64,000 bases of DNA from Eledone cirrhosa. Taxonomy: Eukaryota. The notes below the pieces were generated by a model. The model was not told the origin of the DNA. It saw only the letters and a program-made list of their open reading frames with translations, and did no database searches. Position 1 is the first letter of the stretch; the number at the start of each line of letters is the position of its first letter. This document shows positions 1 to 64,000 of this stretch, piece by piece. The position numbers and the translations under genes are program-made. The stretch is from positions 21,638,001-21,702,000 of the forward strand of contig OZ024741.1 of assembly GCA_964016885.1 (NCBI GenBank), in the 5' to 3' direction.

Positions 1-3000
1 TACCATACCACAATGAAACACATTACTTTCACCTGTCGCCATCTTCAGTGTAATTACACTGGCTGAACATAAACACCTACCTTTGTAATACCATACCATA
101 CCACAATGAAACACATTAATTTCACCTGTTGACATCTTCAGTGTAATTACACTGGCTGAACATAAACACCTACCTTTGTAATACCATACCACAATGAAAC
201 ACATTACTTTCACCTGTCGCCATCTTCAGTGTAATTACACTGGCTGAACATAAACACCTACCTTTGTAATACCATACCACAATGAAACACATTACTTTCA
301 CCTGTCGCCATCTTCAGTGTAATTACAGTGGCTGATCATAAAAACCTAACTTTGTAATACCATACCACAATGAAACACATTACTTTCACCTGTTGCAATC
401 TTCAGTGTAATTACACTGGCTGAACATAAACACCTACCTTTGTAATACCATACCACAATGAAACACATTACTTTCACCTGTTGCCATCTTCAGTGTAATT
501 ACACTGGCTGAACATAAACACCTACCTTTGTAATACCATACCACAATGAAACACATTACTTTCACCTGTCGCCATCTTCAGTGTAATTACAGTGGCTGAT
601 CATAAAAACCTAACTTTGTAATACCATACCACAATGAAACACATTACTTTCACCTGTTGCAATCTTCAGTGTAATTACACTGGCTGAACATAAACACCTA
701 CCTTTGTAATACCATACCACAATGAAACACATTACTTTCACCTGTCACCATCTTCAGTGTAATTACACTGGCTGAACATAAACACCTACCTTTGTAATAC
801 CACACCACAATTAAACACATTACTTTCACCTGTCACCATCTTCAGTCTAATTACACTGGCTGAACATAAACACCTACCTTTGTTATACCATACCACAATG
901 AAACACATTACTTTCACCTGTCGCCATCTTCAGTGTAATTACACTGGCTGAACATAAACACCTACCTTTGTTATACCATACCACAATGAAACACATTACT
1001 TTCACCTGTCACCATCTTCAGTGTAATTACACTGGCTGAACATAAACACCTACCTTTGTTATACCATACCACAATGAAACACATTACTTTCACCTGTCAC
1101 CATCTTCAGTGTAATTACACTGGCTGAACTTAAACACCTACCTTTGTAATACCACACCACAATTAAACACATTACTTTCACTTGTCGCCATCTTCAGTGT
1201 AATTACACTGGCTGAACATAAACACCTACCTTTGTAATACCATACCACAATGAAACACATTACTTTCACCTGTCACCATCTTCAGTGTAATTACACTGGC
1301 TGAACATAAACACCTACCTTTGTAATACCATACCACAATGAAACACATTACTTTCACCTGTCACCATCTTCAGTGTAATTACACTGGCTGAACATAAACA
1401 CCTACCTTTGTAATACCATACCACAATGAAACACATTACTTTCACCTGTCGCCATCTTCAGTGTAATTACACTGGCTGAACATAAACACCTACCTTTGTA
1501 ATACCATACCACAATGAAACACATTACTTTCACCTGTCACCATCTTCAGTGTAATTACACTGGCTGAACATAAACACCTACCTTTGTAATACCATACCAC
1601 AATGAAACACATTACTTTCACCTGTCGCCATCTTCAGTGTAATTACACTGGCTGAACATAAACACCTACCTTTGTAATACCATACCATACCACAATGAAA
1701 CACATTAATTTCACCTGTTGACATCTTCAGTGTAATTACACTGGCTGAACATAAACACCTACCTTTGTAATACCATACCACAATGAAACACATTACTTTC
1801 ACCTGTCGCCATCTTCAGTGTAATTACACTGGCTGAACATAAACACCTACCTTTGTAATACCATACCACAATGAAACACATTACTTTCACCTGTCGCCAT
1901 CTTCAGTGTAATTACAGTGGCTGATCATAAAAACCTAACTTTGTAATACCATACCACAATGAAACACATTACTTTCACCTGTTGCAATCTTCAGTGTAAT
2001 TACACTGGCTGAACATAAACACCTACCTTTGTAATACCATACCACAATGAAACACATTACTTTCACCTGTTGCCATCTTCAGTGTAATTACACTGGCTGA
2101 ACATAAACACCTACCTTTGTAATACCATACCACAATGAAACACATTACTTTCACCTGTCGCCATCTTCAGTGTAATTACAGTGGCTGATCATAAAAACCT
2201 AACTTTGTAATACCATACCACAATGAAACACATTACTTTCACCTGTTGCAATCTTCAGTGTAATTACACTGGCTGAACATAAACACCTACCTTTGTAATA
2301 CCATACCACAATGAAACACATTACTTTCACCTGTCACCATCTTCAGTGTAATTACACTGGCTGAACATAAACACCTACCTTTGTAATACCATACCACAAT
2401 GAAACACATTACTTTCACCTGTCGCCATCTTCAGTTTAATTACACTGGCTGAACATAAACACCTACCTTTGTAATACCATACCACAATGAAACACATTAC
2501 TTTCACCTGTCACCATCTTCAGTGTAATTACACTGGCTGAACATAAACACCTACCTTTGTAATACCATACCACAATGAAACACATTACTTTCACCTGTCG
2601 CCATCTTCAGTGTAATTACAGTGGCTGAACATAAACACCTACCTTTGTTATACCATACCACAATGAAACACATTACTTTCACCTGTCGCCATCTTCAGTG
2701 TAATTACAGTGGCTGAACATAAACACCTACCTTTGTTATACCATACCACAATGAAACACATTACTTTCACCTGTCACCATCTTCAGTGTAATTACTCTGG
2801 CTGAACATAAACACCTACCTTTGTAATACCATACCACAATGAAACACATTAGTTTCACCTGTCGCCATCTTCAGTGTAATTACACTGGCTGAACATAAAC
2901 ACCTACCTTTGTAATACCATACCAAAATGAAACATTACTTTCACCTGTCGCCATCTTCAGTGTAATTACACTGGCTGAACATAAACACCTACCTTTGTAA

Positions 3001-6000
3001 TACCATACCATACCACAATGAAACATATGACTTTCACCTGTTGCCATCTTCAGTGTAGTTACACTGGCTGAACATAAACACCTACCTTTGTAATACCATA
3101 CCACAATGAAACACATTACTTTCACCTGTCGCCATCTTCAGTGTAATTACACTGGCTGAACATAAACACCTACCTTTGAAATACCATACCACAATGAAAC
3201 ACATTACTTTCACTTGTCGCCATCTTCAGTGTAATAACACTGGCTGAACATAAACACCTACCTTTGTAATACCATACCACAATGAAACACATTACTTTCA
3301 CCTGTCACCATCTTCAGTGTAATTACACTGGCTGAACATAAACACATACCTTTGTAATACCATACCACAATGAAACACATTACTTTCACCTGTCGCCATC
3401 TTCAGTGTAATTACACTGGCTGAACATAAACACCTACCTTTGTAATACCATACCACAATGAAACACATTACTTTCACCTGTCGCCATCTTCAGTGTAATT
3501 ACACTGGCTGAACATAAACACCTACCTTTGTAATACCATACCACAATGAAACACATTACTTTCACTTGTCGCCATCTTCAGTGTAATAACACTGGCTGAA
3601 CATAAACACCTACCTTTGTAATACCATACGAAAATGAAACACATTACTTTCACCTGTCGCCATCTTCAGTGTAATTACACTGGCTGAACATAAACACCTA
3701 CCTTTGTAATACCATACCACAATGAAACACATTACTTTCACCTGTCACCATCTTCAGTGTAATTACACTGGCTGAACATAAACACCTACCTTTGTAATAC
3801 CATACGAAAATGAAACACATTACTTTCACCTGTCGCCATCTTCAGTGTAATTACACTGGCTGAACATAAACACCTACCTTTGTAATACCATACCATACCA
3901 CAATGAAACATATTACTTTCACCTGTTGCCATCTTCAGTGTAATTACACTGGCTGAACATAAACACCTACCTTTGTAATACCATACCATACCACAATGAA
4001 ACACATTACATTCACCTGTCGCCATCTTCAGTGTAATTACAGTGGCTGATCATAAAAACCTACCTTTGTAATACCATACCACAATGAAACACATTACTTT
4101 CACCTGTCGCCATCTTCAGTGTAATTACAGTGGCTGAACATAAACACCTACCTTTGTAATACCATACCACAATGAAATACATTACTTTCACCTGTCGCCA
4201 TCTTCAGTGTAATTACACTGGCTGAACATAAACACCTACCTTTGTAATACCATACCACAATGAAACACATTACTTTCACCTGTCGCCATCTTCAGTGTAA
4301 TTACACTGGCTGAACATAAACACCTAACTTTGTAATACCATACCACAATGAAACACATTACTTTCACCTGTTGCCATCTTCAGTGTAATTACACTGGCTG
4401 AACATAAACACCTACCTTTGTAATACCATACCACAATGAAACACATTACTTTCACCTGTTGCCATCTTCAGTGTAATTACACTGGCTGAACATAAACACC
4501 TACCTTTGTAATACCATACCACAATGAAACACATTACTTTCACCTGTTGCCATCTTCAGTGTAATTACACTGGCTGAACATAAACACCTACCTTTGTAAT
4601 ACCATACCACAATGAAACATTACTTTCACCTGTCGCCATCTTCAGTGTAATTACACTGGCTGAACATAAACACCTACCTTTGTAATACCATACCACAATG
4701 AAACACATTACTTTCACCTGTCGCCATCTTCAGTGTAATTACACTGGCTGAACATAAACACCTACCTTTGTAATACCATACCACAGTGAAACATTACTTT
4801 CACCTGTCGCCATCTTCAGTGTAATTACACTGGCTGAACATAAACACCTACCTTTGTAATACCATACCACAATGAAACACATTACTTTCACCTGTCACCA
4901 TCTTCAGTGTAATTACACTGGCTGAACATAAACACCTACCTTTGTAATACCATACCATACCACAATGAAACACATTAGTTTCACCTGTCGCCATCTTCAG
5001 TGTAATTACTCTGGCTGAACAGAAACACCTACCTTTGTAATACCATACCACAAGGAAACACATTACTTTCACCTGTCGCCATCTTCAGTGTAATTACACT
5101 GGCTGAACATAAACACCTACCTTTGTAATACCATACCACAGTGAAACATTACTTTCACCTGTCGCCATCTTCAGTGTAATTACACTGGCTGAACATAAAC
5201 ACCTACCTTTGTAATACCATACCACAATGAAACACATTACTTTCACCTGTCACCATCTTCAGTGTAATTACACTGGCTGAACATAAACACCTACCTTTGT
5301 AATACCATACCATACCACAATGAAACACATTAGTTTCATCTGTCGCCATCTTCAGTGTAATTACTCTGGCTGAACAGAAACACCTACCTTTGTAATACCA
5401 TACCACAAGGAAACACATTACTTTCACCTGTCGCCATCTTCAGTGTAATTACACTGGCTGAACATAAACACCTACCTTTGTAATATCATACCATACCACA
5501 ATGAAACATATTACTTTCACCTTTCGCCATCTTCAGTGTAATTACAGTGGCTGAACATAAACACCTACCTTTGTAATACCATACCACAATGAAACACATT
5601 ACTTTCAGCTGTCGCCATGTTCAGTGTAATTACACTGGCTGAACATAAACACCTACCTTTGTAATACCATACCACAATGAAACACATTACTTTCACCTGT
5701 CGCCATCTTCAGTGTAATTACACTGGCTGAACATAAACACCTACCTTTGTAATACCATACCACAATGAAACACATTACTTTCAGCTGTCGCCATCTTCAG
5801 TGTAATTACACTGGCTGAACATAAACACCTACCTTTGTAATACCATACGAAAATGAAACACATTACTTTCACCTGTCGCCATCTTCAGTGTAATTACACT
5901 GGCTGAACATAAACACCTACCTTTGTAATACCATACCATACCACAATGAAACATATTACTTTCACCTGTTGCCATCTTCAGTGTAATTACACTGGCTGAA

Positions 6001-9000
6001 CATAAACACCTACCTTTGTAATACCATACCATACCACAATGAAACACATTACATTCACCTGTCGCCATCTTCAGTGTAATTACAGTGGCTGATCATAAAA
6101 ACCTACCTTTGTAATACCATACCACAATGAAACACATTACTTTCACCTGTCGCCATCTTCAGTGTAATTACAGTGGCTGAACATAAACACCTACCTTTGT
6201 AATACCATACCACAATGAAATACATTACTTTCACCTGTCGCCATCTTCAGTGTAATTACACTGGCTGAACATAAACACCTACCTTTGTAATACCATACCA
6301 CAATGAAACACATTACTTTCACCTGTCGCCATCTTCAGTGTAATTACACTGGCTGAACATAAACACCTAACTTTGTAATACCATACCACAATGAAACACA
6401 TTACTTTCACCTGTTGCCATCTTCAGTGTAATTACACTGGCTGAACATAAACACCTACCTTTGTAATACCATACCACAATGAAACACATTACTTTCACCT
6501 GTTGCCATCTTCAGTGTAATTACACTGGCTGAACATAAACACCTACCTTTGTAATACCATACCACAATGAAACACATTACTTTCACCTGTTGCCATCTTC
6601 AGTGTAATTACACTGGCTGAACATAAACACCTACCTTTGTAATACCATACCACAATGAAACATTACTTTCACCTGTCGCCATCTTCAGTGTAATTACACT
6701 GGCTGAACATAAACACCTACCTTTGTAATACCATACCACAATGAAACACATTACTTTCACCTGTCGCCATCTTCAGTGTAATTACACTGGCTGAACATAA
6801 ACACCTACCTTTGTAATACCATACCACAGTGAAACATTACTTTCACCTGTCGCCATCTTCAGTGTAATTACACTGGCTGAACATAAACACCTACCTTTGT
6901 AATACCATACCACAATGAAACACATTACTTTCACCTGTCACCATCTTCAGTGTAATTACACTGGCTGAACATAAACACCTACCTTTGTAATACCATACCA
7001 TACCACAATGAAACACATTAGTTTCACCTGTCGCCATCTTCAGTGTAATTACTCTGGCTGAACAGAAACACCTACCTTTGTAATACCATACCACAAGGAA
7101 ACACATTACTTTCACCTGTCGCCATCTTCAGTGTAATTACACTGGCTGAACATAAACACCTACCTTTGTAATACCATACCACAGTGAAACATTACTTTCA
7201 CCTGTCGCCATCTTCAGTGTAATTACACTGGCTGAACATAAACACCTACCTTTGTAATACCATACCACAATGAAACACATTACTTTCACCTGTCACCATC
7301 TTCAGTGTAATTACACTGGCTGAACATAAACACCTACCTTTGTAATACCATACCATACCACAATGAAACACATTAGTTTCACCTGTCGCCATCTTCAGTG
7401 TAATTACTCTGGCTGAACAGAAACACCTACCTTTGTAATACCATACCACAAGGAAACACATTACTTTCACCTGTCGCCATCTTCAGTGTAATTACACTGG
7501 CTGAACATAAACACCTACCTTTGTAATATCATACCATACCACAATGAAACATATTACTTTCACCTTTCGCCATCTTCAGTGTAATTACAGTGGCTGAACA
7601 TAAACACCTACCTTTGTAATACCATACCACAATGAAACACATTACTTTCACCTGTCGCCATCTTCAGTGTAATTACACTGGCTGAACATAAACACCTACC
7701 TTTGTAATACCATACCACAATGAAACACATTACTTTCACCTGTCGCCATCTTCAGTGTAATTACACTGGCTGAACATAAACACCTACCTTTGTAATACCA
7801 TACCACAATGAAACACATTACTTTCACCTGTCGCCATCTTCAGTGTAATAACACTGGCTGAACATAAACACCTACCTTTGTAATACCATACCACAATGAA
7901 ACACATTACTTTCACCTGTCGACATCTTCAGTGTAATTACACTGGCTGAACATAAACACCTACCTTTGTAATACCATACCACAATGAAACACATTACTTT
8001 CACCTGTCGCCATCTTCAGTGTAATTACACTGGCTGAACATAAACACCTACCTTTGTAATACCATACCACAATGAAACACATTACTTTCAGCTGTCGCCA
8101 TGTTCAGTGTAATTACACTGGCTGAACATAAACACCTACCTTTGTAATACCATACCACAATGAAACACATTACTTTCACCTGTCGACATCTTCAGTGTAA
8201 TTACACTGGCTGAACATAAACACCTACCTTTGTAATACCATACCACAATGAAACACATTACTTTCACCTGTCGCCATCTTCAGTGTAATTACACTGGCTG
8301 AACATAAACACCTACCTTTGTAATACCATACCACAATGAAACACATTACTTTCACCTGTCGCCATTTTCAGTGTAATAACACTGGCTGAACATAAACACC
8401 TACCTTTGTAATACCATACCACAATGAAACACATTACTTTCACCTGTCACCATCTTCAGTGTAATTACACTGGCTGAACATAAACACATACCTTTGTAAT
8501 ACCATACCACAATGAAACACATTACTTTCACCTGTCGCCATCTTCAGTGTAATTACACTGGCTGAACATAAACACCTACCTTTGTAATACCATACCACAA
8601 TGAAACACATTACTTTCACCTGTCGCCATCTTCAGTGTAATTACACTGGCTGAACATAAACACCTACCTTTGTAATACCATACCACAATGAAACACATTA
8701 CTTTCACCTGTCACCATCTTCAGTGTAATTACACTGGCTGAACATAAACACCTACCTTTGTAATACCATACGAAAATGAAACACATTACTTTCACCTGTC
8801 GCCATCTTCAGTGTAATTACACTGGCTGAACATAAACACCTACCTTTGTAATACCATACCATACCACAATGAAACATATTACTTTCACCTGTTGCCATCT
8901 TCAGTGTAATTACACTGGCTGAACATAAACACCTACCTTTGTAATACCATACCATACCACAATGAAACACATTACATTCACCTGTCGCCATCTTCAGTGT

Positions 9001-12000
9001 AATTACAGTGGCTGATCATAAAAACCTACCTTTGTAATACCATACCACAATGAAACACATTACTTTCACCTGTCGCCATCTTCAGTGTAATTACAGTGGC
9101 TGAACATAAACACCTACCTTCGTAATACCATACCACAATGAAATACATTACTTTCACCTGTCGCCATCTTCAGTGTAATTACACTGGCTGAACATAAACA
9201 CCTACCTTTGTAATACCATACCACAATGAAACACATTACTTTCACCTGTCGCCATCTTCAGTGTAATTACACTGGCTGAACATAAACACCTAACTTTGTA
9301 ATACCATACCACAATGAAACACATTACTTTCACCTGTCGCCATCTTCAGTGTAATTACACTGGCTGAACATAAACACCTAACTTTGTAATACCATACCAC
9401 AATGAAACATTACTTTCACCTGTCGCCATCTTCAGTGTAATTACACTGGCTGAACATAAACACCTACCTTTGTTATACCATACCACAATGAAACACATTA
9501 CTTTCACCTGTCGCCATCTTCAGTGTAATTACACTGGCTGAACTTAAACACCTACCTTTGTAATACCACACCACAATTAAACACATTACTTTCACCTGTC
9601 ACCATCTTCAGTGTAATTACACTGGCTGAACATAAACACCTACCTTTGTTATACCATACCACAATGAAACACATTACTTTCACCTGTCGCCATCTTCAGT
9701 GTAATTACACTGGCTGAACATAAACACCTACCTTTGTTATACCATACCACAATGAAACACATTACTTTCACCTGTCACCATCTTCAGTGTAATTACACTG
9801 GCTGAACATAAACACCTACCTTTGTTATACCATACCACAATGAAACACATTACTTTCACCTGTCACCATCTTCAGTGTAATTACACTGGCTGAACTTAAA
9901 CACCTACCTTTGTAATACCACACCACAATTAAACACATTACTTTCACCTGTCGCCATCTTCAGTGTAATTACACTGGCTGAATATAAACACCTACCTTTG
10001 TAATACCATACCACAATGAAACATTACTTTCACCTGTCGCCATCTTCAGTGTAATTACACTGGCTGAATATAAACACCTACCTTTGTAATACCATACCAC
10101 AGTGAAACATTACTTTCAACTGTCGCCATCCTCAGTGTAATTACACTGGCTGAATATAAACACCTACCTTTGTAATACCATACCACAATGAAACACATTA
10201 CTTTCACTTGTCGCCATCTTCAGTGTAATTACACTGGCTGAACATAAACACCTAACTTTGTAATACCATACCACAATGAAACACATTACTTTCACCTGTC
10301 ACCATCTTCAGTGTAATTACACTGGCTGAACATAAACACCTACCTTTGTAATACCATACCACAATGAAACACATTACTTTCACCTGTCACCATCTTCAGT
10401 GTAATTACACTGGCTGAACATAAACACCTACCTTTGTAATACCATACCACAATGAAACACATTACTTTCACCTGTCGCCATCTTCAGTGTAATTACACTG
10501 GCTGAACATAAACACCTACCTTTGTAATACCATACCACAATGAAACACATTACTTTCACCTGTCACCATCTTCAGTGTAATTACACTGGCTGAACATAAA
10601 CACCTACCTTTGTAATACCATACCACAATGAAACACATTACTTTCACCTGTCGCCATCTTCAGTGTAATTACACTGGCTGAACATAAACACCTACCTTTG
10701 TAATACCATACCATACCACAATGAAACATATTAATTTCACCTGTTGACATCTTCAGTGTAATTACACTGGCTGAACATAAACACCTACCTTTGTAATACC
10801 ATACCACAATGAAACACATTACTTTCACCTGTCGCCATCTTCAGTGTAATTACACTGGCTGAACATAAACACCTACCTTTGTAATACCATACCACAATGA
10901 AACACATTACTTTCACCTGTCGCCATCTTCAGTGTAATTACAGTGGCTGATCATAAAAACCTAACTTTGTAATACCATACCACAATGAAACACATTACTT
11001 TCACCTGTTGCAATCTTCAGTGTAATTACACTGGCTGAACATAAACACCTAGCTTTGTAATACCATACCACAATGAAACACATTACTTTCACCTGTTGCC
11101 ATCTTCAGTGTAATTACACTGGCTGAACATAAACACCTACCTTTGTAATACCATACCACAATGAAACACATTACTTTCACCTGTCGCCATCTTCAGTGTA
11201 ATTACAGTGGCTGATCATAAAAACCTAACTTTGTAATACCATACCACAATGAAACACATTACTTTCACCTGTTGCAATCTTCAGTGTAATTACACTGGCT
11301 GAACATAAACACCTACCTTTGTAATACCATACCACAATGAAACACATTACTTTCACCTGTCACCATCTTCAGTGTAATTACACTGGCTGAACATAAACAC
11401 CTACCTTTGTAATACCATACCACAATGAAACACATTACTTTCACCTGTCGCCATCTTCAGTTTAATTACACTGGCTGAACATAAACACCTACCTTTGTAA
11501 TACCATACCACAATGAAACACATTACTTTCACCTGTCGCCATCTTCAGTTTAATTACACTGGCTGAACATAAACACCTACCTTTGTAATACCATACCACA
11601 ATGAAACACATTACTTTCACCTGTCACCATCTTCAGTGTAATTACACTGGCTGAACATAAACACCTACCTTTGTAATACCATACCACAATGAAACACATT
11701 ACTTTCACCTGTCGCCATCTTCAGTGTAATTACACTGGCTGAACATAAACTCCTACCTTTGTAATACCATACCACAATGAAACACATTACTTTCACCTGT
11801 CGCCATCTTCAGTGTAATTACAGTGGCTGAACATAAACACCTACCTTTGTTATACCATACCACAATGAAACACATTACTTTCACCTGTCGCCATCTTCAG
11901 TGTAATTACAGTGGCTGAACATAAACACCTACCTTTGTTATACCATACCACAATGAAACACATTACTTTCACCTGTCACCATCTTCAGTGTAATTACTCT

Positions 12001-15000
12001 GGCTGAACATAAACACCTACCTTTGTAATACCATACCACAATGAAACACATTAGTTTCACCTGTCGCCATCTTCAGTGTAATTACACTGGCTGAACATAA
12101 ACACCTACCTTTGTAATACCATACCAAAATGAAACATTACTTTCACCTGTCGCCATCTTCAGTGTAATTACACTGGCTGAACATAAACACCTACCTTTGT
12201 AATACCATACCATACCACAATGAAACATATGACTTTCACCTGTTGCCATCTTCAGTGTAGTTACACTGGCTGAACATAAACACCTACCTTTGTAATACCA
12301 TACCACAATGAAACACATTACTTTCACCTGTCGCCATCTTCAGTGTAATTACACTGGCTGAACATAAACACCTACCTTTGTAATACCATACCACAATGAA
12401 ACACATTACTTTCACCTGTCGCCATCTTCAGTGTAATTACAGTGGCTGATCATAAAAACCTACCTTTGTAATACCATACCACAATGAAACACATTACTTT
12501 CACCTGTTGCCATCTTCATTGTAATTACACTGGCTGAACATAAAAACCTACCTTTGTAAAACCATACCACAATGAAACACATTACTTTCACCTGTTGCCA
12601 TCTTCAGTGTAATTACACTGGCTGAACATAAACACCTACCTTTGTAATACCATACCATACCACAATGAAACATATTACTTTCACCTGTTGACATCTTCAG
12701 TGTAATTACACTGGCTGAACATAAACACCTACCTTTGTAATACCATACCACAATGAAACACATTACTTTCACCTGTCGCCATGTTCAGTGTAATTACACT
12801 GGCTGAACATAAACACCTACCTTTGTAATACCATACCACAATGAAACACATTACTTTCAGCTGTCGCCATCTTCAGTGTAATTACACTGGCTGAACATAA
12901 ACACCTACCTTTGTAATACCATACGAAAATGAAACACATTACTTTCACCTGTCGCCATCTTCAGTGTAATTACACTGGCTGAACATAAACACCTACCTTT
13001 GTAATACCATACCATACCACAATGAAACATATTACTTTCACCTGTTGCCATCTTCAGTGTAATTACACTGGCTGAACATAAACACCTACCTTTGTAATAC
13101 CATACCATACCACAATGAAACACATTACATTCACCTGTCGCCATCTTCAGTGTAATTACAGTGGCTGATCATAAAAACCTACCTTTCTAATACCATACCA
13201 CAATGAAACACATTACTTTCACCTGTCGCCATCTTCAGCGTAATTACACTGGCTGAACATAAACACCTACCTTTGTAATACCATACCACAATGAAACACA
13301 TTACTTTCACCTGTCGCCATCTTCAGTGTAATTACACTGGCTGAACATAAACACCTACCTTTGTAATACCATACCACAATGAAACACATTACTTTCACCT
13401 GTCGCCATCTTCAGTGTAATTACACTGGCTGAACATAAACACCTAACTTTGTAATACCATACCACAATGAAACACATTACTTTCACCTGTCGCCATCTTC
13501 AGTGTAATTACACTGGCTGAACATAAACACCTACCTTTGTAATACCATACCACAATGAAACACATTACTTTCACCTGTCACCATCTTCAGTGTAATTACA
13601 CTGGCTGAACATAAACACCTAACTTTGTAATACCATACCACAATGAAACACATTACTTTCACCTGTCGCCATCTTCAGTGTAATTACAGTGGCTGAACAT
13701 AAACACCTACCTTTGTAATACCATACCACAATGAAACACATTACTTTCACCTGTCGCCATCTTCAGTGTAATTACACTGGCTGAACTTAAACACCTACCT
13801 TTGTAATACCATACCACAATTAAACACATTACTTTCACCTGTCACCATCTTCAGTGTAATTACACTGGCTGAACATAAACATCTACCTTTGTAATACCAT
13901 ACCACAATTAAACACATTACTTTCACCTGTCGCCATGTTCAGTGTAATTACACTGGCTGAATATAAACACCTACCTTTGTAATACCATACCACAATGAAA
14001 CATTACTTTCACCTGTTGCCATCTTCAGTGTAATTACACTGGCTGAATATAAACACCTACCTTTGTTATACCATACCAAAATGAAACATTACTTTCACCT
14101 GTCGCCATCTTCAGTGTAATTACACTGGCTGAATATAAACACCTACCTTTGTAATACCATACCACAGTGAAACATTACTTTCACCTGTCGCCATCTTCAG
14201 TGTAATTACACTGGCTGAACATAAACACCTACCTTTGTAATACCATACCACAATGAAACACATTACTTTCACCTGTCGCCATCTTCAGTGTAATTACACT
14301 GGCTGAATATAAACACCTACCTTTGTAATACCATACCACAATGAAACACATTACTTTCACCTGTCGCCATCTTCAGTGTAATTACACTGGCTGAACATAA
14401 ACACCTACCTTTGTAATACCATACCACAATGAAACACATTACTTTCACTTGTCGCCATCTTCAGTGTAATTACACTGGCTGAACATAAACACCTACCTTT
14501 GTAATACCATACCACAATGAAACACATTACTTTCACCTGTCACCATCTTCAGTGTAATTACACTGGCTGAACATAAACACCTACCTTTGTAATACCATAC
14601 CACAATGAAACACATTACTTTCACCTGTCACCATCTTCAGTGTAATTACACTGGCTGAACATAAACACCTACCTTTGTAATACCATACCACAATGAAACA
14701 CATTACTTTCACCTGTCGCCATCTTCAGTGTAATTACACTGGCTGAACATAAACACCTACCTTTGTAATACCATACCACAATGAAACACATTACTTTCAC
14801 CTGTCACCATCTTCAGTGTAATTACACTGGCTGAACATAAACACCTACCTTTGTAATACCATACCACAATGAAACACATTACTTTCACCTGTCGCCATCT
14901 TCAGTGTAATTACACTGGCTGAACATAAACACCTACCTTTGTAATACCATACCACGATGAAACACATTAGTTTCACCTGTCGCCATCTTCAGTGTAATTA

Positions 15001-18000
15001 CAGTGGCTGATCATAAACACCTACCTTTGTAATACCATACCACAATGAAACACATTACTTTCACCTGTCGCCATCTTCAGTGTAATTACAGTGGCTGATC
15101 ATAAAAACCTAACTTTGTAATACCATACCACAATGAAACACATTACTTTCACCTGTTGCAATCTTCAGTGTAATTACACTGGCTGAACATAAACACCTAC
15201 CTTTGTAATACCATACCACAATGAAACACATTACTTTCACCTGTTGCCATCTTCAGTGTAGATACACTGGCTGAACATAAACACCTACCTTTGTAATACC
15301 ATACCACAATGAAACACATTACTTTCACCTGTCACCATCTTCAGTGTAATTACACTGGCTGAACATAAACACCCACCTTTGTAATACCATACCACAATGA
15401 AACACATTACTTTCACCTGTCGCCATCTTCAGTTTAATTACACTGGCTGAACATAAACACCTACCTTTGTAATACCATACCACAATGAAACACATTACTT
15501 TCACCTGTCGCCATCTTCAGTTTAATTACACTGGCTGAACATAAACACCTACCTTTGTAATACCATACCACAATGAAACACATTACTTTCACCTGTCACC
15601 ATCTTCAGTGTAATTACACTGGCTGAACATAAACACCTACCTTTGTAATACCATACCACAATGAAACACATTACTTTCACCTGTCGCCATCTTCAGTGTA
15701 ATTACAGTGGCTGAACATAAACACCTACCTTTGTTATACCATACCACAATGAAACACATTACTTTCACCTGTCACCATCTTCAGTGTAATTACTCTGGCT
15801 GAAAATAAACACCTACCTTTGTAATACCATACCACAATGAAACACATTAATTTCACCTGTCGCCATCTTCAGTGTAATAACACTGACTTAACATAAACAC
15901 CTACCTTTGTAATACCATACCACAATGAAACACATTAGTTTCACCTGTCGCCATCTTCAGTGTAATTACACTGGCTGAACATAAACACCTACCTTTGTAA
16001 TACCATACCAAAATGAAACACATTACTTTCACCTGTCGCCATCTTCAGTGTAATTACACTGGCTGAACATAAACACCTACCTTTGTAATACCATACCATA
16101 CCACAATGAAACATATGACTTTCACCTGTTGCCATCTTCAGTGTAGTTACACTGGCTGAACATAAACACCTACCTTTGTAATACCATACCACAATGAAAC
16201 ACATTACTTTCACCTGTCGCCATCTTCAGTGTAATTACACTGGCTGAACATAAACACCTACCTTTGTAATACCATACCACAATGAAACACATTACTTTCA
16301 CCTGTCGCCATGTTCAGTGTAATTACACTGGCTGAACATAAACACCTACCTTTGTAATAACATACCACAATGAAACACATTAGTTTCACCTGTCGCCATC
16401 TTCAGTGTAATTACACTGGCTGAACATAAACACCTACCTTTGTAATACCATACCACAATGAAACACATTACTTTCACCTGTCACCATCTTCAGTGTAATT
16501 ACACTGGCTGAACATAAACACCTACCTTTGTAATACCATACCACAATGAAACACATTACTTTCAGCTGTCGCCATCTTCAGTGTAATTACACTGGCTGAA
16601 CATAAACACCTACCTTTGTAATACCATACCACAATGAAACACATTACTTTCACCTGTCGCCATCTTCATTGTAATTACACTGGCTGAACATAAAAACCTA
16701 CCTTTGTAAAACCATACCACAATGAAACACATTACTTTCACCTGTTGCCATCTTCAGTGTAATTACACTGGCTGAACATAAACACCTACCTTTGTAATAC
16801 CATACCATACCACAATGAAACACATTACTTTCACCTGTCACCATCTTCAGTGTAATTACAGTGGCTGAACATAAACACCTACCTTTGTAATACCATACCA
16901 CAATGAAACACATTACTTTCACCTGTTGCCATCTTCATTGTAATTACACTGGCTGAACATAAAAACCTACCTTTGTAAAACCATACCACAATGAAACACA
17001 TTACTTTCACCTGTTGCCATCTTCAGTGTAATTACACTGGCTGAACATAAACACCTACCTTTGTAATACCATACCATACCACAATGAAACACATTACTTT
17101 CACCTGTCACCATCTTCAGTGTAATTACAGTGGCTGAACATAAACACCTACCTTTGTAATACCATACCACAATGAAACACATTACTTTCACCTGTCACCA
17201 TCTTCAGTGTAATTACAGTGGCTGAACATAAAAACCTACCTTTGTAATACCATACCACAATGAAACACATTACTTTCACCTGTCACCATCTTCAGTGTAA
17301 TTACAGTGGCTGAACATAAACACCTACCTTTGTAATACCATACCACATTGAAACACATTACTTTCACCTGTCTCCATCTTCAGTGTAATTACACTGGCTG
17401 AACATAAACACCTACCTTCGTAAAACCATACCACAATGAAACACATTACTTTCACCTGTTGCCATCTTCAGTGTAATTACACTGGCTGAACATAAACACC
17501 TACCTTTGTAATACCATACCACAATGAAACATATTACTTTCACCTGTTGACATCTTCAGTGTAATTACACTGGCTGAACATAAACACCTACCTTTGTAAT
17601 ACCATACCACAATGAAACATATTACTTTCACCTGTTGCCATCTTCAGTGTAATTACACTGGCTGAACATAAACACCTACCTTTGTAATACCATACCACAA
17701 TGAAACATATTACTTTCACCTGTTGCCATCTTCAGTGTAATTACACTGGCTGAACATAAACACCTACCTTTGTAATACCATACCACAATGAAACATATTA
17801 CTTTCACCTGTTGACATCTTCAGTGTAATTACACTGGCTGAACATAAACACCTACCTTTGTAATACCATACCACAATGAAACACATTACTTTCACCTGTC
17901 GCCATGTTCAGTGTAATTACACTGGCTGAACATAAACACCTACCTTTGTAATACCATACCACAATGAAACACATTAGTTTCACCTGTCGCCATCTTCAGT

Positions 18001-21000
18001 GTAATTACACTGGCTGAACATAAACACCTACCTTTGTAATACCATACCACAATGAAACACATTACTTTCACCTGTCGCCATCTTCATTGTAATTACACTG
18101 GCTGAACATAAAAACCTACCTTTGTAAAACCATACCACAATGAAACACATTACTTTCACCTGTTGCCATCTTGAGTGTAATTACACTGGCTGAACATAAA
18201 CACCTACCTTTGTAATACCATAACACAATGAAACACATTACTTTCACCTGTCACCATCTTCAGTGTAATTACAGTGGCTGAACATAAACACCTACCTTTG
18301 TAATACCATACCACAATGAAACACATTACTTTCACCTGTCACCATCTTCAGTGTAATTACAGTGGCTGAACATAAAAACCTACCTTTGTAAAACCATACC
18401 ACAATGAAACACATTACTTTCACCTGTCTCCATCTTCAGTGTAATTACACTGGCTGAACATAAACACCTACCTTCGTAATACCATACCACAATGAAACAC
18501 ATTAGTTTCACCTGTCACCATCTTCAGTGTAATTACAGTGGCTGAACATAAACACCTACCTTTGTTATACCATACCACAATGAAACACATTACTTTCACC
18601 TGTCACCATCTTCAGTGTAATTACTCTGGCTGAAAATAAACACCTACCTTTGTAATACCATACCACAATGAAACACATTAATTTCACCTGTCGCCATCTT
18701 CAGTGTAATAACACTGACTTAACATAAACACCTACCTTTGTAATACCATACCACAATGAAACACATTAGTTTCACCTGTCGCCATCTTCAGTGTAATTAC
18801 ACTGGCTGAACATAAACACCTACCTTTGTAATACCATACCAAAATGAAACACATTACTTTCACCTGTCGCCATCTTCAGTGTAATTACACTGGCTGAACA
18901 TAAACACCTACCTTTGTAATACCATACCATACCACAATGAAACATATGACTTTCACCTGTTGCCATCTTCAGTGTAGTTACACTGGCTGAACATAAACAC
19001 CTACCTTTGTAATACCATACCACAATGAAACACATTACTTTCACCTGTCGCCATCTTCAGTGTAATTACACTGGCTGAACATAAACACCTACCTTTGTAA
19101 TACCATACCACAATGAAACACATTACTTTCACCTGTCGCCATCTTCAGTGTAATTACAGTGGCTGATCATAAAAACCTACCTTTGTAATACCATACCACA
19201 ATGAAACACATTACTTTCACCTGTTGCCATCTTCAGTGTAATTACACTGGCTGAACATAAACACCTACCTTTGTAATACCATACCACAATGAAACACATT
19301 ACTTTCACCTGTCGCCATCTTCATTGTAATTACACTGGCTGAACATAAAAACCTACCTTTGTAAAACCATACCACAATGAAACACATTACTTTCACCTGT
19401 TGCCATCTTCAGTGTAATTACACTGGCTGAACTTAAACACCTACCTTTGTAATACCATACCACAATTAAACACATTACTTTCACCTGTCACCATCTTCAG
19501 TGTAATTACACTGGCTGAACATAAACATCTACCTTTGTAATACCATACCACAATTAAACACATTACTTTCACCTGTCGCCATGTTCAGTGTAATTACACT
19601 GGCTGAATATAAACACCTACCTTTGTAATACCATATCACAATGAAACATTACTTTCACCTGTTGCCATCTTCAGTGTAATTACACTGGCTGAATATAAAC
19701 ACCTACCTTTGTTATACCATACCAAAATGAAACATTACTTTCACCTGTCGCCATCTTCAGTGTAATTACACTGGCTGAATATAAACACCTACCTTTGTAA
19801 TACCATACCACAGTGAAACATTACTTTCACCTGTCGCCATCTTCAGTGTAATTACACTGGCTGAACATAAACACCTACCTTTGTAATACCATACCACAAT
19901 GAAACACATTACTTTCACCTGTCGCCATCTTCAGTGTAATTACACTGGCTGAATATAAACACCTACCTTTGTAATACCATACCACAATGAAACACATTAC
20001 TTTCACCTGTCGCCATCTTCAGTGTAATTACACTGGCTGAACATAAACACCTACCTTTGTAATACCATACCACAATGAAACACATTACTTTCACTTGTCG
20101 CCATCTTCAGTGTAATTACACTGGCTGAACATAAACACCTACCTTTGTAATACCATACCACAATGAAACACATTACTTTCACCTGTCACCATCTTCAGTG
20201 TAATTACACTGGCTGAACATAAACACCTACCTTTGTAATACCATACCACAATGAAACACATTACTTTCACCTGTCACCATCTTCAGTGTAATTACACTGG
20301 CTGAACATAAACACCTACCTTTGTAATACCATACCACAATGAAACACATTACTTTCACCTGTCGCCATCTTCAGTGTAATTACACTGGCTGAACATAAAC
20401 ACCTACCTTTGTAATACCATACCACAATGAAACACATTACTTTCACCTGTCACCATCTTCAGTGTAATTACACTGGCTGAACATAAACACCTACCTTTGT
20501 AATACCATACCACAATGAAACACATTACTTTCACCTGTCGCCATCTTCAGTGTAATTACACTGGCTGAACATAAACACCTACCTTTGTAATACCATACCA
20601 CAATGAAACACATTAGTTTCACCTGTCGCCATCTTCAGTGTAATTACAGTGGCTGATCATAAACACCTACCTTTGTAATACCATACCACAATGAAACACA
20701 TTACTTTCACCTGTCGCCATCTTCAGTGTAATTACAGTGGCTGATCATAAAAACCTAACTTTGTAATACCATACCACAATGAAACACATTACTTTCACCT
20801 GTTGCAATCTTCAGTGTAATTACACTGGCTGAACATAAACACCTACCTTTGTAATACCATACCACAATGAAACACATTACTTTCACCTGTTGCCATCTTC
20901 AGTGTAGATACACTGGCTGAACATAAACACCTACCTTTGTAATACCATACCACAATGAAACACATTACTTTCACCTGTCACCATCTTCAGTGTAATTACA

Positions 21001-24000
21001 CTGGCTGAACATAAACACCCACCTTTGTAATACCATACCACAATGAAACACATTACTTTCACCTGTCGCCATCTTCAGTTTAATTACACTGGCTGAACAT
21101 AAACACCTACCTTTGTAATACCATACCACAATGAAACACATTACTTTCACCTGTCGCCATCTTCAGTTTAATTACACTGGCTGAACATAAACACCTACCT
21201 TTGTAATACCATACCACAATGAAACACATTACTTTCACCTGTCACCATCTTCAGTGTAATTACACTGGCTGAACATAAACACCTACCTTTGTAATACCAT
21301 ACCACAATGAAACACATTACTTTCACCTGTCGCCATCTTCAGTGTAATTACAGTGGCTGAACATAAACACCTACCTTTGTTATACCATACCACAATGAAA
21401 CACATTACTTTCACCTGTCACCATCTTCAGTGTAATTACTCTGGCTGAAAATAAACACCTACCTTTGTAATACCATACCACAATGAAACACATTAATTTC
21501 ACCTGTCGCCATCTTCAGTGTAATAACACTGACTTAACATAAACACCTACCTTTGTAATACCATACCACAATGAAACACATTAGTTTCACCTGTCGCCAT
21601 CTTCAGTGTAATTACACTGGCTGAACATAAACACCTACCTTTGTAATACCATACCAAAATGAAACACATTACTTTCACCTGTCGCCATCTTCAGTGTAAT
21701 TACACTGGCTGAACATAAACACCTACCTTTGTAATACCATACCATACCACAATGAAACATATGACTTTCACCTGTTGCCATCTTCAGTGTAGTTACACTG
21801 GCTGAACATAAACACCTACCTTTGTAATACCATACCACAATGAAACACATTACTTTCACCTGTCGCCATCTTCAGTGTAATTACACTGGCTGAACATAAA
21901 CACCTACCTTTGTAATACCATACCACAATGAAACACATTACTTTCACCTGTCGCCATCTTCAGTGTAATTACAGTGGCTGATCATAAAAACCTACCTTTG
22001 TAATACCATACCACAATGAAACACATTACTTTCACCTGTTGCCATCTTCAGTGTAATTACACTGGCTGAACATAAACACCTACCTTTGTAATACCATACC
22101 ACAATGAAACACATTACTTTCACCTGTCGCCATCTTCATTGTAATTACACTGGCTGAACATAAAAACCTACCTTTGTAAAACCATACCACAATGAAACAC
22201 ATTACTTTAACCTGTTGCCATCTTCAGTGTAATTACACTGGCTGAACATAAACACCTACCTTTGTAATACCATACCATACCACAATGAAACATATTACTT
22301 TCACCTGTTGACATCTTCAGTGTAATTACACTGGCTGAACATAAACACCTACCTTTGTAATACCATACCACAATGAAACACATTACTTTCACCTGTCGCC
22401 ATGTTCAGTGTAATTACACTGGCTGAACATAAACACCTACCTTTGTAATAACATACCACAATGAAACACATTAGTTTCACCTGTCGCCATCTTCAGTGTA
22501 ATTACACTGGCTGAACATAAACACCTACCTTTGTAATACCATACCACAATGAAACACATTACTTTCACCTGTCACCATCTTCAGTGTAATTACACTGGCT
22601 GAACATAAACACCTACCTTTGTAATACCATACCACAATGAAACACATTACTTTCAGCTGTCGCCATCTTCAGTGTAATTACACTGGCTGAACATAAACAC
22701 CTACCTTTGTAATACCATACCACAATGAAACACATTACTTTCACCTGTCGCCATCTTCATTGTAATTACACTGGCTGAACATAAAAACCTACCTTTGTAA
22801 AACCATACCACAATGAAACACATTACTTTCACCTGTTGCCATCTTCAGTGTAATTACACTGGCTGAACATAAACACCTACCTTTGTAATACCATACCATA
22901 CCACAATGAAACACATTACTTTCACCTGTCACCATCTTCAGTGTAATTACAGTGGCTGAACATAAACACCTACCTTTGTAATACCATACCACAATGAAAC
23001 ACATTACTTTCACCTGTTGCCATCTTCATTGTAATTACACTGGCTGAACATAAAAACCTACCTTTGTAAAACCATACCACAATGAAACACATTACTTTCA
23101 CCTGTTGCCATCTTCAGTGTAATTACACTGGCTGAACATAAACACCTACCTTTGTAATACCATACCATACCACAATGAAACACATTACTTTCACCTGTCA
23201 CCATCTTCAGTGTAATTACAGTGGCTGAACATAAACACCTACCTTTGTAATACCATACCACAATGAAACACATTACTTTCACCTGTCACCATCTTCAGTG
23301 TAATTACAGTGGCTGAACATAAAAACCTACCTTTGTAATACCATACCACAATGAAACACATTACTTTCACCTGTCACCATCTTCAGTGTAATTACAGTGG
23401 CTGAACATAAACACCTACCTTTGTAATACCATACCACAATGAAACACATTACTTTCACCTGTCTCCATCTTCAGTGTAATTACACTGGCTGAACATAAAC
23501 ACCTACCTTCGTAAAACCATACCACAATGAAACACATTACTTTCACCTGTTGCCATCTTCAGTGTAATTACACTGGCTGAACATAAACACCTACCTTTGT
23601 AATACCATACCACAATGAAACATATTACTTTCACCTGTTGACATCTTCAGTGTAATTACACTGGCTGAACATAAACACCTACCTTTGTAATACCATACCA
23701 CAATGAAACATATTACTTTCACCTGTTGCCATCTTCAGTGTAATTACACTGGCTGAACATAAACACCTACCTTTGTAATACCATACCACAATGAAACATA
23801 TTACTTTCACCTGTTGCCATCTTCAGTGTAATTACACTGGCTGAACATAAACACCTACCTTTGTAATACCATACCACAATGAAACATATTACTTTCACCT
23901 GTTGACATCTTCAGTGTAATTACACTGGCTGAACATAAACACCTACCTTTGTAATACCATACCACAATGAAACACATTACTTTCACCTGTCGCCATGTTC

Positions 24001-27000
24001 AGTGTAATTGCACTGGCTGAACATAAACACCTACCTTTGTAATACCATACCACAATGAAACACATTAGTTTCACCTGTCGCCATCTTCAGTGTAATTACA
24101 CTGGCTGAACATAAACACCTACCTTTGTAATACCATACCACAATGAAACACATTAGTTTCACCTGTCTCCATCTTCAGTGTAATTACACTGGCTGAACAT
24201 AAACACCTACCTTTGTAATACCATACCACAATGAAACACATTACTTTCACCTGTCGCCATCTTCATTGTAATTACACTGGCTGAACATAAAAACCTACCT
24301 TTGTAAAACCATACCACAATGAAACACATTACTTTCACCTGTTGCCATCTTCAGTGTAATTACACTGGCTGAATATAAACACCTACCTTTGTAATACCAT
24401 AACACAATGAAACACATTACTTTCACCTGTCACCATCTTCAGTGTAATTACAGTGGCTGAACATAAACACCTACCTTTGTAATACCATACCACAATGAAA
24501 CACATTACTTTCACCTGTCACCATCTTCAGTGTAATTACACTGGCTGAACATAAACACCTACCTTTGTAATACCATACCACAATGAAACATATTACTTTC
24601 ACCTGTTGACATCTTCAGTGTAATTACACTGGCTGAACATAAACACCTACCTTTGTAATACCATACCACAATGAAACATATTACTTTCACCTGTTGCCAT
24701 CTTCAGTGTAATTACACTGGCTGAACATAAACACCTACCTTTGTAATACCATACCACAATGAAACATATTACTTTCACCTGTTGCCATCTTCAGTGTAAT
24801 TACACTGGCTGAACATAAACACCTACCTTTGTAATACCATACCACAATGAAACATATTACTTTCACCTGTTGACATCTTCAGTGTAATTACACTGGCTGA
24901 ACATAAACACCTACCTTTGTAATACCATACCACAATGAAACACATTACTTTCACCTGTCGCCATGTTCAGTGTAATTACACTGGCTGAACATAAACACCT
25001 ACCTTTGTAATACCATACCACAATGAAACACATTAGTTTCACCTGTCGCCATCTTCAGTGTAATTACACTGGCTGAACATAAACACCTACCTTTGTAATA
25101 CCATACCACAATGAAACACATTTGTTTCACCTGTCTCCATCTACAGTGTAATTACACTGGCTGAACATAAACACCTACCTTTGTAATACCATACCACAAT
25201 GAAACACATTACTTTCACCTGTCGCCATCTTCATTGTAATTACACTGGCTGAACATAAAAACCTACCTTTGTAAAACCATACCACAATGAAACACATTAC
25301 TTTCACCTGTTGCCATCTTGAGTGTAATTACACTGGCTGAACATAAACACCTACCTTTGTAATACCATAACACAATGAAACACATTACTTTCACCTGTCA
25401 CCATCTTCAGTGTAATTACAGTGGCTGAACATAAACACCTACCTTTGTAATACCATACCACAATGAAACACATTACTTTCACCTGTCACCATCTTCAGTG
25501 TAATTACAGTGGCTGAACATAAAAACCTACCTTTGTAAAACCATACCACAATGAAACACATTACTTTCACCTGTCTCCATCTTCAGTGTAATTACACTGG
25601 CTGAACATAAACACCTACCTTCGTAATACCATACCACAATGAAACACATTAGTTTCACCTGTCACCATCTTCAGTGTAATTACAGTGGCTGAACATAAAC
25701 ACCTACCTTTGTTATACCATACCACAATGAAACACATTACTTTCACCTGTCACCATCTTCAGTGTAATTACTCTGGCTGAAAATAAACACCTACCTTTGT
25801 AATACCATACCACAATGAAACACATTAATTTCACCTGTCGCCATCTTCAGTGTAATAACACTGACTTAACATAAACACCTACCTTTGTAATACCATACCA
25901 CAATGAAACACATTAGTTTCACCTGTCGCCATCTTCAGTGTAATTACACTGGCTGAACATAAACACCTACCTTTGTAATACCATACCAAAATGAAACACA
26001 TTACTTTCACCTGTCGCCATCTTCAGTGTAATTACACTGGCTGAACATAAACACCTACCTTTGTAATACCATACCATACCACAATGAAACATATGACTTT
26101 CACCTGTTGCCATCTTCAGTGTAGTTACACTGGCTGAACATAAACACCTACCTTTGTAATACCATACCACAATGAAACACATTACTTTCACCTGTCGCCA
26201 TCTTCAGTGTAATTACACTGGCTGAACATAAACACCTACCTTTGTAATACCATACCACAATGAAACACATTACTTTCACCTGTCGCCATCTTCAGTGTAA
26301 TTACAGTGGCTGATCATAAAAACCTACCTTTGTAATACCATACCACAATGAAACACATTACTTTCACCTGTTGCCATCTTCAGTGTAATTACACTGGCTG
26401 AACATAAACACCTACCTTTGTAATACCATACCACAATGAAACACATTACTTTCACCTGTCGCCATCTTCATTGTAATTACACTGGCTGAACATAAAAACC
26501 TACCTTTGTAAAACCATACCACAATGAAACACATTACTTTCACCTGTTGCCATCTTCAGTGTAATTACACTGGCTGAACATAAACACCTACCTTTGTAAT
26601 ACCATACCATACCACAATGAAACATATTACTTTCACCTGTTGACATCTTCAGTGTAATTACACTGGCTGAACATAAACACCTACCTTTGTAATACCATAC
26701 CACAATGAAACACATTACTTTCACCTGTCGCCATGTTCAGTGTAATTACACTGGCTGAACATAAACACCTACCTTTGTAATAACATACCACAATGAAACA
26801 CATTAGTTTCACCTGTCGCCATCTTCAGTGTAATTACACTGGCTGAACATAAACACCTACCTTTGTAATACCATACCACAATGAAACACATTACTTTCAG
26901 CTGTCGCCATCTTCAGTGTAATTACACTGGCTGAACATAAACACCTACCTTTGTAATACCATACCACAATGAAACACATTACTTTCACCTGTCGCCATCT

Positions 27001-30000
27001 TCATTGTAATTACACTGGCTGAACATAAAAACCTACCTTTGTAAAACCATACCACAATGAAACACATTACTTTCACCTGTTGCCATCTTCAGTGTAATTA
27101 CACTGGCTGAACATAAACACCTACCTTTGTAATACCATACCATACCACAATGAAACACATTACTTTCACCTGTCACCATCTTCAGTGTAATTACAGTGGC
27201 TGAACATAAACACCTACCTTTGTAATACCATACCACAATGAAACACATTACTTTCACCTGTTGCCATCTTCATTGTAATTACACTGGCTGAACATAAAAA
27301 CCTACCTTTGTAAAACCATACCACAATGAAACACATTACTTTCACCTGTTGCCATCTTCAGTGTAATTACACTGGCTGAACATAAACACCTACCTTTGTA
27401 ATACCATACCATACCACAATGAAACACATTACTTTCACCTGTCACCATCTTCAGTGTAATTACAGTGGCTGAACATAAACACCTACCTTTGTAATACCAT
27501 ACCACAATGAAACACATTACTTTCACCTGTCACCATCTTCAGTGTAATTACAGTGGCTGAACATAAAAACCTACCTTTGTAATACCATACCACAATGAAA
27601 CACATTACTTTCACCTGTCACCATCTTCAGTGTAATTACAGTGGCTGAACATAAACACCTACCTTTGTAATACCATACCACAATGAAACACATTACTTTC
27701 ACCTGTCTCCATCTTCAGTGTAATTACACTGGCTGAACATAAACACCTACCTTCGTAAAACCATACCACAATGAAACACATTACTTTCACCTGTTGCCAT
27801 CTTCAGTGTAATTACACTGGCTGAACATAAACACCTACCTTTGTAATACCATACCACAATGAAACATATTACTTTCACCTGTTGACATCTTCAGTGTAAT
27901 TACACTGGCTGAACATAAACACCTACCTTTGTAATACCATACCACAATGAAACATATTACTTTCACCTGTTGCCATCTTCAGTGTAATTACACTGGCTGA
28001 ACATAAACACCTACCTTTGTAATACCATACCACAATGAAACATATTACTTTCACCTGTTGCCATCTTCAGTGTAATTACACTGGCTGAACATAAACACCT
28101 ACCTTTGTAATACCATACCACAATGAAACATATTACTTTCACCTGTTGACATCTTCAGTGTAATTACACTGGCTGAACATAAACACCTACCTTTGTAATA
28201 CCATACCACAATGAAACACATTACTTTCACCTGTCGCCATGTTCAGTGTAATTACACTGGCTGAACATAAACACCTACCTTTGTAATACCATACCACAAT
28301 GAAACACATTAGTTTCACCTGTCGCCATCTTCAGTGTAATTACACTGGCTGAACATAAACACCTACCTTTGTAATACCATACCACAATGAAACACATTAG
28401 TTTCACCTGTCTCCATCTTCAGTGTAATTACACTGGCTGAACATAAACACCTACCTTTGTAATACCATACCATACCACAATGAAACATATGACTTTCACC
28501 TGTTGCCATCTTCAGTGTAGTTACACTGGCTGAACATAAACACCTACCTTTGTAATACCATACCACAATGAAACACATTACTTTCACCTGTCGCCATCTT
28601 CAGTGTAATTACACTGGCTGAACATAAACACCTACCTTTGTAATACCATACCACAATGAAACACATTACTTTCACCTGTCGCCATCTTCAGTGTAATTAC
28701 AGTGGCTGATCATAAAAACCTACCTTTGTAATACCATACCACAATGAAACACATTACTTTCACCTGTTGCCATCTTCAGTGTAATTACACTGGCTGAACA
28801 TAAACACCTACCTTTGTAATACCATACCACAATGAAACACATTACTTTCACCTGTCGCCATCTTCATTGTAATTACACTGGCTGAACATAAAAACCTACC
28901 TTTGTAAAACCATACCACAATGAAACACATTACTTTCACCTGTTGCCATCTTCAGTGTAATTACACTGGCTGAACATAAACACCTACCTTTGTAATACCA
29001 TACCATACCACAATGAAACATATTACTTTCTCCTGTTGACATCTTCAGTGTAATTACACTGGCTGAACATAAACACCTACCTTTGTAATACCATACCACA
29101 ATGAAACACATTACTTTCACCTGTCGCCATCTTCAGTGTAATTACACTGGCTGAACATAAACACCTACCTTTGTAATAACATACCACAATGAAACACATT
29201 AGTTTCACCTGTCGCCATCTTCAGTGTAATTACACTGGCTGAACATAAACACCTACCTTTGTAATACCATACCACAATGAAACACATTACTTTCAGCTGT
29301 CGCCATCTTCAGTGTAATTACACTGGCTGAACATAAACACCTACCTTTGTAATACCATACCACAATGAAACACATTACTTTCACCTGTCGCCATCTTCAT
29401 TGTAATTACACTGGCTGAACATAAAAACCTACCTTTGTAAAACCATACCACAATGAAACACATTACTTTCACCTGTTGCCATCTTCAGTGTAATTACACT
29501 GGCTGAACATAAACACCTACCTTTGTAATACCATACCATACCACAATGAAACACATTACTTTCACCTGTCACCATCTTCAGTGTAATTACAGTGGCTGAA
29601 CATAAACACCTACCTTTGTAATACCATACCACAATGAAACACATTACTTTCACCTGTTGCCATCTTCATTGTAATTACACTGGCTGAACATAAAAACCTA
29701 CCTTTGTAAAACCATACCACAATGAAACACATTACTTTCACCTGTTGCCATCTTCAGTGTAATTACACTGGCTGAACATAAACACCTACCTTTGTAATAC
29801 CATACCATACCACAATGAAACACATTACTTTCACCTGTCACCATCTTCAGTGTAATTACAGTGGCTGAACATAAACACCTACCTTTGTAATACCATACCA
29901 CAATGAAACACATTACTTTCACCTGTCACCATCTTCAGTGTAATTACAGTGGCTGAACATAAAAACCTACCTTTGTAATACCATACCACAATGAAACACA

Positions 30001-33000
30001 TTACTTTCACCTGTCACCATCTTCAGTGTAATTACAGTGGCTGAACATAAACACCTACCTTTGTAATACCATACCACAATGAAACACATTACTTTCACCT
30101 GTCTCCATCTTCAGTGTAATTACACTGGCTGAACATAAACACCTACCTTCGTAAAACCATACCACAATGAAACACATTACTTTCACCTGTTGCCATCTTC
30201 AGTGTAATTACACTGGCTGAACATAAACACCTACCTTTGTAATACCATACCACAATGAAACATATTACTTTCACCTGTTGACATCTTCAGTGTAATTACA
30301 CTGGCTGAACATAAACACCTACCTTTGTAATACCATACCACAATGAAACATATTACTTTCACCTGTTGCCATCTTCAGTGTAATTACACTGGCTGAACAT
30401 AAACACCTACCTTTGTAATACCATACCACAATGAAACATATTACTTTCACCTGTTGCCATCTTCAGTGTAATTACACTGGCTGAACATAAACACCTACCT
30501 TTGTAATACCATACCACAATGAAACATATTACTTTCACCTGTTGACATCTTCAGTGTAATTACACTGGCTGAACATAAACACCTACCTTTGTAATACCAT
30601 ACCACAATGAAACACATTACTTTCACCTGTCGCCATGTTCAGTGTAATTGCACTGGCTGAACATAAACACCTACCTTTGTAATACCATACCACAATGAAA
30701 CACATTAGTTTCACCTGTCGCCATCTTCAGTGTAATTACACTGGCTGAACATAAACACCTACCTTTGTAATACCATACCACAATGAAACACATTAGTTTC
30801 ACCTGTCTCCATCTTCAGTGTAATTACACTGGCTGAACATAAACACCTACCTTTGTAATACCATACCACAATGAAACACATTACTTTCACCTGTCGCCAT
30901 CTTCATTGTAATTACACTGGCTGAACATAAAAACCTACCTTTGTAAAACCATACCACAATGAAACACATTACTTTCACCTGTTGCCATCTTCAGTGTAAT
31001 TACACTGGCTGAACATAAACACCTACCTTTGTAATACCATAACACAATGAAACACATTACTTTCACCTGTCACCATCTTCAGTGTAATTACAGTGGCTGA
31101 ACATAAACACCTACCTTTGTAATACCATACCACAATGAAACACATTACTTTCACCTGTCACCATCTTCAGTGTAATTACAGTGGCTGAACATAAAAACCT
31201 ACCTTTGTAAAACCATACCACAATGAAACACATTACTTTCACCTGTCTCCATCTTCAGTGTAATTACACTGGCTGAACATAAACACCTACCTTCGTAATA
31301 CCATACCACAATGAAACACATTAGTTTCACCTGTCACCATCTTCAGTGTAATTACACTGGCTGAACATAAACACCTACCTTCGTAATACCATACCACAAT
31401 GAAACACATTACTTTCACCTGTCACCATCTTCAGTGTAATTACACTGGCTGAACATAAACACCTACCTTTGTTATACCATACCACAATGAAACACATTAC
31501 TTTCACCTGTCGCCATCTTCAGTGTTATTACACTGGCTGAACATAAACACCTACCTTCGTAATACCATACCATACCACAATGAAACACATTACTTTCACC
31601 TGTCACCATCTTCAGTGTAATTACAGTGGCTGAACATAAACACCTACCTTCGTAATACCATACCACAATGAAACACATTACTTTCACCTGTCACCATCTT
31701 CAGTGTAATTACACTGGCTGAACATAAACACCTACCTTCGTAATACCATACCACAATGAAACACATTACTTTCACCTGTCGCCATCTTCAGTGTAATTAC
31801 ACTGGCTGAACATAAATACCTACCTTTGTAATACCATACCACAATGAAACACATTACTTTCACCTGTCACCATCTTCAGTGTAATTACACTGGCTGAACA
31901 TAAACACCTACCTTCGTAATACCATACCACAATGAAACACATTACTTTCACCTGTCGCCATCTTCAGTGTAATTACACTGGCTGAACATAAATACCTACC
32001 TTTGTAATACCATACCACAATGAAACACATTACTTTCACCTGTCACCATCTTCAGTGTAATTACACTGGCTGAACATAAACACCTACCTTCGTAATACCA
32101 TACCACAATGAAACACATTACTTTCACCTGTCGCCATCTTCAGTGTAATTACACTGGCTGAACATAAACACCTACCTTCATAATACCATACCACAATGAA
32201 ACACATTACTTTCACCTGTCACCATCTTCAGTGTAATTACAGTGGCTGAACATAAACACCTACCTTCGTAATACCATACCACAATGAAACACATTACTTT
32301 CACCTGTCGCCATCTTCAGTGTAATTACACTGGCTGAACATAAACACCTACCTTCGTAATACCATACCACAATGAAACACATTACTTTCACCTGTCGCCA
32401 TCTTCAGTGTAATTACACTGGCTGAACATAAATACCTACCTTTGTAATACCATACCACAATGAAACACATTACTTTCACCTGTCGCCATCTTCAGTGTAA
32501 TTACACTGGCTGAACATAAATACCTACCTTTGTAATACCATACCACAATGAAACACATTACTTTCACCTGTCGCCATCTTCAGTGTCATTACACTGGCTG
32601 AACATAAATACCTACCTTTGTAATACCATACCACAATGAAACACATTACTTTCACCTGTCGCCATCTTCAGTGTAATTACACTGGCTGAACATAAATACC
32701 TACCTTTGTAATACCATACCACAATGAAACACATTACTTTCACCTGTCGCCATCTTCAGTGTAATTACACTGGCTGAACATAAACACCTACCTTCGTAAT
32801 ACCATACCACAATGAAACACATTACTTTCACCTGTCGCCATCTTCAGTGTAATTACACTGGCTGAACATAAATACCTACCTTTGTAATACCATACCACAA
32901 TGAAACACATTACTTTCACCTGTCGCCATCTTCAGTGTAATTACACTGGCTGAACATAAATACCTACCTTTGTAATACCATACCACAATGAAACACATTA

Positions 33001-33624
33001 CTTTCACCTGTCGCCATCTTCAGTGTAATTACACTGGCTGAACATAAATACCTACCTTTGTAATACCATACCACAATGAAACACATTACTTTCACCTGTC
33101 GCCATCTTCAGTGTAATTACACTGGCTGAACATAAACACCTACCTTCGTAATACCATACCACAATGAAACACATTACTTTCACCTGTCGCCATCTTCAGT
33201 GTAATTACACTGGCTGAACATAAATACCTACCTTTGTAATACCATACCACAATGAAACACATTACTTTCACCTGTCACCATCTTCAGTGTAATTACACTG
33301 GCTGAACATAAATACCTACCTTTGTAATACCATACCACAATGAAACACATTACTTTCACCTGTCGCCATCTTCAGTGTAATTACACTGGCTGAACATAAA
33401 CACCTACCTTCGTAATACCATACCACAATGAAACACATTACTTTCACCTGTCGCCATCTTCATTGTTATTACACTGGCTGAACATAAAAACCTACCTTTG
33501 TAATACCATACCACAATGAAACACATTACTTTCACCTGTCGCCATCTTCAGTGTAATTACAGTGGCTGAACATAAACACCTACCTTTGTAATACCATACC
33601 ACAATGAAACACATTACTTTCACC
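1..33624. repeat. 88-bp satellite array (about 380 monomers, runs off the left edge), with 93-bp and 86-bp length variants
   Basis: Consensus TACCATACCACAATGAAACACATTACTTTCACCTGTCGCCATCTTCAGTGTAATTACACTGGCTGAACATAAACACCTACCTTTGTAA repeats head-to-tail. Variants carry an extra ACCAT (+5) or lose CA (-2). The array ends abruptly at ...ACTTTCACC|AAGCTG. Each monomer holds the 16-bp palindrome CAGTGTAATTACACTG. Confidence 0.99.
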
Positions 33625-34149
33625 AAGCTGCTTCGTTGACCAGTTCCACCTCAACTGCATTATTTTAAATTGTTTCAAAAGACTTGAATCATCTACGGCT
33701 ATAAGAGGTCTCTCCTTCATCTGCTTCTCATCAGTTAAATACCCTTAAACAGAGGTTTCATCCTTGAAATTAGTTCATCTTTTACTGTATAACGGCAGCA
33801 ACAACAACAACATCAACATATCATCGTCTTCTTCTTCTCCCCCCCCCCCCCCCTTTATTTCTGAGAAGGTCGCTGGGACACAATCCTCTAACACACATTA
33901 CACACACACACATACACATAGAAATGTAATCTGAGTTTTTCGAATATTAATAGTAATATTCGATTCGTTTGCAATTATGCAAACACGCCTCCTTTTTACA
34001 GCCATGTCAGTAGAATGAACTTGTGTTGGCAAACCAAAGAATTTAAGATTTTAACACACACACACACACACATATATATATATGCAAAAAAACAAACAGA
34101 AATAACAAAGGAAACGACACAGTACAATGAAGAAATATATTAGTTTTAT

Positions 34150-34220
34150 GCTTGATATAGTAGGAAAATAGTCATAATGTTTCAGACGCTAGTCCTTCAT
34201 TAGAAAATAGAATGAGAAAT
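34150..34220 (-). mobile_element. Decayed Penelope-like terminal repeat fragment with a degenerate hammerhead motif (paralog of 52675-52750)
   Basis: GCTTGATATAG...TTTCAGACGCTAGTCCTTCATTAG...AGAATGAGAAAT matches 52678-52748. The minus strand reads CTAATGAAGGACTAGCGTCTGAAACATT, with a mutated core. Confidence 0.6.
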
Positions 34221-34228
34221 CAAAGAAG

Positions 34229-34230
<2 letters not shown>

Positions 34231-34265
<35 letters not shown>

Positions 34266-34286
34266 TATATACATATATATATATAC

Positions 34287-34317
<31 letters not shown>

Positions 34318-34318
34318 C

Positions 34319-34407
<89 letters not shown>

Positions 34408-34434
34408 CATATATTATATATATATATATATATA
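34231..34434. repeat. (TA)n microsatellite with CA interruptions
   Basis: Seen directly; it explains the YIYI ORFs. Confidence 0.97.
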
Positions 34435-34551
34435 TCATTGTTATTGTTATAATTTTCGTATGCTTTAAATTGTTCGTTTTCGTTTATGATCACCTTTACA
34501 GGTTAAAAATTAATTGTAGTTTTTTTCCCCATTGGAAATGAAAGATATCCT

Positions 34552-35637
34552 TCAAATTTCTATGTCGGCCGGCAACCATTTTATAAAAAGAATTTCGTTA
34601 AGTGTACTGAACTTAAACTTCTGGGGACAGGCTGTGTTCTGAATGTTTTTGTCTGTTAACAGTTTACCGTCCTTCAGGTAATTCTTTTTGCTTTTGGTCT
34701 GGCACCAAATTATTAGTTTGTCAATGACAGGTGTTTCTTGCTGGACAATCTCTCCCACACCTCGAATGACGATTAAACCATATGATAGATATTCTGCGAG
34801 TCGCTCCTCTAATTCCGGTACATACTCTGACTTTTTTCTGTCTTTTTTCATCGGGTGTTTCATGTCTCCCCATATCCGACAACTATTCAACATGGTTATT
34901 AAGCTGCTGCTATCACCAATGCAGTCTTTAAAGTCAGCAAGCCAATCAACAATTCCTTTATAGTCGTTCATTTTCACTTCGGGTTTGCTTGTTTTTATAG
35001 CTTGTATAATTTTAGAACATTCTGTAGAACAGTTTGAAATCATTTCAGCAGTTTTTTCGCTGACACCTTCGAATAATCCTGGTTCATTTTCAAGAGGCTT
35101 TTCGTCCCATTCACTCCATCTTCCGAACAGGAGACAAGATTCAAGGTATACGAAAGGCGATAGAAGTACGGTCATAAAGTTAAGAGATGACTGGAGAGTA
35201 CATTCCCCGCCAATTATTAACTGCAACGTTGACAATGGTCCTCGTTTCGGGGGAGCTGTTCCGAATAGAGTTGAGGCTACAATAGATGCTACAGTCACTT
35301 TGACATCAACTTGAAAACCAAATTTAACGAGTTCACATATCCAAGGACATGTCTCCAGGTTAACAATCGTACATTGTTCCCCAACCTCATCCAAACATGT
35401 CCGGCACTGATATTCGAAACCTGATCTTCCAGGGGTTCCAATGATAATAGTTCTCTTTTTAATGTATTTCTTCATGGCTTTTAAATAATCTTGAAGAAGT
35501 TCAGGAGGTGAGGACATTATAATAATATCACTTTCTGAGATGAAATCTCCTGGTTTATCTGTTATTTCACCTGGTCTTCCTTTCTCGGAATACATAGAGC
35601 CATCTTTTCGGGGGAAGTTGATCAGCATTGTTGCGTC
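34552..35637 (-). CDS. Coding exon 2 (361 aa + stop) of an opine (octopine/tauropine) dehydrogenase-like protein
   Basis: Acceptor ...CATTTCAG|GAC GCA ACA ATG in phase 0, TGA at 34554-34552. Motifs GFEYQCR, LETCPWIC, PLSTLQ, LFGRWSEWD.KP, KHPMK, DKLIIWCQ, YLKDGKL and CPQKFKFSTL are colinear with molluscan octopine dehydrogenase as recalled (GFEFQCR, FETLPWAC, PLSTLQ, LFGRWGSWDGKP, VHPVK, DKLIMWAQ, YLVDGAL, CPQRYGFNTL). Confidence 0.92.
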   Translation of the reverse strand, partial: DATMLINFPRKDGSMYSEKGRPGEITDKPGDFISESDIIIMSSPPELLQDYLKAMKKYIKKRTIIIGTPGRSGFEYQCRTCLDEVGEQCTIVNLETCPWICELVKFGFQVDVKVTVASIVASTLFGTAPPKRGPLSTLQLIIGGECTLQSSLNFMTVLLSPFVYLESCLLFGRWSEWDEKPLENEPGLFEGVSEKTAEMISNCSTECSKIIQAIKTSKPEVKMNDYKGIVDWLADFKDCIGDSSSLITMLNSCRIWGDMKHPMKKDRKKSEYVPELEERLAEYLSYGLIVIRGVGEIVQQETPVIDKLIIWCQTKSKKNYLKDGKLLTDKNIQNTACPQKFKFSTLNEILFIKWLPADIEI

Positions 35638-35718
35638 CTGAAATGTTTAATAATAAAATTGTCTCTTAGAAAATATACTATATAAAAAGCAACAAAAACA
35701 CTAACAAAACAAAGTCAT

Positions 35719-36070
35719 TACTCTCAGATCTTGAATAATCGCTCCCCACTACCACTAATTAGTTTTTCAATCCCCACCCTGCTTTTATCCCCCCTTCCCG
35801 CTTATTAAATTTTGCTAATCTATCTCCGGTTAAATTTTATTGTAAGTGATTCACATTAATACAGCAGCTGGAGAATCTAATAATAATTTTATTTTACATT
35901 ATAAAAACATTATATATGACAAAAAAAGAACATTATAAGAAATCCGATATTTACGAACTATGCAATTACCGATTTCCCAACCCCTCCATTTACCCCCCCC
36001 CTTATAAGAATCTAAGCAAAGGCTCCCCACCCCACTTATTTCTTCCCTTATTATTTGGGACTCGAGAGTA
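35719..36070. mobile_element. Putative MITE (TA-ended, imperfect terminal inverted repeats) in the intron
   Basis: Left end TACTCTCAGATCTTGAATAAT; reverse complement of the right end TACTCTCGAGTCCCAAATAAT. Non-coding, ~350 bp. Confidence 0.55.
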
Positions 36071-36190
36071 CTTTAAAACTTCAAGGTTGTTGCTGTTGAT
36101 ACCTTGAGACAGTGATATTGGTAGTGTCTAGTGATATCACAAGATTTTCAAGTTGACAACAACAATATGTCGAACAATAGCGAAACATTA

Positions 36191-36810
36191 TTAGGACAGT
36201 AGTGAAATATTTAGAACATTAGTGAAATATTTAGGACATTAGTGAAATATTTAGGACAGTAGTGAAATATTTAGGACAGTAGTGAAATATTTAGGACATT
36301 AGTGAAATATTTAGGACAGTAGTGAAATATTTAGGAGATTAGTGAAATATTTAGGACAGTGGTGAAATATTTAGGACAACAGTGAAATATTTAGGACATT
36401 AGTGAAATATTTAGGACGGTAGTGAAATATTTAGGACAGTGGTGAAATATTTAGGATAACAGTGAAATATTTAGGACATTAGTGAAATATTTAGGACGGT
36501 ACTGAAATATTTAGGACAGTGGTGAAATATTTAGGACAACAGTGAAATATTTAGGACATTAGTGAAATATTTAGGACGGTAGTGAAATATTTAGGACAGT
36601 GGTGAAATATTTAGGATAACAGTGAAATATTTAGGACAGTAGTGAAATATTTAGGACAGTAGTGAAATATTTAGGGCATTAGTGAAATATTTAGGACAAC
36701 AGTGAAATATTTAGGACAGTAGTGAAATATTTAGGACAACAGTGAAATATTTAGGACATTAGTGAAATATTTAGGACAGTAGTGAAATATTTAGGACAGT
36801 GGTGAAATAT
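36191..36810. repeat. 20-bp minisatellite, about 31 copies, intronic
   Basis: Unit AGTGAAATATTTAGGACAGT; variation is concentrated in the last 3-4 bases. Confidence 0.97.
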
Positions 36811-37046
36811 AATATAATTTTCTATCACCACCAATGTCACAACGGGTTAAGATAGCGAATTCTGTGGGTTTGAATAACTTTACATCCCGTGAAGAGCTGA
36901 AAACTATGACCTTTCATGACTGACTCTTAATGTCAGAGGGAGACAAAAAATAAAACTGTAGCAATGGGCTTAGATTGACATATTTATAACCTCATCAAGT
37001 TCAAAAAGACTTTATTAACAAAACAACAATAACAATATATATATAC

Positions 37047-37199
37047 CTTTGCTTTCAAAGCAGTCTTCCAGGTGTCTACAGCTTTGCTTTCTGTGGCAAA
37101 AACTGTAACTTCCATGTTCGGCCTTGACGCAGCTAATCCTGCTATAAGTTGAGAAGCAGGATTACTTCCACATACCGTAAGTTTTACTGGGCTTCCCAT
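37047..37199 (-). CDS. Coding exon 1 (51 aa) of the opine dehydrogenase-like protein
   Basis: ATG at 37199-37197 gives MGSPVKLTVCGSNPASQLIAGLAASRPNMEVTVFATESKAVDTWKTALKAK, matching the ODH N-terminus (VKVCVCGGGNGAHTLSGLAASRDGVEVRV). Donor AAG|GTATAT is phase 0 and joins exon 2 in frame over a 1409-bp GT-AG intron (412 aa in total). A polypyrimidine-AG acceptor sits 5 nt upstream of the ATG. Confidence 0.9.
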
Positions 37200-37494
37200 T
37201 GTACCTTTAAAGATAAAAAAAAAAGTATTTGTTAAATCCTGTTGTCTTGAACAAGAAAAAATATTGTTGTTTACTGAAGATGTCACAGGAAAATTTCTGA
37301 CAAAAGAACTTTAGAAAATTATATTTATATTTATATTTTTAACTGTTGGTCAATCAATGATAAAAATTGATTGCCAATTAAATTATTTATAGAAATATAA
37401 AAATATATATTGAAGCGAAAACCAAACCAAACAGTAAGTGTCTTTTACTATTTTTGGCAAAATTAGAACAACATGATCCTTCCTACCAGAATAT

Positions 37495-37612
37495 TGATTT
37501 TTAATTTAAGCACATGACTAGAAAATTTGGCAAAGTTGATGATTAAATTAACCGCAGTACTTTACTGGTACTTTATTTTAACGACCTCGTAAGGATGAAA
37601 GGCAGAGCCGCC
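37495..37612 (-). mobile_element. Decayed tRNA-derived SINE body fragment
   Basis: CAGTAC...ACTGGTACTTTATTTTAACGACCTCGTAAGGATGAAAGGCAGAG matches 62598-62655. Confidence 0.7.
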
Positions 37613-38026
37613 TATTTACCACACTTTGGACAAGAAAAATATTAACAAAAAGAAATTACAAAGACAAGTTTGACAAATCTAATTCCGTGGAAATACCTTT
37701 AAAGTTTTGTTCATAGGGCACAGCCTAAACACCACCCCACCCTAGGCATGCAGCCTATCACCCTCTCCCCTTCTACCTCTCTTATATCTTTGGCCTTATA
37801 GTCCTTGCTCTTTCCTCTCATTTATGACATTTATAGCCCTTTCTCCTACTTTCCTCTACAGTCAGATCTGTCCCCCCCCCCGACCCTTCCCCACCTCTGT
37901 TCACTGCTTGGTTTCTTTTTATCCTTTTTCTCTTTTTCTCTTTCTTTCATATTTCCATCAATATTTATATAACTGTGAATTGATTTATTTCTAACATCAG
38001 CACTAAATCACAAATTTATTCTGAAG

Positions 38027-38098
38027 GACTATGTTAAAAAATAAACCTCATTTGGTCATTCCATGAGCGTATCTTGGTCTTTTCAACCGACCCTTGTA
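38027..38098 (-). mobile_element. Mariner-like MITE end fragment (same family as 62726-62810)
   Basis: Reverse complement TACAAGGGTCGGTTGAAAAG-ACCAAGATACGCTCATGGAATGACCAAATGAGGTTTATTTTTTAACATAGTCC is nearly identical to 62757-62809. Confidence 0.7.
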
Positions 38099-38279
38099 GT
38101 TAGTTATCTGCAATGCTAAATTCAGTTCATCGTAAAAGGTTCAACTAAATAAAAAGGTGAGATCCCACTGGTCCTATATACAAGCAATATCATAACAAGG
38201 GTTCTCATTGCTCGGTGATAAAGGCACTTTTGGTTCCCCTTCACCTTAATTAAAAAGTGTGATAATCCAGAGGGAATTT

Positions 38280-41200
38280 TACGGCCCCTCTTACCTCAGT
38301 TAGGAAGGGAATACCTCACGGCCCTTCTTACCCCTGTCAGGAAGGGACTACCTCATGGCCATTCTTACTTCTGTCAGGAAGGGACTACCTCATGGCCCTT
38401 CTTACCTCTGTCAGGAAGGGACTACCTCATGGCCCTTCTTACCCCTGTCAGGAAGGGACTACCTCACGGCCCTTCTTACCCCTGTCAGGAAGAGACTACC
38501 TCAAGGCCCTTCTTTCCTCTGTTAAGAAGGGACTATCTCACGGCCCTTCTTACCTCTGTCAGGAAGGGACTACCTCACGGCCCTCCTTACCTCTGTCAGG
38601 AAGGGACTATCTCACGGCCCTTCTTACCCCTGTCAGGAAGGGACTACCTCACGGCCCTTCTTACCCCTGTCAGGAAGAGACTACCTCAAGGCCCTTCTTT
38701 CCTCTGTTAAGAAGGGACTATCTCACGGCCCTTCTTACCTCTGTCAGGAAGGGACTACCTCACGGCCCTTCTTTCCTCTATCAGGGAGGGACTACCTCAC
38801 GGCCCTTCTTACCCCTGTCAGGGAGGGACTACCTCATGGCCCTTCTTACCCCTGTCAGGGAGGGACTACCTCATGGCCCTTCTTACCTCTGTCAGGAAGG
38901 GACTACCTCACGGCCCTTCTTTCCTCTGTCAGGAAGGGACTACATCACGGCCCTTGTTTCCTCTGTTAAGAAGGGACTATCTCACGGCCCTTCTTACCTC
39001 TGTCAGGAAGGGACTATCTCATGGCCCTTCTTACCTCTGTCAGGAAGGGACTACCTCACAGCCCTTCTTTCCTCTGTTAAGAAGGGACTATCTCACGGCC
39101 CTTCTTTCCTCTATCAGGGAGGGACTACCTCACGGCCCTTCTTACCCCTGTCAGGGAGGGACTACCTCATGGCCCTTCTTACCCTGTCAGGGAGGGATTA
39201 CCTCACGGCCCTTCTTTCCTCTGTCAGGAAGGGACAACCTCACGGCCCTTCTTTCCTCTGTTAAGAAGGGACTATCTCACGGCCCTTCTTTCCTCTATCA
39301 GGGAGGGACTACCTCACGGCCCTTCTTACCCCTGTCAGGGAGGGACTACCTCATGGCCCTTCTTACCCTGTCAGGGAGGGATTACCTCACGGCCCTTCTT
39401 TCCTCTGTCAGGAAGGGACTACCTCACAGCCCTTCTTTCCTCTATCAGGGAGGGACTACCTCACGGCCCTTCTTACCCCTGTCAGGGAGTGACTACCTCA
39501 TGGCCCTTCTTACCCCTGACAGGGAGGGACTACCTCACGGCCCTTCTTACCCCTGTCAGGGAGTGACTACCTCATGGCCCTTCTTACCCCTGACAGGGAG
39601 GGATTACCTCACGGCCCTTCTTTCCTCTGTCAGGAAGGGACTACCTCACGGCCGTTCTTACCTCTGTCAGGAAGGGAATACCTCAAGGCCCTTCTTACCT
39701 CTATCAGGGAGGGACTACCTCACGGCCCTTCTTACCCCTGTCAGGGAGGGACTACCTCACGGCCGTTCTTACCTCTGTCAGGAAGGGACTACCTCACGGC
39801 CGTTCTTACCTCTGTCAGGAAGGGACTACCTCACGGCCCTTCTTACCTCTGTCAGGAAGGAACTACTTCACGGCCCTTCTTACCTCTGTCAGGAAGGGAC
39901 TACCTCACGGCCCTTCTTACCTCTGTCAGGAAGGAACTACTTCACGGCCCTTCTTACCTCTGTCAGGAAGGGACTACCTCACGGCCGTTCTTACCTCTGT
40001 CAGGGAGGGACTACCTCATGGCCCTTCTTACCCCTGTCAGGAAGGGACTACCTCACGGCTCTTCTTTCCTCTGTCAGGAAGGGAATACCTCAAGGCCCTT
40101 CTTACCTCTGTCAGGAAGGGACTACCTCACGGCCCTTCTTTCCTCTGTCAGGAAGGGAATACCTCAAGGCCCTTCTTACCTCTGTCAGGAAGGGACTACC
40201 TCACGGCCCTTCTTTCCTCTGTCAGGAAGGGACTACCGCACGGCCCTTCTTTCCTCTGTCAGGAAGGGAATACCTCAAGGCCCTTCTTACCTCTGTCAGG
40301 AAGGGACTACCTCACGGCCCTTCTTTCCTCTGTCAGGAAGGGACTACCGCACGGCCCTTCTTACCTCTGTCAGGAAGGGACTACCTCACGGCCCTTCTTA
40401 CCTCTGTCAGGAAGGGACTACCTCACGGCCCTTCTTACCTCTGTCAGGAAGGGACTACATCACGGCCGTTCTTACCTCTGTCAGGAAGGGACTACCTCAC
40501 GGCCCTTCTTTCCTCTGTCAGGAAGGGAATACCTCAAGGCCCTTCTTACCTCTGTCAGGAAGGGACTACCTCACGGCCCTTCTTACCTCTGTCAGGAAGG
40601 GACTACCTCACGGCCCTTCTTTCCTCTGTCAGGAAGGGAATACCTCAAGGCCCTTCTTACCTCTGTCAGGAAGGGACTACCTCACGGCCCTTCTTACCTC
40701 TGTCAGGAAGGGACTACCTCACGGCCCTTCTTACCTCTGTCAGGAAGGGACTACCTCACGGCCGTTCTTACCTCTGTCAGGAAGGGACTACCTCACGGCC
40801 CTTCTTACCCCTGTCAGGAAGAGACTACCTCACGGCCGTTCTTACCCCTGTCAGGAAGAGACTACCTCAAGGCCCTTCTTTCCTCTGTTAAGAAGGGAAT
40901 ACCTCACGGCCCTTCTTTCCTCTGTCAGGAAGGGACTTCCTCAAGGCCCTTCTTACCCCTGTCAGGAAGGGATTACCTCAAGGCCCCTCTTTCCTCTGTT
41001 AAGAAGGGAATACCTCACGGCCCTTCTTTCCTCTGTTAAGAAGGGAATACCTCACGGCCCTTCTTTCCTCTGTCAGGAAGGGACTACCTCAAGGCCCTTC
41101 TTACCCCTGTCTGGAAGGGACTACCTCAAGGCCCTTCTTTCCTCTGTTAAGAAGGGACTACCTCATGGCCGTTCTTACCTCTGTCAGGAAGGGACTACCT

Positions 41201-44200
41201 CACGGCCCTGCTTACCTCTGTCAGGAAGGGACTACCTCAAGGCCCTTCTTACCTCTGTCAGGAAGGGACTACCTCACGGCCCTGCTTACCTCTGTCAGGA
41301 AGGGACTACCTCACGGCCCTGCTTACCTCTGTCAGGAAGAGACTACCTCACGGCCCTTCTTACCCTGTCAGGAAGGGAATACCTCACGGCCCTTCTTACC
41401 CCTGTCAGGAAGGGACTACCTTACGGCCCTTCTTACCCTGTCAGGAAGGGAATACCTCACGGCCCTTCTTTCCTCTGTCAGGAAGGGACTACCTCACGGC
41501 CCTTCTTACCCTGTCAGGAAGGGAATACCTCACGGCCCTTCTTTCCTCTGTCAGGAAGGGACTACCTCACGGCCCTTCTTACCTCTGTCAGGAAGGGACT
41601 ACCTCACGTCCCTTCTTACCTCTGTCAGGAAGGGACTACCTCACGGCCCTTCTTTCCTCTATCAGGGAGGGACTACCTCACGGCCCTTCTTACCCCTGTC
41701 AGGGAGGGACTACCTCATGGCCCTTCTTACCCCTGTCAGGGAGGGACTACCTCATGGCCCTTCTTACCTCTGTCAGGAGGAGACTATCTCATGGCCCTTC
41801 TTACCTCTGTCAGGAAGGGACTACCTCACGGCCCTTCTTTCCTCTGTCAGGAAGGGACTACCTCACGGCCCTTCTTTCCTCTGTTAAGAAGTGACTTTCT
41901 CACGGCCCTTCTTTCCTCTATCAGGGAGGGACTACCTCACGGCCCTTCTTACCCCTGTCAGGGAGGGACTACCTCACGGCCCATCGTGCACCTGACAGGG
42001 AGGGACTATCTCATGGCCCTTCTTACCCCTGTCAGGGAGGGACTACCTCACGGCCCTTCTTACCTCTGTCAGGAAGGGACTACCTCACGGCCGTTCTTAC
42101 CTCTGTCAGGAAGGGACTACCTCAAGGCCCTTCTTTCCTCTGTCAGGAAGGGACTACCTCACGGCCGTTCTTACCTCTGTCAGGAAGGGACTACCTCAAG
42201 GCCCTTCTTACCCCTGTCAGGGAGGGACTACCTCACGGCCCTTCTTACCCCTGTCAGGAAGGGACTACCTCACGGCCCTTCTTTCCTCTGTCAGGAAGGG
42301 ACTACCTCACGGCCCTTCTTACTTCTGTCAGGAAGGGACTACCTCATGGCCCTTCTTACCCCTGTCAGGAAGGGACTACCTCACGGCCCTTCTTACCCCT
42401 GTCAGGAAGGGACTACCTCACGGCCCTGCTTTCGTCTGTCAGGAAGGGACTACCTCATGGCCCTTCTTACCTCTGTCAGGAAGGGACTACCTCACGGCCC
42501 TTCTTACCTCTGTCAGGAAGGGACTACCTCACGGCCCTTCTTTCCTCTATCAGGGAGGGACTACCTCACGGCCCTTCTTACCCCTGTCAGGGAGGGACTA
42601 CCTCATGGCCCTTCTTACCCCTGTCAGGGAGGGACTACCTCATGGCCCTTCTTACCTCTGTCAGGGAGGGACTACCTCACGGCCCTTCTTTCCTCTGTCA
42701 GGAAGGGACTACCTCATGGCCCTTCTTACCTCTGTCAGGAAGGGACTACCTCACGGCCCTGCTTACCTCTGTCAGGAAGGGACTACCTCACGGCCCTGCT
42801 TACCTCTGTCAGGAAGAGACTACCTCACGGCCCTTCTTACCCTGTCAGGAAGGGAATACCTCACGGCCCTTCTTTCCTCTGTCAGGAAGGGACTACCTCA
42901 CGGCCCTTCTTACCCTGTCAGGAAGGGAATACCTCACGGCCCTTCTTTCCTCTGTCAGGAAGGGACTACCTCACGGCCCTTCTTACCCTGTCAGGAAGGG
43001 AATACCTCACGGCCCTTCTTTCCTCTGTCAGGAAGGGACTACCTCACGGCCCTTCTTACCTCTGTCAGGAAGGGACTACCTCACGGCCCTTCTTACCTCT
43101 GTCAGGAAGGGACTACCTCACGGCCCTTCTTTCCTCTATCAGGGAGGGACTACCTCACGGCCCTTCTTACCCCTGTCAGGGAGGGACTACCTCATGGCCC
43201 TTCTTACCCCTGTCAGGGAGGGACTTCCTCATGGCCCTTCTTACCTCTGTCAGGAAGGGACTATCTCATGGCCCTTCTTACCTCTGTCAGGAAGGGACAA
43301 CCTCACGGCCCTTCTTTCCTCTGTCAGGAAGGGACTACCTCACGGCCCTTCTTTCCTCTGTTAAGAAGTGACTATCTCACGGCCCTTCTTTCCTCTATCA
43401 GGGAGGGACTACCTCACGGCCCTTCTTACCCCTGTCAGGGAGGGACTACCTCACGGCCCTTCTTACCCCTGACAGGGAGGGACTACCTCATGGCCCTTCT
43501 TACCCCTGTCAGGGAGGGACTACCTCACGGCCCTTCTTACCTCTGTCAGGAAGGGACTACCTCACGGCCGTTCTTACCTCTGTCAGGAAGGGACTACCTC
43601 AAGGCCCTTCTTTCCTCTGTCAGGAAGGGACTATCTCACGGCCGTTCTTACCTCTGTCAGGAAGGGACTACCTCAAGGCCCTTCTTACCCCTGTCAGGGA
43701 GGGACTACCTCACGGCCCTTCTTACCCCTGTCAGGAAGGGACTACCTCACGGCCCTTCTTTCCTCTGTCAGGAAGGGACTACCTCACGGCCCTTCTTACT
43801 TCTGTCAGGAAGGGACTACCTCATGGCCCTTCTTACCCCTGTCAGGAAGGGACTACCTCACGGCCCTTCTTACCCCTGTCAGGAAGGGACTACCTCACGG
43901 CTCTGCTTACGTCTGTCAGGAAGGGACTACCTCATGGCCCTTCTTACCCCTGTCAGGAAGGGACTACCTCATGGCCCTTCTTACTTCTGTCAGGAAGGGA
44001 CTACCTCATGGCCCTTCTTACCCCTGTCAGGGAGGGACTACCTCACGGCCCTTCTTACCCCTGTCAGGGAGGGACTACCTCATGGCCCTTCTTACCTCTG
44101 TCAGGAAGGGACTATCTCATGGCCCTTCTTACCTCTGTCAGGAAGGGACTACCTCACGGCCCTTCTTTCCTCTGTCAGGAAGGGACTACCTCACGGCCCT

Positions 44201-47200
44201 TCTTTCCTCTGTTAAGAAGTGACTATCTCACGGCCCTTCTTTCCTCTATCAGGGAGGGACTACCTCACGGCCCTTCTTACCCCTGTCAGGGAGGGACTAC
44301 CTCACGGCCCTTCTTACCCCTGACAGGGAGGGACTACCTCATGGCCCTTCTTACCCCTGTCAGGGAGGGACTACCTCACGGCCCTTCTTACCTCTGTCAG
44401 GAAGGGACTACCTCACGGCCGTTCTTACCTCTGTCAGGAAGGGACTACCTCAAGGCCCTTCTTTCCTCTGTCAGGAAGGGACTATCTCACGGCCGTTCTT
44501 ACCTCTGTCAGGAAGGGACTACCTCAAGGCCCTTCTTACCCCTGTCAGGGAGGGACTACCTCACGGCCCTTCTTACCCCTGTCAGGAAGGGACTACCTCA
44601 CGGCCCTTCTTTCCTCTGTCAGGAAGGGACTACCTCACGGCCCTTCTTACTTCTGTCAGGAAGGGACTACCTCATGGCCCTTCTTACCCCTGTCAGGAAG
44701 GGACTACCTCACGGCCCTTCTTACCCCTGTCAGGAAGGGACTACCTCACGGCTCTGTTTACGTCTGTCAGGAAGGGACTACCTCATGGCCCTTCTTACCC
44801 CTGTCAGGAAGGGACTACCTCATGGCCCTTCTTACTTCTGTCAGGAAGGGACTACCTCATGGCCCTTCTTACCCCTGTCAGGAAGGGACTACCTCACGGC
44901 CCTTCTTACCCCTGTCAGGAAGAGACTACCTCGAGGCCCTTCTTTCCTCTGTTAAGAAGGGACTACCTCACGGCCCTTCTTACCTCTGTCAGGAAGGGAC
45001 TACCTCACGGCCCTTCTTACCTCTGTCAGGAAGGGACTACCTCACGGCCCTTCTTTCCTCTATCAGGGAGGGACTACCTCACGGCCCTTCTTACCCCTGT
45101 CAGGGAGGGACTACCTCATGGCCCTTCTTACCCCTGTCAGGGAGCGACTACCTCATGGCCCTTCTTACCTCTGTCAGGGAGGGACTACCTCACGGCCCTT
45201 CTTACCTCTGTCAGGAAGGGACTATCTCATGGCCCTTCTTTCCTCTGTCAGGAAGGGACTACCTCACGGCCCTTCTTTCCTCTGTCAGGAAGGGACTACC
45301 TCACGGCCCTTCTTTCCTCTGTTAAGAAGGGAATACCTCACGGCCCTTCTTTCCTCTGTCAGGAAGGGACTTCCTCAAGGCCCTTCTTACCCCTGTCAGG
45401 AAGGGACTACCTCAAGGCCCCTCTTTCCTCTGTTAAGAAGGGAATACCTCACGGCCCTTCTTTCCTCTGTTAAGAAGGGAATACCTCACGGCCCTTCTTT
45501 CCTCTGTTAAGAAGGGAATACCTCACGGCCCTTCTTTCCTCTGTTAAGAAGGGAATACCTCACGGCCCTTCTTTCCTCTGTCAGGAATGGACTACCTCAA
45601 GGCCCTTCTTACCCCTGTCAGGAAGGGACTACCTCAAGGCCCTTCTTTCCTCTGTTAAGAAGCGACTACCTCATGGCCGTTCTTATCTCTGTCAGGAAGG
45701 GACTACCTCACGGCCCTGCTTACCTCTGTCAGGAAGGGAGTACCTCAAGGCCCTTCTTACCTCTGTCGGGAAGGGACTACCTCACGGCCCTGCTTACCTC
45801 TGTCAGGAAGGGACTACCTCACGGCCCTGCTTACCTCTGTCAGGAAGAGACTACCTCACGGCCCTTCTTACCCTGTCAGGAAGGGAATACCTCACGGCCC
45901 TTCTTTCCTCTGTCAGGAAGGGACTACCTCACGGCCCTTCTTACCCTGTCAGGAAGGGAATACCTCACGGCCCTTCTTTCCTCTGTCAGGAAGGGACTAC
46001 CTCACGGCCCTTCTTACCCTGTCAGGAAGGGAATACCTCACGGCCCTTCTTTCCTCTGTCAGGAAGGGACTACCTCACTGCCCTTCTTACCCCTGTCAGG
46101 AAGGGACTACCTCACGGCCCTTCTTACCCCTGTCAGGAAGGGACTACCTCACGGCCCTTCTTACCCCTGTCAGGAAGGGACTACCTCACGGCCCTTCTTT
46201 CCTCTGTCAGGAAGGGACTACCTCATGGCCCTTCTTACCCCTGTCAGGAAGGGACTACCTCACGGCCCTTCTTTCCTCTATCAGGGAGGGACTACCTCAC
46301 GGCCCTTCTTACCCCTGTCAGGGAGGGACTACCTCATGGCCCTTCTTACCCCTGTCAGGGAGGGACTACCTCATGGCCCTTCTTACCTCTGTCAGGAAGG
46401 GACTATCTCATGGCCCTTCTTACCTCTGTCAGGAAGGGACTACCTCACGGCCCTTCTTTCCTCTGTCAGGAAGGGACTACCTCACGGCCCTTCTTTCCTC
46501 TGTTAAGAAGGGACTATCTCACGGCCCTTCTTTCCTCTATCAGGGAGGGACTACCTCACGGCCCTTCTTACCCCTGTCAGGGAGGGACTACCTCACGGCC
46601 CTTCTTACCCCTGACAGGGAGGGACTACCTCATGGCCCTTCTTACCCCTGTCAGGGAGGGACTACCTCACGGCCCTTCTTACCTCTGTCAGGAAGGGACT
46701 ACCTCACGGCCGTTCTTACCTCTGTCAGGAAGGGACTACCTCAAGGCCCTTCTTTCCTCTGTCAGGAAGGGACTACCTCACGGCCGTTCTTACCTCTGTC
46801 AGGAAGGGACTACCTCAAGGCCCTTCTTACCCCTGTCAGGGAGGGACTACCTCACGGCCCTTCTTACCTCTGTCAGGAAGGGACTACCTCACGGCCCTTC
46901 TTACCCCTGTCAGGAAGGGACTACCTCACGGCCCTTCTTTCCTCTGTCAGGAAGGGACTACCTCACGGCCCTTCTTACTTCTGTCAGGAAGGGACTACCT
47001 CATGGCCCTTCTTACCCCTGTCAGGAAGGGACTACCTCACGGCCCTTCTTACCCCTGTCAGGAAGGGACTACCTCACGGCCCTGCTTACGTCTGTCAGGA
47101 AGGGACTACCTCATGGCCCTTCTTACCCCTGTCAGGAAGGGACTACCTCATGGCCCTTCTTACTTCTGTCAGGAAGGGACTACCTCACGGCCCTTCTTAC

Positions 47201-49340
47201 CCCTGTCAGGAAGAGACTACTTCGAGGCCCTTCTTTCCTCTGTTAAGAAGGGACTACCTCACGGCCCTTCTTACCTCTGTCAGGAAGGGACTACCTCACG
47301 GCCCTTCTTTCCTCTATCAGGGAGGGACTACCTCACGGCCCTTCTTGCCCCTGTCAGGGAGGGACTACCTCATGGCCCTTCTTACCCCTGTCAGGGAGGG
47401 ACTACCTCATGGCCCTTCTTACCTCTGTCAGGGAGGGACTACCTCACGGCCCTTCTTTCGTCTGTCAGGAAGGGACTACCTCACGGCCCTTCTTACCTCT
47501 GTCAGGAAGGGACTATCTCATGGCCCATCTTTCCTCTGTCAGGAAGGGACTACCTCACGGCCCTTCTTTCCTCTGTCAGGAAGGGACTACCTCACGGCCC
47601 TTCTTTCCTCTGTTAAGAAAGGACTATCTCACGGCCCTTCTTACTTCTGTCAGGAAGGGACTACCTCACGACCCTTCTTTCCTCTGTTAAGAAGGGACTA
47701 CCTCACGGCCTTTCTTTCCTCTGTCAGGAAGGGACTACCTCATGGCCCTTCTTACTTCTGTCAGGAAGGGACTACCTCATGGCCCTTCTTACCCCTGTCA
47801 GGAAGGGACTACCTCATGGCCCTTCTTTCCTCTGTCAGGAAGGGACTACCTCACGGCCCTTCTTTCCTCTGTTAAGAAGGGACTACCTCACGGCCCTTCT
47901 TACCCCTGTCAGGAAGGGACTACCTCATGGCCCTTCTTACCTCTGTCCGGAAGGGACTACCTCATGGCCCTTCTTACCTCTGTCAGGAAGGGACTACCTC
48001 ACGGCCCTTCTTACCTCTGTCAGGAAGGGACTACCTCATGGCCCTTCTTACCCTGTCAGGAAGGGAATACCTCACGGCCCTTCTTACCTCTGTCAGGAAG
48101 GGACTACCTCACGACCCTTCTTTCCTCTGTTAAGAAGGGACTACCTCACGGCCCTTCTTTCCTCTGTCAGGAAGGGACTACCTCACGGCCCTTCTTACCC
48201 CTGTCAGGAAGGGATTACCTCATGGCCCTTCTTACCCCTGTGAGGAAGGGACTACCTCACGGCCCTTCTTACCTCTGTCAGGAAGGGACTACCTCACGGC
48301 CCTTCTTTCCTCTGTTAAGAAGGGACTACCTCACGGCCCTTCTTACCCCTGTCAGGAAGGGACTACCTCATGGCCCTTCTTACCTCTGTCAGGAAGGGAC
48401 TACCTCACGGCCCTTCTTACCCCTGTCAGGAAGAGACTACCTAACGGCCCTTCTTACCTCTGTCAGGAAGGGACTACCTCACAGCCCTTCTTACCTCTGT
48501 CAGGAAGGGACTACCTCATGGCCCTTCTTACTCTGTCAGGAAGGGAATACCTCACGGCCCTTCTTTCCTCTGTCAGGAAGGGACTAGCTCACAGCCCTTC
48601 TTACCCTGTCAGGAAGGGACTACCTCACGGCCCTTCTTACCTCTGTCAGGAAGGGACTACCTCATGGCCCTTCTTTCCTCTGTCAGGAAGGGACTACCTC
48701 ACGGCCCTTCTTTCCTCTGTCAGGAAGGGACTACCTCACGGCCCTTTTTTCCTCTGTCAGGAAGGGACTACCTCACGGCCCTTCTTACCTCTGTCAGGAA
48801 GGGACTACCTCACGGCCCTTCTTACCCCTGTCAGGAAGGGACTACCTCACGACCCTGCTTACGTCTGTCAGGAAGGGACTACCTCATGGCCCTTCTTACC
48901 TCTGTCAGGAAGGGACTACCTCACGGCCCTTCTTTCCTCTGTCAGGAAGGGACTACCTCATGGCCCTTCTTACCTGTCAGGAAGGAACTACCTCACGGCC
49001 CTTCTTACCTCTGTCAGGAAGGAACTACCTCACGGCTCTTCTTACCCCTGTCAGGAAGGGACTACCTCATGGCCCTTCTTACCCCTGTCAGGAAGGGACT
49101 ACCTCATGGCCCTTCTTTCCTCTGTCAGGAAGGGACTACCTCACGGCCCTTCTTTCCTCTGTCAGGAAGGGACTACCTCACGGCCCTTCTTTCCTCTGTC
49201 AGGAAGAGACTACCTCACGGCCCTTCTTTCCTCTGTTAAGAAGGGACTATCTCACGGCCCTTCTTACCCCTGTCAGGAAGGGACTACCTCACGGCCCTTC
49301 TTTCCTCTGTCAGGAAGGCACTACCTCACGGCCCTTCTTG
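38280..49340. repeat. 37-bp GC-rich satellite, about 300 copies
   Basis: Unit GGCCCTTCTTACCTCTGTCAGGAAGGGACTACCTCAC, with occasional 36-bp variants. It accounts for all the long plus-strand ORFs here. Confidence 0.99.
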
Positions 49341-49459
49341 CCAAGTCTCAATTTAGAAGACAAAACTATGGACCAGACATTGATTGATAACTAGACTCAA
49401 ATAATCGTCTAACCGACAACAGATGACATTTCCCGAGTCTTTCCTAACTATATTTTGAT

Positions 49460-49624
49460 TTGCAATAGAAATAGAAGTTCGCCGTAATATATACTAAATG
49501 ATATAGTCTAATAATGGGGCGTATAAACCTACTGAACGGAAAAACATGTACGCTGATATTCGGTTTATACGCCCCAATATTAGACTATATTATGTATTAT
49601 GGAGAGCTAATATTTCTATTTCAA
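49460..49624. mobile_element. Palindromic MITE-like element / foldback
   Basis: Inner arms 49501-49529 and 49562-49590 are reverse complements at 28/29 positions; diverged outer arms extend to TTGCAATAGAAATA / TATTTCTATTTCAA. Confidence 0.7.
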
Positions 49625-50204
49625 TTTTAAACTTCGCTCGCCAGGTTCCAAACATACTTCCTTTATTTAATTCTTGATATCCTGTAATGATTTAGCAGAA
49701 AATATCTAGAAACAGGTTTGTTAATTCAAATGTTTATAGTATCTTTACTAGTTGACAGACAATTGGGAACATTTGAAAAATTAGTGTAAAACATTCAGTT
49801 TTGATGTTTGTACTTTTTAAAAATATTTTGCTAATGCGGTTTCACTTGATTTGTTGATTCAAATGTTTATAATATCATAACTACTGGACAGATCGTTGTG
49901 GAGATTTACAGTAAATTAAAGACTTTAACTTTTAATGTGACGCCATCAGCATGCCGTTCTGTACTTTTCAAGAATATTTTGCTTATGTGGTTTCATGTGG
50001 TTCAGGACAATAAGATATGTTCTGATTTTAAAACAATTAGAAACATGCACGAAGTAATCTCTCTTGTATTTAAAAAAAAAGATGTCTCCTAGATTGTGTT
50101 ACAAGGACGAGAGTATGATACTTTTCACGGATGCACACTGCTATTTTTTCTTGTTTTAATTTGGGCTGCCGTTTCCTATTTTAAAATTTCAATTATTAAA
50201 GGTA

Positions 50205-51403
50205 CGATTTATATATTGCACTGGCCAAATACCTTGAAACAACAAACGACTGTATGCTGAAACTTGTTGAAAAACACGAGAAAAGTAAAAGCTTCATTCT
50301 ATCATGACGGAGAGCCAAAAATATGCTACTAATCTCATGCTTGATCCCCAGGCTAGACAGACTAAGGACTGTTGCAATTGATGCTGCTAAGCACATAACA
50401 TTAATGGCAAAAGCAAAATGGCAAGAGCAATTAGCATCAAAGTGGGAGCAGAAACCTGTGCATGGCAAATATGTGGCCCGCAGCAAACAAGCTGATGTTG
50501 ACGAAAAGCACACCCATCAGTGGCTACATAGCTCAGGGCTAAAAGCAGACAGTCAAGGCTTCACCTTAGCTGACCAAGATCAAAGCTTACTGACAAGGAA
50601 TTACCAGGCCAATGTGATGAGAAATGGAGTAAATACAAAGTGCCGATTCTGCAATGTTGAGGTTGAAACAGTGGACCACTTAGTTTCTGGATGTAAAGTT
50701 TTAGCACCAGTAGAGTACAAATATAGACATGACAGAGTCAGCATTATAAAATCAAAGCTGCTGACAAGTGGTACAATCATCACACTGAGTAACTGTGGGG
50801 TTTTCCTGTACATCCTGACCGGACCATAAAAGCTAATAGACCAGATATCAGTGTAAAAGACCAACATAGCAAGGTCTGTTTATTGATTGATATGAGCATC
50901 CCATGTGATCACAATATCGCGGCAAAAGAATTTGACAAGCTAAGAAAGTATAAAGATCTGCTTATTGAAATTAAAAAATGTGGCACCTCAAGGCCGTTAC
51001 AATACCAGTGATTGTGGGAGCACTGGGAATGATTAAGAAAGAAACAACAGTATTTGCGAATGATTCCTGGTTTACCCTCTCTGCACGAGGTGCAAAAAAT
51101 TGTTTTGACTGGTACTGGACACGTATTGAGAAGAGCACTATCGCTGTGAGAATGACCCCCCCCCACTTGTGTGTGTGACTGTGTGTGTGTGTGTGTGTGT
51201 GCGTGCGTGCATGAGTAGAGCACTATCTCTGTAAGAATGATATCCCTCTGTTAGAATAAGTTTTAAATTATATTCAATGTGGCGTGTTAACTGGCTTACC
51301 AATGTATACAATGAATATATTTGCCCTAGGTGTCAGGAAGACGCTCGGCATATATCAGTACAATACTGAAGGTAAAGGAAAAACAATAAAAAAAAATAAT
51401 AAT
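50205..51403 (+). mobile_element. 5'-truncated, frameshifted non-LTR retrotransposon with restriction-like endonuclease (R4/Dong-like)
   Basis: CCHC knuckle CRFC...ETVDHLVSGC, then YKYRHDRV. In another frame NRPDISV...LLIDMSIPCD...KEFDKLRKYKDL, then IPVIVGALG and EVQKIVLTGTGHVLRRALSL* (stop 51147-51149). 3' UTR has (TG)n and a short (TAA)n tail. Confidence 0.88.
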
Positions 51404-51685
51404 GAAAATTATTGTGTACAGTGCTCAGGTGCACTACAACTCATCAAAGGTGCATGTATAGTACATGGAATACTGTAGAAATGTCAGGAAAGTGAACAGT
51501 GTATGAGTCATGATATACACACAGATACATGCGTGCGTGTATATGGAAGGGGCATATCAGGTGTAGTGTTGGCGAATTTCGGGAAGCATGGAAGTTCTGA
51601 AGGATGCAGTGTCTCGACAGCTAACAACTGATACAGGCAGTTTGTTCCATGCGTCAGCAACTTTGAGCGCGAAAAAATGTTTATT
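51404..51685 (-). mobile_element. 3' end of a CR1/L2-type LINE
   Basis: Minus strand translates KHFFALKVADAWNKLPVSVVSCRDTASFRTSMLPEIRQHYT* (stop 51559-51557), the FF..V...WN.LP..VV ORF2 C-terminal motif, followed by a 3' UTR ending in (ATT)n. Confidence 0.8.
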
Positions 51686-51689
51686 AAAG

Positions 51690-51838
51690 CCTTCTCGAAT
51701 TTTCTAATAAGTCGTCTCCGAATTGAGAGATCACAGCTTCAATACTATGGGCATGTGATTAGAATGTCTCGGGAAAGAATCACTGGACAAATTTTACGGG
51801 CGAATCCAACACACAGGAGACTCAGGGGTAGACCTCGG
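51690..51838 (+). mobile_element. RTE-clade LINE C-terminal fragment
   Basis: Translates LRIERSQLQYYGHVIRMSRERITGQILRANPTHRRLRGRPR, the QL.W/Y.GHV.RM...RGRPR signature. Confidence 0.8.
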
Positions 51839-51874
51839 CCACCGCCATAACTTCGATTTTACTAACCTTCCATT

Positions 51875-51921
<47 letters not shown>

Positions 51922-52414
51922 GTAGAACACTGGAAGGTAATATCCGTAGTGGTAGAGCACTCAGTCCATGGGACGAGTTAGGTAGAAGTGGTTACACAAC
52001 AGTTAGTTCACCATACCGAGAACAATTGTTTCACCTTAGCGGATCCTCAGCTCGTAATGGACATGGTTATACGGAACAGGAAGCACAACCGTAGAAACGA
52101 TCACTACTAAAATGCGTGCGAGAGGTGTAAGGGAGATAACTGCGAAAGTCCGAAAAGTTTCTAGTTGATAAGAAAATTAGGATGTTGTAATTCAATCCGG
52201 AGCTTTTAGTTACGTAGAAGGTGTTTCGAGACGTGTGGACAACGTGTGAAGAATTCATTTCTCGTGTTTAGGCAATCGCTATTGCATAATCTCTTTAGAA
52301 TATTTATTCATTCATCAATACACAGTCCACACTACGGATTTCCCCTTGCGTATGGCTTGGACTTAGTGATGGCTTTCCATTGAATGGAGTAGTCTATACT
52401 TGAGTCCTTGAGGG

Positions 52415-52504
52415 ACCATACGTGGCTCGCGAGTTTCGTGGATGAACGTACCTTTAGGTACCCGGACAGACGTTCATCCACGAAACTTGCGAGCCACGTA
52501 TGGT
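52415..52504. repeat. 35-bp-arm inverted repeat
   Basis: ACCATACGTGGCTCGCGAGTTTCGTGGATGAACGT and ACGTTCATCCACGAAACTTGCGAGCCACGTATGGT, one mismatch, 20-nt spacer. Confidence 0.9.
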
Positions 52505-52512
52505 TGTCCTTC

Positions 52513-52515
<3 letters not shown>

Positions 52516-52602
<87 letters not shown>

Positions 52603-52612
52603 TTATATGTAT
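52516..52612. repeat. (TA)n microsatellite
   Basis: Seen directly. Similar TA/CA tracts lie at 51879-51918, 52904-52970, 58340-58445, 58950-59070, 59280-59325 and 60104-60331. Confidence 0.95.
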
Positions 52613-52699
52613 GTAAAAGGTAAACAGAAATAACAACACAATCGGTACAGTATATGGAAGGGATATATTAGGTTAACGCTTGATATAGCAGCAAGAGGG

Positions 52700-52735
52700 T
52701 CTTAACGTTTCGGACGCTAGTCCTTCATCAGAAGA
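52700..52735 (-). ncRNA. Minimal type I hammerhead ribozyme motif (Penelope-like)
   Basis: Minus strand UCUU-CUGAUGA-A-GGAC-UAGC-GUCC-GAAA-CGUU-AAGA: complete core, 4-bp helix I, 4-bp helix II and a palindromic ACGU helix III. Confidence 0.75.
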
Positions 52736-52767
52736 AAGAATGAGAAATAAGATATATATATCAGATA

Positions 52768-52890
52768 GGGTGTGGTAAAAAACCAGGTGGACCATAACCC
52801 ACCAGCGTATTAATTGGGGTAGTAGAGTGGGTAATATGAAAAAATTCAGGACCCCGACGGCTGAGCTCCGGCCGTTTCGACAGCTAGATC
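52768..52890 (-). mobile_element. Dispersed repeat, homologous to 59146-59270 (probable Penelope-like terminal repeat)
   Basis: Reverse complement TAGCTGTCGAAACGGCCGGAGCTCAGCCGTCGGGGTCCTGA...CACTCTACTACCC...TTATGGTCCACCTGGTT aligns with the plus-strand copy at 59148-59256. Confidence 0.7.
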
Positions 52891-52900
52891 CGCACTCTCT

Positions 52901-52971
<71 letters not shown>

Positions 52972-53469
52972 CTTATATAAAGTATATAAAGTCTATATAC
53001 TGGCCTAAAGGAACAAATGTACTTAAGTTAGCTTTGTATTTTATAATCACCAGGACATCCTTTATCAAACAGGAAAACCGTTCTGAATTTCATTCTTTCT
53101 CTCTTTCTCATCTTTCCTTTTTTTTCTCTTTCTCTCTTTCTCATCGTTTTCGTCTTTCTCATCTTTCTCATCTTTCTCTCTTTCAAATCGTTCTCGTCAT
53201 TCTCATCATTCCTTCATTCCTCTCTTTTTCATCTCTCTCCTCATTGCTCTCTTCCTCTCTTCCTCCCTTCCTCTCTCTCTCATCGTCCTCATCGTCCCCC
53301 TCTTTCTCTTCTCTTCTACTCATGCATCAAGTAAACAACAATTCCGACTGAGAGTTTAGTGACTATAAATAGCTTCTTATGTTTGGTCTCTCAGCCAGCG
53401 CCATACATGTGCCTGATGGAAGATAATCAGTGGTAACTGTATAGCTTAGCATTATGGCTCGTTACATAC

Positions 53470-56400
53470 TGCACCACCTTACACTACATTATACCACACT
53501 ATACTGCACCACATTGCACTACACCACACTACATTACACAACACTACACTACACCACACCACAATACACCACACCACACTATAATACACTACACCACACT
53601 ACACCATATCACACTACACCACACCTCACTACACCACACTACAATACACCACACCACAATACACCACACTATAATATACTACACCACACTACACCATATC
53701 ACACTACACCACACCTCACTACACCACACTACAATACACCACACCACACTATAATACACTACACCACACTACATTACACAACACCACACCACACCACACC
53801 ACACCACACCACACCACAATACACTACACCACACTACACCACACTACACCACACCACACCACACCACACTACACCACACCACAATACACCACACCACACT
53901 ATAATACACTACACCACACTACACCATATCACACTACACCACACCTCACTACACCACACTACAATACACCACACCACAATACACCACACTACATTACACA
54001 ACACTACACTACACCACAATACACCACACCACACTATAATACACTACACCACACTACAATACACCACACCACAATACACCACACTACATTACACCACACC
54101 ACACCACACCACACCACACCACACCACAATACACGACACCACACCACACTATAATACACTACACCACACTACATTACACAAGACCACACCACACCACACC
54201 ACACCACACCACAATACACCACACCACACTATAATACACTACACCACACTACACCATATCACACTACACCACACCTCACTACACCACACTACAGTACACC
54301 ACACCACAATACACCACACTATAATACACTACACCACACTACACCATATCACACTACACCACACCTCACTACACCACACTACAATACACCACACCACAAT
54401 ACACCACACTACATTACACAACACCACACCACACCACACTACACCACACCACCACACTACACTATAATACACTACACCACACTACACCATATCACATTAC
54501 ACCACACCACACTACACCACACTACAGTACACCACACCACAATACATTACACAACACCACACCACACCACACTACACTACACCACAATACACCACACTAC
54601 ACTATAATACACTACACCACACTACACCATATCACACTACACCACACCTCACTACACCACACTACAATACACCACACCACAATACACCACACTACAGTAC
54701 ACAACACCACACCACACTACACCACACCACAATACACCACACTACACTATAATACACTACACCACACTACACAATATCACACTACACCACACCTCACTAC
54801 ACCACACTACAATACACCACACCACAATACACCACACTACATTACACCACACCACACCACACCACACCACAATACACCACACCACACTATAATACACTAC
54901 ACCACACTACACCATATCACACTACACCACACCTCACTACACCACACCACAATACACCACACTACATTACACAACACCACACCACACCACACCACAATAC
55001 ACCACACCACACTATAATACACTACACCACACTACACCATATCACACTACACCACACCTCACTACACCACACTACAATACACCACACTACATTACACAAC
55101 ACCACACCACACCACACCACACCACACCACACCACAATACACCACACCACACTATAATACACTACACCACACTACACCATATCACACTACACCACACCTC
55201 ACTACACCACACCACAATACACCACACTACATTACACAACACCACACCACACCACAATACACCACACCACACTATAATACACTACACCACACTACACCAT
55301 ATCACACTACAATACACCACACCACAATACACCACACTACATTACACAACACCACACCACACCACACCACAATACACCACACCACACTATAATACACTAC
55401 ACCACACTACACAATATCACACTACACCACACCTCACTACACCACACTACAATACACCACACCACAATACACCACACTACATTACACCACACCACACCAC
55501 ACCACACCACAATACACCACACCACACTATAATACACTACACCACACTATAATACACTACACCACACTACACCATATCACACTACACCACACCTCACTAC
55601 ACCACACCACAATACACCACACTACATTACACAACACCACACCACACCACACCACAATACACCACACCACACTATAATACACTACACCACACTACACCAT
55701 ATCACACTACAATACACCACACCACAATACACCACACTACATTACACAACACCACACCACACCACACCACAATACACCACACCACACTATAATACACTAC
55801 ACCACAATACACCATATCACACTACACCACACCTCACTACACCGCACTACAATACACCACACCGCACTACAATACACCACACCACACTACATTACACCAC
55901 ACCACACCACACCACAATACACCACACCACACTATAATACACTACACCACAATACACCATATCACACTACACCACACCTCACTACACCGCACTACAATAC
56001 ACCACACCACAATAAATACACCACACTACATTACACCACACCACACCACACCACAATACACCACACCACACTATAATACACTACACCACACTACACCATA
56101 TCACACTACACCACACCACACCACACTACACCACACCACAATACACCACACTACACTATAATACACTACACCACACTACACCATATCACATTATACCACA
56201 CCACACTACACCACACTACACCATATCACATTACACCACACCACACTACACCACACTACAGTACACCACACCACAATACACCACACTACATTACACAACA
56301 CTACACTACACCACACCACAATACACCACACTACACTATAATACACTACACCACACTACACAATATCACACTACACCACACCTCACTACACCACACTACA

Positions 56401-58144
56401 TTACACAAGACCACACCACACCACACCACACCACAATACACCACACCACACTATAATACACTACACCACACTACACCATATCACACTACACCACACCTCA
56501 CTACACCACACTACAATACACCACACTACATTACACAACACCACACCACACCACACCACACCACACCACAATACACCACACCACACTATAATACACTACA
56601 CCACACTACACCATATCACACTACACCACACTACAATACACCACACCACAATACACCACACTACATTACACAACACCACACCACACCACACTACACCACA
56701 CCACAATACACCACACTACACTATAATACACTACACCACACTACACCATATCACATTACACCACACCACACTACAGTACACCACACCACAATACACCACA
56801 CTACATTACACAACACCACACCACACCACACTACACCACACCACAATACACCACACTACACTATAATACACTACACCATATCACACTACACCACACCTCA
56901 CTACACCACACTACAATACACCACACCACAATACACCACACTACATTACACAAGACCACACCACACCACACCACAATACACCACACTACACTATAATACA
57001 CTACACCACACTACACCATATCACATTACACCACACCACACTACAGTACACCACACCACACTACATTACACAACACCACACCACACTACACCACACCACA
57101 ATACACCACACCACGCTATAATACACTACACCACACTACACCATATCACATTACACCACACCACACTACAGTACACCACACCACAATACACCACACTACA
57201 TTACACAACACCACACTACACCACACCACACTACACCACACCACACTACACCACACCACACTACACCACATCACACTACACTACACCACACTACATTACA
57301 CCACATCACACTACATTACACGACACCACACTACACTACACGACACCACACCACTGCACACCACACTACACCACACCACACCACACTACACTACATTACA
57401 CCACACTACACCACACCACACTACACCATATCACATTACACCACACTACAGTACACCACACCACACCACACTACACCACACTACACCACACCACACTACA
57501 CCACACCACACTACACCACACCACACCACACTATACTACACCACACTACACCACACCACACTACAGTACACCACACCACACTACACCACACTACACCACA
57601 CTACACTACACCACACCACACCACACTACACCACACCACACTACAGTACACCACACCACACCACACTACACCACACTACACCACACTACATTACACCACA
57701 TCACACTACATTACACGACACCACACTACACTACACGACACCACACCACTGCACACCACACTACACCACACCACACTACACTACATTACACCACACTACA
57801 CCACACCACACTACACTATAATACACTACACCATATCACATTACACCACACCACACAACACCACACTACAGTACACCACACCACACCACACTACACCACA
57901 CCACACCACACTACACCACACCACAGTACACCACACCACACCACACTATACTACACCACACTACACCACACCACACTACAGTACACCACACCACACTACA
58001 CCACACTACACCACACTACACCACACTACACTACACCACACCACACCACACTACACCACACCACACTACAGTACACCACACCACACCACACTACACTACA
58101 CCACACTACACCACACTACACTACACCACACTACACTACACCAC
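53470..58144. repeat. Pentamer satellite (CACCA/CACTA/CAATA/CATTA)n, about 4.7 kb, with higher-order blocks
   Basis: 5-bp periodicity, almost no G on the plus strand, recurring block CTATAATACACTACACCACACTACACCATATCACACTACACCACACCTCA. Confidence 0.97.
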
Positions 58145-58194
58145 TTGTCAGTCTCAGCGGCGGATTGGTGGAATGTAAAAGTACAGAGAGTGAA

Positions 58195-58365
58195 TGCCGT
58201 GGTTTAGAGGTTAGTGTGTTGGGTTTAGGATCGTAATGTCATGGGTTCGATTCCTGGACCGGATGGCGGGTTGCCCCAGTCAACTCAATTGAAAATGTGT
58301 TTCAACAGCAACTGGGCAAGCTAGCCCTGTGATGTACTGACATACATACATTCATACATACATAC
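58195..58365 (+). mobile_element. tRNA-derived SINE
   Basis: A box TGGTTTAGAGG (58200-58210), B box GGTTCGATTCC (58244-58254), short body and a (TACA)n tail. Confidence 0.7.
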
Positions 58366-58385
58366 ACACATTTATATATACATAC

Positions 58386-58426
<41 letters not shown>

Positions 58427-58497
58427 ATGTATATATATATATATAGTTTTTGAATTTGTTTTGGAAGATTTCTTATCTGAAAACATGTGTTCAAACA

Positions 58498-58952
58498 GAT
58501 ATTGTTATACTTCGGGAGGGTCATGTTGCCAATAAAAACACATGCACCAGTTGCTTTCACTTCAATTTATTATAAATTTCCTGTTGGCTGGTTGGTTTGT
58601 TGGTTCGATAACTGGATGGTTGCTTATATATTGTCAAAGCTCTTTCGTCACACATTCTGTGACCTCCTCAGTGACTAAGTTTTTATTTTGTGTGTCTCTC
58701 CTTTGTTCTGTCCTACACCATCTTGTTTTTTTGTTTTTGTTTGGTATAGGACAGAACAAAGGAGATTCACAAAATAAAAACCCAGTCACTGAAGAGATCA
58801 CAGAATATGTGACGAAAGAGCTTTGACAATATATAAGCAACCTTCCGGTTATTGAACCAACCAGCCAACCGGAAATTTATAATAAATTGAAATGAAACCG
58901 ACAGGTGCGTGTGTTTTTATTGGCAACATGACCCTCCTAAAGTATAACAATA
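58498..58952. mobile_element. Long foldback (arms ~210-220 bp) with a hammerhead-like core in each arm
   Basis: 58498-58720 and 58742-58952 are diverged reverse complements. Cores at 58633-58675 (-) and 58785-58827 (+): GUCA-CUGA(G/A)GA-G-(G/A)UCACA-loop-UGUGAC-GAAA-GAGCUU-UGAC. Confidence 0.8.
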
Positions 58953-58993
58953 TATATATATAAATAAACACACACACACACACATATATATGT

Positions 58994-59036
<43 letters not shown>

Positions 59037-59068
59037 GTGTGTGTGTTTATATATATATATAAACATAT

Positions 59069-59270
59069 ATAGGAAAATAGTCAGAACCCCGACGGCAGAG
59101 CTCAAGCCACTTCGACATCTATTTCTGGACGCAAATAGTCCAGAAATAGCTGTCGAAACGGCTTGAGCTCTGCCATCGGGGTTCTGACTATTTTCCTATT
59201 ACTCACTCTACTACCCAAAGTATCGAGTACTCTGGTGCGTTATGGTCCATCTGGTTCCTTACGACACTTC
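59069..59270. mobile_element. ~60-bp-arm inverted repeat at the end of a dispersed repeat copy
   Basis: ATAGGAAAATAGTCAGAACCCCGA...TTTCTGGAC (59069-59130), 7-nt loop, then GTCCAGAAA...TCGGGGTTCTGACTATTTTCCTAT (59138-59199). The right arm continues into the repeat shared with 52768-52890. Confidence 0.8.
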
Positions 59271-59277
59271 CTTCGTT

Positions 59278-59325
<48 letters not shown>

Positions 59326-59329
<4 letters not shown>

Positions 59330-60100
59330 TAAAATGAAGAATTAGAAATAGATGCCAGGACTATCCATCATCAGTGGTCTACTAGCCATCATAGGTATTT
59401 CTTCGCATTAAAGACCAGATACCTCAGGCTAGCGCGAACAATAACTAAAATGGATAGTCCTGGCTTCTATTTCTAATTCTTCATTTTAATTTGTATATCA
59501 CATTTGCAACAACACAGCTCGCCATTTTTCATTCCTATATGCTTTCCCCTTCGCTATGACCTGTCTTTTTCTCTTCCCTTACTGCTATCCTCTTTCGCTC
59601 TCTCCCCCTTCTCTCTCCTTCTCTCTCTTACTTTCATTCACCCCCCCCCCCCCTGTTAGTCACCCTCTCTCGGCTAGCCTCTTCCTCACACTTTCACTCA
59701 CTCATCCTCTCTCTCACTTCCTCCATCGTCCCACACCGTGCAAAATTCTTTCCTCGCTTACTTTTCGCACGGTTAAGATATGTCTTTCGTCTTCTCGTCA
59801 ATATTCGCACGTTCTTATGTTCAAATAAATCATTGACTTGATTTTCTCATTTTTTCCTCTTTACGTTGCCTCATCATTCGTGTTTGTTTACCTGTCTCTC
59901 TTTCTCCACCCAATTCTTTTTATCCCAATAACTTATTTTAGTTATTGTTCGCGCTAGCCTGAAATGTCTGGTCTTTAATGCGAAGAAATACCTATGCTGG
60001 CTAGTAGACCACTGATGATGGATAGTCCTGGCTTCTATTTCTAATTCTTCATTTTAATTTGTATATCACCTTTGCAACAATACAGCACGCCATTTTTCAT
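59326..60100 (+). mobile_element. Non-autonomous Penelope-like element: inverted plus direct terminal repeat arrangement
   Basis: 59326-59450 is the reverse complement of 59936-60060, and 59451-59532 is a direct repeat of 60019-60100. The interior is pyrimidine-rich. The terminal repeat has CTGATGA-T-GGA-TAG-TCC without the following GAAA. Confidence 0.65.
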
Positions 60101-60101
60101 C

Positions 60102-60146
<45 letters not shown>

Positions 60147-60151
60147 GTATG

Positions 60152-60182
<31 letters not shown>

Positions 60183-60191
60183 ATATCTATG

Positions 60192-60229
<38 letters not shown>

Positions 60230-60239
60230 CATACAAAGA

Positions 60240-60276
<37 letters not shown>

Positions 60277-60512
60277 CAAAGAGTTTATATATATATATAC
60301 ACACACACACAAAGAGTTTATATATATATATAAACTCTTTGGAGTATTTATTTTGATTATTGTTAGAAAAACAAAACAAAACATGCCACTACAAGAAATC
60401 CATGCAATTAAATATGGTAGCAATGAATAAATTAGTTGTGAATCCTAAAGACTTTGATTCAGTCCCAGCCTGGGATTGAAATAACGGTTGTTAGTTTGGT
60501 AACAATAATATA

Positions 60513-60581
60513 CCCAGTACATTAGTTAACCTCGGCGGGATTTGAACTCAGACCATAAAGGGCTGTAACTCTTTGCTGCAA
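60513..60581 (-). mobile_element. SINE B-box segment contiguous with the 45-bp array
   Basis: Minus strand CTGAGTTCAAATCCCGCCGAGGTTAAC; the same motif is at 62653-62679. Confidence 0.75.
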
Positions 60582-62111
60582 AGCATGGCGTCAGACCCTC
60601 CACCGATACTACCAATCCACCACCCTAACATGGCGTCAGACCCTCTACCGATACTGCCAATCCACCACCCTAACATGGCGTCAGACCCTCTACCGATACT
60701 GCCAATCCACCACCCTAGCATGGCGTCCGACCCTCTACCGATACTGCCAATCCACCACCCTAACATGGTGTCCGACCCTCTACCGATACTGCCAATCCAC
60801 CACCCTAGCATGGCGTGCGACCCTCTACCAATACTGCCAATCCACCACCCTAACATGGCGTCCGACCCTCTACCGATACTGCCAATCCACCACCCTAACA
60901 TGGCGTGCGACCCTCCACCGATACTGCCAATCCACCACCCTAACATGGCGTGCGACCCTCCACCGATACTGCCAATCCACCACCCTAGCATGGCGTCCGA
61001 CCCTCTACCAATACTGCTAATCCACCACCCTAACATGGCGTCCGACCCTCTACCGATACTGCCAATCCACCACCCTAACATGGCGTCCGACCCTCCACCG
61101 ATACTGCCAATCCACCACCCTAACATGGCGTGCGACCCTCCACCGATACTGCCAATCCACCACCCTAACATGGTGTCCGACCCTCTACCGATACTACCAA
61201 TCCACCACCCTAACATGGCGTGCGACCCTCTACCGATACTGCCAATCCACCACCCTAACATGGCGTGCGACCCTCCACCGATACTGCCAATCCACCACCC
61301 TAACATGGCGTGCGACCCTCTACCGATACTACCAATCCACCACCCTAACATGGCGTGCGACCCTCTACCAATACTGCCAATCCACCACCCTAGCATGGCG
61401 TCCGACCCTCTACCGATACTGCCAATCCACCACCCTAACATGGCGTGCGACCCTCTACCGATACTACCAATCCACCACCCTAACATGGCGTGCGACCCTC
61501 TACCGATACTGCCAATCCACCACCCTAACATGGTGTCCGACCCTCTACCAATACTGCCAATCCACCACCCTAGCATGGCGTCCGACCCTCTACCGATACT
61601 GCCAATCCACCACCCTAACATGGCGTGCGACCCTCCACCGATACTGCCAATCCACCACCCTAACATGGCGTCCGACCCTCTACCAATACTGCCAATCCAC
61701 CACCCTAACATGGTGTCAGACCCTCTACCGATACTGCCAATCCACCACCCTAACATGGTGTCAGACCCTCTACCAATACTGCCAATCCACCACCCTAACA
61801 TGGCGTCAGACCCTCTACCAATACTGCCAATCCACCACCCTAACATGGCGTCCGACCCTCTACCAATACTGCCAATCCACCACCCTAACATGGCGTCAGA
61901 CCCTCTACCAATACTGCCAATCCACCACCCTAACATGGCGTCCGACCCTCTACCAATACTGCCAATCCACCACCCTAACATGGCGTCCGACCCTCTACCA
62001 ATACTGCCAATCCACCACCCTAACATGGCGTCAGACCCTCTACCAATACTGCCAATCCACCACCCTAACATGGCGTGCGACCCTCTACCAATACTGCCAA
62101 TCCACCACCCT
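60582..62111 (-). repeat. 45-bp minisatellite, 34 copies, derived from the SINE 5' head (Pol III A box)
   Basis: Unit on the minus strand AGGGTGGTGGATTGGCAGTATCGGTAGAGGGTCGGACGCCATGTT; a solo copy is at 62261-62303. Confidence 0.95.
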
Positions 62112-62589
62112 CATACATTATATTATTGTTACCAAACTAACATTATATTAATTTAATAATATAATAAAATGTTAGTTTGGTAACAATAATATAATTGTTT
62201 CTACTTTTGGCACAAGGCCTGCAATTAATTCAATGTATTACTGGTACTTTATTTTATTAAAGCATGGCGTCCGACCTTCTACCGATACTGCTAATCCACC
62301 GCCGTTTGGTAACAATAGAGTTTGGTAACAATAATATAATCTATGTTAATATATGTTAATATATGTTAATATAATAATATAATATAATGTTAGTTTGGTA
62401 ACAATAATGTGCAGGTATGGTCCCGTAACTCCAGGGGAAGACGTAGGACGCCATATTGACGGTGTTTCTAGGGTATATTAAAAAAAAACCTGGCGGAGCC
62501 CTTATTCTCCCCAGATCTGAATACAGAAGATTTGTTCCAGAGAATGACAGAAAGTAAGAGAATGAAAGTGAGAAAGAGATATAGAGGAA

Positions 62590-62680
62590 GAATCGATCCC
62601 AGTACATGGACTGGTACTTTTTTTTATTGACCTGAAATGGATGAAAGGCAAAGTTGACCTAGGCGGGATTTGAACTCAGT
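62590..62680 (-). mobile_element. tRNA-derived SINE body with B box
   Basis: Minus strand CTGAGTTCAAATCCCGCCTAGGTCAACTTTGCCTTTCATCC...AAGTACCAGT; resembles the abundant octopus SINE consensus as recalled. Confidence 0.75.
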
Positions 62681-62725
62681 AAGCTAATTCATGTAGCTCT
62701 AATGTTAAGTGTATACTTAATAAGT

Positions 62726-63445
62726 ATCGAAGGTTGGCTGAAAAATTCATAAGCTGACCAAGATACTCTCATGGAATGACCAAATGAGGTTTATTTTTCA
62801 ACATAGTCCCTGGAAAGAAAGCGTGTAGTTATTGATAAGAAGAGTTGAAACTAATGCATGTAAGATTTCACAGTTCTAGCATCACTCCTTCATAGGCTAA
62901 TCAAGATACTCTCAAATAAATTCATTGTATACATTGGTAAGCCAGTTAACACACCACATTGAATATAATTCTAACAGAGGGATATCATTCTTACAGAGAT
63001 AGTGCTCTACTCATGCACGCACACACACACATACACAGTCACACACACAAGTGGGGGGGGGGGGGGGGGGGGGGGAGGGGGCATTCTCGCAGCGATAGTG
63101 CTCTTCTCAATACGTGTCCAGTACCAGTCAAAACAAATGAGGTTTATACTTCAACACAGTCTCTGGAAAGAAACAAGGCAGTTATTAATAAGAAGAGTTA
63201 AAATTACTGCTTGCAAGATTTCACAGCTGAGCATCACTCCTTCATAGTCAGCTTATGAACTCTTCAGCTGGACTTATGCACGATTTCACAGCTCTAGCAT
63301 CACTCCTTCATAGTCAGCCTATGAACTCTTCAGCTGGGCTTATGCACGATTTCACAGTTTTAGCATCACTCCTTTATAGTCAGCCTATGAACTCTCCAGC
63401 CGACCCTCATGCAAGATTTCACAGCACTAGCATCACTCCTTCATA
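62726..63445. mobile_element. Rearranged mariner-like MITE with an internal duplication and a tandemly repeated right end (66-bp unit, ~3.5 copies)
   Basis: Left TIR GAAGGTTGGCTGAAAAATTCATAAGCTGAC; right TIR AGTCAGCCTATGAACTCTCCAGCCGACCCTC with copies starting at 63246, 63312 and 63378. 62783-62893 is duplicated at 63136-63246. Confidence 0.7.
62923..63135 (-). mobile_element. Second fragment of the R4/Dong-like LINE (ORF end and 3' UTR)
   Basis: Reverse complement of about 51101-51315 at high identity, with an expanded G tract. Confidence 0.88.
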
Positions 63446-63669
63446 CACGTAACATATATAAACGTCTATAAAGATGTGAGTTTATAAGAAGTTATATTAG
63501 GGCATGCTACTGTACTATGTGGTTTATATGTATGCAAGTGTAACACCTGCGGAGTCGCTGTGGTGCCGTTGTGACATACAGTGTGTTGTAGACACTGTAC
63601 ACCTGGTAGAACCCATCACCTCATCGGCTCAGAACACAGAATACAGCCGACGTCTTTGTGTTGGTGGCT

Positions 63670-63990
63670 GGAGAGAGAGGGAGGGAGAGAGAGGAAGCGA
63701 GAGAGGGTTGGAGAGATAGAGAGGTGGTTGGAAAGAGAGAGAGAGAGAGATGAGGAGAGAGGGAGAGAGAGAGGAAGCGAGAGAGGGTTGGAGAGATAGA
63801 GAGGTGGTTGGAAAGAGAGAGAGAGAGAGATGAGGAGAGAGGGAGAGAGAGAGAGAGAGAGGAGGCGGGAGAGGGTTGGAGAGATAGAGAGGTGGTTGGA
63901 AAGAGAGAGGGTGTTGGAGAGAGAGAGAGAGATGAGGAGAGAGGGAGAGAGAGAGAGAGAGAGGAAGCGGGAGAGAGTGAGAGAGAGGGA
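63670..63990. repeat. Purine-rich (GA) compound repeat with ~66-bp period
   Basis: GAGAGGGTTGGAGAGATAGAGAGGTGGTTGGAAAGAGAG recurs three times. Confidence 0.85.
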
Positions 63991-64000
63991 TGAAGATATG

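What the first reader, a model, noticed from the sequence alone, without database searches (positions are those of the whole stretch)
34552..37199. Intact opine-dehydrogenase homolog missing its NAD-binding glycine loop and catalytic His/Asp: candidate co-opted pseudoenzyme
Seen: a full-length 412-aa spliced ORF with canonical phase-0 splice sites and no stops or frameshifts. Known (recalled from Pecten maximus octopine dehydrogenase): activity needs the Rossmann loop CGGGNGAH, His212 in SFVHPAILFGRW, and Arg324/Asp329 in PDFGNRYLTEDIPMG. Here these read CGSNPASQ, VYLESCLLFGRW (His to Glu) and PELEERLAEYLSYG (Arg possibly kept, one residue deleted, Asp to Tyr). Structural motifs and FEYQC/ETCPWIC are kept. 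Inference: selective loss of cofactor and catalytic residues with the fold preserved suggests a non-catalytic role such as structural protein, arginine/opine binder or regulator. Cephalopods have recruited GST (S-crystallin) and ALDH (omega-crystallin) in this way.
Basis: partly seen in the sequence, partly recalled or inferred. Interest (0 to 1): 0.82.

Follow-up and report, generated by a model that had tools for sequence, protein, structure and literature searches.

The report
Conserved octopine dehydrogenase pseudoenzyme in octopods
This spliced gene, kept intact across octopuses and the argonaut, encodes a relative of the scallop muscle enzyme octopine dehydrogenase that has lost its cofactor-binding loop and catalytic histidine and aspartate, so it is likely an inactive copy kept for a non-enzymatic job, probably binding other proteins, while a separate normal copy likely does the chemistry.

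Summary
Observation confirmed. The 412-aa ORF is real, and one public contig joins its exons exactly. Against scallop OcDH, CGGGNGAH reads CGSNPASQ, His212 is Glu, Asp329 is Tyr and Arg324 is kept. It is not a decaying duplicate. Orthologs in three named Octopus species and Argonauta carry the same losses; the three compared are 79-83% identical, with conservative replacements. The O. bimaculoides ortholog's model keeps the OcDH fold (TM 0.92). A motif-intact ODH lies elsewhere in this genome. Trees reject a duplication of that ODH (AU p 6e-5) and place the gene in the scallop-type clade. Its nearest non-octopod relatives, including ark-clam and chiton proteins, have also lost the His and Arg sites. 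One ancient origin of this decay is neither shown nor rejected. Inactivity is inferred, not assayed; tissue and partner are unknown. Best reading: a conserved pseudoenzyme working as a non-catalytic binding protein. Ten literature searches found no description.

The parts
37047..37204 (-). First coding exon: 5 nt of 5' UTR, ATG at 37199, codons 1-51
   Evidence: X3 contig covers 37046-37204, with loose ends matching the next exon and an upstream exon
37149..37172 (-). Degenerate Rossmann loop, codons 10-17, CGSNPASQ (Pecten CGGGNGAH 8-15)
35638..37046 (-). Phase-0 GT..AG intron after codon 51; holds a 20-bp minisatellite at 36191-36810
34552..35637 (-). Last coding exon: codons 52-412 and TGA; Pfam Octopine_DH PF02317 at 39.1 bits (cut-off 30)
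35353..35355 (-). Glu146 = Pecten Glu142 (binds the arginine guanidinium), kept
35140..35142 (-). Glu217 in place of catalytic His212
34942..34944 (-). Trp283 = Pecten Trp278 (arginine pocket), kept
34801..34803 (-). Arg330 = Pecten Arg324 (NADH sensor), kept; the next residue (Tyr325) is deleted
34789..34791 (-). Tyr334 in place of the dyad Asp329 (His in Argonauta)
37205..64000 (-). Part of the ~45-kb first intron (5' UTR); it runs past the window end to the upstream exon at G000:C2:21720413 and holds large satellite arrays

Best explanation
This spliced, octopod-conserved gene encodes a scallop-type octopine dehydrogenase relative that has lost its NAD-binding loop and catalytic His/Asp, is predicted to keep the two-domain fold, and so is likely an inactive pseudoenzyme that probably works as a soluble binding or scaffolding protein, while a separate motif-intact ODH in the same genome likely makes octopine. 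Shown: the gene, its splicing, the residue losses, conservation in three named Octopus species and Argonauta, conservative replacement, and a second motif-intact paralog. Predicted: the fold, from a model of the O. bimaculoides ortholog. Inferred: no NADH binding, because Pro14 and Pro96 remove backbone amides in the nucleotide loops, Gly13 becomes Asn or Glu, and Arg153 and Gln241 become Glu. Inferred: no proton relay. Inferred and weakest: selection acts on the folded body and its surface rather than on a rebuilt active site, so the job is contact with another macromolecule.
For: Losses cluster in cofactor and substrate motifs (GGGNGAH, DE, VPAFAH, Gln118, Cys-Arg, His-Pro, PLFYQG, Tyr-x-Gly, Glu-Asp), while structural Pro, Trp and Gly are kept: 39 of 82 near-invariant columns retained. 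The same replacements occur in all 8 stored octopod sequences that cover the sites, with His instead of Tyr at the Asp site in Argonauta. Ortholog identity is 79-94% against 91-97% for canonical ODH over the same six species pairs. Mean BLOSUM of replacements is +0.46 to +0.51, against -0.45 +/- 0.19 (maximum 0.13 in 500 runs) for neutral point mutation; only 8 of 500 and 0 of 500 neutral runs stayed stop-free. The model has pLDDT 92.5 and TM 0.92 to 3iqd. A spliced contig exists. The motif-intact ODH L002 lies on the same contig and is 82-83% identical to named Sepia and Loligo ODH. Remodelled active-site positions are no more invariant among four octopods (26 of 42) than the whole protein (299 of 412), which fits a scaffold better than a new catalytic site.
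Against: There is no assay, tissue data or partner. Arg324, Glu142 and Trp278 are kept, and Glu217, Glu153, Glu241 and Arg122 are invariant in the four octopods, so a rebuilt pocket is possible; 26 of 42 against 299 of 412 is a weak contrast. The protein evolves about twice as fast as canonical ODH. The model rests on an alignment made mostly of motif-intact enzymes, so it leans towards their fold. dN/dS was not computed. Several non-octopod relatives keep Gly-x-Gly and the Asp and may still bind NAD, so their function need not be the same.
Confidence: 0.5

Rival explanations
1. Cofactor-independent binder or sensor of a cationic metabolite (arginine, agmatine, octopine) in the remodelled cleft.
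For: Glu142 and Trp278, which hold the guanidinium of arginine and agmatine in scallop OcDH (PMC2924402), are kept. The cleft gains invariant acidic residues Glu217, Glu153 and Glu241. His212 to Glu would suit a ligand without a carboxylate, such as agmatine (inference).
Against: Apo OcDH shows no arginine binding without NADH by NMR (PMC2924402 Discussion). Glu142 and Trp278 are common across the family. The remodelled sites are not more conserved than the rest of the protein.
Confidence: 0.16
2. Crystallin-like bulk structural protein, as with cephalopod S-crystallin (GST-derived) and omega-crystallin (ALDH-derived); these precedents are recalled.
For: An enzyme fold with a dead active site; 13-15 Cys in four octopod sequences against 8-12 in the four cephalopod ODHs counted; recalled precedents in the same animals.
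Against: It is single-copy in this genome search, whereas the SL20-1 S-crystallin subfamily is reported as expanded in flying squid (PMC10225486 abstract passage). Degenerate relatives occur in an ark clam and a chiton, which lack a cephalopod-type protein lens (recalled). There are no tissue data.
Confidence: 0.12
3. Still an enzyme, with a changed cofactor mode or new chemistry; Argonauta's Glu217/His334 could be a swapped dyad.
For: Fold and Arg324 are kept. Argonauta has His at the Asp329 position opposite Glu at the His212 position. Relative P0251 keeps His, Arg and Asp despite an altered loop.
Against: The other 7 octopod sequences have Tyr there. Prolines in both nucleotide loops and loss of the second and third loop Gly are hard to square with dinucleotide binding (general Rossmann knowledge).
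Confidence: 0.1
4. Direct regulator of the active ODH through a heterodimer, tuning octopine formation in muscle.
For: Regulating an active paralog is a common pseudoenzyme role (general knowledge). Both genes lie on one contig here, and the two orthologs are listed on contigs of equal length in O. vulgaris, O. bimaculoides and Argonauta.
Against: Scallop OcDH is a monomer (PMC2924402). The two paralogs are only 31% identical and come from different clades. They lie about 127 Mb apart here.
Confidence: 0.08
5. Decaying, functionless duplicate.
For: Faster protein evolution than canonical ODH and a long stem branch.
Against: Intact frames in three named Octopus species, Argonauta and this genome, conservative replacements, a spliced transcript, and the neutral simulation.
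Confidence: 0.02

Closest known systems
Octopine dehydrogenase of Pecten maximus (PDB 3c7a, 3c7c, 3c7d, 3iqd; EC 1.5.1.11)
   Same: Same two-domain fold (TM 0.92, rmsd 2.0, 32% identity for the ortholog model). Clade-type motifs such as GFEYQC, PLSTLQ, LLFGRW and CPQ, and Glu142, Trp278 and Arg324, are kept.
   Different: Gly loop, VPAFAH loop, Gln118, His212, Tyr325 and Asp329 are lost or changed; no activity is expected.
Cephalopod ODH (Sepia officinalis CAC36306, Loligo vulgaris CAC36301, Octopus 'opine dehydrogenase'; this genome's L002)
   Same: Same Pfam family PF02317; present in the same genomes.
   Different: Only 30-31% identical. All catalytic motifs are intact. It belongs to another clade; a sister relationship is rejected (AU p 6e-5 and 3e-11).
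Database entries 'octopine dehydrogenase-like' of Octopus vulgaris (CAI9736206), O. sinensis (XP_029646135), O. bimaculoides (XP_014770905, A0A0L8HN49) and Argonauta hians (GAB1605835)
   Same: Orthologs with the same active-site replacements; the three compared in full are 79-83% identical to the window protein.
   Different: Automatically named as enzymes; a search on three octopod accessions, among others, found no paper.
Enzyme-crystallins of cephalopods (S-crystallin from GST, omega-crystallin from ALDH; recalled)
   Same: An enzyme fold kept with little or no activity.
   Different: No lens expression, abundance or gene expansion is shown here, and degenerate relatives exist outside cephalopods.

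Membership tests
Opine dehydrogenase family (PF02317), as a sequence and fold family | Octopine_DH helical domain above the Pfam cut-off | tested here: met
   39.1 bits against a cut-off of 30
Opine dehydrogenase family (PF02317), as a sequence and fold family | Rossmann domain plus helical domain, OcDH fold | tested here: met
   Model of ortholog P0007: pLDDT 92.5, TM 0.92 to 3iqd; the window's own product was not folded
Active octopine/opine dehydrogenase | GXGXXA/G NAD-binding loop (PMC11084901) | tested here: not met
   GSNPAS
Active octopine/opine dehydrogenase | His-Asp catalytic dyad (PMC2924402) | tested here: not met
   Glu217 and Tyr334
Active octopine/opine dehydrogenase | Arg324 NADH sensor | tested here: met
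   Arg330 in register from the upstream Pro; the next residue is deleted
Active octopine/opine dehydrogenase | NADH-dependent reductive condensation of pyruvate with an amino acid | not testable with these tools
   needs an assay
Scallop-type (OcDH) clade | Groups with OcDH-type proteins rather than with cephalopod ODH | tested here: met
   Support 82/99 and 89/100 with active-site columns dropped. Pecten itself was not in the trees; Potamilus P0021, Sinanodonta P0250 and Solemya-cluster P0185 stood in for it. Long branches are present.
Pseudoenzyme | Catalytic residues lost with frame and fold kept under purifying selection | tested here: met
   (protein-level proxy; no dN/dS)
Pseudoenzyme | Shown to lack activity | not testable with these tools
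   needs recombinant protein
One ancient molluscan pseudo-OcDH subfamily | Degenerate chiton, bivalve and octopod proteins form one clade | tested here: inconclusive
   43/92 with all columns; 4% of 200 bootstrap trees with 59 active-site columns dropped; AU p 0.3, not rejected
Enzyme-crystallin | Very high abundance in lens or cornea | not testable with these tools
   no tissue-labelled data reached

The most novel reading that the evidence does not exclude
The gene belongs to an unrecognised pan-molluscan pseudo-dehydrogenase subfamily. It arose by duplication of the scallop-type OcDH before chitons, bivalves and cephalopods split, and has been kept ever since for a non-catalytic role. Octopods then lost the active scallop-type enzyme, kept only this dead branch, and make octopine with an enzyme of the tauropine/alanopine-type clade.
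Probability: 0.4. Interest if true: 0.7.

Novelty: new variant of a known kind. Interest (0 to 1): 0.57.

Why it matters
Opine dehydrogenases are treated as a uniformly catalytic family, and genome papers count them by Pfam match alone (for example PMC12403961). An intact, conserved member without cofactor loop or catalytic dyad means that some 'octopine dehydrogenase-like' annotations in molluscs probably do not mark anaerobic capacity. It also shows that the octopod gene most related to the textbook scallop enzyme is the degenerate one, while the motif-intact cephalopod ODH sits in another clade. The protein has no obvious signal or membrane segment, is single-copy in this search and folds confidently in silico, so NADH binding, activity and partners can be tested directly. 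Pseudoenzymes as such are common, which limits the surprise.

Tried and rejected
Sequencing runs: no RNA holder was listed by record; the splice evidence comes from laying run X3, whose kind and tissue are not on record, and its contig depth says nothing on expression level. Squid or cuttlefish ortholog: none was recognised, or in the 69 metagenome loci (best segments 25-42% identical; I translated 7 of the 69, and none of the five full ORFs printed had the octopod motifs). This is not absence: a squid ortholog over 50% identical could hide behind the Argonauta representative. dN/dS: no ortholog DNA was reachable. Complex prediction (homodimer) was not available. A fold of the window's own exon-2 product and VIA-align searches did not complete. 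The ESM Atlas gave only PF02317 clusters. Flying-squid 'odh1' enriched in photophore tissue (PMC10225486) cannot be assigned to either paralog: no sequence was seen, 12 of 20 supplements were searched without a hit, and its co-expression with glycogen-metabolism genes fits the active enzyme. Supplements: the O. vulgaris ink proteome showed only canonical ODH in the rows displayed, with no hit for the two pseudoenzyme accessions (file cut when stored). The skin mucus proteome, O. maya testis transcriptome, paralarval proteome and developing-brain atlas gave no hit (one brain file unreadable). A swapped Glu/His dyad was rejected as general, being in Argonauta only. A recent duplicate of cephalopod ODH was rejected. 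The octopod gene as direct sister of the active OcDH-type proteins alone was rejected at p 0.009, with a long-branch caveat. The 60-row tree is a quick tree; the careful search did not finish. The Glu142 column looks misaligned in part of the set (71 Gln) and was not used. L075 was fetched and not analysed. Earlier scan findings: nothing relevant.
Full report
Observation. On the minus strand an ATG at 37199 opens 51 codons ending at a GT donor (37047). After a 1409-nt phase-0 intron, an AG acceptor precedes 361 codons (35637-34555) and a TGA: 412 aa with no internal stop. One 1610-nt contig of public run X3 matches 34579-35639 without a difference and continues directly into the first coding exon. 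It matches 37046-37204 and continues into a further exon, while genomic-type contigs of runs X1 and X2 read on into the intron. That further exon occurs once in the genome, about 45 kb upstream and outside the window, and ends in GTAAGT. It has an in-frame TAA before the ATG here; O. vulgaris annotates the matching stretch as a short N-terminal extension. The gene is therefore transcribed and spliced in at least one sample, of unknown tissue. The genome search found no second close copy that could explain the contig as a retrocopy.

Active site. Exon 2 matches Pecten maximus octopine dehydrogenase (3c7a) at E 2.8e-65 and Pfam Octopine_DH above cut-off. Counting along that alignment reproduces the numbers given in PMC2924402 (passages; Discussion). 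The paper describes a His-Asp relay, Arg324 as NADH sensor, His212 as ligand of the arginine carboxyl, and Glu142 and Trp278 as ligands of the guanidinium; the number Asp329 is recalled. In the window protein the loop CGGGNGAH is CGSNPASQ, VPAFAH is SPPELL, Gln118 is Arg, Arg149 is Glu, His212 is Glu217, PLFYQG is PGLFEG, Tyr325 is deleted and Asp329 is Tyr334. Glu142, Trp278 and Arg324 are kept. Of 82 columns shared by at least 14 of 15 motif-intact family members, 39 are kept. Among 358 distinct stored family proteins of 340-560 aa (of 404 stored), His is present in 337 of 358, Arg in 345 of 353 covered, Asp in 346 of 355 and the third loop Gly in 333 of 344. Seventeen lack at least two of these four sites: 8 octopod sequences including this one, 8 from four other OcDH-type lineages, and one Lineus protein. 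The set is enriched for relatives of the query and is not a random sample.

Conservation and selection. Orthologs are named in Octopus vulgaris, O. sinensis, O. bimaculoides and Argonauta hians, all labelled 'octopine dehydrogenase-like', with the same replacements. Over six species pairs the gene is 79-94% identical against 91-97% for the canonical ODH, about twice the rate. Replacements are conservative: mean BLOSUM +0.46 to +0.51, against -0.45 +/- 0.19 (maximum 0.13 in 500 runs) for neutral point mutation to the same distance. Only 8 of 500 and 0 of 500 neutral runs avoided a stop. This is a protein-level proxy; dN/dS could not be computed. The AlphaFold2 model of the O. bimaculoides ortholog (83% identical) has pLDDT 92.5 and matches OcDH 3iqd at TM 0.92, rmsd 2.0; its alignment was mostly motif-intact enzymes.

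Genomic context. The window is mostly satellite DNA, and the long ORFs listed between 30 and 42 kb and between 49.4 and 64 kb are, apart from this gene, mostly repeat translations. The genome holds two family matches by protein and by Pfam search, a lower bound: this gene, and a motif-intact ODH with an uninterrupted reading frame about 127 Mb away on the same contig. That second gene is 91-92% identical to Octopus and Argonauta 'opine dehydrogenase' and 82-83% to named Sepia and Loligo ODH. The host is therefore an octopod (inference). The two paralogs are 31% identical.

Origin. Trees do not pair the gene with cephalopod ODH; that grouping is rejected (AU p 6e-5; 3e-11 with 59 active-site columns removed). 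It falls in a clade with scallop-type OcDH proteins (Potamilus, Sinanodonta, a Solemya-cluster protein), support 82/99 and 89/100. Pecten itself was not stored and was not in the trees. In the search of 50%-identity representatives the nearest non-octopod hits were P0251-P0254 (36-37%). P0252 (His to Tyr, Arg to Ser), P0253 (His to Gly, Arg to Gln; its cluster holds a Tegillarca granosa protein), P0254 (His to Arg, Arg deleted) and the more distant P0267 (chiton Liolophura cluster) are also degenerate, and P0251 is partly so. These keep the Asp, and three of the five keep Gly-x-Gly, so the octopod form is the most extreme. Whether they share one origin is open. They form a group at 43/92 with all columns and at SH-aLRT 89 in a quick tree, but in only 4% of bootstrap trees once active-site columns are dropped; monophyly is not rejected (p 0.3). 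Grouping the octopod gene with the active OcDH types alone is rejected at p 0.009. P0252 is its sister in both careful trees (79/85, 83/93). Long branches are present throughout.

How it likely works. Shown: an intact, spliced, conserved gene without the cofactor loop and dyad. Inferred: it binds no NADH and catalyses nothing, and L002 supplies octopine. For the positive function I favour a soluble protein-binding or scaffolding role (0.5). The remodelled active-site positions are no more invariant among four octopods (26 of 42) than the protein overall (299 of 412), so constraint looks spread over the fold; this contrast is weak. Rivals are a cationic-metabolite sensor (0.16; Glu142 and Trp278 kept and new acidic residues, but scallop OcDH binds no arginine without NADH), a crystallin-like bulk protein (0.12; untested), a changed enzyme (0.10; Argonauta alone has His at the Asp position), a regulator of active ODH (0.08; scallop OcDH is monomeric) and a decaying duplicate (0.02).

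Literature. Ten full-text searches, including 'opine dehydrogenase' with 'catalytically inactive', 'pseudoenzyme' with 'octopine', and six accession numbers, found no description of an inactive opine dehydrogenase; the library lacks most subscription journals. Seen: PMC2924402 passages and Discussion; PMC11084901 passages, Results and section 3.2, which treat the GXGXXA/G loop as conserved across the family; PMC10225486 passages, the photophore section and 12 of 20 supplements; PMC5434110 passages and supplements; PMC5700196 and PMC12403961 passages; supplements only of PMC9712504, PMC10142993, PMC10138644 and PMC6341066. Unread, cut or closed supplements may hold tissue data.

Verdict. A real, conserved pseudoenzyme-like variant of a known family, mislabelled as an enzyme in databases. 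It derives from the scallop-type clade and may be part of an ancient molluscan subfamily. Inactivity is probable (about 0.85) but unassayed; the function is open. Interest 0.57.

Noticed in passing
window 1-33624: An 88-bp tandem array of about 380 copies at 95% match runs from the window start to within 1 kb of the gene's stop codon.
   Followed up: no
window 38281-49339: A 37-bp satellite of about 299 copies, GC about 55%, lies in the gene's 5' UTR intron; it gives stop-free frames of up to 1283 aa on the + strand, most likely a by-product of the unit sequence.
   Followed up: no
window 53480-58144 and 60584-62111: Further arrays in the same intron: a 5-bp TACAC/CACAC array with extreme GC skew, and a 45-bp array of 34 copies with open frames on both strands.
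   Followed up: no
window 50308-50829: A 173-aa stop-to-stop frame resembles, from recall, the C-terminal zinc-knuckle region of a non-LTR retrotransposon; not searched.
   Followed up: no
L002:1339-2556 (G000:C2:149.25 Mb): The canonical cephalopod-type ODH has an uninterrupted coding frame and an acceptor-like AG about 14 nt before its ATG; the pseudoenzyme likewise has a 5' UTR intron ending just before its ATG.
   Followed up: partly
L005:1501-1530 (G000:C2:21720413): The upstream exon translates as ..RCCRDVCT into the ATG, matching the N-terminal extension annotated in O. vulgaris P0001, but has an in-frame stop here; that extension may be an annotation artefact.
   Followed up: partly
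window exon 34552-35637: Basic clusters (KKYIKKR, PKRG, KKDRKK, KTKSKK) are conserved in the octopod orthologs and absent from most motif-intact enzymes; they could be a nuclear signal or an anion-binding surface.
   Followed up: no
P0002 (Argonauta): His at the Asp329 position opposite Glu at the His212 position, a formal swap of the dyad, in 1 of 8 octopod sequences.
   Followed up: partly
P0264 (Lineus), P0256 (Patella), P0257, P0255, L016: Other family members outside this clade also show His212 changed (Asn in P0264, P0256, P0257, P0255) or an altered Gly loop (L016); P0255 is a 1041-aa protein with two degenerate ODH-like domains and a C-terminal domain that resembles, from recall, phosphoglycerate mutase.
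   Followed up: no
P0236/P0237 vs P0222: Cuttlefish appear to have two motif-intact cephalopod-clade ODH types (a 405-aa type at 74% and a 409-aa type at 83% to L002), while only one was found in this octopod genome.
   Followed up: no
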